This document shows, piece after piece, positions 1 to 64,000 of a DNA stretch of 64,000 nt. The first letter of the stretch is position 1. The number at the start of each line of letters is the position of its first letter. The notes beneath the pieces are model-generated. The model worked only from the letters and a program-made list of their open reading frames with translations. It did no database searches and had not been told where the DNA came from. Source of the DNA: Squalus acanthias (taxonomy: Eukaryota); assembly GCA_030390025.1 (NCBI GenBank), contig CM059431.1:139440001-139504000 (forward strand), written 5' to 3'. The translations under genes were made by a program, and so were the position numbers.

Positions 1-923
1 TTGCTGATGACACAAAGCTAGTTGGCAGTGTCAGTTGCGAAGAGGGTATGAAGTGGATTCAAGGGGATCTCGACAGGCTCAGTGAGTGGGCGAGATGATG
101 GCAGGTGGATAAATGTGAAGTTATCAACTTTGGCAGAAAAAAACAGAAAGGTAGAGTATTTCCTAAATGGTGAAAGATTGGGGAATGCAGATTCTCAAAG
201 GGACCTGGGTGTCCTTGTACATGAGTCGCTGCAAGTGAATGTGTTGGTGCAGCAAGCCATTAGGAAGCCAAATGGTATGCTGGCCTTCATAACAGGAGGG
301 TTTGAATACAGGAGTAAAGGAGTCTTACTCCAATTATATAAGGCCTTGGTGAGACGACACCTGGAGTATTGTGTACAATTTTGGTCTCCATACCTCAGGT
401 AGGATATGCTTGCCATAGAGGGAGTGCAATGAAGGTTCACGATATTGATTCCTGGGATGGCGGGACTGTCGAATGAGAAAAGATTGAGTAAACTAGGCCT
501 GTATTCTCTTGAATTCAGAAGAATGAGAGGGCATCACATTGAAGCATACACAATTATTACAGTGCCTGAAATGGTGGATGCTTGGAGAATGTTTCCCTGA
601 GCTGGGGAGTCTAGAATTAGGCACCACTGCCTCAGGATAAAGGGTAGGCTATTCAGGACTGGGATGAGAAGACATTTCTTCACACAGAGGGTGGTGAATC
701 TTTGGAATTCTCTACCCCAGAGGTCTGTGAAGGCTTAGTCATTGGGTATATTCAAAACAGAAGTCGATAGATTTCTGATTATCAAGGGTATATAGGGATA
801 TGGCGATAGGGCCGGTAAAAGGAGTTGAGGCAGAAGATCAGCCATGATCTCATTGAATGGTGCAGCAGGCTCGAAGGGCCGAATGGCCTACTCCTGCTCC
901 TATGTTCTTATGTTCTTATGTTC
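1..923 (+). mobile_element. CR1-clade LINE, 3' fragment (degenerate ORF2 C-terminus, 3' UTR, (TATGTTCT)n tail)
   Basis: Starts with degenerate ADDTKL; ORF 82-402 has QRDLGVLVH..LYKALVR.HLEYCVQFWSPYL; CR1 3' UTR GATCAGCCATGATC..GGCCTACTCCTGCTCC; tail tatgttcttatgttcttatgttc at 901-923. Confidence 0.93.
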
Positions 924-1208
924 AACCACATTGCTGACCCATGTGGGTCTTGAGTCACATATTGGCCGGACCAAGTAAGGTAGTTTCCTTCCCTAAAGGA
1001 CATTAATGAACCAGATTTATTTTTACGACAATCCAATAGTTTCATGGTTACCATTACTGATACAAGTTTTTTTTACACTAGATTTATTTATCTAACTGAA
1101 TTGAAATTCCCCAGCTGTCGTGATGGAATTTGAACTCGCGTCTCTGGATCATTAGCCCAGGCCTCTGAATTACTAACCCAGTAAAATTACCACAATGCAA
1201 CCGTTCCC
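924..1208 (-). mobile_element. tRNA-derived SINE, 3' end truncated by the CR1
   Basis: Minus strand starts gggaacggttgcattgtggtaa (A-box-like), then GAGTTCAAATTCC (B-box-like); body CTGGTTCATTAATGTCCTTTAGGGAAGGAAA..CAGCAATGTGGTT is recognisable from fish/shark SINEs. Confidence 0.75.
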
Positions 1209-1227
1209 TTGTATAAAAAACTAGTAT

Positions 1228-1590
1228 AAACACAACAGAAACAACTTGCATTTCCCCAGCTTTTTAAACGTAGAAAAACATCACAAGGCGCTTCACAGGA
1301 AACGAATCAGACAAAAGCTGGGCGCTGAATAAAGGAGGAGGAGGGGGGCTCAGAACATTGTTCAAAGAAGTGAGTTTCAGGAGGGTCTTAAAAGGGAGGA
1401 GAAGGAGCTGGAGAGGCTGAGGTGGGGAATTGCAGAGCAGAGAGCCTGGACAGCTGAAAGCACGGCCGCCATTGAAAGGGTGAGGAGAGGGTGAAATACA
1501 CAACAGAACAGAGACAGAGGAACAGAGAGATCTTGGAGGTGGGGGCTTGTAGGGCTGGAGGAGGTTCCAGAGACAGGACCATAAAAGGAT
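1228..1590 (-). mobile_element. L2 LINE 3' end fragment (part of module copy 1)
   Basis: Minus strand ends TGTGAAGCGCCTTGTGATGTTTTTCTACGTTTAAA..AATGCAAGTTG, an L2-type 3' terminus; closely similar copy at 39408-39765. Confidence 0.75.
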
Positions 1591-1833
1591 CTTTCCTTTG
1601 ATGTGAGGCTCTGTAACCAGGAGCTTGCATTCTTACTGACCCTGTACAGTTCACAGATGTTCCCATTAGGTTGTGCGACTGCACAGCGTTCAGCATGTTC
1701 CCCCGCAGTCGGCTCACCCGATTTTAAAATCGAAAGAACAGCGCTTGATTGGTATTTTCAATGGGTCTCATTGCCCATTAAAGGCATTGCGCACCCAAAA
1801 AAAATAAAAGGAAACTTTGCAATTTGAATTTAA

Positions 1834-4800
1834 ACCCCACACTGACACCTCATATACCCAGCCCCACAACCCACTGACCCAACCCCACAACGACAAACCA
1901 CTGATCCAGTCCTACACCGAAATACCACAGCCCCACATCACACAAATCAAGCTCCATACCGAGACCCTGCTAAACCAGCCACACACCGGCACCCAACTGA
2001 ACTAGAGCTGCTCCGAGACCCCACTGACCCAGCCCCTCACCCCACAGAGCAAGCTCCATACCGGCACCCAACTTATCCAGACCCAAACCGGCACCCAACT
2101 CACCCAGCCCCACACCGACACCCCACTGACCCAGTCCCACACCGACACCGCACTGACCCAGCACTACACCCACACCCCACTGACCCAGCACCACACCCAC
2201 ACCCAACTGACTCAGCCCCACAACGACACCGCACTGACCCAGACCCACACATCTACCCCAATGACCTAGTCCCACACAGACATCCCAATGACCCAACACC
2301 ACAAAACACCACACTGACCCAGCCCCACACACACACCCCAATGATCCAGCCCCACACCGACACCCCACTGACCCAGCCCCACACAGATATCCCACTGACC
2401 CAGCCTCACACCCCACTGACCCAGCCCCACACCAAAACCTTCACTGACCCAGCCCCACACCCACACATCACTGACCCAGCCCCACACCCCACTGACCCAG
2501 CCCCACACCCCACAAACCCAGCCCCAGACACACACCCCACTGACCCAGCCCCACACCCACACCCCACTGACCCAGCACCACACCTCACTGATCCAACACC
2601 ACACCCTCACCCAACTGACCCAGACCAAAAACCAGACACCCCACTGACCCAGCCCCACACCCACACACCACTGACCCAGCCCCACACCCACAGCCCCCTC
2701 CCCATCCCCACACCCACACCCCACTGACCCAGCCCCACACCCATACACCAGTGACACAGACCCAACTGACACCCACTGACCCAGCCCCACATCCACACCA
2801 ATCTGACCCAGCCACACACTGACACCCCACTGACCCAGCCCCACACACACCCCGCTGTCCCAGACCCACACCCACACCCCACTGACACAACCTGACACCC
2901 AACTGACCCAGCCGCTCACCCACACCCCACTGACCCAGCCGCACACCCCACTGACCCAGCCCCACACTGACACCCACATACGCAGCCCTACTCCCACACC
3001 CCACTGACCCAGCCCCACACTGACACCCACATACGCAGCCCTACTCCCACACCCCACTGACCCAGCCCCACACCCAAAGCTCACTGACCCAGCCCCACAA
3101 CCACACCCCACTGGCTCAGCCCTCCAACGACACCACACTGACCCAGGCCCACACCCCACTGACCCAGCCCCACACACCACTGACAAAGCCCACACCACAA
3201 AGATCCAGCCCCAAACTGACTCCACACTGACCCAGCCCCGCACCCACACTCCACTGACCCAGCCAAACACATACACCTCAATGACCCAGCCCGACACTGA
3301 TACCCCACTGATCTAACCAGACACCCCACTGACCCAGCCATACACTGACACCCCACTGGCCTAGCCAAACACCCACACCCAACTGACCCAGCCCCACACT
3401 GAAACCCCATGACCCAGCCACACACCCACACCACACTGACCCAGCTCCACAATGATAACCCACTGACCTAGCCAGACACCCCACTGACCAAGCCACACAC
3501 AGACACCCACTGACCCAGTCCCACACCACACTGACCAAGCCCCACACTGACACCCCACTGACACAGGCCCACACCGAAACCCCACTGACCCAGCCCCACA
3601 ATGACACCCCACTGACCCAGCCCCACACTGACACCCCACTGATCCAACCCCACACTGACACCTCACCGACCCAGCCACACACCCACATCCCACTGACCCA
3701 GCCCCACACGCAAACCCAACTGACCAAGGCCCACACCCACACCCCACTGACCCAGCCTCACACCCCACTGACCGAGCCCCACACCCACAACCCACTGACC
3801 CAGCCCCACACACACACCCCACTGACTCAGCCCTACACACACACCCCACTGACTCAGCCCTACACACACGCCCCACTGATCCAGCCCCACACAGACACAC
3901 AACACCGACCCAGCACCACATCGGCACCCGACTGAGCCAGCCACACACCCCACTGACCCAGCCCCACACCCCACTTAACCAAGCAACACCCACACCACAC
4001 TGACACAGCCCCACACCGACACCCCACTGACCCAAACCCACACACACACCCCCTGACCCAGCCCCAGACCCACACCCCACTGACCCAGCCCCACACCGAC
4101 ATCCCACAGCCCCGCCTCACACTGACACCCCAGTGACCTAGCCACACACCGACAGCCCACTGACTCATCCCTACACACCACTGACCCAGCCCCACACAGA
4201 CACACCACTGACCCAGCAACACATCGGCACCCCACTGTCCCAGCCACATACCCACACCCCACTGACCCAGTTCCACACCCACACCCCACTGACCCAGCCC
4301 CACACACCACTTACCCACCGCAAACCCAAACCAACTGACCCAGCCCCACACCCACACCCCCATCTCCCATACCCACACCCGCACCCCACTGACCCAGACC
4401 CACACCCACACCGCCCTGACCCATCCCCACACGCACACCCAACTGACTCAACCCCACACCCACACCCCACCGACCCAGACCCACACCCACACCCCCATGT
4501 CCCATCCCCACACCCACATCCAACTGAACCAGCCCCACACCCACACCCTACTCACGCAGCCACACATACACACCCCACTGACCAAGCCACACACCCATAC
4601 TCCACTGACCCAGCCCCACACCCACATACCACTGACCCAAACCCACACCACACTGACCCAGCCCCACATCAACGCCCCACTGACCCAGCCACACACTGAC
4701 ACGCCACTGACCAGCCCCACACCCCACTAACCCAACCCCACACCCCAAACACCAAGCCCCACACTGACACCACACTGACCCAGCCCCACACCCACACTGC

Positions 4801-7800
4801 ACTGACCCAGCCCCATACTGATACCCCACTGAACCAGCCACACACCCACACCACAATGACCCCGCCGCACACTTCTACCCCACTGACATAGCCAGACACC
4901 ACAGTAACCTAGCCAGAAACCCACACCCCACTGAACGAGCCCCACACTGACACCCCAACGACCCAGACACTCACCCACACCCAACTGATCCAGTCCCACA
5001 CTGACACCCCACTGACCCAGCCCCACACCTCACTGACCCAGCCACACTCTCAAACCCAACTGACCCAGCCCCACACTGACACCCCACTGACCCAGCCCCA
5101 CACCGACACCCCACTGAGACACCACCACACTGAAACCCCACTGGCCCAGGCCCACACACATACCTCACTGATCCTGCCTTAAACCCACAACCCACTGACC
5201 CAGCCCCTCACCGACACCCGACTGACCCAGCCCCAGGCACAAACCCCACTGACCCAGCCACACACATACACCCCACTGTCCCAGCCCCACACCCAACTGA
5301 CCCAGCCCCACACCCCACTGACCCAGTCCCACACCCCACTTAACCAAGCCAAACCCACACCACACTGACCCAGCACCACACCCACACCCCACTGACCCAG
5401 CCCCACACACACACCCCACTGACCCAGCCCCACACACACACCCCACTAACCCAACCCCACACAATCAGCCCCCGGACCCAGCCCCACACCCACACCCCAC
5501 TGACCCAGCCCCACACCGACTACGACAGACCCAGCCCCACACTGACACCCCAGTGACCTAGCCACACACCCACAACCCACTGACTCATCCCTACACACCA
5601 CTGACCCAGCCCCACACAGACACAACACTGACCCAGCAACACATCGGCACCCCACTGTCCACTGCCGCATACCCACACCACACTGACCCAGCCCGACGCC
5701 CACACCCCACTGACCCAGCCGCACACCCTCACCCCACTGATCCAGCCACACACCACACTGACCCAGCCCCACACTCCACTTACCCACCACACACCCAAAC
5801 CAACTGACCCAGCCCCACAACCACACCCCCATGAGCCATATCCACACCAACACCCCACTGACCCAGACCCACACCCACACTCCCCTGACCAATCCCCACA
5901 CCCACTGACCCAGCCACACACATACACCCCACTGTCCCAGCACCACACCCAACTGACCCAGCCCCACACCCCACTTAACCAAGCCACACACCCCCACCCC
6001 ACTGACCCAGCCCCACACAAACACCCCACTGACCCAGACTCACACACACACCTCCCTGACCCATCCCCACACCCAACTGACCCAGCCCCACACCCACACC
6101 CCACTGACCCAGCCACACACCCACACCCCACTGACCCGGCCCCACACCCACACACCACTGACCCAGCCACACACCCACACCCCACTGACCCAGCCCCACA
6201 CAAACACCCCACTGACCCAGACTCACACACACACCTCCCTGACCCATCCCCACACCCAACTGACCCAGCCCCACACCCACACCCCACTGACCCAGCCACA
6301 CACCCACACCCCACTGACCCGGCCCCACACCCACACACCACTGACCCAGCCACACACCCACACCCCACTGACCAAGCCCCACACCCACATACCACTGACC
6401 CAACCCCACACCACACTGACCCAGCCCCACACCCACACCCCACTGACCCAGCCCCACACCCACATACCACTGACCCAACCCCACACCCCACTGACCCAGC
6501 CCCACACTGACACCCCACTGACCCAGCCACACACACACCCCACTGACCCAGCCACACACACATACCCCACTGACCCAGGCCCACACTCTCACCCCACTGA
6601 CCCAGCCCCACACCCACACCCAACTGACCCAGCCCCAAACCGACACGCCACCGACCCAGCCCCACACCGATACCCCACTGACCCAGCCCCACACCCCACT
6701 GACCCAGCCCCAGACTGACAACCCACTGACCCAACCCCACACGCACACCCAACTGACCCAGCGCAAAATCAACACAACACTGACCCAACCCCACACCGAT
6801 ACCCCACTGACCAAGCCCCACACCCAAACCCCACTGACCCAGCCCCACACGCCACTGACCCAGCCCCACACCCCACTGACCCAGAACCACACGCCACTTC
6901 CCCACCCCACATCCACACCGAACTGACCCAGACCCACACCAGACACCCCACTGACACAGCCACACACCCAAACCCCACTGACCTAGCCCCACACCCAAAC
7001 CCCACTGACCCAGACCCAAACTGACACCCCCCTGACCCAGCCCCACACCCACACCCCACTGACCCAGCCCCACACCGACTACCACTGACCCAGCCCCACA
7101 CTGACACCCCAGTGACCTTGCCACACACCCACACCCCACTGACTCATCCCTACACACCACTGACCCAGCCCCACACAGACACCACACTGACCCAGCAACA
7201 CATCGGCACCCCACTGTCCACAGCCGCATACCCACACCCCACTGACCCAGCCCCACACCCACACCCCACTGACCCAGCCGCACACCCTCACCCCACTGAC
7301 CCAGCCCCACACCCCACTTACCCACCACACACCCAAACCAACTGACCCAGCCCCACACATACACAACACTGACCCAGCCACACACATACACAACACTGAC
7401 CCAGCAAGCATCGGCACCCCACTGTCCACAGCCGCATACCCACACCCCACTGACCCAGCCCCACACCCAAACCCCACTGATCCAGCCCAACACCCCACTG
7501 ACCCAGCCCCACACCCCACTTACCCACCACACACCCAAACCAACTGACCCAGCCCCACAACCACACCCCCATGACCCATATCCACACCAACACCCCACTG
7601 ACCCAGACCCACACCCACACCCCCCTGACCCATCCACACATCCAACTGACCCAGCCCCACACCCATACCCCACTGACCCAGCCACACACCCACACCCCAC
7701 TGACCAAGCCACACACCCACACCCCACTGACCCAGACCCACACCCACATAACACTGACCCAACCCCACACTCACACCCCACTGAACCAACTACAATGACA

Positions 7801-10800
7801 CCTACTGACCGAGCCCCACATCCACGCCCCACTGACCCAGCCACACACTGACACGCCACTGACCAAGCCCCACACCCCACTGACCCAGCCACACACACAT
7901 ACCCCACTGACCCAGGCCCACACTCTCAACCCACTGACCCAGCCACACACACATACCCCACTGACCCAGGCCCACACTCACATCCCACTGACCCAGCCCC
8001 AAACCCACACGCCACCGACCCAGCCCCACACGCCACTGACCCAGCCCCACACCCCACTGACCCAGAACCACACGCCACTTCCCCACCCCACATCCACACC
8101 GAACTGACCCAGACCCACACCAGACACCCCACTGACACAGCCACACACCCAAACCCCACTGACCTAGCCCCACACCCAAACCCCACTGACCCAGACCCAA
8201 ACTGACACCCCCCTGACCCAGCCCCACACCCACACCCCACTGACCCAGCCCCACACCGACTACCACTGACCCAGCCCCACACTGACACCCCAGTGACCTT
8301 GCCACACACCCACACCCCACTGACTCATCCCTACACACCACTGACCCAGCCCCACACAGACACCACACTGACCCAGCAACACATCGGCACCCCACTGTCC
8401 ACAGCCGCATACCCACACCCCACTGACCCAGCCCCACACCCACACCCCACTGACCCAGCCGCACACCCTCACCCCACTGACCCAGCCCCACACCCCACTT
8501 ACCCACCACACACCCAAACCAACTGACCCAGCCCCACACATACACAACACTGACCCAGCCACACACATACACAACACTGACCCAGCAAGCATCGGCACCC
8601 CACTGTCCACAGCCGCATACCCACACCCCACTGACCCAGCCCCACACCCAAACCCCACTGATCCAGCCCAACACCCCACTGACCCAGCCCCACACCCCAC
8701 TTACCCACCACACACCCAAACCAACTGACCCAGCCCCACAACCACACCCCCATGACCCATATCCACACCAACACCCCACTGACCCAGACCCACACCCACA
8801 CCCCCCTGACCCATCCCCACATCCAACTGACCCAGCCCCACACCCATACCCCACTGACCCAGCCACACACCCACACCCCACTGACCAAGCCACACACCCA
8901 CACCCCACTGACCCAGCCCCACACCCACATAACACTGACCCAACCCCACACTCACACCACACTGAACCAACTACAATGACACCTACTGACCGAGCCCCAC
9001 ATCCACGCCCCACTGACCCAGCCACACACTGACACGCCACTGACCAAGCCCCACACCCCACTGACCCAGCCACACACACATACCCCACTGACCCAGGCCC
9101 ACACTCTCAACCCACTGACCCAGCCACACACACATACCCCACTGACCCAGGCCCACACTCACATCCCACTGACCCAGCCCCAAACCCACACGCCACCGAC
9201 CCAGCCCCACACCGATACCCCACTGACCAAGCCGCACACCCCACTGACCCAGCCCCACACACATACCCCACTGACCCAGGCCCACACTCACATCCCACTG
9301 ACCCAGCCCCAAACCCACACGCCACCGACCCAGCCCCACACCGATACCCCACTGACCAAGCCCCACACCCCACTGACCCAGCCCCACACACATACCCCAC
9401 TGACCCAGGCCCACACTCACATCCCACTGACCCAGCCCCAAACCCACACGCCACCGACCCAGCCCCACACCCAAACCCCACTGACCCAGCCCCACACCTC
9501 ACTGACCCAGCCCCAGACTGACAACCCACTGACCCAGCCCCAAATCCACACGACACTGACCCAACCCCACACCGATACCCCATTGACCAAGCCCCACACC
9601 CAAACCCTACTGACCCAGCCCCACACCCCACTGATCCAGCCCCACACCCCACTGACCCAGAACCACAAGCCACTTCCCCACACCACATCCACACCGAACT
9701 GACCCAGACCCACACCAGACACCCCACTGACACAGCCACACACCGAAACCCCACTGACCTAGCCCCACACCCACACCCCACTGACCCAGTCCCACACTGA
9801 CACCCCACTACCCCAGCCCCACACCGAAAACAAACTGAACCAGACACACACCGACACCCCACTGACCCAGCCCCACACCCACACACCAGAGACCCAACCC
9901 CACACCCAAACTCGACTGACGCAGGCATACACCCACACCCCACTGACCCAGCCCCACACCCATACCCCCTGACCCATCCCGACAACCACACCTCACTGAG
10001 CGAGCCCCACACCCACACACCACTGCCCCAGCCCCACACTGACACCCCACTGACACAGCCCCACACCGACACCCCACTGTCCCATCCCCACACCCACACC
10101 CCACTGACCCAGCCCCACACCCACACACCAGAGACCCAACCCCACACTGACAACCCACTGACCCAGCCCCACACTGACACGGCACTGACACAGCCCCACA
10201 CCCCACTGACCAAGCCTCACACACACACCCAACTGTCCCAGCCCCACACTGGCACCCCACTAACCCAGCCCCACACCCACACACAACTGACCCAGTCCCG
10301 CACCCAAACCCCACTGATCCAGCCCCACACCCACACGCCACTGACCCAGCCCCACAGCGACAACCCACTGACCCAAACCGACAGACCACTAACCCAGCCC
10401 CACACTGACACCCACTGACCCAGCCCTAATCCAAAACCCCACTGACCCAGCCCCACACTGACACCCCACACTGACACCCCACTGACCCAGCCGCACAGCC
10501 CAAAGATCCAGACCCACAATGACACCACACTGACCCAGCCCCTCACACACAGCTCACTGACCCAGCCCCACACCCACACCCCACTGACTCAGCCCTACTC
10601 CGACACCACACTGACACAGCCCCACATCCCTCTGACCCAGCCCCACACCCCACTGACCCAGCCCCACACCACAAACACCAAGCCCCACACTGACACCACA
10701 CTGATCCAGCCCCACACCCACACTCCACTGACCCAGCCCCATACTGATACCCCACTGAACCAGCCACACACCCACACCACAATGACCCAGCCGCACACTG

Positions 10801-12600
10801 CTACCCCACTGACATAGCCAGACACCCCAGTGACCTAGCCAGACACCCACACCCCACTGACCGATGCCCACACAGACACCCCACCGACCCAGCCACTCAC
10901 CCACACCCAACTGATCCAGTCCCAAGCTGACACCCCACTGACCCAGCCCCACAATGACACCCCACTGACCCAGCCCCACACCGACACCCCACTGAGACAC
11001 CACCACACTGAAAACCCACTGGCCCAGGCCCACACACATACCCCACTGATCCAGCCTTAAACCCACAACCCACTGACCCAGCCCCACACCGACACCCCAC
11101 TGACCCAGCCCCAGGCACAAACCCCACTGACCCAGACACTCACCTACACCCCACTGTCCCAGCCCCACACCCACACTTCACTGAACCAGCCCACACCGAC
11201 ACCCGACTGAACCAGCCCCACACCGACACCACACTGACCCAGCCCAACACCCACACCCCACCGACGCAGCCACACACTTACACCCCACTGACCCAGCCCA
11301 ACACCCAGACCCCACTGACCCAGCCCCACACCCACATCCAACTGACCCAGCCCCACACTGACACCCCACACTGACACCTCCCTGACCCAGCCGCACAGCC
11401 CAAAGATCCAGCCCCACAATGACACCACACTGACCCAGCCCCTCACACACAGCTCACTGACCCAGCCCCACACCCACACCCCACTGACTCAGCCCTACTC
11501 CGACACCACACTGACACAGCCCCACACCCGTCTGACCCAGCCCCACACCCCACTGACCCAGCCCCACACCCCAAACACCAAGCCCCACAATGACACCACA
11601 CTGATCCAGCCCCACGCCCACACTCCACTGACCCACCCCATACTGATACTCCACTGAACCAGCCACACACCCACGCCACAATGACCCAGCCGCACACTGC
11701 TACCCCACTGACATAGCCAGACACCCTACCGACCCAACCACTCACCCACACCCAACTGATCCAGTCCCACACTGGCACCCCACTGACCTAGCCCCACTCT
11801 GACACCCCACTGACCCAGTCCCACACCCCACTGACCCAGCCCCACAATGACACCCCACTGAGCCAGTCCCCACACCGACACCCCACTGAGGCACCACCAC
11901 ACTGAAACCCCACTGGCCCAGGCCCACACACGTACCCCACTGATCCAGACTTAAACCCACAACCCACTGACCCAGCCACACACCTACACCCCACTGTCCC
12001 AGCCCCACACCCACACTTCACTGAACCAGCCCACACCGACACCCGACTCAACCAACCCCACACCGACACCCCACTGACCCAGCCCCACACCCACACCCCA
12101 CTGACGCAGCCACACAACTACACCCCACTGACCCAGCCCCACACCCACATCCAACTGACCCAGATCCACACCCACACCCCACCGACCCAGCCACACACCT
12201 ACACCCCACTGACCCAGCCCCACACCCAGACGCAACTGACCCATCCCCACACCCACACCCCACTGACTCAGCCCCGCACCGACACCCCACTGACCCAGCC
12301 CCACACCACACACCCCACCGACCCAGCCCCACACCCCACTGACCCAGCCCCACACCCACACCCCACTGACCCAGCCCCACACACACACCCCACTGACGCA
12401 GCTCCACAATGATACCCCACTGACCCAGCCCCACACACACCCCACTGACCCAGCTCCACAATGATACCCCACTGAACTAGCCAGACACCCAAACCGCACT
12501 GACCCAGCCACACACCGACACCCCATTGACCCAGACCCCCACTGCCACCCCACAGACCCAGCCCCACACCCGACAGACACCCCAGCCCTACCCTGAAACC
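1834..12600. repeat. C-rich minisatellite array 1, mixed 21/27-bp units CCCCACTGACCCAGCCCCACA(CCCACA), ~10.8 kb
   Basis: Directly visible; invariant core ACTGACCCAG; internal block duplications such as a 1181-bp offset. Confidence 0.97.
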
Positions 12601-12644
12601 ACACTGAAATGTTAGGTTGCTAAAAATAGTAACCTCGTCCTTAC

Positions 12645-12788
12645 CATTTAAGAGTCTGAATAAACTGCATCCCGCTACAAATTGCTCCACTGCCTGTTCT
12701 CTTCTCTTCTATCCCGAGTGGCCATCATGTCCTTGGACAGCTGGCAATCGTCGAAAATGCAGCATCTCGGCAGTTGTTGGGCTTCGAA
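12645..12788 (-). other. Putative non-coding exon 2 (144 bp), copy 1
   Basis: Minus strand: pyrimidine tract CCTTTCTCTCCCTGACCTGCTGTTCACAG| acceptor and AATG|GTAAGG donor; stops in all three frames; conserved in two paralogs. Confidence 0.62.
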
Positions 12789-13159
12789 CTGTGAACAGCA
12801 GGTCAGGGAGAGAAAGGTCAGGTATATTACCCATCTGGGCATTATAGCAACTTGTAGTTAGTTTATTAATGCAGTAGGTTATAGACATATACACATGGCC
12901 TACAGATTTCAGGGATTAAACTAATGAGGCAAGTTTATTAATATCGGAGTGTCCATGCATTTGTGGTTAGTTTATTGTTGCACAGGTTTAAACCCAATTG
13001 AGTTAGAATAACTAATTTGCTAATGATTCACAGAGGCCTAGAGGGACTGGTATCGAAACTCGCTGTGAAGACCAGAATAGGAGATGTAGTTACTTATTTA
13101 GAAGATCTGTAATTATACTCGGAGTGCAAGTGGGCTCGGTGCTGTGGAAGAGCAGAGAG

Positions 13160-13540
13160 ATTCGGGGATACAGATTGAAAGGACATTAAAAGCAACACCT
13201 CAGTTTGAGAAAGTCCTAAAGAAGCTGCTGAAATTCTATGTTTAAGCGCGAGGTATAGAATATAGAACCCAGAAGTTGGCGATGACCCTATATAAAGCTT
13301 TAATAAGACCTCAGTTAGAGTTTTGTGTGCAGTATTGAGCTCCACACTATAGGAAGGGTGGAGACTTTAGAGAGGGTTAAACACAGAATTACTGAGGCGC
13401 TGCCTGGTAAGAGGAACCACAAATATGCAGATATCTTGAGCGTTGGTGCTTCTTTTGGTGAAAACAAAGCAGATTGTTGGGCGATATGATAGAATGTTTT
13501 ACATTCATGACACGATGGGACAAGGTTGCTGCAGGCTGTA
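13160..13540 (+). mobile_element. Old CR1 ORF2 fragment (paralogs ~28340-28610 and ~41050-41430)
   Basis: Degenerate LYKALIRPQLEFCVQY..PHYRK coding signature. Confidence 0.7.
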
Positions 13541-13594
13541 ACTATTTAGGTTAGATTAATAAGACCAGATGTGTTAAACATTAACAGAGTATCG

Positions 13595-13850
13595 TGCCTG
13601 TTGGTAATTTCTGTAGTTAGTTGTTAGCAACAGAGTAGTGATGGGGCTCTATGGATAATGTGAGTAATTATTTTCATTTATAGATTAGTAATGGAGACCC
13701 GCCTACCTTTTCATAATTTGAGTCGATTCTTTCTATGTAAAGATTAGTGATGGGACTCTCCTACCTGTTGTTAATCTGAGTAGTGAGTTTTTGTATAAAG
13801 AGCAGTGATGGAATCCTGCCACCTGATGGTAATTTGAGAGTCGGTGGTGT
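13595..13850. repeat. Diverged ~60-bp tandem repeat, ~4 units (GATTAGTRATGG..CCTACCT..TAATYTGAG); paralogs ~28670-28825 and ~41490-41740
   Basis: Recurring agtRatgg / taatttgag motifs at ~60-bp spacing. Confidence 0.65.
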
Positions 13851-14060
13851 AACTGATGGAGACCAGCAGTGGGTTAAGTCTCGATATCCCCTGTCTAAAA
13901 TGGACTGCCCTCAGTCACAGTCTGAGCCCACACTCACAGAATAGCCGCATCCCCGGCGCTGGCGAACACATCCGTCCGCGGGATACTGGCCGTAGAGAGG
14001 AAGGGAGAAAATAAAATCATAAAACACAGGAATGAAGCTTCGAGGCTACATTAACCTTAC

Positions 14061-14255
14061 CTTGATCCCGCAAGAAGATTCTGTCACTATTTCCGTGTAG
14101 ATTTTGCGAGTTATATCCTTGTTATTTCACTGCATCCAATCAGGTAGAAGTTCCTTGTTTGATTTTAGCAAGTCACAACTTGTGAATTTGATCTGATCTT
14201 TGTTTTGTGAGACTCAGAGCTCCGCCCTCTGTGTGAAAGCTGCTGCCCGCCCTCA
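14061..14255 (-). promoter_or_regulatory. Putative Pol II promoter plus short first exon, copy 1
   Basis: GC boxes CCGCCC at 14222-14227 and 14247-14252, CCAAT at 14136-14140, TATA-like GGATATAAC (minus) at 14110-14118, donor AAG|GTAAGG with GT at 14060-14059. Confidence 0.5.
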
Positions 14256-15119
14256 GGGTGGATTTCAAGTCAAACAATGCTCATTCGCTTCAGAACAGGG
14301 AGCGGCCTTTCTTGTCAAATCCAACCGGTTTGACAATTCGCTGCCGCTTCAAATGTGAACAAAGTTAATTATAAAATTTACTTTATGTTTGCTTGTTCCA
14401 GGGAAGTTCAGTGAAACAGAGGCAGGTTAGAAATAAATTGTGACATTTCCACCAGGAAAATTGCTAAAATTCCCTTTAATTTCCTAATGTTTGCGCCTTT
14501 ATCCCACGGCCCAATAGCCAGTGTCTTTTCAGTCAGCTGAGAGGAGACTGTTCTTTACGTGAGGCTTTAAACATTTAACCGCCGAATTCAACTATCCCTG
14601 AGCGTCAATCGACTCAGCTATTGGGGGAATGAGTACTGACTTTCCACAGTTACATTGGTCATTGGACATCTGCAGAAGATACATCCGTTTCATTGTTAGA
14701 CAGAAAAAGGACCATTCCTGTGATGTAGTCGGTATACATTTTGGTATCTCCTTATTTTCAGGGTGGTTGTCAGACTATAATAAATATGCCCTTCCCCGGG
14801 ATGGAGGTGTCTGAAGCCAGGAACTGTTTGAGGACAGATTCCGAGGGGCAGATTGCGATATTTCCTTTTTCTGGTTAATTTCCCCTCTATTTTGTGATCA
14901 AGATTAAGGATTCACTCGGGCGGGGGCACAGCCTGAAGCGGCGGTTCCAAACATCCCCCAATATTTTTTGTCTTCGTGTGAACTCTCTCGCTTGTTTCAC
15001 GCTATTGTTGTTTTAAGCTGAGCGTTTACTATTCTACGAAAAATTCACCCGAACAGGTTAATTCACTGTAAAATGATGGGTAAATGGTGGGTTTGCATGC
15101 AGCCGGATTGCATTAATTG

Positions 15120-15480
15120 TGGTGATTAAAATAATAAAAGGTTCGATAGAGTAGATCCAGAGAGAGATTGTCTCTGGTGGGCCAATCCAGTACAAGCGGG
15201 GACATTATTAAAATTAGACCTAGTCTGTTCAGGATTGAAATCAGAAAGCACTTTTTCACAAAATGGTTATTGGAAATTGTGGAATTCGCTCCCCCGCCCT
15301 CCCCAATAGCTGTGTATTCTGGGTCAATTCAATTTTTCAAGACTGATGCAGTTTTTTATTAGTTAAGTGGATCAAGTGAAATGAATCGCAGGCGGGTAAC
15401 TTGAGTTAAGGCAAAGATCAGCCATGATCTAATTATATGGCAGAACGGGCTCGAGGGGCTGAACGGCCTGTTCCTGTTTT
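15120..15480 (+). mobile_element. Old CR1 3' fragment (paralog ~28925-29275)
   Basis: Degenerate ..FRIEIRKHFFT.. followed by CR1 3' UTR GATCAGCCATGATC. Confidence 0.75.
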
Positions 15481-16199
15481 CCTCCATTTAATCATCGGTG
15501 GATCATCAATTCCAGCAAATGTTAAATGTGCCGTTTAACCGGAGTTTCTGCACAATGACTTCACTGCAGGGTTTGAACGTCCCGTATAAACGGACGTGAT
15601 TGGCTGTTTTTATTTAAGGCTGAGTTCCATCTGCTGTGAACTTCACAGAATTCCTGTGCAATAAAGATCAGACGAATCGAGGGCAAACTTTGTAAAATAT
15701 ATTTTAATAACAACTCACGGACTGTGTCCGGTCAGAATTAAACAGTGAGGCCCCGAAACGTTCCGGTGGTTTTACTTGATGGTTGTTCAAAACTTCCGTA
15801 CAAGAGATTCTCTGTCTGTAGATTTTAATTACAAAAGTCATGTAATTTCCGATTTCATGACCTGCTCAAATGCTGACCTGATGTGTTACAAGATGGGCCC
15901 TGGACTGGCAGCTCCCTGATGCTGTGCAACTCAATCCTTGGCCATCCGTTGCCCTTTCTCCCCAATCCCCTCTCTTCCACTGTTTAATTTCCCCTGGCTA
16001 TAATAGTGGGAGCATTTTAGCCCTAACTACAACTTAACTGCTGGTTTAAAGTTACCTGGGCCAAATGCCTAAAACTGCCCCCACCCCCACCTGCTCTTTG
16101 TTTCTCTGAGTGCACTCTGCATCTTTGCGCAAATTAAGCTTCGAAATTCCTGGCCTTCAGCACTACGCCTCTTCACCGGTGTACTCTGTACGTCTCAGG

Positions 16200-17435
16200 T
16201 GCTGTGTCTCTGATTTGGCATTCATTTGTTTAGTTTTCAGGTAACTTGGTCTGGTTTCTGCTCAGAAATTCACTCTCCTGGGCCGAAATCCATTTGTCTT
16301 CTGCCTCTGGAGTTTGTGGTGATCTCCAGCTACGCCACGGTTTTTTCTGCTCCACCATCGATTCTGCACTTCCCCTGGCTCTTCAGTCACATGGGAATAC
16401 CTCCAGCAGTGCGTCCTCTGAAACTCTACCCTTTAAACAGCTGCGAGACTCACTTGCCCTCCACAACTGTCTCCGAAACTGGACATCAGTTTGTCAATGC
16501 TCCAAGCTGAGTCCACCCTACCGACGGCAGCTGTATCCCACCACGGGATCTCTGACTCTAATACTGAGCTCCTTCCTATTGTCTCATCTCTAGTTATCAA
16601 TATGTAACCAGGCTTATGTAACTTGAGTTTCCTGTGTCCATTCGCCTGCGCATTTTGGCTGCTGCTCCTGACCAAAGCCCATCACTCCCATTTCCCCCTT
16701 TTATTTCTCTTTACTACTCCTAGACCCGTTCTCCTGTCGTCTTGCATCTTTTCATTTTCCCCTCTCGAGTACTCGGCCCTCCCAGATCTCTACCATAACC
16801 CTTCAGCACTCCTCGACCTTCCTACTCTCCTGCCGCTGTCCCAGGCTTGAAACGCTCTTAGAAAAGCCAACAGCTTCACTCTGTGTCTCTCTTGGCATCC
16901 TCTGAAGGGCCCATCGAGGCCCTTGTCGCTGCCTCCTCACGAGCAGCAAACCCAAAAGTCCCATCCTATTATCTCGCCATCCTTCCCACCCAGCACGGCC
17001 GATGGGCACGAATCTTGCCAAACTTCTTCCCGCCCCACTGACTCCTTCAAATGCTGACCCTGTGGACTCTGCCACGGGATCAGCTTTCACCGCATCTCCC
17101 CCAGAATCTCTGTTCACTTGAGAACAAGGTCCTTGCAATCGTTGAGCGTATTGTGGATGATTGCAGCGACATCATGCCCTTGATGGAAACCTAGCTGAGT
17201 GATGATGATACTTTTCACCTTAATGAACCCTCCCCGCCCGGTTGTACCTTCCTCCACTCGCCCCGCCTAAACCAGAATGGTGGCAGTTTGGCAAATCACA
17301 CCTTGATCAGTCCCCATAATCCACTGGCACCTTCTCCTGCTCGTTCCACCACTTTCACCTTTCATTTAGACTCCTCATTCTCTACCGACCTCCAAAGTAC
17401 CACGTCAAATTTCTCACCGAGATTTCTTCACTACT
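16200..17435 (+). mobile_element. L2 LINE 5' portion running into the APE endonuclease region; 5' boundary uncertain (paralog ~30060-32005)
   Basis: 17150-17290 reads IVDDCSDIMPLMET*LSDDDTF.LNE..PPG; the paralog reads DCIDIMALTETW and FLILGDFNLH. Confidence 0.65.
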
Positions 17436-17436
17436 T

Positions 17437-18500
17437 TGGTGTTGGGGGCTTGTCACGCTGACGGAGGATACACAGACAGGGAGGGACCAGATCATAAAGG
17501 GATCTAAACATGTGAATGAGAGTTTTACTCAGGAGCTGCGAGCGGAGCAGTATCTAATATAGGTTCTCAAGGACAGGGGTGATTGGTGAGCAGGCTTTCT
17601 GATGCACAAAAGTTTAAGGAGGGTGAAAGGAGCAAAGCCGGCCCGAAGAGGATTGTAAAAATCGAGACTGCAAGCGATAAAACCTTGCACGAGAGATTCA
17701 GCAGCAGGTGGGCTGAAGCAGGCCGAGGATGGACGATGTCATGCAGTTGGGAGAAGCCGGTCTTTGTGAGAGAGGAGAACGAGTCGGAAGATCAGCTTGG
17801 GGCCAAATAGCACGCTGAGGTGGTGAACCGTCTGGTTCAATCCGAGACATTGGCTGGGACGGGGATGGAATCACTGGCGAGGGAACATAATTCGTTGTGG
17901 GGCCGAAGACCATGTCGTCGGTCTTTCCAGTGTTCAACTGGTGAATTTGTAGTTCATCAAGGACTGGATGTTGGACGAGCAGCGTGGGCAAGCAGAGGCA
18001 GGGGAGGGGTCGAGAGAGGTGGTGGAGAAGTAGAGCAGTGTTCTCAGAGTACGCGTGAAAGCCGAACCTCCCGATAATGTCTCCAAGGGGCAGCATGAAG
18101 ATGAGAAATAAAAGTAGGTTGGGGGAGAGATAGATCAATAGGGGACTCCAGAACTAACAGGGCGGGAACAGGAAGAGAAGCCATTGATGAAGTTTCTCTG
18201 TTTAAGAGTGGATGGGTAAAAGGGGAACCAAGTGAGGGCAGTCTCACTGAGCGAGAAAACAGGAGAGGTGTTGCAGGAGGATATTGTGCTCGATCGTGTC
18301 AAGGACTGCAGAGCAGAATGAGGAGGGATAGTTTACCACGGTCATTGTCATAGATGGTATTATTTGTGACTTTGATCGTCATATTAGTGTTGTGGCAGGA
18401 GCGGAAACCAGATTAGAGCGATTCAAACATGGAGTCGTGAGAAATTTGGGCAGAGATTCGGGAGGTGACAAACCATCGAGAGGAAACGGAGACTGGAGAT
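17437..18500 (-). mobile_element. L2 LINE ORF2 reverse-transcriptase fragment
   Basis: ORF 17698-18138(-): LLFLIFMLPLGDII..FHAYSENT (degenerate YADDT)..LNTGKT. Confidence 0.75.
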
Positions 18501-18771
18501 AGAGATACACATGTCTAACTCTTTACCCACGTGTCAAACTGGACGCGTCTCTGATCAAACCCTCTCCTCTGAAATACACAAGTCTCATTTGTGCTTTAAT
18601 GTTATAGAAAAAATTAAACTCCTTTCAATGTTACATAAATGTCCACGCTGGGAATCTCCCAGTTCCACAGGAGGAGTTTAGTTGCCGCAGGCTACAGAAT
18701 TAGAGCAAAGCTTCCGAAATGCTCTTTGCACCAAAATGCTTCCGAAAATGTGTCAGCGTCATTTCCCTTTT

Positions 18772-18940
18772 CAGACAGAATGTACAGCAGAGAAACAGGC
18801 CATTCCACCCGACCGGTCCATGTCGGTGTTCATACTTCACATGAGGCTCCTCCCATCTCTCTTCATCTAACCCTATCATCCTAACCCTCGGTTACTTTCT
18901 CCCTCATGTGTTTATCAAGCTTTCACATAAATGCGTCTTT
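18772..18940 (-). mobile_element. CR1-like 3' end fragment
   Basis: acagcagagaaacaggccattc..ccggtccatg matches the reverse complement of a CR1-type 3' UTR. Confidence 0.55.
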
Positions 18941-19089
18941 TCTTTGCAGACAGGCTCTGTAACCTGGATCTTGCCTTCTCACTGACCCTGTACTATTTAC
19001 CAATGATCCCTGGCTACAGCGCAGCCGGCTCACCGGATTTTAAAATCTGAAAAATGCGCAGGCGCGGTCTCTTAATGGGTCTATCACAC

Positions 19090-22000
19090 AGACACACACC
19101 CACACCCCGCTGACGCAGCATCACTCCCCACACACCCAGTCCCACACCCACACTCCAGTGACCCAGCATCACTCTCCACTCACCCAGCCAACACCCACAC
19201 CCCACTGACCCAGCATCACACTCCACTCACCCAGTCCCACACCCACACCCCACTGACCCAGCATCAAACTCCAATCACCCAGTCCCACACCCACACCCCA
19301 CTGACCCAGCATCACTCTCCACTCACTCAGTCCCACACCCACACCCCACTGACCCAGCATCACTCTCCACTCACCCAGCCACACACGCACTCCCCACTGA
19401 CCCAGCATCACTCTCCACTCACCCAGCCCCACATCAACACCCCAGTGACCCAGCATCACACTCCACTCACCCAGCACCACACCAACACCCTACTGACCCA
19501 GCATCACTCTCCACTCACCCAGACCCACACACACAACCCACTGACCCAGCATCACTCTCCACTCACCCAGACCAACACACACACCCCACTGATCCAGCAT
19601 CACTCTCCACTCACCCAGACCAACACACACACCCCACTGATCCAGCATCACTCTTCACTCACCCAGCCCCACACCCATACCCCACTGACCCAGCATCACT
19701 CTCCACTCACCCAGACCCACACCCCACTGACCCAGCATCACTGTCCACTCACCCAGCCCCACATCCACACCACACTGACCCAGCATCACTCTCCACTCAC
19801 CCAGCCCCACACCAACACCGCACTGACCCAGCATCACTCTCCACTCACCCAGCCACACACCCACACCCCACTGACCCAGCATCACTCTCCACTCACCCAG
19901 CCACACACCCACACCCCACTGACCCAGCATCACTCTCCACTCACCCAGCCACACACCCTCACCCCACTGACCCAGCATCACTCTCCACTCACCCAGCCAC
20001 ACATGCACTCCCCACTGACCCAGCATCACTCTCCACTCACCCAGCCCCACTCCCCAGTAACCCAGCTTCACTCTCCACTCACCCAGCCCCACATCCACAC
20101 CCCACTGACCGAGCATCACTCTCCACTCACCCAGACCCACACCCCACTGACCGAGCATCACTCTCCACTCACAAAGCCCCACACCAACACCCCTGTGACA
20201 CGGCATCACTCTCCACTCATCCAGACCCACACCCCACTGAACCAGCATCACTCTCCACTCACCCAGACCCACACCCCACTGACCCAGCATCACTCTCCAC
20301 TCACCCAGCCCCACACCAACACCCCAGTGACACAGCATCACTCTCCACTCATCCAGACCCACACCCCACTGACCCAGCATCACTCTCCACTCACCCAGAC
20401 CCACACCAACACCCCAGTGACAGAGCATCACTCTCCACTCACCCAGCCCCACACCCAAACTCCACTCACCCATCATCACACTCCACGCACCCAGACCCAC
20501 ACCAACGCCCCACTGACCCAGCATCACTCTCCACTCACCCAGCCCCACACCAACGCCCCACTGACCCAGCATCACTCTCCACTCACACAGCCCCACACCA
20601 ACACCCCACTGACCCAGCATCACTCTCCACTCACACAGCCCCACACCAACACCCCACTGACCCAGCATCACTCTCCACTCACCTAGCCCCACATCAAAAC
20701 CCCACTGATCCAGCATCACTCTCCACCACCCTGTCCCACACCAACACCCCACTGACCCAGCATCACTCTCCACTCACACAGCCCCACACCAGCACCTCAC
20801 TGACACAGAATCACTCTCCACTCACCCAGACCCACAGCCAACTGACCCAGCATCACTCTCCACTCACACAGACCCACAGCCAACTGACCCAGCATCACTC
20901 TCCACTCACACAGACCAACACCCCACTGAACCAGCATCACTCTCCACTCACCCAGCCCCACACCAACACCCGACTGAACCAGCATCACTCTCCACTCACC
21001 CAGCCCCACACCATCACCCCAGTGACCCAGCATCACTCTCCTCTCACCCAGACCCACACCAACACCCGACTGAACCAGCATCACTCTCCACTCACCCAGC
21101 CCCACACCAACACCCTACTGACCCAGCATCACTCTCCACTCACCCATCCCCACACCATCACCCCAGTGACCCAGCATCACTCTCCACTCACCCAGACCCA
21201 CACCCCACTGAACCAGCATCACACTCCACTCATCCAGACCCACACCCCATTGACCCAGCATCACTCTCCACTCACCCAGCCCCACACCCACACCCCACTG
21301 ACCCAGCATCACTCTCCACTCACCCATCCCCACACCATCACCCCAGTGACCCAGCATCACTCTCCACTCACCCAGACCCACACCCCACTGAACCAGCATC
21401 ACACTCCACTCATCCAGACCCACACCCCATTGACCCAGCATCACTCTCCACTCACCCAGTCCCACACCCACACCCCACTGAGCCAGCATCACTCTCCACT
21501 CACCCAGCCCCACACCCACACCCCACTGACCCAGCATCACTCTCCACTCACCCAGCCACACACAAACACCCCACTGACCCAGCATCACTCTCCACTCACC
21601 CAGCCACACACCCACAACCCACTGACCCAGCATCACATTCCACTGAATCAGCCCCACACAAACACCCCACTGACCCAGCATCACTCTCCACTCACCCAGC
21701 CACACACCCACAACCCACTGACGCAGCATCACTCTCCACTCACCCAGCCCCACACCAACACCCCAGTGACCGAGCATCACTCTCCTCTCACCCAGACCCA
21801 CACCTACTCCCCACTGACCCAGCATCACTCTCCACTCACCCAGCCCCACACCAACACCACACTGACCCAGCATCACTCTCCTCTCACCCAGACCCACACC
21901 AACACCCCACTGACCCAGCATCACTCTCCACTCACTTAGCCCCACACCAACACCCGAGTGATCCAGCATGACAGTCCACTCACCCAGCCCGACACCAACA

Positions 22001-25000
22001 CCTCAGTGACCCAGCATCACTCACCACTCACTCAACCCCACACCAACACCCCACTCGCCCAGCATCACTCTCCACTCACCCAGACCAACACGCCAGTGAC
22101 CCAGCATCACTCTCCACTCACCCAGTCCCACACCAACACCCCAAACAACCAGCATCACTCTCCACTCAACCAGCCCCACACCAACACCCCAGTGACCCAG
22201 CATCACTCTCCAATCACCAGCCCCACATCCTCACCCCACTGACCCAGCATCAATCGCCTCTCACCCAGCCCCACACCAACACCCCTCTGTACCAGCATCA
22301 CTCTCCTCTCAACCAGCCCCACACCAAAACCCCACTGACCCAGCATCACTCTCCACTCACCCAGCCCCACACCCCAGTAACCCAGCATCACTCTCCTCTC
22401 ACCCAGCCCCACATCAACACCCCAGTGATCCAGCATCAATCTCCACTCACCCAGCTCCACACCAATACCCCACTGACCCACAATCACTCTCCACTCACCC
22501 AGACCCACACCCACACCCCAGTGACACAGCATCACACTACACTGACTCAGCCCCACACACACACCCCACTGAGCCAGCATCACTCTCCTCTCACCCAGCC
22601 CCACACCCCACTGACGAAGGCCCACACCCACACCCAACTGACCCAGCATCACTCTCCAATCACCCATACCCACACCCACACCCCAGTGACCCAGCATCAC
22701 TCTCCACTCACCCAGCCCCACACCCACACCCCACTGACCCAGCATCACTCTCCACTCACCCAGTCCCACACCCCACTGAGCCAGCATCAAACTCCACTCA
22801 CCCAGACATACAGCCCACTGACCCAGCATCACTCTCCACTCACCCAGCCCCACACCCACAACCCACTGACCCAGCATCACTCTCCACTCACCCAGCCCCA
22901 CACCAACACCCCACTGACCCAGTATCACACTCCACTGAATCAGCCGCACACAAACACCCCACTGAGCCAGCATCAAACTCCACTCACCCAGACATACAGC
23001 CCACTGACCCAGCATCACTCTCCACTCACCCAGCCCCACACCAACACCACACTGACCCAGCATCACTCTCCACTCACCCAGCCACACACCCACAACCCAC
23101 TGACCCAGCATCACTCTCAACTAACCCAGTCCCACACCAACACCCCACTGACCCAGCATCACTCTCAACTCACTTAGCCCCACACCAACACCTGAGTGAT
23201 CCAGCATGACATTCCACTCAACCAGCCCGACACCAACACCTCAGTGACCCAGCATCACTCACCACTCACTCAACCCCACACCAACATCCCACTCACCCAG
23301 CATCACTCTCCACTCACCCAGACCAACACCCCACTGACCCAGCATCATTCTCCACTCACCGAGCCCCACAGCAACACTCCACTCACCCAGCCTGACACCA
23401 ACACCTCAGTGACCCTGCAACACTCACCACTCACCCAGCTCCACAACAACACCCCTCTGACCCAGCATCACTCTCCACTCACCCAGCACCACACCAACAC
23501 CCCAATGAACCAGCATCACTCTCCACTCACGCAGACCCACACCCCACTGACCCAGCATCACTCTCCACTCACCCAGCCCTACACCCCAGTAACCCAGCAT
23601 CACTCTGCTCTCACCCAGCACCTCACCAACACCCCAATGACCCAGCATCAATCTCCACTCACCCAGCCCCACAACAACACCCTACTGACCCAGCATCAAT
23701 CTCCACTCATCCAGTCACACACCAACACCCCACTGACCCAGCATCACTCTCCACTTACGCAGACCCACACCCCACCGACCCAGCATCACTCATCACTCAC
23801 CCAGACTCAGACCCAACTGACCCAGCATCACACTCCACTCACCCAGCACCACACAAACACCCAGTGACCCAGCATCACTCTCCACACACCCAGCCCCACA
23901 GGAACACCCGTGACCCAGCATCACTCTCCACTCACCCAGCCCCACAGGAACACCCGTGACCCAGCATCACTCTCCACTCACCCAGACTCACACCCCACTG
24001 AACAGCATCAAACTCCACTCACCCAGCACCACACAAACACCCCAGTGACCCAGCATCACTCTCCACACACCCAGCCCCACAGGAACACCAGTGACCCAGC
24101 ATCACTCTCCACTCACCGATTCCCACAGCAACACCCCACTCACAAAGCATCACTCTCCAATTACCAGCCCCACACCCTCACCCCACTGACACAGCATCAC
24201 TCTCCACTCACCCAGAATAACACCCCAGTGACCCAGCATCACTCTCCACTCACCCAGACCCACACCAACACCCGACTGAACCAGCATCACTCTCCACTCA
24301 CCCAGCCCCACACCAACACCCTACTGACCCAGCATCACTCTCCTCTCACCCAGCCCCACACCAACAACCCACTGATCCAGCATCACTCTCCACTCACCCA
24401 GCCCCACACCAACACCCTACTAACCCAGCATCACTCTCCACTCACCCAGCCCCACAGCAATACTCCACTGAACCAGTATCACTCTCCACTTACCCACCCC
24501 TACACCAACACCCCACTGACCCAGCATCTCACTCCACTCACCCAGCCTCACACCAACACACCACTGACCCAGCATCACTCTCCACTCACCCAGCCCCACA
24601 CCAACACCCTACTGACCCAGCATCAATCTCCACTCATCCAGTCACACACCAACACCCCACTGACCCAGCATCACTCTCCACTTACGCAGACCCACACCCC
24701 ACCGACCCAGCATCACTCATCACTCACCCAGACTCAGACCCAACTGACCCAGCATCACACTCCACTCACCCAGCACCACACAAACACCCCAGTGACCCAG
24801 CATCACTCTCCACACACCCAGCCCCACAGGAACACCCGTGACCCAGCATCACTCTCCACTCACCCAGCCCCACAGGAACACCCGTGACCCAGCATCACTC
24901 TCCACTCACCCAGACTCACACCCCACTGAACAGCATCAAACTCCACTCACCCAGCACCACACAAACACCCCAGTGACCCAGCATCACTCTCCACTCACCG

Positions 25001-27785
25001 ATACCCACAGCAACACCCCACTCACAAAGCATCACTCTCCAATTACCAGCCCCACACCCTCACCCCACTGACACAGCATCACTCTCCTCTCACCCAGCCC
25101 CACACCAACAACCGTCTGATCCAGCATCACTCTCCACTCACCCAGCCCCACACCCACACCCTACTGACCCAGCATCACTCTCCTCTCACCCAGCCCCACA
25201 CCAACAACCGTCTGATCCAGCATCACTCTCCACTCACCCAGCCCCACACCCACACCCTACTGACCCAGCATCACTCTCCACTCACCCAGCCCCACACCAA
25301 CACCCTACTAACCCAGCATCACTCTCCACTTACCCAGCCTCACACCAACAGACTACTGATCCAGCATTACTCTCCACTCACCCAGCCCCACACCAAAACC
25401 CCACTGTTCCAGCATCACTCTCCACTCACCCAGTCCCACACCAACACCCCACTGACCCAGCAGCAATCTCCACTCACGCAGACCCACACCCCACTGACCC
25501 AGCATCACTCTCCACTCACCCAGCCACACACCAACACCCCACTGAACCAGCATCACTCTCCACTCACCCAGCCACACACCAACACCCCAGTGACCCAGCA
25601 TCACTCTCCACTCACCCAGCCCCACACCCACACCCCACTGACCCATCCCCCCAGTTCCGTCCACCGTGACCCAGCATCACTCTCCACTCACCCAGCCCCA
25701 CACCCACACTCCAGTGACCCAGCATCACTCTCCACTCACCCAGCCCAGACCCCACTGACCCAGCATCACTCTCCACTCACCCAGCTCCACACCAGCAGCT
25801 CACTGACCAAGCATCACTCTCCACTCACCCAGCCCCACACCCACACTCCAGTGACCCAGCATCACTCTCCACTCACCCAGCCCAGACCCCAATGACCCAG
25901 CATCAATCTCCACTCACCCAGCCCCACACCAACACCCTACTGACCCAGCATCAATCTCCACTCATCCAGTCACACACCAACACCCCACTGACCCAGCATC
26001 ACTCTCCACTTACGTAGACCCACACCCCACCGACCCAGCATCACTCATCACTCACCCAGACTCAGACCCAACTGACCCAGCATCACACTCCACTCACCCA
26101 GCACCACACAAACACCCCAGTGACCCAGCATCACTCTCCACACACCCAGCCCCACAGGAACACCCGTGACCCAGCATCACTCTCCACTCACCCAGCCCCA
26201 CAGGAACACCCGTGACCCAGCATCACTCTCCACTCACCCAGACTCACACCCCACTGAACAGCATCAAACTCCACTCACCCAGCACCACACAAACACCCCA
26301 CTGACCCAGCATCACTCTCCACACACCCAGCCCCACAGGAACACCAGTGACCCAGCATCACTCTCCACTCACCGATACCCACAGCAACACCCCACTCACA
26401 AAGCATCACTCTCCAATTACCAGCCCCACACCCTCACCCCACTGACACAGCATCACTCTCCACTCACCCAGAATAACACCCCAGTGACCCAGCATCACTC
26501 TCCTCTCACCCAGCCCTACACCAACACCCCACTGACCCAGCATCACTCTCCACGCACCCAGACCCACACCAACACCCGACTGAACCAGCATCACTCTCCA
26601 CTCACCCAGCCCCACACCAACACCCTACTGACCCAGCATCACTCTCCACTCATCCAGCCCCACACCAACACCCTACTAACCCAGCATCACTCTCCACTTA
26701 CCCACCCCTACACCAACACCCCACTGACCCAGCATCTCACTCCACTCACCCAGCCTCACACCAACACACCACTGACCCAGCATCACTCTCCACTCACCCA
26801 GCCCCACACTCACACCCTACTGACCCAGCATCACTCTCCTCTCACCCAGCCCCACACCAACAACCCTCTGATCCAGCATCACTCTCTACTCACCCAGCCC
26901 CACACCAACACCCTACTAACCCAGCATCACTCTCCACTTACCCAGCCTCACACCAACAGACTACTGATCCAGCATTACTCTCCACTCACCCAGCCCCACA
27001 CCAAAACCCCACTGTTCCAGCATCACTCTCCACTCACCCAGTCCCACACCAACACCCCACTGACCCAGCAGCAATCTCCGCTCACGCAGACCCACACCCC
27101 ACTGACCCAGCATCACTCTCCACTCACCCAGCCCCACACGAACACACGTGACCCAGCATCACTCTCCACTCACCCAGCCACACACCAACACCCCACTGAA
27201 CCAGCATCACTCTCCACTCACCCAGCCACACACCAACACCCCAGTGACCCAGCATCACTCTCCACTCACCCAGCCCCACACCCACACCCCACTGACCCAT
27301 CCCCCCAGTTCCGTCCACCGTGACCCAGCATCACTCTCTACTCACTCAGCCCCACACCCATACCCCAGTGACCCAGCATCACTCTCCACTCACCCAGCCC
27401 CACACCCACACTCCAGTGACCCAGCATCACTCTCCACTCACCCAGCCCAGACCCCACTGACCCAGCATCACTCTCCACTCACCCAGCCCAGACCCCACTG
27501 ACCCAGCATCACTCTCCACTCACCCAGCTCCACACCAGCAGCTCACTGACCAAGCATCACTCTCCACTCACCCAGCACCACACCCACACCCCAGTGTCCC
27601 AGCATCACTGTCCACTCACCCAGCCCCACACCAACACCCCACTGACCCAGCATCACTCTCCACTCACCCAGCTCCACACCAACACCCCACTGACCCAGCA
27701 TCACTCTCCACTCACCCAGCCCCACACCCACAACCCACTGACCCAGCATCACTCTCCACTCACCCAGCTCCACACCAACAACCCA
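19090..27785. repeat. C-rich minisatellite array 2, 48-bp unit (42-bp variant) CCCCACTGACCCAGCATCACTCTCCACTCACCCAGCCCCACACCAACA, ~8.7 kb
   Basis: Directly visible; gives the 16-aa periodic translation PLTQHHSPLTQPHTNT. Confidence 0.97.
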
Positions 27786-27826
27786 GTGAAATATTACGTT
27801 GTTAAAAGTAGTAACCTCCTCCCGAC

Positions 27827-27963
27827 AATTTCAGAGTCTGAATAAACTTCCTTCCTCCACAAATTCCTCCACTGCCTGTTCTCTTCTATCCCGAGTGGAC
27901 ATCATTAATTGGTAAGCTGACAATCGTCGAAAATGCAGCATCTCGGCAGCTGTGGGCTTTGAA
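27827..27963 (-). other. Putative non-coding exon 2, copy 2 (137 bp, weakened donor)
   Basis: Acceptor ..CTGTTCACAG| retained; donor changed to AATT|GTCGGG; small internal deletions. Confidence 0.45.
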
Positions 27964-30876
27964 CTGTGAACAGTAAGTCAGGGAGAGAAAGGCCATGTAC
28001 ATTACCCATGTGAATTTCAAACTATATTATTGCTGGGGATTACAGCATTTTAGATTTAGTTAACAACCATTTCAGTATAGCCTACTAATTCAGTGATTTA
28101 ACTCATTTGAGGCCTGTTTATTGGGGTTTCTATGTATTTCTGGTCAGTTTTTTGTTGCTGCGGTTTATACCCAATTCAGTTAGATTAAGTTATTTACCAA
28201 TGATTGATAGAGGCCTGGAGGGACCAGATAGAAACTCGCTGTGGAGACCAGAATAGGAGTCATAGTTAATTATTTAGAAGAGCTGATATATACTGAGAGT
28301 GGAAGTAGGCTCGGTGCTGTGGAAGTAGAAGAGAGATTTGGGGATACAGATTGAAAGGACATTAAAAGCAACACCTCAGGTTGAGAAATTGGGAAAGAAG
28401 CTGAGGAAATTCTAGGTTAAATCACGAGGTATAGAATATAAAACCCAAGAGGTAAGAATGAGCCTATATAAAATTTTAGTAAGTCCTCAGTTAGAATTAT
28501 GTGTTTAAATATTGAACGTTGGTGTTTCTTTGGTTAAAACAACGCAGATTGTGGGGCAATATGATAGAAGTTTTTACAATTATGAATCGGTGGGACAAGG
28601 TTGCTGGAGGTTGTAACTATCTGTGTTAGTTTAATAATGCCAAATGTGATACCCACTCGGAGGCAGCTTTGTGCCTATTGATAATTTGTGTAGTTAGTTG
28701 TTAGCAACAGTGTAGTGATGGGGCTCTATTGAAAATGTGAGTAATTATTTTCATTTAAAGATTAGTAATGGAGATCCGCCTAACTTTTCGTAATTTGAGT
28801 CGTTTCTTTATATGTAAAGATTAGTCTTGGAACGAAATTCACACAAACAAAGTAATTCAGTGTTAGATGGAGAGTGTGGATAAATTGTGGGTTTGTGTGC
28901 AGGCGGTGGTCATTAATTGAGGTGCTTAAAATGATAAAAGGATTCTATAGAGAAGATCCAGAGAGAGATTGTCTCTGGTGGTAGAATCCAGAACAAAAGG
29001 GGACATTATTAAAATTAGATCTAGGCTGTTCAGGTGTGAAATCAGGAAGCATTTAATCACACAAAGGGTAGTGGAAATGTGAATATCTCTCCTGCAAAAA
29101 GCTTTGGATTCTGTGTCAATTGAATTTTTAAAGAGAGATTTTTTATCAGGGAAGGGTATCAAGCGAAATGAATTCAAGGCAGGTAACAGCAGTTGAAGCA
29201 CAGATGAGTCATGATCTAATTAACTGGCAGAACGGGTTTGAGAGGTTGGATCGCCTCCGCCTGTTTCTATGTTCCTCCATTTAATCATCGGCTGGATGAT
29301 AATTTCCAGCATTTGTTCAATGTGAAGATTAACCGGAGTTTCTGGACAATGACTTCAGCATTGGAGGGTTTGAATACCCCCTTTAAACGGATGTGATTGG
29401 CTGATTTTTATTTAAGGCTGAGCTCCATCTGGCGTGAATTTCACAGAATTCCAGGCCAGTAAAGATCAGATAACCGGTGCGGGAGAATCGAGGGAAAACT
29501 TTGCAAAATATAGTTCAATAAAATCACACGGATTGTGTCCAGTCAGATTTAAACAGTGAGGCCCGAAACTTACTTGAGGTTTTATTTTAGGGTCGGTCAA
29601 AAGTTCAATAAAAGTGATTCTCTATCGATAGATTTTATATACAAATGTCCTGTAATTTCCGATTTCATGACCTGCTCAAACGCTAACCTGATGTGTTACA
29701 TGATGGCTCCTGGGCTGGCAGCTCCCTGGTCAGCACCTTTGCTGTGCTACTCAATCCTTGGCCATCCGTTGCCCTTTCTCCCCCAGTCTCCTCCCTTCCA
29801 CTGGTTAATTTCCCCTGGCTCTAATAGTTGGTGCATTTTATCCCTAAGTCGAAGTTAACTGCTAGTTTAAAGTTGCCTGGGTCAAATGCCCATCCCCCCA
29901 CCATGCCTGCTCTTTGGTTCTCTGAGTGCGCTCTGCACCTTTGCTCAAATTCAGCTTCCAAATTCCTGGTCTTCAACACTGCGCCTCTTTACTGGACTAC
30001 ACTGCAGTTCGCAGCTGCTGTGTCTCTGATCTGCTATTCAGTTGCTAAGTTTTACGGTAACTTTGTCTAGCCTACAGCCCATCCCCCACCGCCGCTGTTA
30101 CCTGTTGAGTTTGTGATTGTCCGAATGGTTTTTCAGCTTCAACTTGAGCCTGGTTTCTGTTCATAAATTCACTCTCTTGGGCCGAAGTCCACTTCTCTTC
30201 CGCCTCTGGATCTTATTCTGATCTCCAACTGCGACAACGTTTGTCTGCACCGCTATCGATTCTGCTCATCTCTCAACTCTTCACTCACATGGAAATACCT
30301 CCAGCAGTGCGTCCTCTGGTACTCTACCCTTTACACAGCTTCAGGACTCACTCACCCTCCACACCTGGCTCCGAACCTGGACATCATTCTATCAATGCTC
30401 CGAGCTGAGTCCACCCTACCTACGGCAACATATCCCATCGCGGGCCCTGTGACACTAACTCTGAGCTCCTTCCTATTGCCTCATCTCTATTCATCAACAT
30501 GCAACCAGGCCTATGTAACTTGAGTATCCTGTGTCCATTCGCCTGCGCATTTTGGCTGCCGCTCTGGACACAAGCCCATCCCTCCTACTTTCCTATTATC
30601 CTATTTTACTGTTCTTTTTACCCCTTCTAGACCCCTTCTCCAGTCGTCATGCCTCGTTTCATTTTTCCACTCTCGGGTACTCTTTACTCCCAGATCCCAA
30701 CCATAAACCTTCAGCACTCCTCGACCTTCCTACTCTCCTGTCGCTTCCCCAGGAAGCAATCGGTCTTAGAAAATCCTACAGCTTTCCTCTGTTTCCATCT
30801 TGGCCTCCTCTGAAGGGCACATCGAGGCCCTTGTCGCTGTCTCCTTACGAGCAGCAACATTAACTGTCTCGTCCTA

Positions 30877-31138
30877 GACAGTTTCCTAGAAGTAAAGGGA
30901 ATTAGGGGTTACGGGTAGCGGGCAGGAAATTGGACATGAGGCTGAGTTCGGATCGGTCGAGGCCCTGTGGGTGGCATAGCGGGCCCAGGGGCTGAGTGGC
31001 CGGGTCCTGCTCATACTTCTTGTGTTCTTTAGATTTGAGGTGAGGATCAGATCAGCCATGATCTTATTGAATGGCGGAGCAGGCTCGAAAGGCCGATTGG
31101 CCTACTCCTGCTCCTATTTCTTATGTTCTTATGTTCTT
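30877..31138 (+). mobile_element. Short CR1 3' insertion specific to copy 2
   Basis: ..FLEVKGIRGYG*RAGNW, CR1 3' UTR and (TATGTTCT)n tail; absent at the paralogous site near 16960; GTCCTA on both sides. Confidence 0.85.
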
Positions 31139-32007
31139 GTGTCCTACTTTCTCACCATCCTTCCCACCCAGAGCGCCCAAAGGGCAATAATCTTGCCGAG
31201 GTCATTCCCATCCCACTCTCCCCTCCCAATGCTGATCCTGTGGACTCTGCCACTGGATCATCTGTCACCGTCACTCTCCTCATCTCCCTCAGAATCTCCG
31301 TTCACTTGTCCACAAGGCCCTTGTAATCCTTGAGCTCATTGTGGATGATTGCATTGACATCATGGCCTTGACGGAAACCTGGCAATGGGGTGATGACACT
31401 TTTCCCCTTAATGAACTCTCTTCTCCCCGCCTGGTTATCCATTTCAACACGCACCCCACCCAAATCGGAATGGTGGCGGTGTGGCGCTCATCACCAAACT
31501 GCACCTTGGTCTGTCTCCCTACTCCACTGGCACCTTATCCTCCTTATTTCACACTTCTTGCCTCTCATTTAAAATCTTCATCCTCTACCGCCCACACAAG
31601 TAACACTCCAAATTTATGAGAGATATCTTTACTGGTTTCATCTCGCAGCCTCTGCACAGAGGGATTTCTCATCCTCGGTGATTTCAACCTCCATCTCAAC
31701 TCATATTGCTCTCTCTCCTCTGGGTTCACTGCTCTCCTATCCTTCCTTTATCTGTCCCTCCATCTAAACTACTCTAACCATATTCACGGCCACCACCTGA
31801 TGCTCGACATCTCACGTAGCCTCGCTACTCCAATCATGTCACTCACTAATAAAGACATCTCTGATCACTTCATTGTATGCTCTCCACTCACATTCCCTTT
31901 CCAGCTCCCAACGCTAATTCCTTCGCTGTCTGCCCCTGTAAAAACTCTCGCCCAATCACTTACAACTGCATTTCCAAAATCCCAACTGTTCACCCTTTTG
32001 TCCTGCA

Positions 32008-32430
32008 TTCAGGGAGCGGATGCGGGTGGAGAGGAGAGAGCGGAGGTCGTAGTTGAGACGGGGAGGAAATGAGGGAGGGGGAGAAGACAGGGGTGAGGAG
32101 ACGGTGGGGGGTAGAGACGGGGGCAGATGACGTCGGAACAGACGGGGAAGAAGGAGACGGAGAAAGATGGAAACGGTGGGTGAAGGAGACGTGGAGGAGC
32201 AAGGAGACGGAGTGGGAAGAAGGGGATGGGAGACAAAGACGACAGGGGACGAGGGAGACGGGGGAACAGGAAGAGGGGCGAATGGACATTACGGCGAGGA
32301 GACGGCGAAGTAGAAGAGGCATGGAGATGGAGAGCGAGGAGATGGGGTGCGAGGAAACAGGGGCGTGGAGACGGAGGGTGCGAGGAGCATGGCGAGGTGA
32401 GGAGACAGGGGGCGACGGGACAGGGAGACA
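32008..32430 (+). repeat. Purine-rich low-complexity repeat (GGAGACGG-like)
   Basis: Directly visible G/A tract with recurrent GGAGACG. Confidence 0.85.
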
Positions 32431-32431
32431 T

Positions 32432-33022
32432 ATATGCATCAGGGTCCTGCCAGGTGTGTATGGTGTTTCACTGTATATCAGGATCCTGCCAGATGTGTAT
32501 CGGTTTTCAAAGTGTATCAGGATCCTGCCAGGTGTGTATCGGTTTTCAAAGTGTATCAGGATCCTGCCAGGTGTGTATGGGGTTTCAGTGTGTATCAGGA
32601 TCCTGCCAGGTGTGTATGGTGTTTCACTGTGTATCAGGATCCTGCCAGGTGTGTATCGGTTTTCAAAGTGTATCAGGATCCTGCCAGGTGTTTATGGGGT
32701 TCCAATGTGTATCAGGATCCTGCCAGGTGTGTATCAGGTTCCACAGTGTATCGGACACCTGCCAGGTGTGTATGGGGTTTCACAGTGTATCAGGATTCTG
32801 CCAGGCATTTACGGGGTTTCATAGTGTATCAGGATCCTGCCAGGTGTGTATGGGGTTTGACAGTGTATCAGGATCCTGCCAGGTGTGTATGGGGTTTCAC
32901 AGTGTATCAGGATCCTGCCAGTAGTGTATGGGGTTTCACAGTGTATCAGGATTCTGCCAGGTGTGTATGGGGTTTCACAGTGTATCGGGATCCTGCCAGG
33001 AGTGTATGGGGTTTCCGTGTAT
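32432..33022. repeat. 39-bp minisatellite TGTATCAGGATCCTGCCAGGTGTGTATGGGGTTTCACAG, ~15 copies
   Basis: Directly visible; 13-aa periodic translation CIRILPGVYGVSQ. Confidence 0.95.
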
Positions 33023-33154
33023 AGGCATCATATGATGCACAGTGGACTTCACAGGACCGGCCATTGGTAAGATTTATGTACAGAGTGCAGGCCAACACCA
33101 GCATTATTCCTGTGTTAGAGAATATACTGAGCGAATTTTAAGCAGGTTTTTCAT

Positions 33155-34830
33155 TCATAAAACATAAGAACATAAGAAAAATGAGCAGGAGTAGGCCATT
33201 CGGCCCCTCGAGCCTGCTCCGCCATTCAATAAGATCATGGCTGATCTGACCTTGGCCTCAACTCCACTTTCCTGCCCGCACCCCATAACCCTTGATTCAC
33301 CTGTTTTTCGAAAAACTTCTCTGAACTGCCTCCAATGCAAGTATATCCTTCATTAAATAAGGAGACCAAATCTGTATGCAGTACTCCAGGTGTAGTCTCA
33401 CGAACGCCCTGTACAGTTGGAGCAAGACTCCCTACATTTATACTCCCTCCCTCTTGCAATACAGACCAATATTCAATTTGCCTTCCTAATTATTGCTGTA
33501 CCTGCATGCTAAACTGTTGTGTTTCATCTCCGAGACATCCAGATCCCTCTGTACCGCAGAATTCTGTAGTCTCTCTGCATTTAAATCATATTTTGCTTTT
33601 TATTGTTCCTAACAAAGTGGATAACCTCACATTTTCCCTCATTACACTGCATCAGCCAAATTTGTGCCCACTCACTTAACTATCTATATACCTTTGCAGA
33701 CTCTTTGTGTACTCCTCACAACTTGCTTTCCCACCTATCTTAGCATCGTCAGCAAATTTGGCAACAGTACACTCGGTTCCTTCATCCAAATCATTAAGAT
33801 AGATTGTAAATAGTTGAGGCCCCATCACTGATCCCTGTGGCACTTCACTAGTTACATTTTGCCAACCTGAAAATGACCATTTATTCCAAATCTCTGATTT
33901 ATTTCATTCAATCTAATATATTACCCCAATCCTCTATCCAATCTAATATATTACCACAACACCGTGAGTCCTTATCTTGTGCAGTAACCTTTTATGAGGC
34001 ACCTTATCGAATGCCTTCTGGAAATCCAAACACACTACATCAACTGGTTCCCCTTTATCCACCCTGTTTGTTACATCATCCAAGAACTCCAGCTAATTTG
34101 TCAAACACGATTTCCCTTTCATAAAAACATGTTGACTCTGCTTGATTGTATTATGATTTTCTAAATCTCCTGCTATTACTTCCTTAATAATGGATTCCCG
34201 CATTTTCCCGATGACAGATGTTAGGCTAACTGGCCTATAGTTTCCTGCTTTGTGTCTCCCTCCTTTCTTGAATCGAGTTACTTTTGCGGTTTTCCAATCC
34301 ACTGGGACCTCTACAGTATCCAGTGAATTTTGCTAGATTACAACCACTATCTCTGCAGCCACTACTTTTAAAAACCTAGGATGTAGGCCATCAGGTCCTG
34401 GGGACTTGTCATCCTTAAGTCCCATTAGTTTCCCTTGTAAATTTTCTCTGGTGATAGTGATTGTTTTAAGTTCCTCCCTCCCAATAGCCCCTTGATTCAC
34501 AAGTATTATTGGGATGCTTTTCATGTCTTCTACCGTGAAGTCCGTCAAAAAAAAATATTTGTTCAAAGTCTCTGCCATTTCCCTGTTCCCCATTATTAAT
34601 TCCCCAGTCTCATCATCTAAGAGACCAACCATTACTTTAGCTACTCTCCTCTTTTTATATATCTGTAGAAGCTCTTAGTGTCTGTTTTTATATTTTTTGC
34701 TACTTTACTCCCATAATCTGTGTTCTCCCTCTTAATTATTTTTTTAGTCATCCTTTGTAGGTTTCTAAAACAAAACCCAATCCTCTGGCCTACCACTAAT
34801 CTTTGCAACATCGTATGCTTTTTCGTAAGA
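33155..34830 (-). mobile_element. CR1 LINE with internal deletions
   Basis: Tail (CATAAGAA)n near 33160; ORFs 34093-34302 (GNYRPVSLTSVIGK..KGKSCLTN) and 34333-34632 (KSPGPDGLHPR). Confidence 0.9.
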
Positions 34831-34844
34831 ACAAATTAAAATAA

Positions 34845-35995
34845 TAAGTAAGAGAACGGCCCCTCGAGCCTGCTCCACCATTCAATGAGATCATGGCTGA
34901 TCATCGACCTCAACTGCACTTTCCCGCCCGTTTGCCATATCCCTTGATCCCCCCAGAGTCCAAAAATCTATCTATCTCAGCCTTGAATATACTCAAAGAT
35001 TCAGCATGCACAGCCATCTGGGGAAGAGAATTCCAAAGATTCGCAACCCTCTGAGTGACAAAATTCTTCCTCATATCAGTCTTAGATGTCCTACCCCTTA
35101 TCCTGAGAATAAGCACCCTAGTTCTAGACACTCCAGCCAGGCGAAACAACCTCTCAGCATCCACCCTGTCAATCCCCTTCAGAATCTTGTATGTTTCAAT
35201 GAGATCACCTCTCATTCTTCTAAACTCCAGAGAGTATCGGCCCATTCTACACAATCTCTCATAATAGGACAGCCCTCTCATCCCAGGAATCAATCTAGTG
35301 AGCCTTCGTTGCACTGCCTCCAAGGCAAGTAAATCCTTCCTTAGATTAGGGCACCAAAACTGTGCACAGTTCTCCAGGTGTGCTCTCACCAAGGCTCTGT
35401 ACAATTGTCGCAAGACTTGGTTACTCTTATTCTCCAACCCTCTTGCAATAAAGGCCAAAATGCCATTTGCCTTCCTTATTGCTTGCTGTACGACAATGCT
35501 AGCTTTCTGTGTTTCTTGCACGAGGACACCCAAATCTCTCTTAACATCAACATTTGAAAGTTACACACAATTTAAAAAATATTCGGTTTTTCTATTCTTC
35601 CTACCCAAAGTGAATAACCTCACATTTCCCTAAATTATGCTCCAGCTGCCACCTTACTTAACTTACTTAACTACATTCACTTAAGATATATATATCCCTT
35701 TGCAGACTCATTGTGTTCTCCTCACAGCTTACTGTCCCACCTAGCTTTTTATCATCAGCAAAATGTCCATCAATTTCATAACATCCTTAACTTCCTTAGT
35801 TAGCCACGGATGTTTCATCTTTCTCATAGAGTATTTCTTTCTCACTGGCATAAACCTTTGCTGAGAATTATGACATTTCTCCTTAAATGTCTGCCACTAC
35901 TTTTCTACCGATTACCCTTTAATCTATTTTCCCGGTCCACATTCGCCAATTCTGTCTTCATAGCTTTGTAATTGCCTTTATTTAAGTTCAAGAAT
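34845..35995 (-). mobile_element. CR1 LINE 3' portion plus an upstream ORF2 fragment
   Basis: ORF 34910-35533 is the CR1 ORF2 C-terminus (LYRALVRAHLE..SLEFRRMRGDLIETYKIL); 3' UTR at 34855-34910. Confidence 0.9.
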
Positions 35996-36268
35996 TAACT
36001 GATCCTCCATTCGGTTTCACACTGTCTTGTGGTGTTTTGTTGTTTTTCTTGACAGATTTATGTTGCATATTTTTGATTTGTTGAGTTTTGATATTAAATT
36101 ATTTTAATTTATGATTGCGATTGTTATCCACTCACTATATATAGCTGGATGTGATCCCTCTGGTCATATAGGCAGTGACATTGCCCGTGCGTTCATGGAG
36201 ATGTGTCCTGCTTGGTGCTTCTATTTGAATATAGTCACCATATCTCTCATGGTGTCAGCACCTGACTA

Positions 36269-38458
36269 ATGAGCACTGTAGGAGGTAACGAAATGGAGAG
36301 CGAAGAAATTGACTCAGATACTAAGGTCCTGAATTTAAACAAGGGGAATTATGATGCCATTAGACGGGAACTGAGTAGGTCTGATTGGACAACGTTCCTG
36401 GGAGGACTGGAGGTAGATAAACAATGGCAAGCATTTAAAGATAGAATGACAAAATTGCAAAAATTGTTTATACCAATCTGGCATAAAAGGAAATCTAAAA
36501 AGGTGACTCAACCGTGGATAACAGGAGAAATTAGAGACAGCATAAAATCCAAAGATAGGGCGTATAAAATAGCCAAAAAAAGCGCCAGAGCGGAAGATTG
36601 GGAACAGTTTAAGATAGAGCAAAGGAGGACAAAGGGCTTAATCAAGAGGGGCAAAATAGCTTACGAAAGCAAGCTGGCGGAAAATATAAAAACTAACTCC
36701 AAAAGCTTTTATAAGTATATCAAGAGGAAAAGACTGGTGAAAACCAAAGTTGGCCCATTGCAGTCAGATACGGGGGAATATATAACGGGAAATAAGGAAA
36801 TGGCAGACCAACTAAATGCATACTTTGGGTCAGTCTTTACGAAGGAAGACACAAAAAACCTCCCTGGGATATCGGGAAAAATAGGGACATTTGCAAAGGA
36901 GGAACTGACGCAAGTCAATATCTCTAAGGATATGGTGTTAAGGAAGCTAAAGGGATTGAAGGCGGACAAATCCCCAGGGCCTGATAACATGCATCCTAGG
37001 GTACTGAAGGAGGTGGCCCTAGAGATAGCGGATGCACTAAGTATGATTTTTCAGAATTCATTAGACTCGGGAACAGTGCCCATGGATTGGAGGGTAGCTA
37101 ACGTTACCCCACTATTCAAAAAGGGGGGTAGGGAAAAAGCAGGTAATTACAGACCTGTAAGCCTTACATCAGTTGTGGGCAAAATGCTGGAGTCCATCAT
37201 TAAGGATGAAATAGCGGAGCACTTAGCAAATGGGGACAGGATAGGACAGAGTCAACATGGATTTACAAAGGGTAAATCGTGCTTGACTAATCTATTGGAA
37301 TTTTTTGAGGGAGTAACTGGTAAAATAGATGGGGGAGAGCCAGTAGATGTGGTGTACCTGGACTTCCAAAAGGCCTTCGATAAGGTCCCACATAAAAGAT
37401 TAGCAGGGAAAATTGAAGCTCATGGGATAAAGGGGAAAGTATTGACGTGGATAGAGAACTGGCTGTCAGATAGAAAACAGAGAGTTGGAATAAACGGCTC
37501 ATTTTCTGAATGGCAGGCAGTAACAAGTGGGGTACCACAGGGATCTGTCCTGGGTCCCCAGCTGTTCACAATTTACATTAATGACCTGGATCAGGGAGTC
37601 GGATGCAGCATTTCCAAATTTGCAGACGACACTAAACTAGGAGGGGGGGTGGGCTCAGAGGAGGAGACCAGGAAGCTCCAGAGCGATTTGGACAGACTGG
37701 GTGATTGGGCGGATAAATGGCAGATGCACTATAATGTGGACAAGTGCGAAGTTATCCACCTTGGGTGCAGGAACGGGAGGGCAAATTATTATTTAAATGG
37801 CAATAAATTGGGAGAGGGGGAAGTACAGAGAGACCTGGGTGTTCTTGTACACCAGTCACTGAAGGCGAGCATGCAGGTGCAACAGGCGATCAAGAAGGCA
37901 AACGGTATGCTGGCCTTCATAGCAAAAGGGTTGGAATACAGGAACAGGGATACCTTGCTGCAGCTGTACAGGGCACTGGTGAGACCACACCTCGAGTACT
38001 GTGTACAGTTTTGGTCGCCTCATCTGAGGAAAGATGTTCTTGCCATGGAGGGGGTGCAGCGGCGATTCACCAGGCTGATACCAGGAATGGCGGGATTGAC
38101 CTATGAGGAGAGACTATGTAGTTTAGGGATGTACACACTGGAGTTTAGAAGATTGAGAGGGGACCTCATAGAAGTGTATAAAATTCTGACAGGTCTAGAC
38201 AGACTAGATGCAGAAGGAATGTTTCCCTTGGCGGGTGAGAACAGAACTAGAGGACATAATTTAAGGATAAGGGCTAAACCATTTAGGACAGAAATGAGGG
38301 GGAATTTCTTCACTCAGAGGGTGGTGAACCTGTGGAACTCATTGCCACAGAGGGCAGTGTACGCCAGCTCATTAAATATATTTAAGAGGGAATTAGATGT
38401 ATTTCTACAGGCAAAAGGGGTTAAGGGTTACGGAGAGAAGGCGGGGACGGGATACTGA
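36269..38458 (+). CDS. CR1 ORF2 reverse transcriptase, N-terminally truncated (no endonuclease domain), 729 codons open
   Basis: KSPGPD, NYRPVSLTS, QHGFTKGKSCLTNL, YLDFQKAFDKVPH, SGVPQGSVLGP, KFADDTKL, LYRALVRPHLEYC; the ATG at 36269 probably lies in flanking DNA. Confidence 0.9.
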   Translation: MSTVGGNEMESEEIDSDTKVLNLNKGNYDAIRRELSRSDWTTFLGGLEVDKQWQAFKDRMTKLQKLFIPIWHKRKSKKVTQPWITGEIRDSIKSKDRAYKIAKKSARAEDWEQFKIEQRRTKGLIKRGKIAYESKLAENIKTNSKSFYKYIKRKRLVKTKVGPLQSDTGEYITGNKEMADQLNAYFGSVFTKEDTKNLPGISGKIGTFAKEELTQVNISKDMVLRKLKGLKADKSPGPDNMHPRVLKEVALEIADALSMIFQNSLDSGTVPMDWRVANVTPLFKKGGREKAGNYRPVSLTSVVGKMLESIIKDEIAEHLANGDRIGQSQHGFTKGKSCLTNLLEFFEGVTGKIDGGEPVDVVYLDFQKAFDKVPHKRLAGKIEAHGIKGKVLTWIENWLSDRKQRVGINGSFSEWQAVTSGVPQGSVLGPQLFTIYINDLDQGVGCSISKFADDTKLGGGVGSEEETRKLQSDLDRLGDWADKWQMHYNVDKCEVIHLGCRNGRANYYLNGNKLGEGEVQRDLGVLVHQSLKASMQVQQAIKKANGMLAFIAKGLEYRNRDTLLQLYRALVRPHLEYCVQFWSPHLRKDVLAMEGVQRRFTRLIPGMAGLTYEERLCSLGMYTLEFRRLRGDLIEVYKILTGLDRLDAEGMFPLAGENRTRGHNLRIRAKPFRTEMRGNFFTQRVVNLWNSLPQRAVYASSLNIFKRELDVFLQAKGVKGYGEKAGTGY

Positions 38459-38558
38459 ATTGGAGGATCAGCCATGATCTCCTTAAATGGCGGAGCAGGC
38501 TCGAAGGGCCGGATGGCCTACTCCTGCTCCTATCTTCTATGTATCTATGTATCTATGT
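36285..38558 (+). mobile_element. Young 5'-truncated CR1 LINE with (TATCTATG)n tail
   Basis: Uninterrupted ORF2 remainder, 3' UTR 38459-38535, tail tatgtatctatgtatctatgt. Confidence 0.95.
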
Positions 38559-38867
38559 ACCGCTGTTCCACTAATATTAACACTAATGTATAATGTTATG
38601 TACCATGTAAATTTAAAGAGTGAGGTGATGCACAGCATTAATTAGTGGAATATTGTGGAGTCTTGCAACAAGAAAAAACGCAATAAATTGACAAGTGGTA
38701 GATTTAACTGCTGTTTTACAGTGAATATTCTCCATTTGTGCGCGTGTCACGCTGTGTGTGTGCCCAAACATGAGCGTCCAATCAAACTCTCAGTCAGCGT
38801 TCTTTCATTTACCCACTGTGGAAACGTAAAAGTGATTCAGTCTCGGATCAGTAATTTTTCCAAACTA

Positions 38868-39308
38868 TATAGAAACATAGAAACTAGGAGCAGGAGTAGG
38901 CCATTCGGCCCGTCGAGCCTGCTCCACCATTCAATACGATCATGGCTGATCATCCAAATCCAGTACCCTGTCCCTGCTTTCCCACACAGAATCCCCATCA
39001 AGCCTGCACCGACACATATCCCACCCGATCCCCGTAACCCCACGTATTTAATTCCCCCTAACATATCCCATCCTATCCCCGTAACACCACATATTTAATC
39101 CCCCCCTAACACTAAGGGTCAATTTATCATAGCCAAATCAACCGAACCCGCACATTTTTGGACTGTGGGAGGAAACCGGAGCACCCGGAGAAAACCCACG
39201 CAGACACGGGGAGAATGTGCAAACTCCACACAGACAGTCACCCGAGGCCGGATTCGAACCCGGGTCCCTGGCGCTGTGAGGCACCAGTGCTAACCACTAT
39301 GCCACCGT
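38868..39308 (-). mobile_element. V-SINE / HE1-type tRNA SINE with CR1-derived 3' tail
   Basis: Minus strand: GGTGGCATAGTGGTTAGCAC (A box), GGTTCGAATCC (B box), V-domain TGTGTGGAGTTTGCACATTCTCCCCGTGTCTGCGTGGGTT..CCGGTTTCCTCCCACAGTCCAAA, CR1 3' UTR and (TATGTTTC)n tail. Confidence 0.9.
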
Positions 39309-39841
39309 AGTGGAAGTTATTCCCTGGCATTAATATATAACCAAGTTGGAGACCTTGCGAACGTCAGGTATCTGCTGTTTCACTCAGGCTGACATTAGTA
39401 TAATCAACACACAACAAAAACAACTTGCATTTCCTCAGCGCTTTAAACATTGAAAAACATCACCGGGCGCTTCACACGAGCCGAATCAGTCAAATGATGG
39501 GCGCAAAATAAAGGAGGGTGAGGGCTGCTCACAATGTTGTCCAAAGAAGTGAGTCTCAGGAGGGAATTTGAAGGGAGGAGAAGGAGCTGGAGAGGCTGAG
39601 GTGGGGAATTGCAGAGCAGAGAGCCTGGACAGCTGAAATCACGGCCGCCATAGAAAGGATGAGGAGATGGTGAAATGCACAACAGAACAGAGACAGAGGA
39701 ACAGAGAGATCTTGGAGGTGGGGGCTTGTAGGGCTGGAGGAGTTTCCAGAGACAGGGAGGGTCAAGACCTTTGCAGTTTGTAACTTGCCTTTTCAATGAC
39801 CATTATAGTTCAACAATGTTTCCTTTAAGCTAACGATCCAA

Positions 39842-40500
39842 CACCCCGCTGATGCAGCCTCACACCGGCACAGCACTGAACCAGTCACACACTGCCATCC
39901 ACTGACCCAGCTGCACACCCCAGTGACCCAGCCGCACACCTACACCCCACCGGCCCAGCCCCATATCCCACTGACCCAACCCCACACCGACACCCCACTG
40001 ACCCAAACCACAGCGACACCCCACTGACCCAGCCCCACACCGACACCCCACTGACCAAGCCCCACACCCCACTGAGCCAGTCCCACACCCCACTGACCCA
40101 GCCCCAACCGAGACCCCACTGACCCAGCCCCACACCACACTGACCCAGTCCCACATCCCACTGAAAAAGCCTCACACAGACACCCCACTGACCCAACCCC
40201 ACACAGGCACCCCACTGACCCAACCCCACACAGACACCCCACTGACCCAGCCCCACACCCCACTGAGCCAGTCCCACACCCCACTGACCCAGCCCCAAGC
40301 GAGACCCCACTGACCCAGCCCCACACCCCACTGACCCAGTCCCACATCCCACTGAAAAAGCCTCACACAGATACCCCACTGACCCAGCCCCATACCCCAC
40401 TGACCCAGCCCCACACAGGCACCCCACTGACCCAGCCCCGAACCGCACTGACCCAGCCCCACACAGACACCCCACTGACCCAGCCCCACAGCGGCACCCT
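39842..40500. repeat. C-rich minisatellite array 3, 21/27-bp units, ~0.65 kb
   Basis: Same CCCCACTGACCCAGCCCCACA core as array 1. Confidence 0.95.
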
Positions 40501-40542
40501 ACTGAAATGTTACATTGCTAAAAGTAGTAAACTCCTCCTTAC

Positions 40543-40686
40543 CAATTACGAGTCTGAATAAACGACGGCCCTCTACAAATTCCTCCACTGCTTGTTCTCT
40601 TCTCTTTTATCCCGAGTGGCCATCATGAACTTCGAAAGCTGGCAATCGTCGAAAATGCAGCATCTCGGCAGTTGTGGGGCTTCGAA
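40543..40686 (-). other. Putative non-coding exon 2 (144 bp), copy 3
   Basis: Acceptor CCTTTTTCTCCCTGACTTGCTGTTCACAG|, donor ATTG|GTAAGG; same length as copy 1. Confidence 0.62.
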
Positions 40687-41956
40687 CTGTGAACAGCAAG
40701 TCAGGGAGAAAAAGGACTGTTATATTAGCCATCTGGGCATTATAGCAATTTGGGTTAGTTTGTTAATGCAGGAGGTTATCGTCATTTAAGCATAACCTAC
40801 TCATTTCAGAGAATTAACTCATTTGAGGCCAGTTTATTGGGGTTTCTATGTATTTGTGGTTAGTTTAGTGTTGCTGTGGTTTATACCCAATTGAGTTAGA
40901 TTAATTAATTTACTAATGTTTCACAGAGGCCTAGAGGGACTCGCATGGAAACTGGCTGTGGAGATTAGAATAGGAGAGAGAGTTACTTTTTTAGAAGAGA
41001 TGTAATCATACTCTGAATGGAAGACGGCTCGCTGCTGTGGAAGAGCAGATAGATTTGGTGATGCAGATTGAAAGGACATTAAAAGTAACACCTGAGGTTG
41101 AGAACGTCGTGAAGAAACTGATGACATTTTAGGTTTAAGCGCGAGGTATAGAATATGAAACCCAAAAGGTAGCGATGAGCCTATATAAAGCTTTAATAAG
41201 ACCTCAGTTAGAGTTTTGTCTGTAGTATTGAGCTCTGCACTATAGGAAGGATGGAGACTTTAGAGATGGTTAAACGCAGATTCACTGGGGTGCAGCCTGG
41301 TCTGAGGCACCACAAATATGCAGAAAGCTTTGAACGTTGTTGCTTCTTTTGGTTAAAACAACGCAGATTGTGGGGCAACATGATAGAAGTGTTTACAATT
41401 ATGAATCAGTCAGACAAGGTTGCTGGAGTGTGTAACTATTTGTGTTATTTAAAATAATGCCAAATGTGATAACCACTAGCAGGTCGCTTCGTGCCTGTTG
41501 GTAATTTGTGTAGTTAGTTGTTAGCAACAGAGTAGTGATGGGGCTCTATTGAAAATGTCAGTAATTATTTTCATTAAAAGATTAGTAATGGAAACCCGCC
41601 TACCTTTTAATAATTTGAGTAGTTTCTTTCTATGTAAAGATTAGTGATGGGACGCTCCTACCTGTTGGTAATCTGAGTAGTTCGTTTTTGTATAAAGAGC
41701 AGTGATGGAATCCTGCAATCTTATGGTAATTTGAGAGTCGGTGAGGAGACTGGTGAACACCAGGAGTGGGTTTAGCCTCGATATCCCCTGTGTAAAATGG
41801 ACCTCCCTCAGTCATAGCCTGAGCCCACATTCACAGAAAACCTGCATCCCCGGCGCTGGGGAACACATCAGTCCGCGGGATACTGGCCGTAGAGAGGAAG
41901 GTGGAAATAAAATCAGAAAACACAGAAATGAAGCTTCGAAGCTACATTAACCTTAC

Positions 41957-42150
41957 CTTCATCACGCGAGTTTTTTTCTGTCTCTATTTCCGTGTTGTTT
42001 TTGCGAGTTATATCCTTGTTATTTCACTGCAACTAATCAGGTAGAAGTTCCTTGTTTGATTTTAGCAAGTCACAAATTGTGAATTTGATCTGATCCTTGT
42101 TCTGTGTGACTCAAAGCTCCGCCCTCTGTGTGAAATCTGCTGCCCGCCCA
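41957..42150 (-). promoter_or_regulatory. Putative promoter plus first exon, copy 3 (left arm, fires leftward)
   Basis: GC boxes 42119-42124 and 42144-42149, CCAAT changed to CTAAT, TATA-like 42007-42015, donor AAG|GTAAGG with GT at 41956-41955. Confidence 0.48.
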
Positions 42151-43269
42151 AAGGATGGATTTCAACTCAAACATTTATCTTTTGCTTCAGAACAGTGAAC
42201 GGCCTTTCTGGTCAAATCAAATCCAACCGGTTTGACAATTCGATTCCGCCTAATCTATGAACAAAGTTAGTTATAAATTTGACTTTATATCGTCTTATTC
42301 CAGGGAAGTTCAGTGAATCAGATACATGGTTAGAAATAAAATGTCACATTTCCATCTGGGATATTGTTTGCTAAAAGTCTCATCGATTTCCTGATGTTTG
42401 GGCTTTGAGCCCAGGCTCCCAGAGCCAGTGTCTTGTCAGTGAGCTGAGGAGAGGCTGTTTCTGTACATGAGGACATTAACCATTTAACCGCCGAATTAAA
42501 CTGTCCCTGAGCATCAATCGACTCAGCTACTGGAGGAATGAGTACTGACTTTCCACAGTTACATTTAACATTGTAAATCTCCAGCAGACACACCCGTTAC
42601 ATTGTTAGACACAGAAAGGGCCATTCCTTTGCTGTAGTTGTTATAAAGGTTGTTCTTTCCTCATTTTCAGGGTGGTTCTCTGACAATAATATATATCCCC
42701 TCCCCGGGATGGAAGTGACCGAGTGGAAGTGTTTGAAGATAGTTTGTGGTGATAATTCCGAGGGCAGATTGCGATATTTCCCATTTTCTCGCTAATCTGC
42801 CCCTCGGAGTTATCAGCAACATCTACTCTCCAACACTTTCTCTCCGACACTTCCATCTCGGGAAGGGGATATTTATTACTGACTGATAACCACCTTGAAA
42901 ATGAGGAAAGTGCAACCTTTATAACAGCTACAGCACGTGGGTGATCTTTACTGTATAGTTTCATTCGGCGTTAAATGTTTGATGTCCTCGCGGACAGAAA
43001 CAGCCACCTCTCAGCTGACGGACAAGGCACTGGCTCTTGGGCACTGGGATCAACGCGCAAACATCAGGAAATCGATGTGAATTTTAGCAAACACTATCCC
43101 AGATGGAAATGTAACAATTTATTTCTAACCATGTGTCTATTTTACTGAACTTCCCTGGAACAAGAAGAGATAAAGCTAAATCTATAACTAACTATGTTCA
43201 CACGTGAAGTGGGAGCAAATTCTCAAACCGCTACAGTTTGCATTGTCCAGAAAGGCCGCTCCCTGTTCT

Positions 43270-43506
43270 GACGCCAATGAGGAACGTTGGAGTTGAAGTC
43301 CATCGCGCGGGCTGGCAGCAGTTTTCACACAGAGGGCGGAGCTCTGAGTCTCACAAAACAAGGATCAGATCAAATTCACAATTTGTGCGTTGCTCAAATA
43401 AAAACGTACTTCCACCTGATTGGCTGTAGTGAAATAACAAGGATATAACTTGTGAAATCTACACGGAAATAGAGAGATGGAAAATTCTTGCGGCATCAGG
43501 GTAAGG
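43270..43506 (+). promoter_or_regulatory. Putative promoter plus first exon (right arm, fires rightward)
   Basis: CCAAT 43274-43278, GGGCGG 43334-43339, ATTGG 43419-43423, GGATATAAC 43441-43449, donor AGG|GTAAGG at 43501. Confidence 0.5.
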
Positions 43507-43914
43507 TTAATATAAATTCTAAGAATAATTTCTGTGTTTTATTTCATTTCTCCCCTCTAAAGCCTAAATCCAACGGTCGGATGTGTTCCACAGCGACGGG
43601 GATGCAGCTGTACTGTGAGTGTGAGCAAAGACTGTGAGTGAGGGCAGTCCATTTTACACCGGGGATTTCAGGGTTAAACAGACTCCTTTTATCCCCCAGT
43701 TTCCCGACAGACACATTTTAAAGCGGTTGCTGGACAGAAAACAGGAACGTGAAATATTGGGATTTACCTTATCCTCGAATTCACAGTTCAAACAGACAGA
43801 ACAGTGCCCTTCTAACTCGTTATGATTCTTTTTATGTAATGCACTCACTAAACCGTTTGGTATCCAATATTTTTAATTGATCAAAGATGGGATCAGAAGT
43901 TCAGACCGAACAAA

Positions 43915-44050
43915 AAGTTCAGCTCAGTAAAGGGCAAACTATCGAGAGACATCAAAAAAGAACGTAAAAGCTTCTGTAGGACTGTAAAAACGGAAAGATT
44001 AGCGAAAGCAAATGTGGGTCCCTTACAGGCTGAGATAAGAGACATAATGA
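43915..44050 (+). mobile_element. Small CR1 ORF2 fragment
   Basis: Degenerate KSF...KRKRLAKANVGPLQAE, compare 36700-36780. Confidence 0.6.
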
Positions 44051-44142
44051 GCTGCACTGTCGGGGGCAGCACTGAGGGAGAGCTGTATTGTCAGTGGGCA
44101 GTACTGAGGTTGAGCGGCACTGTCGGCGGCCCAGTACTGAAG
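44050..44142 (+). repeat. About 3 degenerate units of a CAGTACTGAGGGAG.GCTGCACTGTC motif (DeuSINE-core-like)
   Basis: gctgcactgtc..cagcactgagggag..cagtactgagg..ggcactgtc..cagtactga. Confidence 0.5.
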
Positions 44143-44302
44143 AAGCTCTAGGTTACCGTATGGCTAATACTCAGTACGGCTGAGCTTGATGCATTACAAC
44201 AGTGTCCGCACCATAAAAGTAATGATTGGTTTTGGGATGTACTAAATGGCAAAAGTCGCTATTAAAATGCAAGACTTTATTTATTTTCACTCCCATGTTT
44301 AG

Positions 44303-47300
44303 CGCTGTGCTCTCTTGTACTGAACATGTTGTCGCTGTGCTCTCTTGTACTGAACATGTTGTCGCAGTGCTCTCTTGTACTAAACATGCTGTCACTGTGC
44401 TCTCTTGTACTGAACATGTTGTCGCTGTGCTCTCTTGTACTAAACATGTTGTAGCTGTGCTCTCTTGAACTAAACATGTTTTCGCTGTGCTCTCTTGAAC
44501 TAAACATGTTGTCGCTGTGCTCTCTTGAACTAAACATGTTGTCGCTGTGTTCTCTTGTACTGAACATGTTGTCGCTGTGCTCTCTTGTACTAAACATGTT
44601 GTCGCTGTGCTCTCTTGTACTGAACATGTTGTCACTGTGTTCTCTTGTACTAAACATGTTGTCGCTGTGCTCTCTTGTACTGAACATGTTGTCGCTGTGT
44701 TCTCTTGTACTGAACATGTTGTTGCTTTGCTCTCTTGTACTGAACATGTTGTCGTTGTGCTCTCCTGTACTAAACATGTTGTCGCTGTGCTCTCTTGTAC
44801 TGAACATGTTGTCGATGTGCTCTCTTGTAGTGAACATATTGTCACTGTGCTCTCTTGTACTAAACATGTTGTCGCTGTGCTCTCTTGTACTAAACATGTT
44901 GTCACTGTGCTCTCTTGTACTAAACATGTTGTCGCTGTGCTGTCTTGAACTAAACATGTTGTCACTGTGCTCTCTTGTACTGAACATGTTGTCGCTGTGC
45001 TCGCTTGAACTAAACATGTTAACACTGTGCTCTCCTGTACTGAACATGCTGTCGCTGTCCTCTCTTGTACAAAATATGCTGTCACTGTGCTCTCTTGTAC
45101 TGAACATGTTGTCGCTTTGCTCTCTTGTACTAAACATGTTGTCGCTGCGCTATCTTGTACTAAACATGTTGTTGCTGTGATGTGTTTTACTGTACATGTT
45201 GTCGCTGTGCTCTCTTGAACTAAATGTGTTGTCGCAGTGCTCATGTGTACTAAACATGTTGTCGCTGTGCTCTCTTGTACTGAACATGTTGTCGCTGTGC
45301 TCTCTTGTACTGAACATGTTGTCGCAGTGCTCTCTTGTACTAAACATGCTGTCACTGTGCTCTCTTGTACTGAACATGTTGTCGCTGTGCTCTCTTGTAC
45401 GAAACATGTTGTAGCTGTGCTCTCTTGAACTAAACATGTTTTCGCTGTGCTCTCTTGAACTAAACATGTTGTCGCTGTGCTCTCTTGAACTAAACATGTT
45501 GTCGCTGTGTTCTCTTGTACTGAACATGTTGTCGCTGTGCTCTCTTGTACTAAACATGTTGTCGCTGTGCTCTCTTGTACTGAACATGTTGTCACTGTGT
45601 TCTCTTGTACTAAACATGTTGTCGCTGTGCTCTCTTGTACTGAACATGTTGTCGCTGTGTTCTCTTGTACTGAACATGTTGTTGCTTTGCTCTCTTGTAC
45701 TGAACATGTTGTCGTTGTGCTCTCCTGTACTAAACATGTTGTCGCTGTGCTCTCTTGTACTGAACATGTTGTCGATGTGCTCTCTTGTAGTGAACATATT
45801 GTCACTGTGCTCTCTTGTACTAAACATGTTGTCGCTGTGCTCTCTTGTACTAAACATGTTGTCACTGTGCTCTCTTGTACTAAACATGTTGTCGCTGTGC
45901 TGTCTTGAACTAAACATGTTGTCACTGTGCTCTCTTGTACTGAACATGTTGTCGCTGTGCTCGCTTGAACTAAACATGTTGTCACTGTGCTCTCCTGTAC
46001 TGAACATGCTGTCGCTGTCCTCTCTTGTACAAAATATGCTGTCACTGTGCTCTCTTGTACTGAACATGTTGTCGCTTTGCTCTCTTGTACTAAACATGTT
46101 GTCGCTGCGCTATCTTGTACGAAACATGTTGTTGCTGTGATGTGTTTTACTGTACATGTTGTCGCTGTGCTCTCTTGAACTAAATGTGTTGTCGCAGTGC
46201 TCATGTGTACTAAACATGTTGTCGCTGTGCTCTCTTGTACTGAACATGTTGCCGCTGTGCTCTCTTGTACTGAACATGTTGTCGCTGTGCTCTCTTGTAC
46301 TGAACATGTTGTTGCTGTGCTGTCTTGAACTAAACATGTTGTCGCTGTGCTCTTTTGTACTGAACATGTTGTTGCTGTGCTCTGTTGTACTAAACATGCT
46401 GTCACTGTGCTCTCTTGTACTAATGATGTTGTCGCTTTGCTCTCTTGTACTAACCATGTTGTCGCGGTGCTCTCTTGTACTGAACAGGTTGTCACTCTGC
46501 TCTCTTGTACTAAACATGTTGTCTCTGTGCTCTCATTTACTAAACATGTTGTTGCTGTGCTCTCTTGTACTGAACAAGTTGTTGCTGTGCTCTCTTGTAC
46601 TAAACATGTTATCGCTGTGCGCTCTTGAACTAAACATGTTGTCGCTGTGCTCTCTTGTACTGAACATGTTGTCGCTGTGCTCTCTTGTACTGAACAGGTT
46701 GTCACTCTGCTCTCTTGTACTAAACATGTTGTCTCTGTGCTCTCTTTTACTAAACATGTTGTTGCTGTGCTCTCTTGTACTGAACAAGTTGTTGCTGTGC
46801 TCTCTTGTACTAAACATGTTATCGCTGTGCGCTCTTGAACTAAACATGTTGTCGCTGTGCTCTCTTGTACTGAACATGTTGTTGCTGTGCTCTCTTGAAC
46901 TAAACATATTGTCACTGTGCTCTCTTGTACTGAACATGCTGTCGCTGTGCTCTCTTGTACTGAACATGTTGTCGCTGTGCTCTCTTGTACCGAACATGTT
47001 GTCACTGTGCTCTCTTGTACTGAACATGTTGTCACTGTGCTCTCTTGTACTGAACATGTTGTCGCTGTGCTCTCTTGTACTGATCATGTTGTCGCTGTGC
47101 TCTCTTGTACTGATCATGTTGTCGCTGTGCTCTCTTGTACTGAACATGTTGTCGCTGTGCTCTCTTGTACTAAACATGTTGTCACTGTGCTCTCTTGTAC
47201 TAAATATGTTGTCGCTGTGCTCTCTTGTACTAAACATGTTGTCACTGTGCTCTCTTGTACTAAATATGTTGTCGAGTGCTCTCTTGTACTGAACATGTTG

Positions 47301-50300
47301 TCGCTGTGATGTCTTGTACTGAACATGTTGTCGCTGTGCTCTCTTGTACTGAACATGTTGTCGCTGTGCTCTCTTGTACTAAACATGTTGTCTCTGTGCT
47401 CTCTTGTACTGAACATGTTGTCGCTGTGCTCTCTTGTACTGAACATGTTGTTGCTGTGCTGTCTTGTACTGAACATGTTGTCGCTCTGCTCTCTTGTACT
47501 GAACATGTTGTCACTGTGATGTCTTGTACTGAACATGTTGTTGCTGTGCTCTCTTGTACTAAACATGTTGTCGCTGTGCTCTCTTGTACTGAACATGTTG
47601 TCGCTGTGCTCTCTTGTACTGAACATGTTGTCGCTGTGCTCTCTTGTACTTAATATGTTGTCGCTGTGCTCTCTTGTACAGAACATGTTTTCGCTGTGCT
47701 CTGTTCTACTGAACATGTTGTCGCTGTGCTCTCTTGTACTGAACATGTTGTCGCTGTGCTCTCTTGTACTGAACATGTTGTCACTGTGCTGTCTTGTACT
47801 GAACATGTTGTCGCTGTGCTCTCTTGTACTGAACATGTTGTCGCTGTGCTCTCTTGTACTGAACATGTTGTCACTGTGCTGTCTTGCACTGAACATGTTG
47901 TCGCTGTGCCCTCTTGTGCTGAACATGTTGTCACTGTGCTCTCTTGTGCTGAACATGTTGTCACTGTGCTCTCTTGTACTGAACATGTTGTCGCTGTGCT
48001 CTCTTCTCCTGAACATGTTGTCGCTGCGCTCTCTTGTGCTGAACATGTTGTCACTGTGCTCTCTTGTACTGAACATGTTGTCACTGTGCACTCTTTTACT
48101 GAACATGTGGTCGCTGTGCTCTCTTCTACTGAACATGCTGTCGCTGTGCTCTCTTGTACTGAACATGTTGTTGCTGTGCTCTCTTGTACTGAACATGTTG
48201 TTGCTGTGCTCTCTTGTACCGAACATGTTGTCGCTGTGCTCTCTTGTACTGATCATGTTGTCGCTGTGCTCTCTTGTACTGATCATGTTGTCGCTGTGCT
48301 CTCTTGTACTGATCATGTTGTCGCTGTGCTCTCTTGTACTGAACATGTTGTCACTGTGCTCTCTTGTACTGAACATGTTGTCACTGTGCTCTCTTGTACT
48401 GAACATGTTGTCACTGTGCTCTCTTGTACTGAACATGTTGTCGCTGTGCTCTCTTGTACCGAACATGTTGTCGCTGTGCTCTCTTGTACTGATCATGTTG
48501 TCGCTGTGCTCTCTTGTACTGATCATGTTGTCGCTGTGCTCTCTTGTACTGAACATGTTGTCGCTGTGCTCTCTTGTACTAAACATGTTGTCACTGTGCT
48601 CTCTTGTACTAAATATGTTGTCGAGTGCTCTCTTGTACTGAACATGTTGTCGCTGTGATGTCTTGTACTGAACATGTTGTCGCTGTGCTCTCTTGTACTG
48701 AACATGTTGTCGCTGTGCTCTCTTGTACTGAACATGTTGTCGCTGTGCTCTCTTGTACTGAACATGTTGTTGCTGTGCTGTCTTGTACTGAACATGTTGT
48801 CGCTCTGCTCTCTTGTACTGAACATGTTGTTGCTGTGCTCTCTTGTACTGAACATGTTGTTGCTGTGCTGTCTTGTACCGAACATGTTGTCGCTGTGCTC
48901 TCTGGTACTGAACATGTTGTTGCTGTGCTGTCTTGTACTGAACATGTTGTCGCTCTGCTCTCTTGTACTGAACATGTTGTCGCTGTGCTCTCTTGTACTG
49001 AACATGTTGTCGCTCTGCTCTCTTGTACTAAACATGTTGTCGCTGTGCTCGCTTGTACTAAACATGTTGTCGCTGTGCTGTCTTGTACTGAACATGTTGT
49101 CACTGTGATGTCTTGTACTGAACATGTTGTTGCTGTGCTGTCTTGTACTAAACATGTTGTCGCTGTGCTCTCTTGTACTGAACAAGTTGTCGCTGTGCTC
49201 TCTTGTACTAAACATGTTGTCGCTGTGCTCGCTTGTACTAAACATGTTGTCGCTGTGCTGTCTTGTACTGAACATGTTGTCACTGTGATGTCTTGTACTG
49301 AACATGTTGTTGCTGTGCTGTCTTGTACTAAACATGTTGTCGCTGTGCTCTCTTGTACTGAACATGTTGTCGCTGTGCTCTCTTGTACTTAATATGTTGT
49401 CGCTGTGCTCTCTTGTACAGAACATGTTTTCGCTGTGCTCTCTTGTACTGAACATGTTGTCGCTGTGCTCTCTTGTACTGAACATGTTGTCGCTGTGCTC
49501 TCTTGTACTGAACATGTTGTCACTGTGCTCTCTTGTACTGAACATGTTGTCGCTGTGCTCTCTTGTACTGAACATGTTGTCGCTGTGCTCTCTTGTACTG
49601 AACATGTTGTCACTGTGCTGTCTTGTACTGAACATGTTGTCGCTGTGCCCTCTTGTGCTGAACATGTTGTCACTGTGCTCTCTTGTACTGAACATGTTGT
49701 CGCTGTGCTCTCTTGTGCTGAACATGTTGTCACTGTGCTCTCTTGTACTGAACATGTTGTCGCTGTGCTCTCTTCTCCTGAACATGTTGTCGCTGCGCTC
49801 TCTTGTGCTGAACATGTTGTCACTGTGCTCTCTTGTACTGAACATGTTGTCACTGTGCACTCTTTTACTGAACATGTGGTCGCTGTGCTCTCTTCTCCTG
49901 AACATGTTGTCGCTGTGCACTCTTTTACTGAACATGTTGTCGCTGTGCTCTCTTCTACTGAACATGCTGTCGCTGTGCTCTCTTGTACTGAACATGTTGT
50001 TGCTGTGCTCTCTTGTACTGAACATGTTGTTGCTGTGCTCTCTTTTACTGAACATGTTGCTGCTGTGCTCTCTTGTACTGAATATTATGTCGCTGTGCTC
50101 TCTTGTACTAAACCTGTTGTCACTGTACTGTCTTGTACTGAACATGTTGTCGCTGTGCTCTCATGTACTGAACATGTTGTCTCTGTGCTCTCTTGTACTG
50201 TATATGCTGTCACTGTGCTCTCTTGTACTGAACATGTTGTCGCCGTGCTCTCTTGTACTGAACATGTTGTTGCTGTGCTCTCTTGTACTGAACATGTTGC

Positions 50301-53300
50301 TGCTGTGCTCTCTTGTACTGAACATGTTGTCGCTGTGCACTCTTGTACTGAACATGTTGTCACTGTGCTCTCTTGTACTGAACATGTTGTCACTGTGCAC
50401 TCTTGTACTGAACATGTTGTCACTGTGCTCTCTTGTACTAAACATGTTGTCGCTGTGCTTTCTTGTACTGAACATGTTGTTGCTGTGCTCTCTTGTACTG
50501 ATCTGTTGTCACTGTGCTCTCTTGTACTGAACATGTTGTTGCTGTGCTCTCTTGTACTGAACATGTTGTCACTGTGCTCTCTTGTACTGAACATGTTGTT
50601 GCTGTGCTCTCTTGTACTGAACATGTTGTCGCTGTGCACTCTTGTACTGAACATGTTGTCACTGTGCACTCTTGTACTGAACATGTTGTCACTGTGCTCT
50701 CTTGTACTAAACATGTTGTCGCTGTGCTTTCTTGTACTGAACATGTTGTTGCTGTGCTCTCTTGTACTGATCTGTTGTCACTGTGCTCTCTTGTACTGAA
50801 CATGTTGTTGCTGTGCTCTCTTGTACTGAACATGTTGTCGCTGCGCTCTCTTGTACTAAACATGTTGTCGCTATGCTCTCTTGTACTGAACATGCTGTCA
50901 CTGTGCTCTCTTGAAGTAAACATGTTGTCGCTGCCCTCTGTTGTACTGAACTTGTTGTCACTGTGAACTCTTGAACTAAACATGTTGTCGCTGTGCCCTC
51001 TCGTACTGATGATGTTGTCACTTTGCTCTCTTGAACTAAACATGTTGTCGCTGTGCTCTCTTGTACAAAACATGTTGTCGCTGTGCTCTCTTGATCTAAA
51101 CATTTTGTCGCTTTGCTCTCTTGTACTGAACATGTTGTCGCTGTGCACTCTTTTACTGAATATGTTGTCGCTGTGCTCTCTTGTACTGAACATGTTGTCA
51201 TTGTGCTCTCTTGTACTGAACATGTTGTCGCTGTGCTCTCTTGTACTGAACATGTTGTCGCTGTGCTCTCTTGTACTGAACATGTTGTCACTGTGCTCTC
51301 TTGTACAGAACATGTTGTCACCGTGATCTCTTTTACTAAACATGTTGTCGCTGTGCTCTCTTGTACTGAACATGTTGTTGCTGTGCTCTCTTGAAGTAAA
51401 CATGTTGTCGCTGCCCTCTGTTGTACTGAACTTGTTGTCACTGTGAACTCTTGAACTAAACATGTTGTCGCTGTGTCCTCTTGTACTGATGATGTTGTCG
51501 CTTTGCTCTCTTGAACTAAACATGTTGTCGCTGTGCTCTCTTGATCTAAACATGTTGTCGCTGTGCTCTCTTGTACTGAACATGTTGTCGCTGTGCTCTC
51601 TTGTACCGAACATGTTGTCGCTGTGCTCTCTTGTACTGATCATGTTGTCGCTGTGCTCTCTTGTACTGATCATGTTGTCGCTGTGCTCTCTTGTACTGAA
51701 CATGTTGTCGCTGTGCTCTCTTGTACTAAACATGTTGTCACTGTGCTCTCTTGTACTAAATATGTTGTCGCTGTGCTCTCTTGTACTAAACATGTTGTCA
51801 CTGTGCTCTCTTGTACTAAATATGTTGTCGAGTGCTCTCTTGTACAAAACATGTTGTCGCTGTGATGTCTTGTACTGAACATGTTGTCGCTGTGCTCTCT
51901 TGTACTGAACATGTTGTCGCTGTGCTCTCTTGTACTAAACATGTTGTCTCTGTGCTCTCTTGTACTGAACATGTTGTCGCTGTGCTCTCTTGTACTGAAC
52001 ATGTTGTTGCTGTGCTGTCTTGTACTGAACATGTTGTCGCTCTGCTCTCTTGTACTGAACATGTTGTCGCTCTGCTCTCTTGTACTAAACATGTTGTCGC
52101 TGTGCTCTCTTGTACTAAACATGTTGTCACTGTGATGTCTTGTACTGAACATGTTGTTGCTGTGCTCTCTTGTACTAAACATGTTGTCGCTGTGCTCTCT
52201 TGTACTGAACATGTTGTCGCTGTGCTCTCTTGTACTGAACATGTTGTCGCTGTGCTCTCTTGTACTTAATATGTTGTCGCTGTGCTCTCTTGTACAGAAC
52301 ATGTTTTCGCTGTGCTCTGTTCTACTGAACATGTTGTCGCTGTGCTCTCTTGTACTGAACATGTTGTCGCTGTGCTCTCTTGTACTGAACATGTTGTCGC
52401 TGTGCTCTCTTGTACTGAACATGTTGTCGCTGTGCTCTCTTGTACTGAACATGTTGTCACTGTGCTGTCTTGTACTGAACATGTTGTCGCTGTGCCATCT
52501 TGTGCTGAACATGTTGTCACTGTGCTCTCTTGTGCTGAACATGTTGTCACTGTGCTCTCTTGTACTGAACATGTTGTCGCTGTGCTCTCTTCTCCTGAAC
52601 ATGTTGTCGCTGCGCTCTCTTGTGCTGAACATGTTGTCACTGTGCTCTCTTGTACTGAACATGTTGTCACTGTGCACTCTTTTACTGAACATGTGGTCGC
52701 TGTGCTCTCTTCTACTGAACATGCTGTCGCTGTGCTCTCTTGTACTGAACATGTTGTTGCTGTGCTCTCTTGTACTGAACATGTTGTTGCTGTGCTCTCT
52801 TGTACCGAACATGTTGTCGCTGTGCTCTCTTGTACTGATCATGTTGTCGCTGTGCTCTCTTGTACTGATCATGTTGTCGCTGTGCTCTCTTGTACTGATC
52901 ATGTTGTCGCTGTGCTCTCTTGTACTGAACATGTTGTCACTGTGCTCTCTTGTACCGAACATGTTGTCACTGTGCTCTCTTGTACTGAACATGTTGTCAC
53001 TGTGCTCTCTTGTACTGAACATGTTGTCGCTGTGCTCTCTTGTACCGAACATGTTGTCGCTGTGCTCTCTTGTACTGATCATGTTGTCGCTGTGCTCTCT
53101 TGTACTGATCATGTTGTCGCTGTGCTCTCTTGTACTGAACATGTTGTCGCTGTGCTCTCTTGTACTAAACATGTTGTCACTGTGCTCTCTTGTACTAAAT
53201 ATGTTGTCGAGTGCTCTCTTGTACTGAACATGTTGTCGCTGTGATGTCTTGTACTGAACATGTTGTCGCTGTGCTCTCTTGTACTGAACATGTTGTCGCT

Positions 53301-56300
53301 GTGCTCTCTTGTACTGAACATGTTGTCGCTGTGCTCTCTTGTACTGAACATGTTGTTGCTGTGCTGTCTTGTACTGAACATGTTGTCGCTCTGCTCTCTT
53401 GTACTGAACATGTTGTTGCTGTGCTCTCTTGTACTGAACATGTTGTTGCTGTGCTGTCTTGTACTGAACATGTTGTCGCTGTGCTCTCTTGTACTGAACA
53501 TGTTGTTGCTGTGCTGTCTTGTACTGAACATGTTGTCGCTCTGCTCTCTTGTACTGAACATGTTGTCGCTGTGCTCTCTTGTACTGAACATGTTGTCGCT
53601 CTGCTCTCTTGTACTAAACATGTTGTCGCTGTGCTCTCTTGTACTAAACATGTTGTCGCTGTGCTCTCTTGTACTGAACATGTTGTCACTGTGATGTCTT
53701 GTACTGAACATGTTGTTGCTGTGCTCTCTTGTACTAAACATGTTGTCGCTGTGCTCTCTTGTACTGAACATGTTGTCGCTGTGCTCTCTTGTACTGAACA
53801 TGTTGTCGCTGTGCTCTCTTGTACTTAATATGTTGTCGCTGTGCTCTCTTGTACAGATCATGTTTTCGCTGTGCTCTCTTGTACTGAACATGTTGTCGCT
53901 GTGCTCTCTTGTACTGAACATGTTGTCGCTGTGCTCTCTTGTACTGAACATGTTGTCACTGTGCTGTCTTGTACTGAACATGTTGTCGCTGTGCTCTCTT
54001 GTACTGAACATGTTGTCGCTGTGCTCTCTTGTACTGAACATGTTGTCACTGTGCTGTCTTGTACTGAACATGTTGTCGCTGTGCCCTCTTGTGCTGAACA
54101 TGTTGTCACTGTGCTCTCTTGTACTGAACATGTTGTCGCTGTGCTCTCTTGTGCTGAACATGTTGTCACTGTGCTCTCTTGTACTGAACATGTTGTCGCT
54201 GTGCTCTCTTCTCCTGAACATGTTGTCGCTGCGCTCTCTTGTGCTGAACATGTTGTCACTGTGCTCTCTTGTACTGAACATGTTGTCACTGTGCACTCTT
54301 TTACTGAACATGTGGTCGCTGTGCTCTCTTCTCCTGAACATGTTGTCGCTGTGCACTCTTTTACTGAACATGTTGTCGCTGTGCTCTCTTCTACTGAACA
54401 TGCTGTCGCTGTGCTCTCTTATACTGAACATGCTGTTGCTGTGCTCTCTTGTACTGAACATGTTGTTGCTGTGCTCTCTTTTACTGAACATGTTGCTGCT
54501 GTGCTCTCTTGTACTGAATATTATGTCGCTGTGCTCTCTTGTACTAAACCTGTTGTCACTGTACTGTCTTGTACTGAACATGTTGTCGCTGTGCTCTCAT
54601 GTACTGAACATGTTGTCTCTGTGCTCTCTTGTACTGTATATGCTGTCACTGTGCTCTCTTGTACTGAACATGTTGTCGCCGTGCTCTCTTGTACTGAACA
54701 TGTTGTTGCTGTGCTCTCTTGTACTGAACATGTTGCTGCTGTGCTCTCTTGTACTGAACATGTTGTCGCTGTGCACTCTTGTACTGAACATATTGTCACT
54801 GTGCTCTCTTGTACTGAACATGTTGTCACTGTGCACTCTTGTACTGAACATGTTGTCACTGTGCTCTCTTGTACTAAACATGTTGTCGCTGTGCTTTCTT
54901 GTACTGAACATGTTGTTGCTGTGCTCTCTTGTACTGATCTGTTGTCACTGTGCTCTCTTGTACTGAACATGTTGTTGCTGTGCTCTCTTGTACTGAACAT
55001 GTTGTCACTGTGCTCTCTTGTACTGAACATGTTGTTGCTGTGCTCTCTTGTACTGAACATGTTGTCGCTGTGCACTCTTGTACTGAACATGTTGTCACTG
55101 TGCACTCTTGTACTGAACATGTTGTCACTGTGCTCTCTTGTACTAAACATGTTGTCGCTGTGCTTTCTTGTACTGAACATGTTGTTGCTGTGCTCTCTTG
55201 TACTGATCTGTTGTCACTGTGCTCTCTTGTACTGAACATGTTGTTGCTGTGCTCTCTTGTACTGAACATGTTGTCGCTGCGCTCTCTTGTACTAAACATG
55301 TTGTCGCTATGCTCTCTTGTACTGAACATGCTGTCACTGTGCTCTCTTGAAGTAAACATGTTGTCGCTGCCCTCTGTTGTACTGAACTTGTTGTCACTGT
55401 GAACTCTTGAACTAAACATGTTGTCGCTGTGCCCTCTCGTACTGATGATGTTGTCACTTTGCTCTCTTGAACTAAACATGTTGTCGCTGTGCTCTCTTGT
55501 ACAAAACATGTTGTCGCTGTGCTCTCTTGATCTAAACATTTTGTCGCTTTGCTCTCTTGTACTGAACATGTTGTCGCTGTGCACTCTTTTACTGAATATG
55601 TTGTCGCTGTGCTCTCTTGTACTGAACATGTTGTCATTGTGCTCTCTTGTACTGAACATGTTGTCGCTGTGCTCTCTTGTACTGAACATGCTGTCGCTGT
55701 GCTCTCTTGTACTGAACATGTTGTCATTGTGCTCTCTTGTACTGAACAAGTTGTCACTGTGCTCTCTTGTACAGAACATGTTGTCACCGTGATCTCTTTT
55801 ACTAAACATGTTGTCGCTGTGCTCTCTTGTACTGAACATGTTGTTGCTGTGCTCTCTTGAAGTAAACATGTTGTCGCTGCCCTCTGTTGTACTGAACTTG
55901 TTGTCACTGTGAACTCTTGAACTAAACATGTTGTCGCTGTGTCCTCTTGTACTGATGATGTTGTCGCTTTGCTCTCTTGAACTAAACATGTTGTCGCTGT
56001 GCTCTCTTGATCTAAACATGTTGTCGCTTTGCTCTCTTGTACTGAACATGTTGTCGCTGTGCTCTCTTGTACTGAACATGTTGTCACTGTACTCTCTTGT
56101 ACTGAACATGCTGTCGCTGTGCTCTCTTTTACTGAACATGTTGCTGCTGTGCTCTCTTGTACTGAACATGTTGTTGCTGTGCTCTCTTTTACTGAACATG
56201 TTGCTGCTGTGCTCTCTTGTACTGAACATGTTGTCACTGTGCTCTCTTGTACTGAACATGCTGTCGCTGTGCTCTCTTGTACTGAATATGTTGTCGCTGT

Positions 56301-59300
56301 GCTCTCTTTTACTGAACATGTTGCTGCTGTGCTCTCTTCTACTGAACATGTTGTCGCTGTGCTCTCTTGTACTAAACATGTTGTCACTGTGCTCTCTTGT
56401 ACTGAACATGCTGTCGCTGTGCTCTCTTCTACTGAACATGTTGTCGCTGTGCTCTCTTGTACTGAACATGCTGTCGCTGTGCTCTCTTGTACTGAAAATG
56501 TTGTCGCTGTGCTCTCTTGTACTGAACATGTTGTCACTGTGTTCTCTTGTACTAAACATGTTGTCGTTGTGCTCTCTTGTACTGATCATGTTGTCACTGT
56601 GATCTCTTTTACTAAACATGTTGTCGCTGTGCTCTCTTGTACTGAACATGTTGTTGCTGTGCTCTCTTGAAGAAAACATGTTGTCGCTGCCCTCTGTTGT
56701 ACTGAACTTGTTGTCACTGTGAACTCTTGAACTAAACATGTTGTCGCTGTGCTCTCTTGTACTGATGATGTTGTCGCTTTGCTCTCTTGAACTAAACATG
56801 TTGTCGCTGTGCTCTCTTGATCTAAACATGTTGTCGCTTTGCTCTCTTCTACTGAACATGTTGTCACTGTGCTCTCTTGTACTGAACATGTTGTCGCTGT
56901 GATGTCTTTTACTGAATATGTTGTCGCTGTGCTCTCTTCTACTGAACATGTTGTCGCTGTGCTCTCTTGTACTGAACATGTTGTCACTGTGCTCTCTTGT
57001 ACTGAACATGTTGTCACTGTGCTCTCTTGTACTGAACATGTTGTCGCTGTGATGTCTTTTACTGAATATGTTGTCGCTGTGCTCTCTTCTACTGAACATG
57101 TTGTCGCTGTGCTCTCTTGTACTGAACATGTTGTCACTGTACTCTCTTGTACTGAACATGCTGTCGCTGTGCTCTCTTGTACTGAATATGTTGTCGCTGT
57201 GCTCTCTTTTACTGAAAAAGTTGCTGCTGTGCTCTCTTGTACTGAACATGTTGTTGCTGTGCTCTCTTTTACTGAACATGTTGCTGCTGTGCTCTCTTGT
57301 ACTGAACATGTTGTCACTGTGCTCTCTTGTACTGAATATGTTTTAGCTGTGCTCTCTTGTACTGAACATGTTGTCACTGTACTCTCTTCTACTGAACATG
57401 TTGTCGCTGTGCTCTCTTGTACTGAATATGTTTTAGCTGTGCTCTCTTGTACTAAACATGTTGTCACTGTGCTCTCTTGGACTGATCATGTTGTCACTGT
57501 GCTCTCTTGTACTGAACATGCTGTCGCTGTGCTCTCTTGTACTGAACATGTTGTCGCTGTGCTCTCTTGTACTGAACATGTTGTTGCTGTGCTCTCTTGT
57601 ACTGAACATGTTGTCGCTGTGCTCTCTTGTACTAAACATGTTGTCGCTGTGCTCTCTTGTACTGAACATGTTGTTGCTGTGCTCTCTTGTACTAAACATG
57701 TTGTTGCTGTGCTCTCTTGTACTGATCATGTTGTCACTGTGATCTCTTTTACTAAACATGTTGTCGCTGTGCTCTGTTGTACTGAACTTGTTGTCACTGT
57801 GAACTCTTGAACTAAACATGTTGTCGCTGTGCCCTCTTGATCTAAACATGTTGTCGCTTTACTCTCTTGAACTAAACATGTTGTCGCTGTGCTCTCTTGA
57901 TCTAAACATGTTGTCGCTTTACTCTCTTGTACTGAACATGTTGTCGCTGTGCACTCTTTTACTGAATATGTTGTCGCTGTGCTCTCTTCTACTGAACATG
58001 TTGTCACTGTACTCTCTTGTACTGAACATGCTGTCGCTGTGCTCTCTTGTACTGAATATGTTGTCGCTGTGCTCTCTTTTACTGAACATGTTGCTGCTGT
58101 GCTCTCTTGTACTGAACATGTTGTTGCTGTGCTCTCTTTTACTGAACATGTTGCTGCTGTGCTCTCTTGTACTGAACATGCTGTCACTGTACTCTCTTGT
58201 ACTGAACATGCTGTCGCTGTGCTCTCTTGTACTGAATATGTTGTCGCTGTGCTCTCTTTTACTGAACATGTTGCTGCTGTGCTCTCTTGTACTGAACATG
58301 TTGTCACTGTACTCTCTTGTACTGAACATGCTGTCGCTGTGCTCTCTTGTACTGAATATGTTGTCGCTGTGCTCTCTTTTACTGAACATGTTGTCACTGT
58401 ACTCTCTTGTACTGAACATGCTGTCGCTGTGCTCTCTTGTACTGAATATGTTGTCGCTGTGCTCTCTTTTACTGAACATGTTGCTGCTGTGCTCTCTTGT
58501 ACTGAACATGTTGTTGCTGTGCTCTCTTTTACTGAACATGTTGCTGCTGTGCTCTCTTGTACTGAACATGTTGTCGCTGTGCTCTCTTGTACTGAATATG
58601 TTTTAGCTGTGCTCTCTTGTACTAAACATGTTGTCACCGTGCTCTCTTGGACTGATCATGTTGTCGCTGTGCTCTCTTGTACTGAATATGTTTTAGCTGT
58701 GCTCTCTTGTACTAAACATGTTGTCACTGTGCTCTCTTGGACTGATCATGTTGTCGCTGTGCTCTCTTGTACTGAACATGTTGTTGCTGTGCTCTCTTGT
58801 ACTGATCATGTTGTCACTGTGCTCTCTTGTACTGAACATGTTGTCACTGTGATCTCTTTTACTAAACATGTTGTCGCTGTGCTCTCTTGTACTGAACATG
58901 TTGTTGCTGTGCTCTCTTGAATTAAACATGTTGTCGCTGTGCTCTCTTGTACTGAACATGTTGTTGCTGTGCTCTCTTGTACTGAACATGTTGTCGCTGT
59001 GCCCTGTTGTACTGATGATGTTGTCACTTTGCTCTCTTGAACTAAACATGTTGTCGCTGTGCTCTCTTGTACAAAACATGTTGTCGCTGTGCTCTCTTGA
59101 TCTAAACATATTGTCGCTTTGCTCTCTTGTACTGAACATGTTGTCGCTGTGCACTCTTTTACTGAATATGTTGTCGCTGTGCTCTCTTCTACTGAACATG
59201 TTGTCGCTGTGCTCTCTTGTACTGAACATGTTGTCACTGTACTCTCTTGTACTGAACATGCTGTCGCTGTGCTCTCTTGTACTGAATATGTTGTCGCTGT

Positions 59301-60084
59301 GCTCTCTTTTACTGAACATGTTGCTGCTGTGCTCTCTTGTACTGAACATGTTGTTGCTGTGCTCTCTTTTACTGAACATGTTGCTGCTGTGCTCTCTTGT
59401 ACTGAACATGTTGTCACTGTACTCTCTTCTACTGAACATGTTGTCGCTGTGCTCTCTTGTACTGAATATGTTTTAGCTGTGCTCTCTTGTACTAAACATG
59501 TTGTCACTGTGCTCTCTTGGACTGATCATGTTGTCACTGTGCTCTCTTGTACTGAACATGTTGTCACTGTACTCTCTTGTACTGAACATGCTGTCGCTGT
59601 GCTCTCTTGTACTGAACATGTTGTCGCTGTGCTCTCTTGTACTGAACATGTTGTTGCTGTGCTCTCTTGTACTGAAAATGTTGTCGCTGTGCTCTCTTGT
59701 ACTGAACATGTTGTCACTGTGCTCTCTTGTACTAAACATGTTGTCGCTGTGCTCTCTTGTATTGAACATGTTGTTGCTGTGCACTCTTGTACTGATCATG
59801 TTGTCACTGTGCTCTCTTGTACTGAACATGTTGTTGCTGTGATCTCTTTTACTAAACATGTTGTCGCTGTGCTCTCTTGTACTGAACATGTTGTTGCTGT
59901 GCTCTCTTGTACTGAACATGTTGTTGCTGTGCTCTCTTGTACTGAACATGTTGTTGCTGTGCTCTCTTGTACTAAACTTGTTGTCGCTGTGCTCTCTTGT
60001 ACTGAACATGTTGTCGCTGTGCTCTCTTGTACTGAACATGTTGTCGTTGTTCTCTCTTGTACTAAACATGTTGTCGCTTTGCTC
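44303..60084. repeat. 30-bp satellite GCTGTGCTCTCTTGTACTGAACATGTTGTC, ~525 monomers, with higher-order repeats
   Basis: Directly visible strict 30-bp register, broken only by rare 29- and 28-bp variants. Confidence 0.99.
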
Positions 60085-60092
60085 GTCCTTAC

Positions 60093-60179
60093 CTGTTCGG
60101 ATTTTGAATCTTTTATAAGATCCACCCCGAGCCTTCTCATGCCTTCTGGAAGGAAACACTGATGAAAATGCGGAAGTTA
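60093..60179 (-). other. Putative 87-bp minus-strand exon abutting the satellite
   Basis: Acceptor CATTATTTCCTTTCTAG|, donor CAG|GTAAGG. Confidence 0.4.
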
Positions 60180-60721
60180 CTAGAAAGGAAATAATGAATG
60201 TGGAATCTGTTCACTCAGTGGCACCAGTTACATGAGGGGGAAACCTGCTCCCAGGACCATTGTGAAACAAACATTCCATTTCTGGGACAAGGAACTGAGA
60301 AACTGAGCGACACCCAATCACAAAGAGTGGAGAGAGTGAGAGTGAGGGAAGGTGTGAAGTCTGACCGAGCACAGAGACTCCCTGGAAATGGGGACAAGAC
60401 ACCAGGAGCTGGTGAGACCTGTCCAACAGGGCGGCCGGCTGAAACGCAATGAATGCACACTTGCTTTGTTCAGCACCGAGCTTCAGATTTCAATTCATTG
60501 AATCCTGAACATTCAGCGCGTAACTTATTCTACTCCCTGAAGCAAAGTGTCACTTTTTCGAGATCACAAATCATCTATTTTCATATCTGCATAAGTATTA
60601 TATCCGGAACTTGGATCAGATGATGAGTCTTAAACTCCCCCCCCCCGCCCCCCAGCCATGAGGAATTTGGAATTATATCGGGAACTTGGATAAAATGATA
60701 AGGTTTAAAACCCCCCTGGCC

Positions 60722-61495
60722 ATGAGGAGCTTGGCTCGGTGTCCCTACAGGCGGCTGATACTGAGCTCAGTCGTGTGCGGACTCTCTCTCACTTTCCTTT
60801 GTCGATATTTGTGCAAGAGAGAAATTCCATTCTTAAACTACTGGACAACAGTTAAACTAAAACCAGTTTACGATGCTCGATATGAATCCCTCGATCTGTC
60901 AGAGGAGAACTCGAGTTGTTGGAAGATAATTATTGGTGACCCGGAAGCATTTCAATACGTTATTTTAAACTCGATCACAATTGCAAACAAATATAAGGCC
61001 TTCACAGAAAGCGAATACTTAAAAATGACCCGAGACTGCGATTCTTTTGCGAAAACCCGCAAATACATCACTTTCCCCTTAAGTGCCGAGGAACGCGATT
61101 TCCCTCTGGCTTATTCTCTGGTGGTCAATGAAAACATCGAGATGTTTGAGAGGCTCCTGCGAGGCATTTACGCTCCTCAAAACATGTACTGTGTCCATGT
61201 GGACAGGAAGTCTCGAAAGCCGTTTCACTCGGCGGTCCAGGCCATCGTTTCCTATTTCACTAATGTCTTCATTGTCGGAAAATCGGAGTCAGTGACGTAC
61301 GCCTCATGGTCCAGAGTTCAGGCTGATCTGAACTGGATGGAAGAGCTGCTGCGGAGCTCTGTCCCGTGGAGATACCTCATCAATGTTTGTGGAAAAGACT
61401 ATCCAATAAAAACCAACCGGGATATAGTCAACAGTCTCATGGCCATGAACGGCTCAAATGTTATAGAGTCGGACCCTCCACCGCGATACAAACAG
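60722..61495 (+). pseudogene. GCNT3: GCNT3-like beta-1,6-N-acetylglucosaminyltransferase (GT14), coding exon 1; probably inactivated
   Basis: Type II TM segment; TRDC..F..RKYI.FPLS.EE.DFPLAYS, FERLLR.IYAPQN.YCVHVD.KS, VTYASWSRVQADLN, W.YLIN.CG.D.PIKTN; ATG at 60722 in GCCATGA context. Confidence 0.85.
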
Positions 61496-61499
61496 TAAA

Positions 61500-61650
61500 T
61501 GATCCAGATCCATCCCGGGTGTCCATCCATTCATCCTGGTTTTTCATCAATCCATCCATCCATCCATCCATCCTTCCATCCATCCATCCATCCATCCTTC
61601 CATCCATTCATCCATCCGCCCATCCATTCATCCATCTCTCCCTCCACCCT
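61500..61650. repeat. (CATC)n microsatellite at the start of the intron
   Basis: Directly visible. Confidence 0.9.
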
Positions 61651-62235
61651 CCCTCACACTCGCTCAATCACGCACTCCATCCAGTTCACTCGCAGTAGTA
61701 TAGTTATAGCTCCCTGATCAATGTCGCCTATGTTTGTAGATCAGTAGCGTTCTCCTCAATACATTTGCTTTGTTAAACACAGATGATGGTGACCACGTGG
61801 GCTTCACCACCCGGGAGGCAGCGGTTTCAGTTAAATGTAGTAATAAGTAACTGAATAGTTATTTGAAGGAATGGAACATTTTCATCATCAGACCCTGGAC
61901 ACACTACACATGCGGTGAAGCACAAGGGTTGGGAACCTGTCCCCTCAGGTGGTCTCACATCTCCCGCTTCAATGCATTGGATAGTCAAGTGCTGACCTGA
62001 ATCTCCAGTTAGTTTTCCTCAAGCCCGAAATCCTATGTTTGAAATCACTTGGTATGAGCACGAGAATAGATGGATGATATCACACTGTATTGGGCTCTCT
62101 TCCCGGGCAACTGAAGACGTGGCAGATGAACATTTATACAAAAGCAAAATAATGCAGATGCTGGAATCTGAAATAAAAGCAGAACATTCTGGAAATACTC
62201 AGCAGGTCCGGTAGCATCTGTGAAGAGAGAAACAG

Positions 62236-62272
62236 AGTTAACGTTTCAGGTCGATGACCCTTCGTCAGAACT
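62236..62272 (-). ncRNA. Minimal type I hammerhead ribozyme motif
   Basis: AGUU-CUGACGA-AGG-gucaucga-CCU-GAAA-CG-UU-AACU. Confidence 0.7.
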
Positions 62273-62690
62273 GGAAAAAGCTGGAGATGGAACAGGTTTT
62301 TAAGCAATTCCAGAGGCAGGGAAAGGGGGAAGTGAAGCAAAGAACAAAAGGGAAGATCTGTGATAGGATGGAAGGCAGGAGAGATTAAGAGACAAAAGGG
62401 ATGATGGTGCAAGGCAAAAGGAGATGGTAATGGGACAAGTTAAGATACAAAAGATGGCTCTAGATGAAGTGTAAATGGCACTGGCAGAATGAAACACAGC
62501 TGCCATGTGGGAGAGAGAGAAAAAGGATCGGGGCTCGATGTTGATTCCAGGAGTCTGTAAAGTGCCTCATCGAAAGATGAAGCGCTATTCCTCGAGCTTA
62601 CGTTGACCTTCCCTTTTGTTCTTTCCTCCTCTCCCACCTTTCCCTGCCCCTGCACTTGCATAAAAACCTGTTCCATCTTTAGCTTTTTTC

Positions 62691-62727
62691 ATTTCTGACG
62701 AAGGATCATCGACCTGAAACGTTAACT
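62691..62727 (+). ncRNA. Minimal type I hammerhead ribozyme motif (stem I mismatch)
   Basis: AUUU-CUGACGA-AGG-aucaucga-CCU-GAAA-CG-UU-AACU. Confidence 0.6.
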
Positions 62728-63146
62728 CTGTTTCTCTCTCCACAGATGCTGCCTGGCCTGCTGAGTATTTCCAGCATTTTCTGTTTTTATTGCAGATGAA
62801 CATTTGTTATTTCCTACATTGATTTCAAAGCCCTGACATACTTTCCTTTCAGGTGTGATGTTGATTGGCTTGTTTTATATCACATGTCTAAATGCGATGC
62901 TTGCGGGTGACCGGGGCGAATCTAAATAACCAATCTGAGCCAATCTTTTGACATATTTCTCTCTTTTGATCTGCACTAGTTATCGACATTTTCCACGCAA
63001 AATTTATACAAGCAAAACAAAGTAGCTAAAGTTTAACTACATTGAGAAAATGCACGTTTATCGTTACTGATGCTAGATGTGTGTGGCAGGTAAATGAAAA
63101 TTAAGTTGGAATATGAGAAACGATTGCTGTTGGTGTTGACTTTCAG

Positions 63147-63674
63147 AGACGATGGAAATTTAATTATGATGTTCGCAAGATTATGGTGAGAACAGATCGA
63201 GTGAAGAGCCCCCCACCCATACGCAGTCCCGTGTTTGTGGGGAGCGCATACGTTCTGCTCACCAGAAAATTTGTGAGTATTTTGTTTGTGAACCCGGAAA
63301 TCCAGGCATTCTGCAAGTGGTCGGAGAATACCTACAGCCCCGATGAACACATCTGGGCCACCCTGCAGAGAATGCCCGAGGTACCCGGCTCCATTCCATA
63401 CACTCGCAGGCACCACATGGGTGACGCACCAGTCCTTACTCGAGCAGTGAAGTGGTCTGTTAATGCTGGAGATACTGCGAAAGGAGCCTTATATCCGCCT
63501 TGTACAGGAAGGTACCGCCATCCGATCTGTGTATATGGGTCTGGAGATCTCCACTGGATCATCCAAAAGAAACCCTTGTTCGCCAATAAGTTTCAGCCAG
63601 AAGTAGACAACACAGCTTTGCAATGTATGTAGGAATATGTCCGACACAGAGCGATTCATGGAACAGGAATTTAA
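63147..63674 (+). pseudogene. GCNT3: GCNT3-like coding exon 2, premature TAG at 63630-63632, ancestral stop at 63672-63674
   Basis: RRWKF..KSPPP..F.GSAY, TYSPDEHIWATLQR, R.VKW, YPPCTG...ICVYG.GDL.W, LFANKF..VDN.ALQCM*EYVRHRAIHGTGI*; acceptor TTTCAG| ending at 63146. Confidence 0.88.
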
Positions 63675-63734
63675 TAAGGAAACTCAGCGGGCCATTTTCT
63701 ATCTCGCACATATTCCCATTCACCCATCGCCCCG

Positions 63735-64000
63735 ATGCTCTCTGATCTGCATTCGGCCCATCATACCCATGCCGGTTCTCTGAAAGAGCTATATATTTAG
63801 ATCTGTTCCCCAACCCCCACCCCTTCATCCCGCTCATTTTTTGAATGTTATTATTTCTTCACTTCACTTATAAATCTTATAACGAATTCTGCTTACAATA
63901 TTGTTTCCGGTAAGGCATTCCAGGTGCTAACAGATCCCATCCTAAAATAAATATTTTCTAATCTCTAAGTTATTTTTTGCTGGCGAGATTTAATTTTAGT
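63735..64000 (-). mobile_element. Old CR1-like 3' fragment
   Basis: cattcggcccatc..ccatgccgg..ggcattccagg resembles a reverse-complemented CR1 3' end. Confidence 0.5.

Follow-up and report, generated by a model that had tools for sequence, protein, structure and literature searches.

A mirror-image duplication of ~2 kb lies in a 64-kb stretch of Squalus acanthias DNA (64,000 nucleotides, hereafter the window), and each of its arms carries what resembles the start of a gene, facing outward. The locus raises two questions: how the palindrome arose, and whether its arms act, or once acted, as a divergent promoter pair, as a preliminary description had proposed.

Geometry and reality of the palindrome

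The duplication consists of two arms around a short spacer:

41737..42774, minus strand: left arm, with a promoter-like region, a short first exon and ~220 nt of intron 1, reading leftwards
42789..43712, plus strand: right arm, the inverted copy, reading rightwards
42775..42788, no strand: 14-nt spacer or hairpin loop, which copy A (see below) also has
42505..42610, no strand: 106-nt segment present in the left arm and copy A and missing from the right arm in a three-way alignment

Local alignment of the left half with the reverse complement of the right half, a comparison proposed in the preliminary description, gave 81% identity (762 of 940 ungapped columns) and a score of 1031, compared with 44.5 for the best of 50 shuffles. 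The palindrome had been placed at 41762..43687, with clearly diverged arms and a 14-nt loop at 42775-42788; all of this stands, with arms that reach ~25 nt further, and the indel reported between them is present, its size of ~120 bp being slightly high (106 nt, for a length difference of 114 between the arms). At the centre, the palindrome is predicted to form a DNA hairpin of -24.3 kcal/mol (z -8.2 for the fold against shuffles). Homology is symmetric up to the unduplicated 14-nt spacer, as a fold-back inverted duplication requires, and the suggested origin by inverted duplication is thus supported. The arms are ~0.23 changes per site apart, indicating that the duplication event is old; a date based on a pedigree rate of 7e-10 per generation (PMC10587355) was rejected, as it implies ~1.6e8 generations, an impossible age. 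The outer arm ends are among the least identical parts (70-74%). Among the innermost 28 paired columns (42747-42818), 26 match, which is above the 81% average over a length too short for a conversion test. A degenerate 58-bp tandem repeat (41577-41710) adjoins the outer end of the left arm and also that of the arm in copy A.

Palindromes are a known hazard of genome assembly, and an assembly artefact might have produced this one; we give this a negligible chance. The arms differ at 19% of their sites, and a contig from an independent study of the same organism (run X5) spans 42762-42946 with 3 differences, covering 13 nt of the left arm, the loop and 158 nt of the right arm. The right outer junction (43653-43807) is spanned with 0 differences by a contig of organism B (run X6). 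Among the contigs listed, none extends 31 letters to both sides of the loop. Contigs of 4 of the 14 matching runs were aligned to 40510-44290 at 80% likeness, X5 being 55% covered.

The promoter-like cassette and its relatives

Comparison of the window with itself placed the left arm within a tandemly repeated unit (promoter, exon 1, intron, a non-coding 144-bp exon termed E2, and a minisatellite) with three copies in the window, a context overlooked in the preliminary description:

12608..14887, minus strand: copy A of the unit, with E2, intron, arm, loop and ~17 nt like the start of the right arm; not palindromic
27790..28834, minus strand: copy B of the unit, which retains E2 and a portion of the intron; its arm is deleted and its E2 donor weakened
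40543..40686, minus strand: E2 of copy C, a 144-bp exon-like block with stops in all 3 frames and an acceptor conserved in the three copies
12645..12788, minus strand: E2 of copy A
27825..27963, minus strand: E2 of copy B

Copy A is 84% identical to 40506-42805. Its ~17 nt like the right-arm start include the same extra T and could be the remnant of a lost arm; beyond them, it continues in sequence common to copy B, and its hairpin at the loop is no better than shuffles (z -0.6). The left donor had been paired with a 144-bp exon at 40686, and it does face a conserved acceptor exon, the acceptor of E2 being good and common to the three copies. When stop-free stretches of at least 42 aa were searched in the cassette direction in selected non-satellite parts of the window (a scan that left out the LINE-filled 33300-38550, 15100-17400 and 28900-31600), 0 of 77 reached the Pfam cut-off. 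No coding domain was found left of E2, suggesting that the left cassette would either head a truncated 5' gene fragment or offer another start to a gene located beyond the left edge of the window. Rfam at gathering scores gave 0 matches in the window. A GCNT-like tblastn signal at 14789-14992 (E 0.01-1) was rejected, its score of 1.2 bits with the family profile lying within the range of 20 shuffles (-1.6 to 3.7).

The units span 12608-17432, 27790-31633 and 40506-42805 on the minus strand, and a related minisatellite follows each E2 (2034-12571, 19084-27789 and 39874-40505). After the minisatellite comes a 13-nt microexon-like block (19034-19046 and 1718-1730, both minus strand) that has a GTGAG donor in both places and an acceptor AG in the 19 kb copy only, and that is missing from unit C. 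The deletion in copy B starts within the degenerate 58-bp tandem repeat. Of the three, copy A has preserved its promoter best, and a gene located beyond the left edge of the window may use it. A 39-bp minisatellite (15 copies, 32438-33022) lies between units B and C, and a CR1-type reverse transcriptase frame (Pfam RVT_1, 36266-38455, plus strand, 730 stop-free codons) is found among older broken copies.

E2 may resemble a decayed first exon of the N-terminal death-fold domain of shark NLR genes. An alignment of 5 E2 frames gave 0 matches among 1,365 candidates, and the ESM Atlas gave no usable match, the query being short and frameshifted in both searches; the single match of E2 in an exhaustive profile search, a bacterial TPR protein, was discarded as spurious. 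An expansion of NLRP-related NLR genes in sharks is described in PMC8455134.

None of the 14 runs listed for 40510-44290 is an RNA holder. Run X12, which was guessed to be RNA and may hold DNA, has among the rows listed neither the proposed 41957-40686 joint nor a loose end at 43500; contigs drop short first exons, so this has no bearing on expression. A 472-nt contig of X12 spans E2 and continues unspliced into the intron; its 13 differences and 5 gap letters set it apart from both copy A (15 and 0) and copy B (16 and 7).

Within the arms, the promoter-like and first-exon motifs are as follows:

41984..42135, minus strand: core promoter-like block, best kept over three copies; mirror at ~43323-43472
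42119..42124, minus strand: GC box GGGCGG, left arm
43334..43339, plus strand: GC box GGGCGG, right arm
42007..42015, minus strand: TATA-like GGATATAAC, left arm, within a 23-nt run identical three ways
43441..43449, plus strand: TATA-like GGATATAAC, right arm
42033..42037, plus strand: inverted CCAAT box, left arm, mutated (T at 42034; C in copy A, the right arm and most contigs)
43419..43423, minus strand: inverted CCAAT box, right arm, intact
41951..41956, minus strand: splice donor GTAAGG, left arm, putative exon end 41957
43501..43506, plus strand: splice donor GTAAGG, right arm, putative exon end 43500
42298..42307, no strand: STAT-type TTC-N4-GAA in a 17-nt three-way identical run; mirror 43151-43160, copy A 14396-14405

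The GC box, the TATA-like GGATATAAC and the outward GTAAGG donors are all where they had been reported, and both arms are built like a Pol II promoter followed by a short first exon. Identical runs in the core comprise the donor, a 12-mer, the TATA-like site, a 19-mer and the GC box; the labels ETS-like for the 12-mer and STAT for the TTC-N4-GAA site are provisional. An ATG at 43477 in the right first exon is private to the right arm and gives only short peptides with each candidate acceptor. The ordered GC box, CCAAT box, TATA-like site and donor are conserved in the family and in copy A, and as a trend in each arm. Across copy A and the two arms, 130 of the 150 core columns are identical, against a mean of 74% (p 0.003, 5,000 shuffles). 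The branch of copy A, the only significant one, has a deficit of private changes in the core (2/150 vs 54/718, p 0.0015), while the right arm shows a trend (11/150 vs 83/718, p 0.08) and the left arm has 6/150 vs 51/718 (p 0.11). A conservation scan limited to the two arms was not significant (p 0.10 and 0.16). The cassette looks like a real promoter type, and the evidence for selection sits with the family and copy A, not with the arm pair.

Classical bidirectional promoters of vertebrates lie between head-to-head genes whose starts are within ~1 kb, with one shared core and a CpG island. The palindrome shares with them two outward starts (here predicted), a GC box and CCAAT motifs, but its TATA-like sites are 1,426 bp apart, beyond the spacing of a one-core promoter, each arm has its own motif set, and neither the G+C content (0.43-0.44) nor the observed/expected CpG ratios (0.57 and 0.71) are those of a CpG island. 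With predicted starts ~1.4-1.5 kb apart and motifs that are duplicated rather than shared, the arms would therefore form two back-to-back promoters and not a single shared core. Of the divergent promoter pair originally put forward, two outward cassettes with their motifs remain; the left CCAAT box is lost, there is no shared core and conservation specific to the pair is not significant.

The arm has tens of relatives at 80% identity or more in public DNA contigs, including at least two other labelled organisms, suggesting that the motifs are mostly a family trait. The ratio of summed depth to near-identical depth, a rough ratio and not a copy number, was 51, 58 and 39 in paired core bins (runs X5, X9 and X6, respectively), 72, 21 and 25 on the intron side of the arm, 8, 22 and 4 at the palindrome centre and 4, 4 and 1 in E2, and the high-depth zone stops near the outer arm ends. 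Counts of distinct contigs per site agree with these ratios (9, 25 and 3 at 42107; 11, 20 and 3 at 42034, where these contigs of the three DNA-type runs have C, the intact CCAAT letter). The motifs shared by the arms are inherited from the family and need not imply that the arms function as a pair. The preliminary description had named, as one finding that would speak against it, a high-copy dispersed foldback transposon with no extra motif conservation: the many copies were found, and a foldback transposon of that kind was not borne out. 'Opposite strand' joints in run X9, considered as a palindrome in organism E, were rejected because they come from relatives that fit both arms.

The GCNT3-like gene and possible promoter capture

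A GCNT3-like gene lies 17 kb to the right of the palindrome, beyond a long satellite:

44303..60084, no strand: 30-bp satellite, 526 copies, between the right arm and the GCNT3-like gene
60722..61494, plus strand: GCNT3-like coding exon 1, with Pfam Branch domain, W for an invariant C, and one G short at the donor junction
63147..63674, plus strand: GCNT3-like coding exon 2, with TAG at 63630-63632, 14 codons ahead of TAA at 63672-63674

It has the Branch domain and its best matches are named GCNT3-like (up to 74% to shark proteins of that name). A tree that took in 30 of 128 proteins places it inside a 16-row clade supported at 100/99, and the mammalian, avian and bony-fish rows named GCNT3 branch outside that clade; in other sharks, several GCNT3-like genes lie on one contig. 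Mammalian GCNT3 has a single coding exon, and the paralogue here has an intron within the coding region. This intron holds an inverted pair (62166-62358 and 62605-62797, 193 bp, 88% identical).

The reading frame is not intact. In addition to the TAG at 63630, the cysteine replaced by W is invariant in 9 full-length relatives aligned, and the exon-intron junction is one G short, so that a plain GT-AG splice of 61495-63146 shifts the frame, which is kept only by a GAG acceptor two bases further (intron 61495 to 63146 or 63148). To judge from the sequence, this copy is probably a young pseudogene, unless its lesions (the stop, the C to W change and the junction frameshift) are assembly errors. 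The right cassette had been proposed to splice to an AG at 60472-60473 or 60594-60595; both are usable, but the best pyrimidine tract is elsewhere, ahead of the AG at 60654-60655 (17 of 20 pyrimidines vs 12/20 and 14/20 at the two proposed). A 75-bp tandem duplication (60597-60716) just before the GCNT3-like start creates a short upstream ATG frame at 60658 and the strong acceptor-like AG at 60654-60655. A literature search turned up no paper demonstrating the non-coding 5' exons that human GCNT3 has.

In one reading of the locus, the GCNT3-like gene would use, or would have used until recently, the right arm as its promoter and as a non-coding first exon that is spliced over the satellite; the left arm would be an alternative start for a gene beyond the left edge of the window, and the palindrome a duplication-born divergent pair. 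All four motifs are indeed intact and correctly oriented in the right arm, usable acceptors precede the GCNT3-like exon, and a profile search with the arm over all other parts of the window, satellites excluded by masking, found no additional copy and thus none nearer the gene. Furthermore, the right flank past the arm occurs on 3-8 distinct contigs in organism E, which is the same order as the number of GCNT3-like paralogues per contig in other sharks. There is also a precedent in LRRC37, which acquired promoters by duplication from the unrelated genes BPTF and DND1, with activity established by RACE and reporters (PMC3371713). As there, a duplicated promoter and first exon lie upstream of an unrelated gene; unlike there, the promoter role is a prediction, inversion produced the copy on the spot, and the gene that it faces looks broken. 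Speaking against such a capture are the apparently broken GCNT3-like copy, the core constraint of the right arm, which is not significant by itself (p 0.08), the loss of the left CCAAT box, and predicted starts ~1.4-1.5 kb apart with separate motif sets and no single shared core. We consider this reading doubtful. In a bolder version, one hairpin-primed duplication would have made a presumably NLR-type immune promoter into a back-to-back pair, the mirror copy becoming the first exon of a shark-specific GCNT3-like expansion. Across sharks, the branching of mucin O-glycans and an innate immune receptor family would then share one inducible control. This version strikes us as quite improbable.

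Origin and meaning of the palindrome

The explanation that we favour, at roughly even odds (about 0.5), is that a 5' gene cassette present in many copies was duplicated in inverted form by an old fold-back (hairpin-primed) event, leaving what is today largely a relic. A broken end would have paired with itself through a short, imperfect inverted repeat flanking the 14-nt loop, and the folded-back end would have primed synthesis of the mirror arm. The ~1 kb copied in this way would comprise a Pol II promoter-like region, a short first exon with its GTAAGG donor and ~200 nt of intron 1. The cassette itself may stem from a large shark gene family, possibly of the NLR type. In its present state, the left arm would lead into a truncated 5' fragment or act as an alternative start of reduced strength, with a probable pseudogene in front of the right arm. 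Observed here are the geometry, the non-palindromic tandem twin, the many relatives and the lesions on both sides. Against this explanation, the right arm still has its GC box, CCAAT box, TATA-like site and donor after ~0.23 changes per site, together with the trend in its core (11/150 vs 83/718), and the depth drop near the outer arm ends equally fits a discrete dispersed element.

Sex-chromosome palindromes, which likewise have inverted arms around a spacer, are far larger, and their nearly identical arms are kept alike by arm-to-arm conversion, unlike the arms described here, which are 81% identical. The symmetric homology up to the 14-nt spacer and the short, imperfect inverted likeness in copy A fit hairpin-primed synthesis as presented in Hermetz et al. 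2014 (PMC3907307). The human fold-back inverted duplications of that study are megabase-sized and de novo, with spacers of 766-70,466 bp; they too have two inverted copies, an unduplicated spacer and a short inverted likeness at the spacer edge (here suggested by copy A), whereas the palindrome has a 1-kb arm and a 14-nt spacer and is old and apparently fixed. In yeast, spacers >8 bp make inverted repeats less fragile (PMC8053094), and by analogy a 14-nt spacer, being above 8 bp, may help explain the survival of the palindrome.

The relation of the left arm to copy A changes along the arm. In the outer half, these two are closer to each other (66 vs 21 sites), while in the inner half they are not (28 vs 35 sites; Fisher p 0.00014 for the contrast). 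The idea that the inversion is older than the A/C duplication (94 vs 57 and 56 sites) was dropped because the signal varies in this manner. Alternatively to showing the state before the duplication, copy A may have lost a right arm.

Two readings that treat the arm or the palindrome as a mobile element have to be weighed against a fold-back duplication. In the first, the arm would be a dispersed, LTR-like repeat that has a promoter and a splice donor inside it, like some MaLR LTRs, and a fold-back or head-to-head pair of such units would make up the palindrome. Its length (~0.9-1.0 kb), its many relatives, the fall in depth near the outer arm ends and a sense-strand CA at both arm ends (aligned position 41735/43714) all suit such an element, and a consensus donor occurs in some LTRs (PMC6102241). 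Like the MaLR/MT LTRs of that paper, the cassette is a multi-copy unit of at most ~1 kb with a promoter and a donor able to splice into a downstream gene; unlike them, it has no shared poly(A) signal, target-site duplication or 5' TG end. No poly(A) hexamer is common to the three copies and none lies past the TATA-like site, and neither copy A nor the left arm has a 4-6 nt target-site duplication followed by a TG at a 5' end, although old copies may have lost such ends. Past the donor, copies A and C have intron-like sequence reaching up to a conserved acceptor exon. We judge an LTR-like origin unlikely. Still less probable, to the point of being a long shot, is a foldback DNA transposon that makes up the entire 2 kb, with the arms as its long terminal inverted repeats: it would account for the inverted arms and the many arm relatives, but the outer ends are among the parts of lowest identity (70-74%) where termini should be best kept, the outer flanks have by eye no clear target duplication, depth at the centre is 4-22 times compared with 39-58 times in the core (in contigs that are short), and copy A is a single arm. 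Our literature search, which covered the main texts of mostly open-access papers, turned up nothing on the cassette or on the promoters of shark GCNT3-like genes, and no case of a short palindrome giving rise to a divergent promoter pair.

The palindrome is real and old, and a fold-back duplication carrying a promoter and first exon is a known type of event. As a relic, it provides a clean, small fold-back duplication with a possible pre-duplication twin 28 kb away, which is useful for following the birth and decay of palindromes and not surprising. If the right arm were instead the promoter of shark GCNT3-like genes, the locus would represent a traceable divergent promoter pair born in one step and, if true, a regulatory capture between immune and mucus-glycosylation genes.
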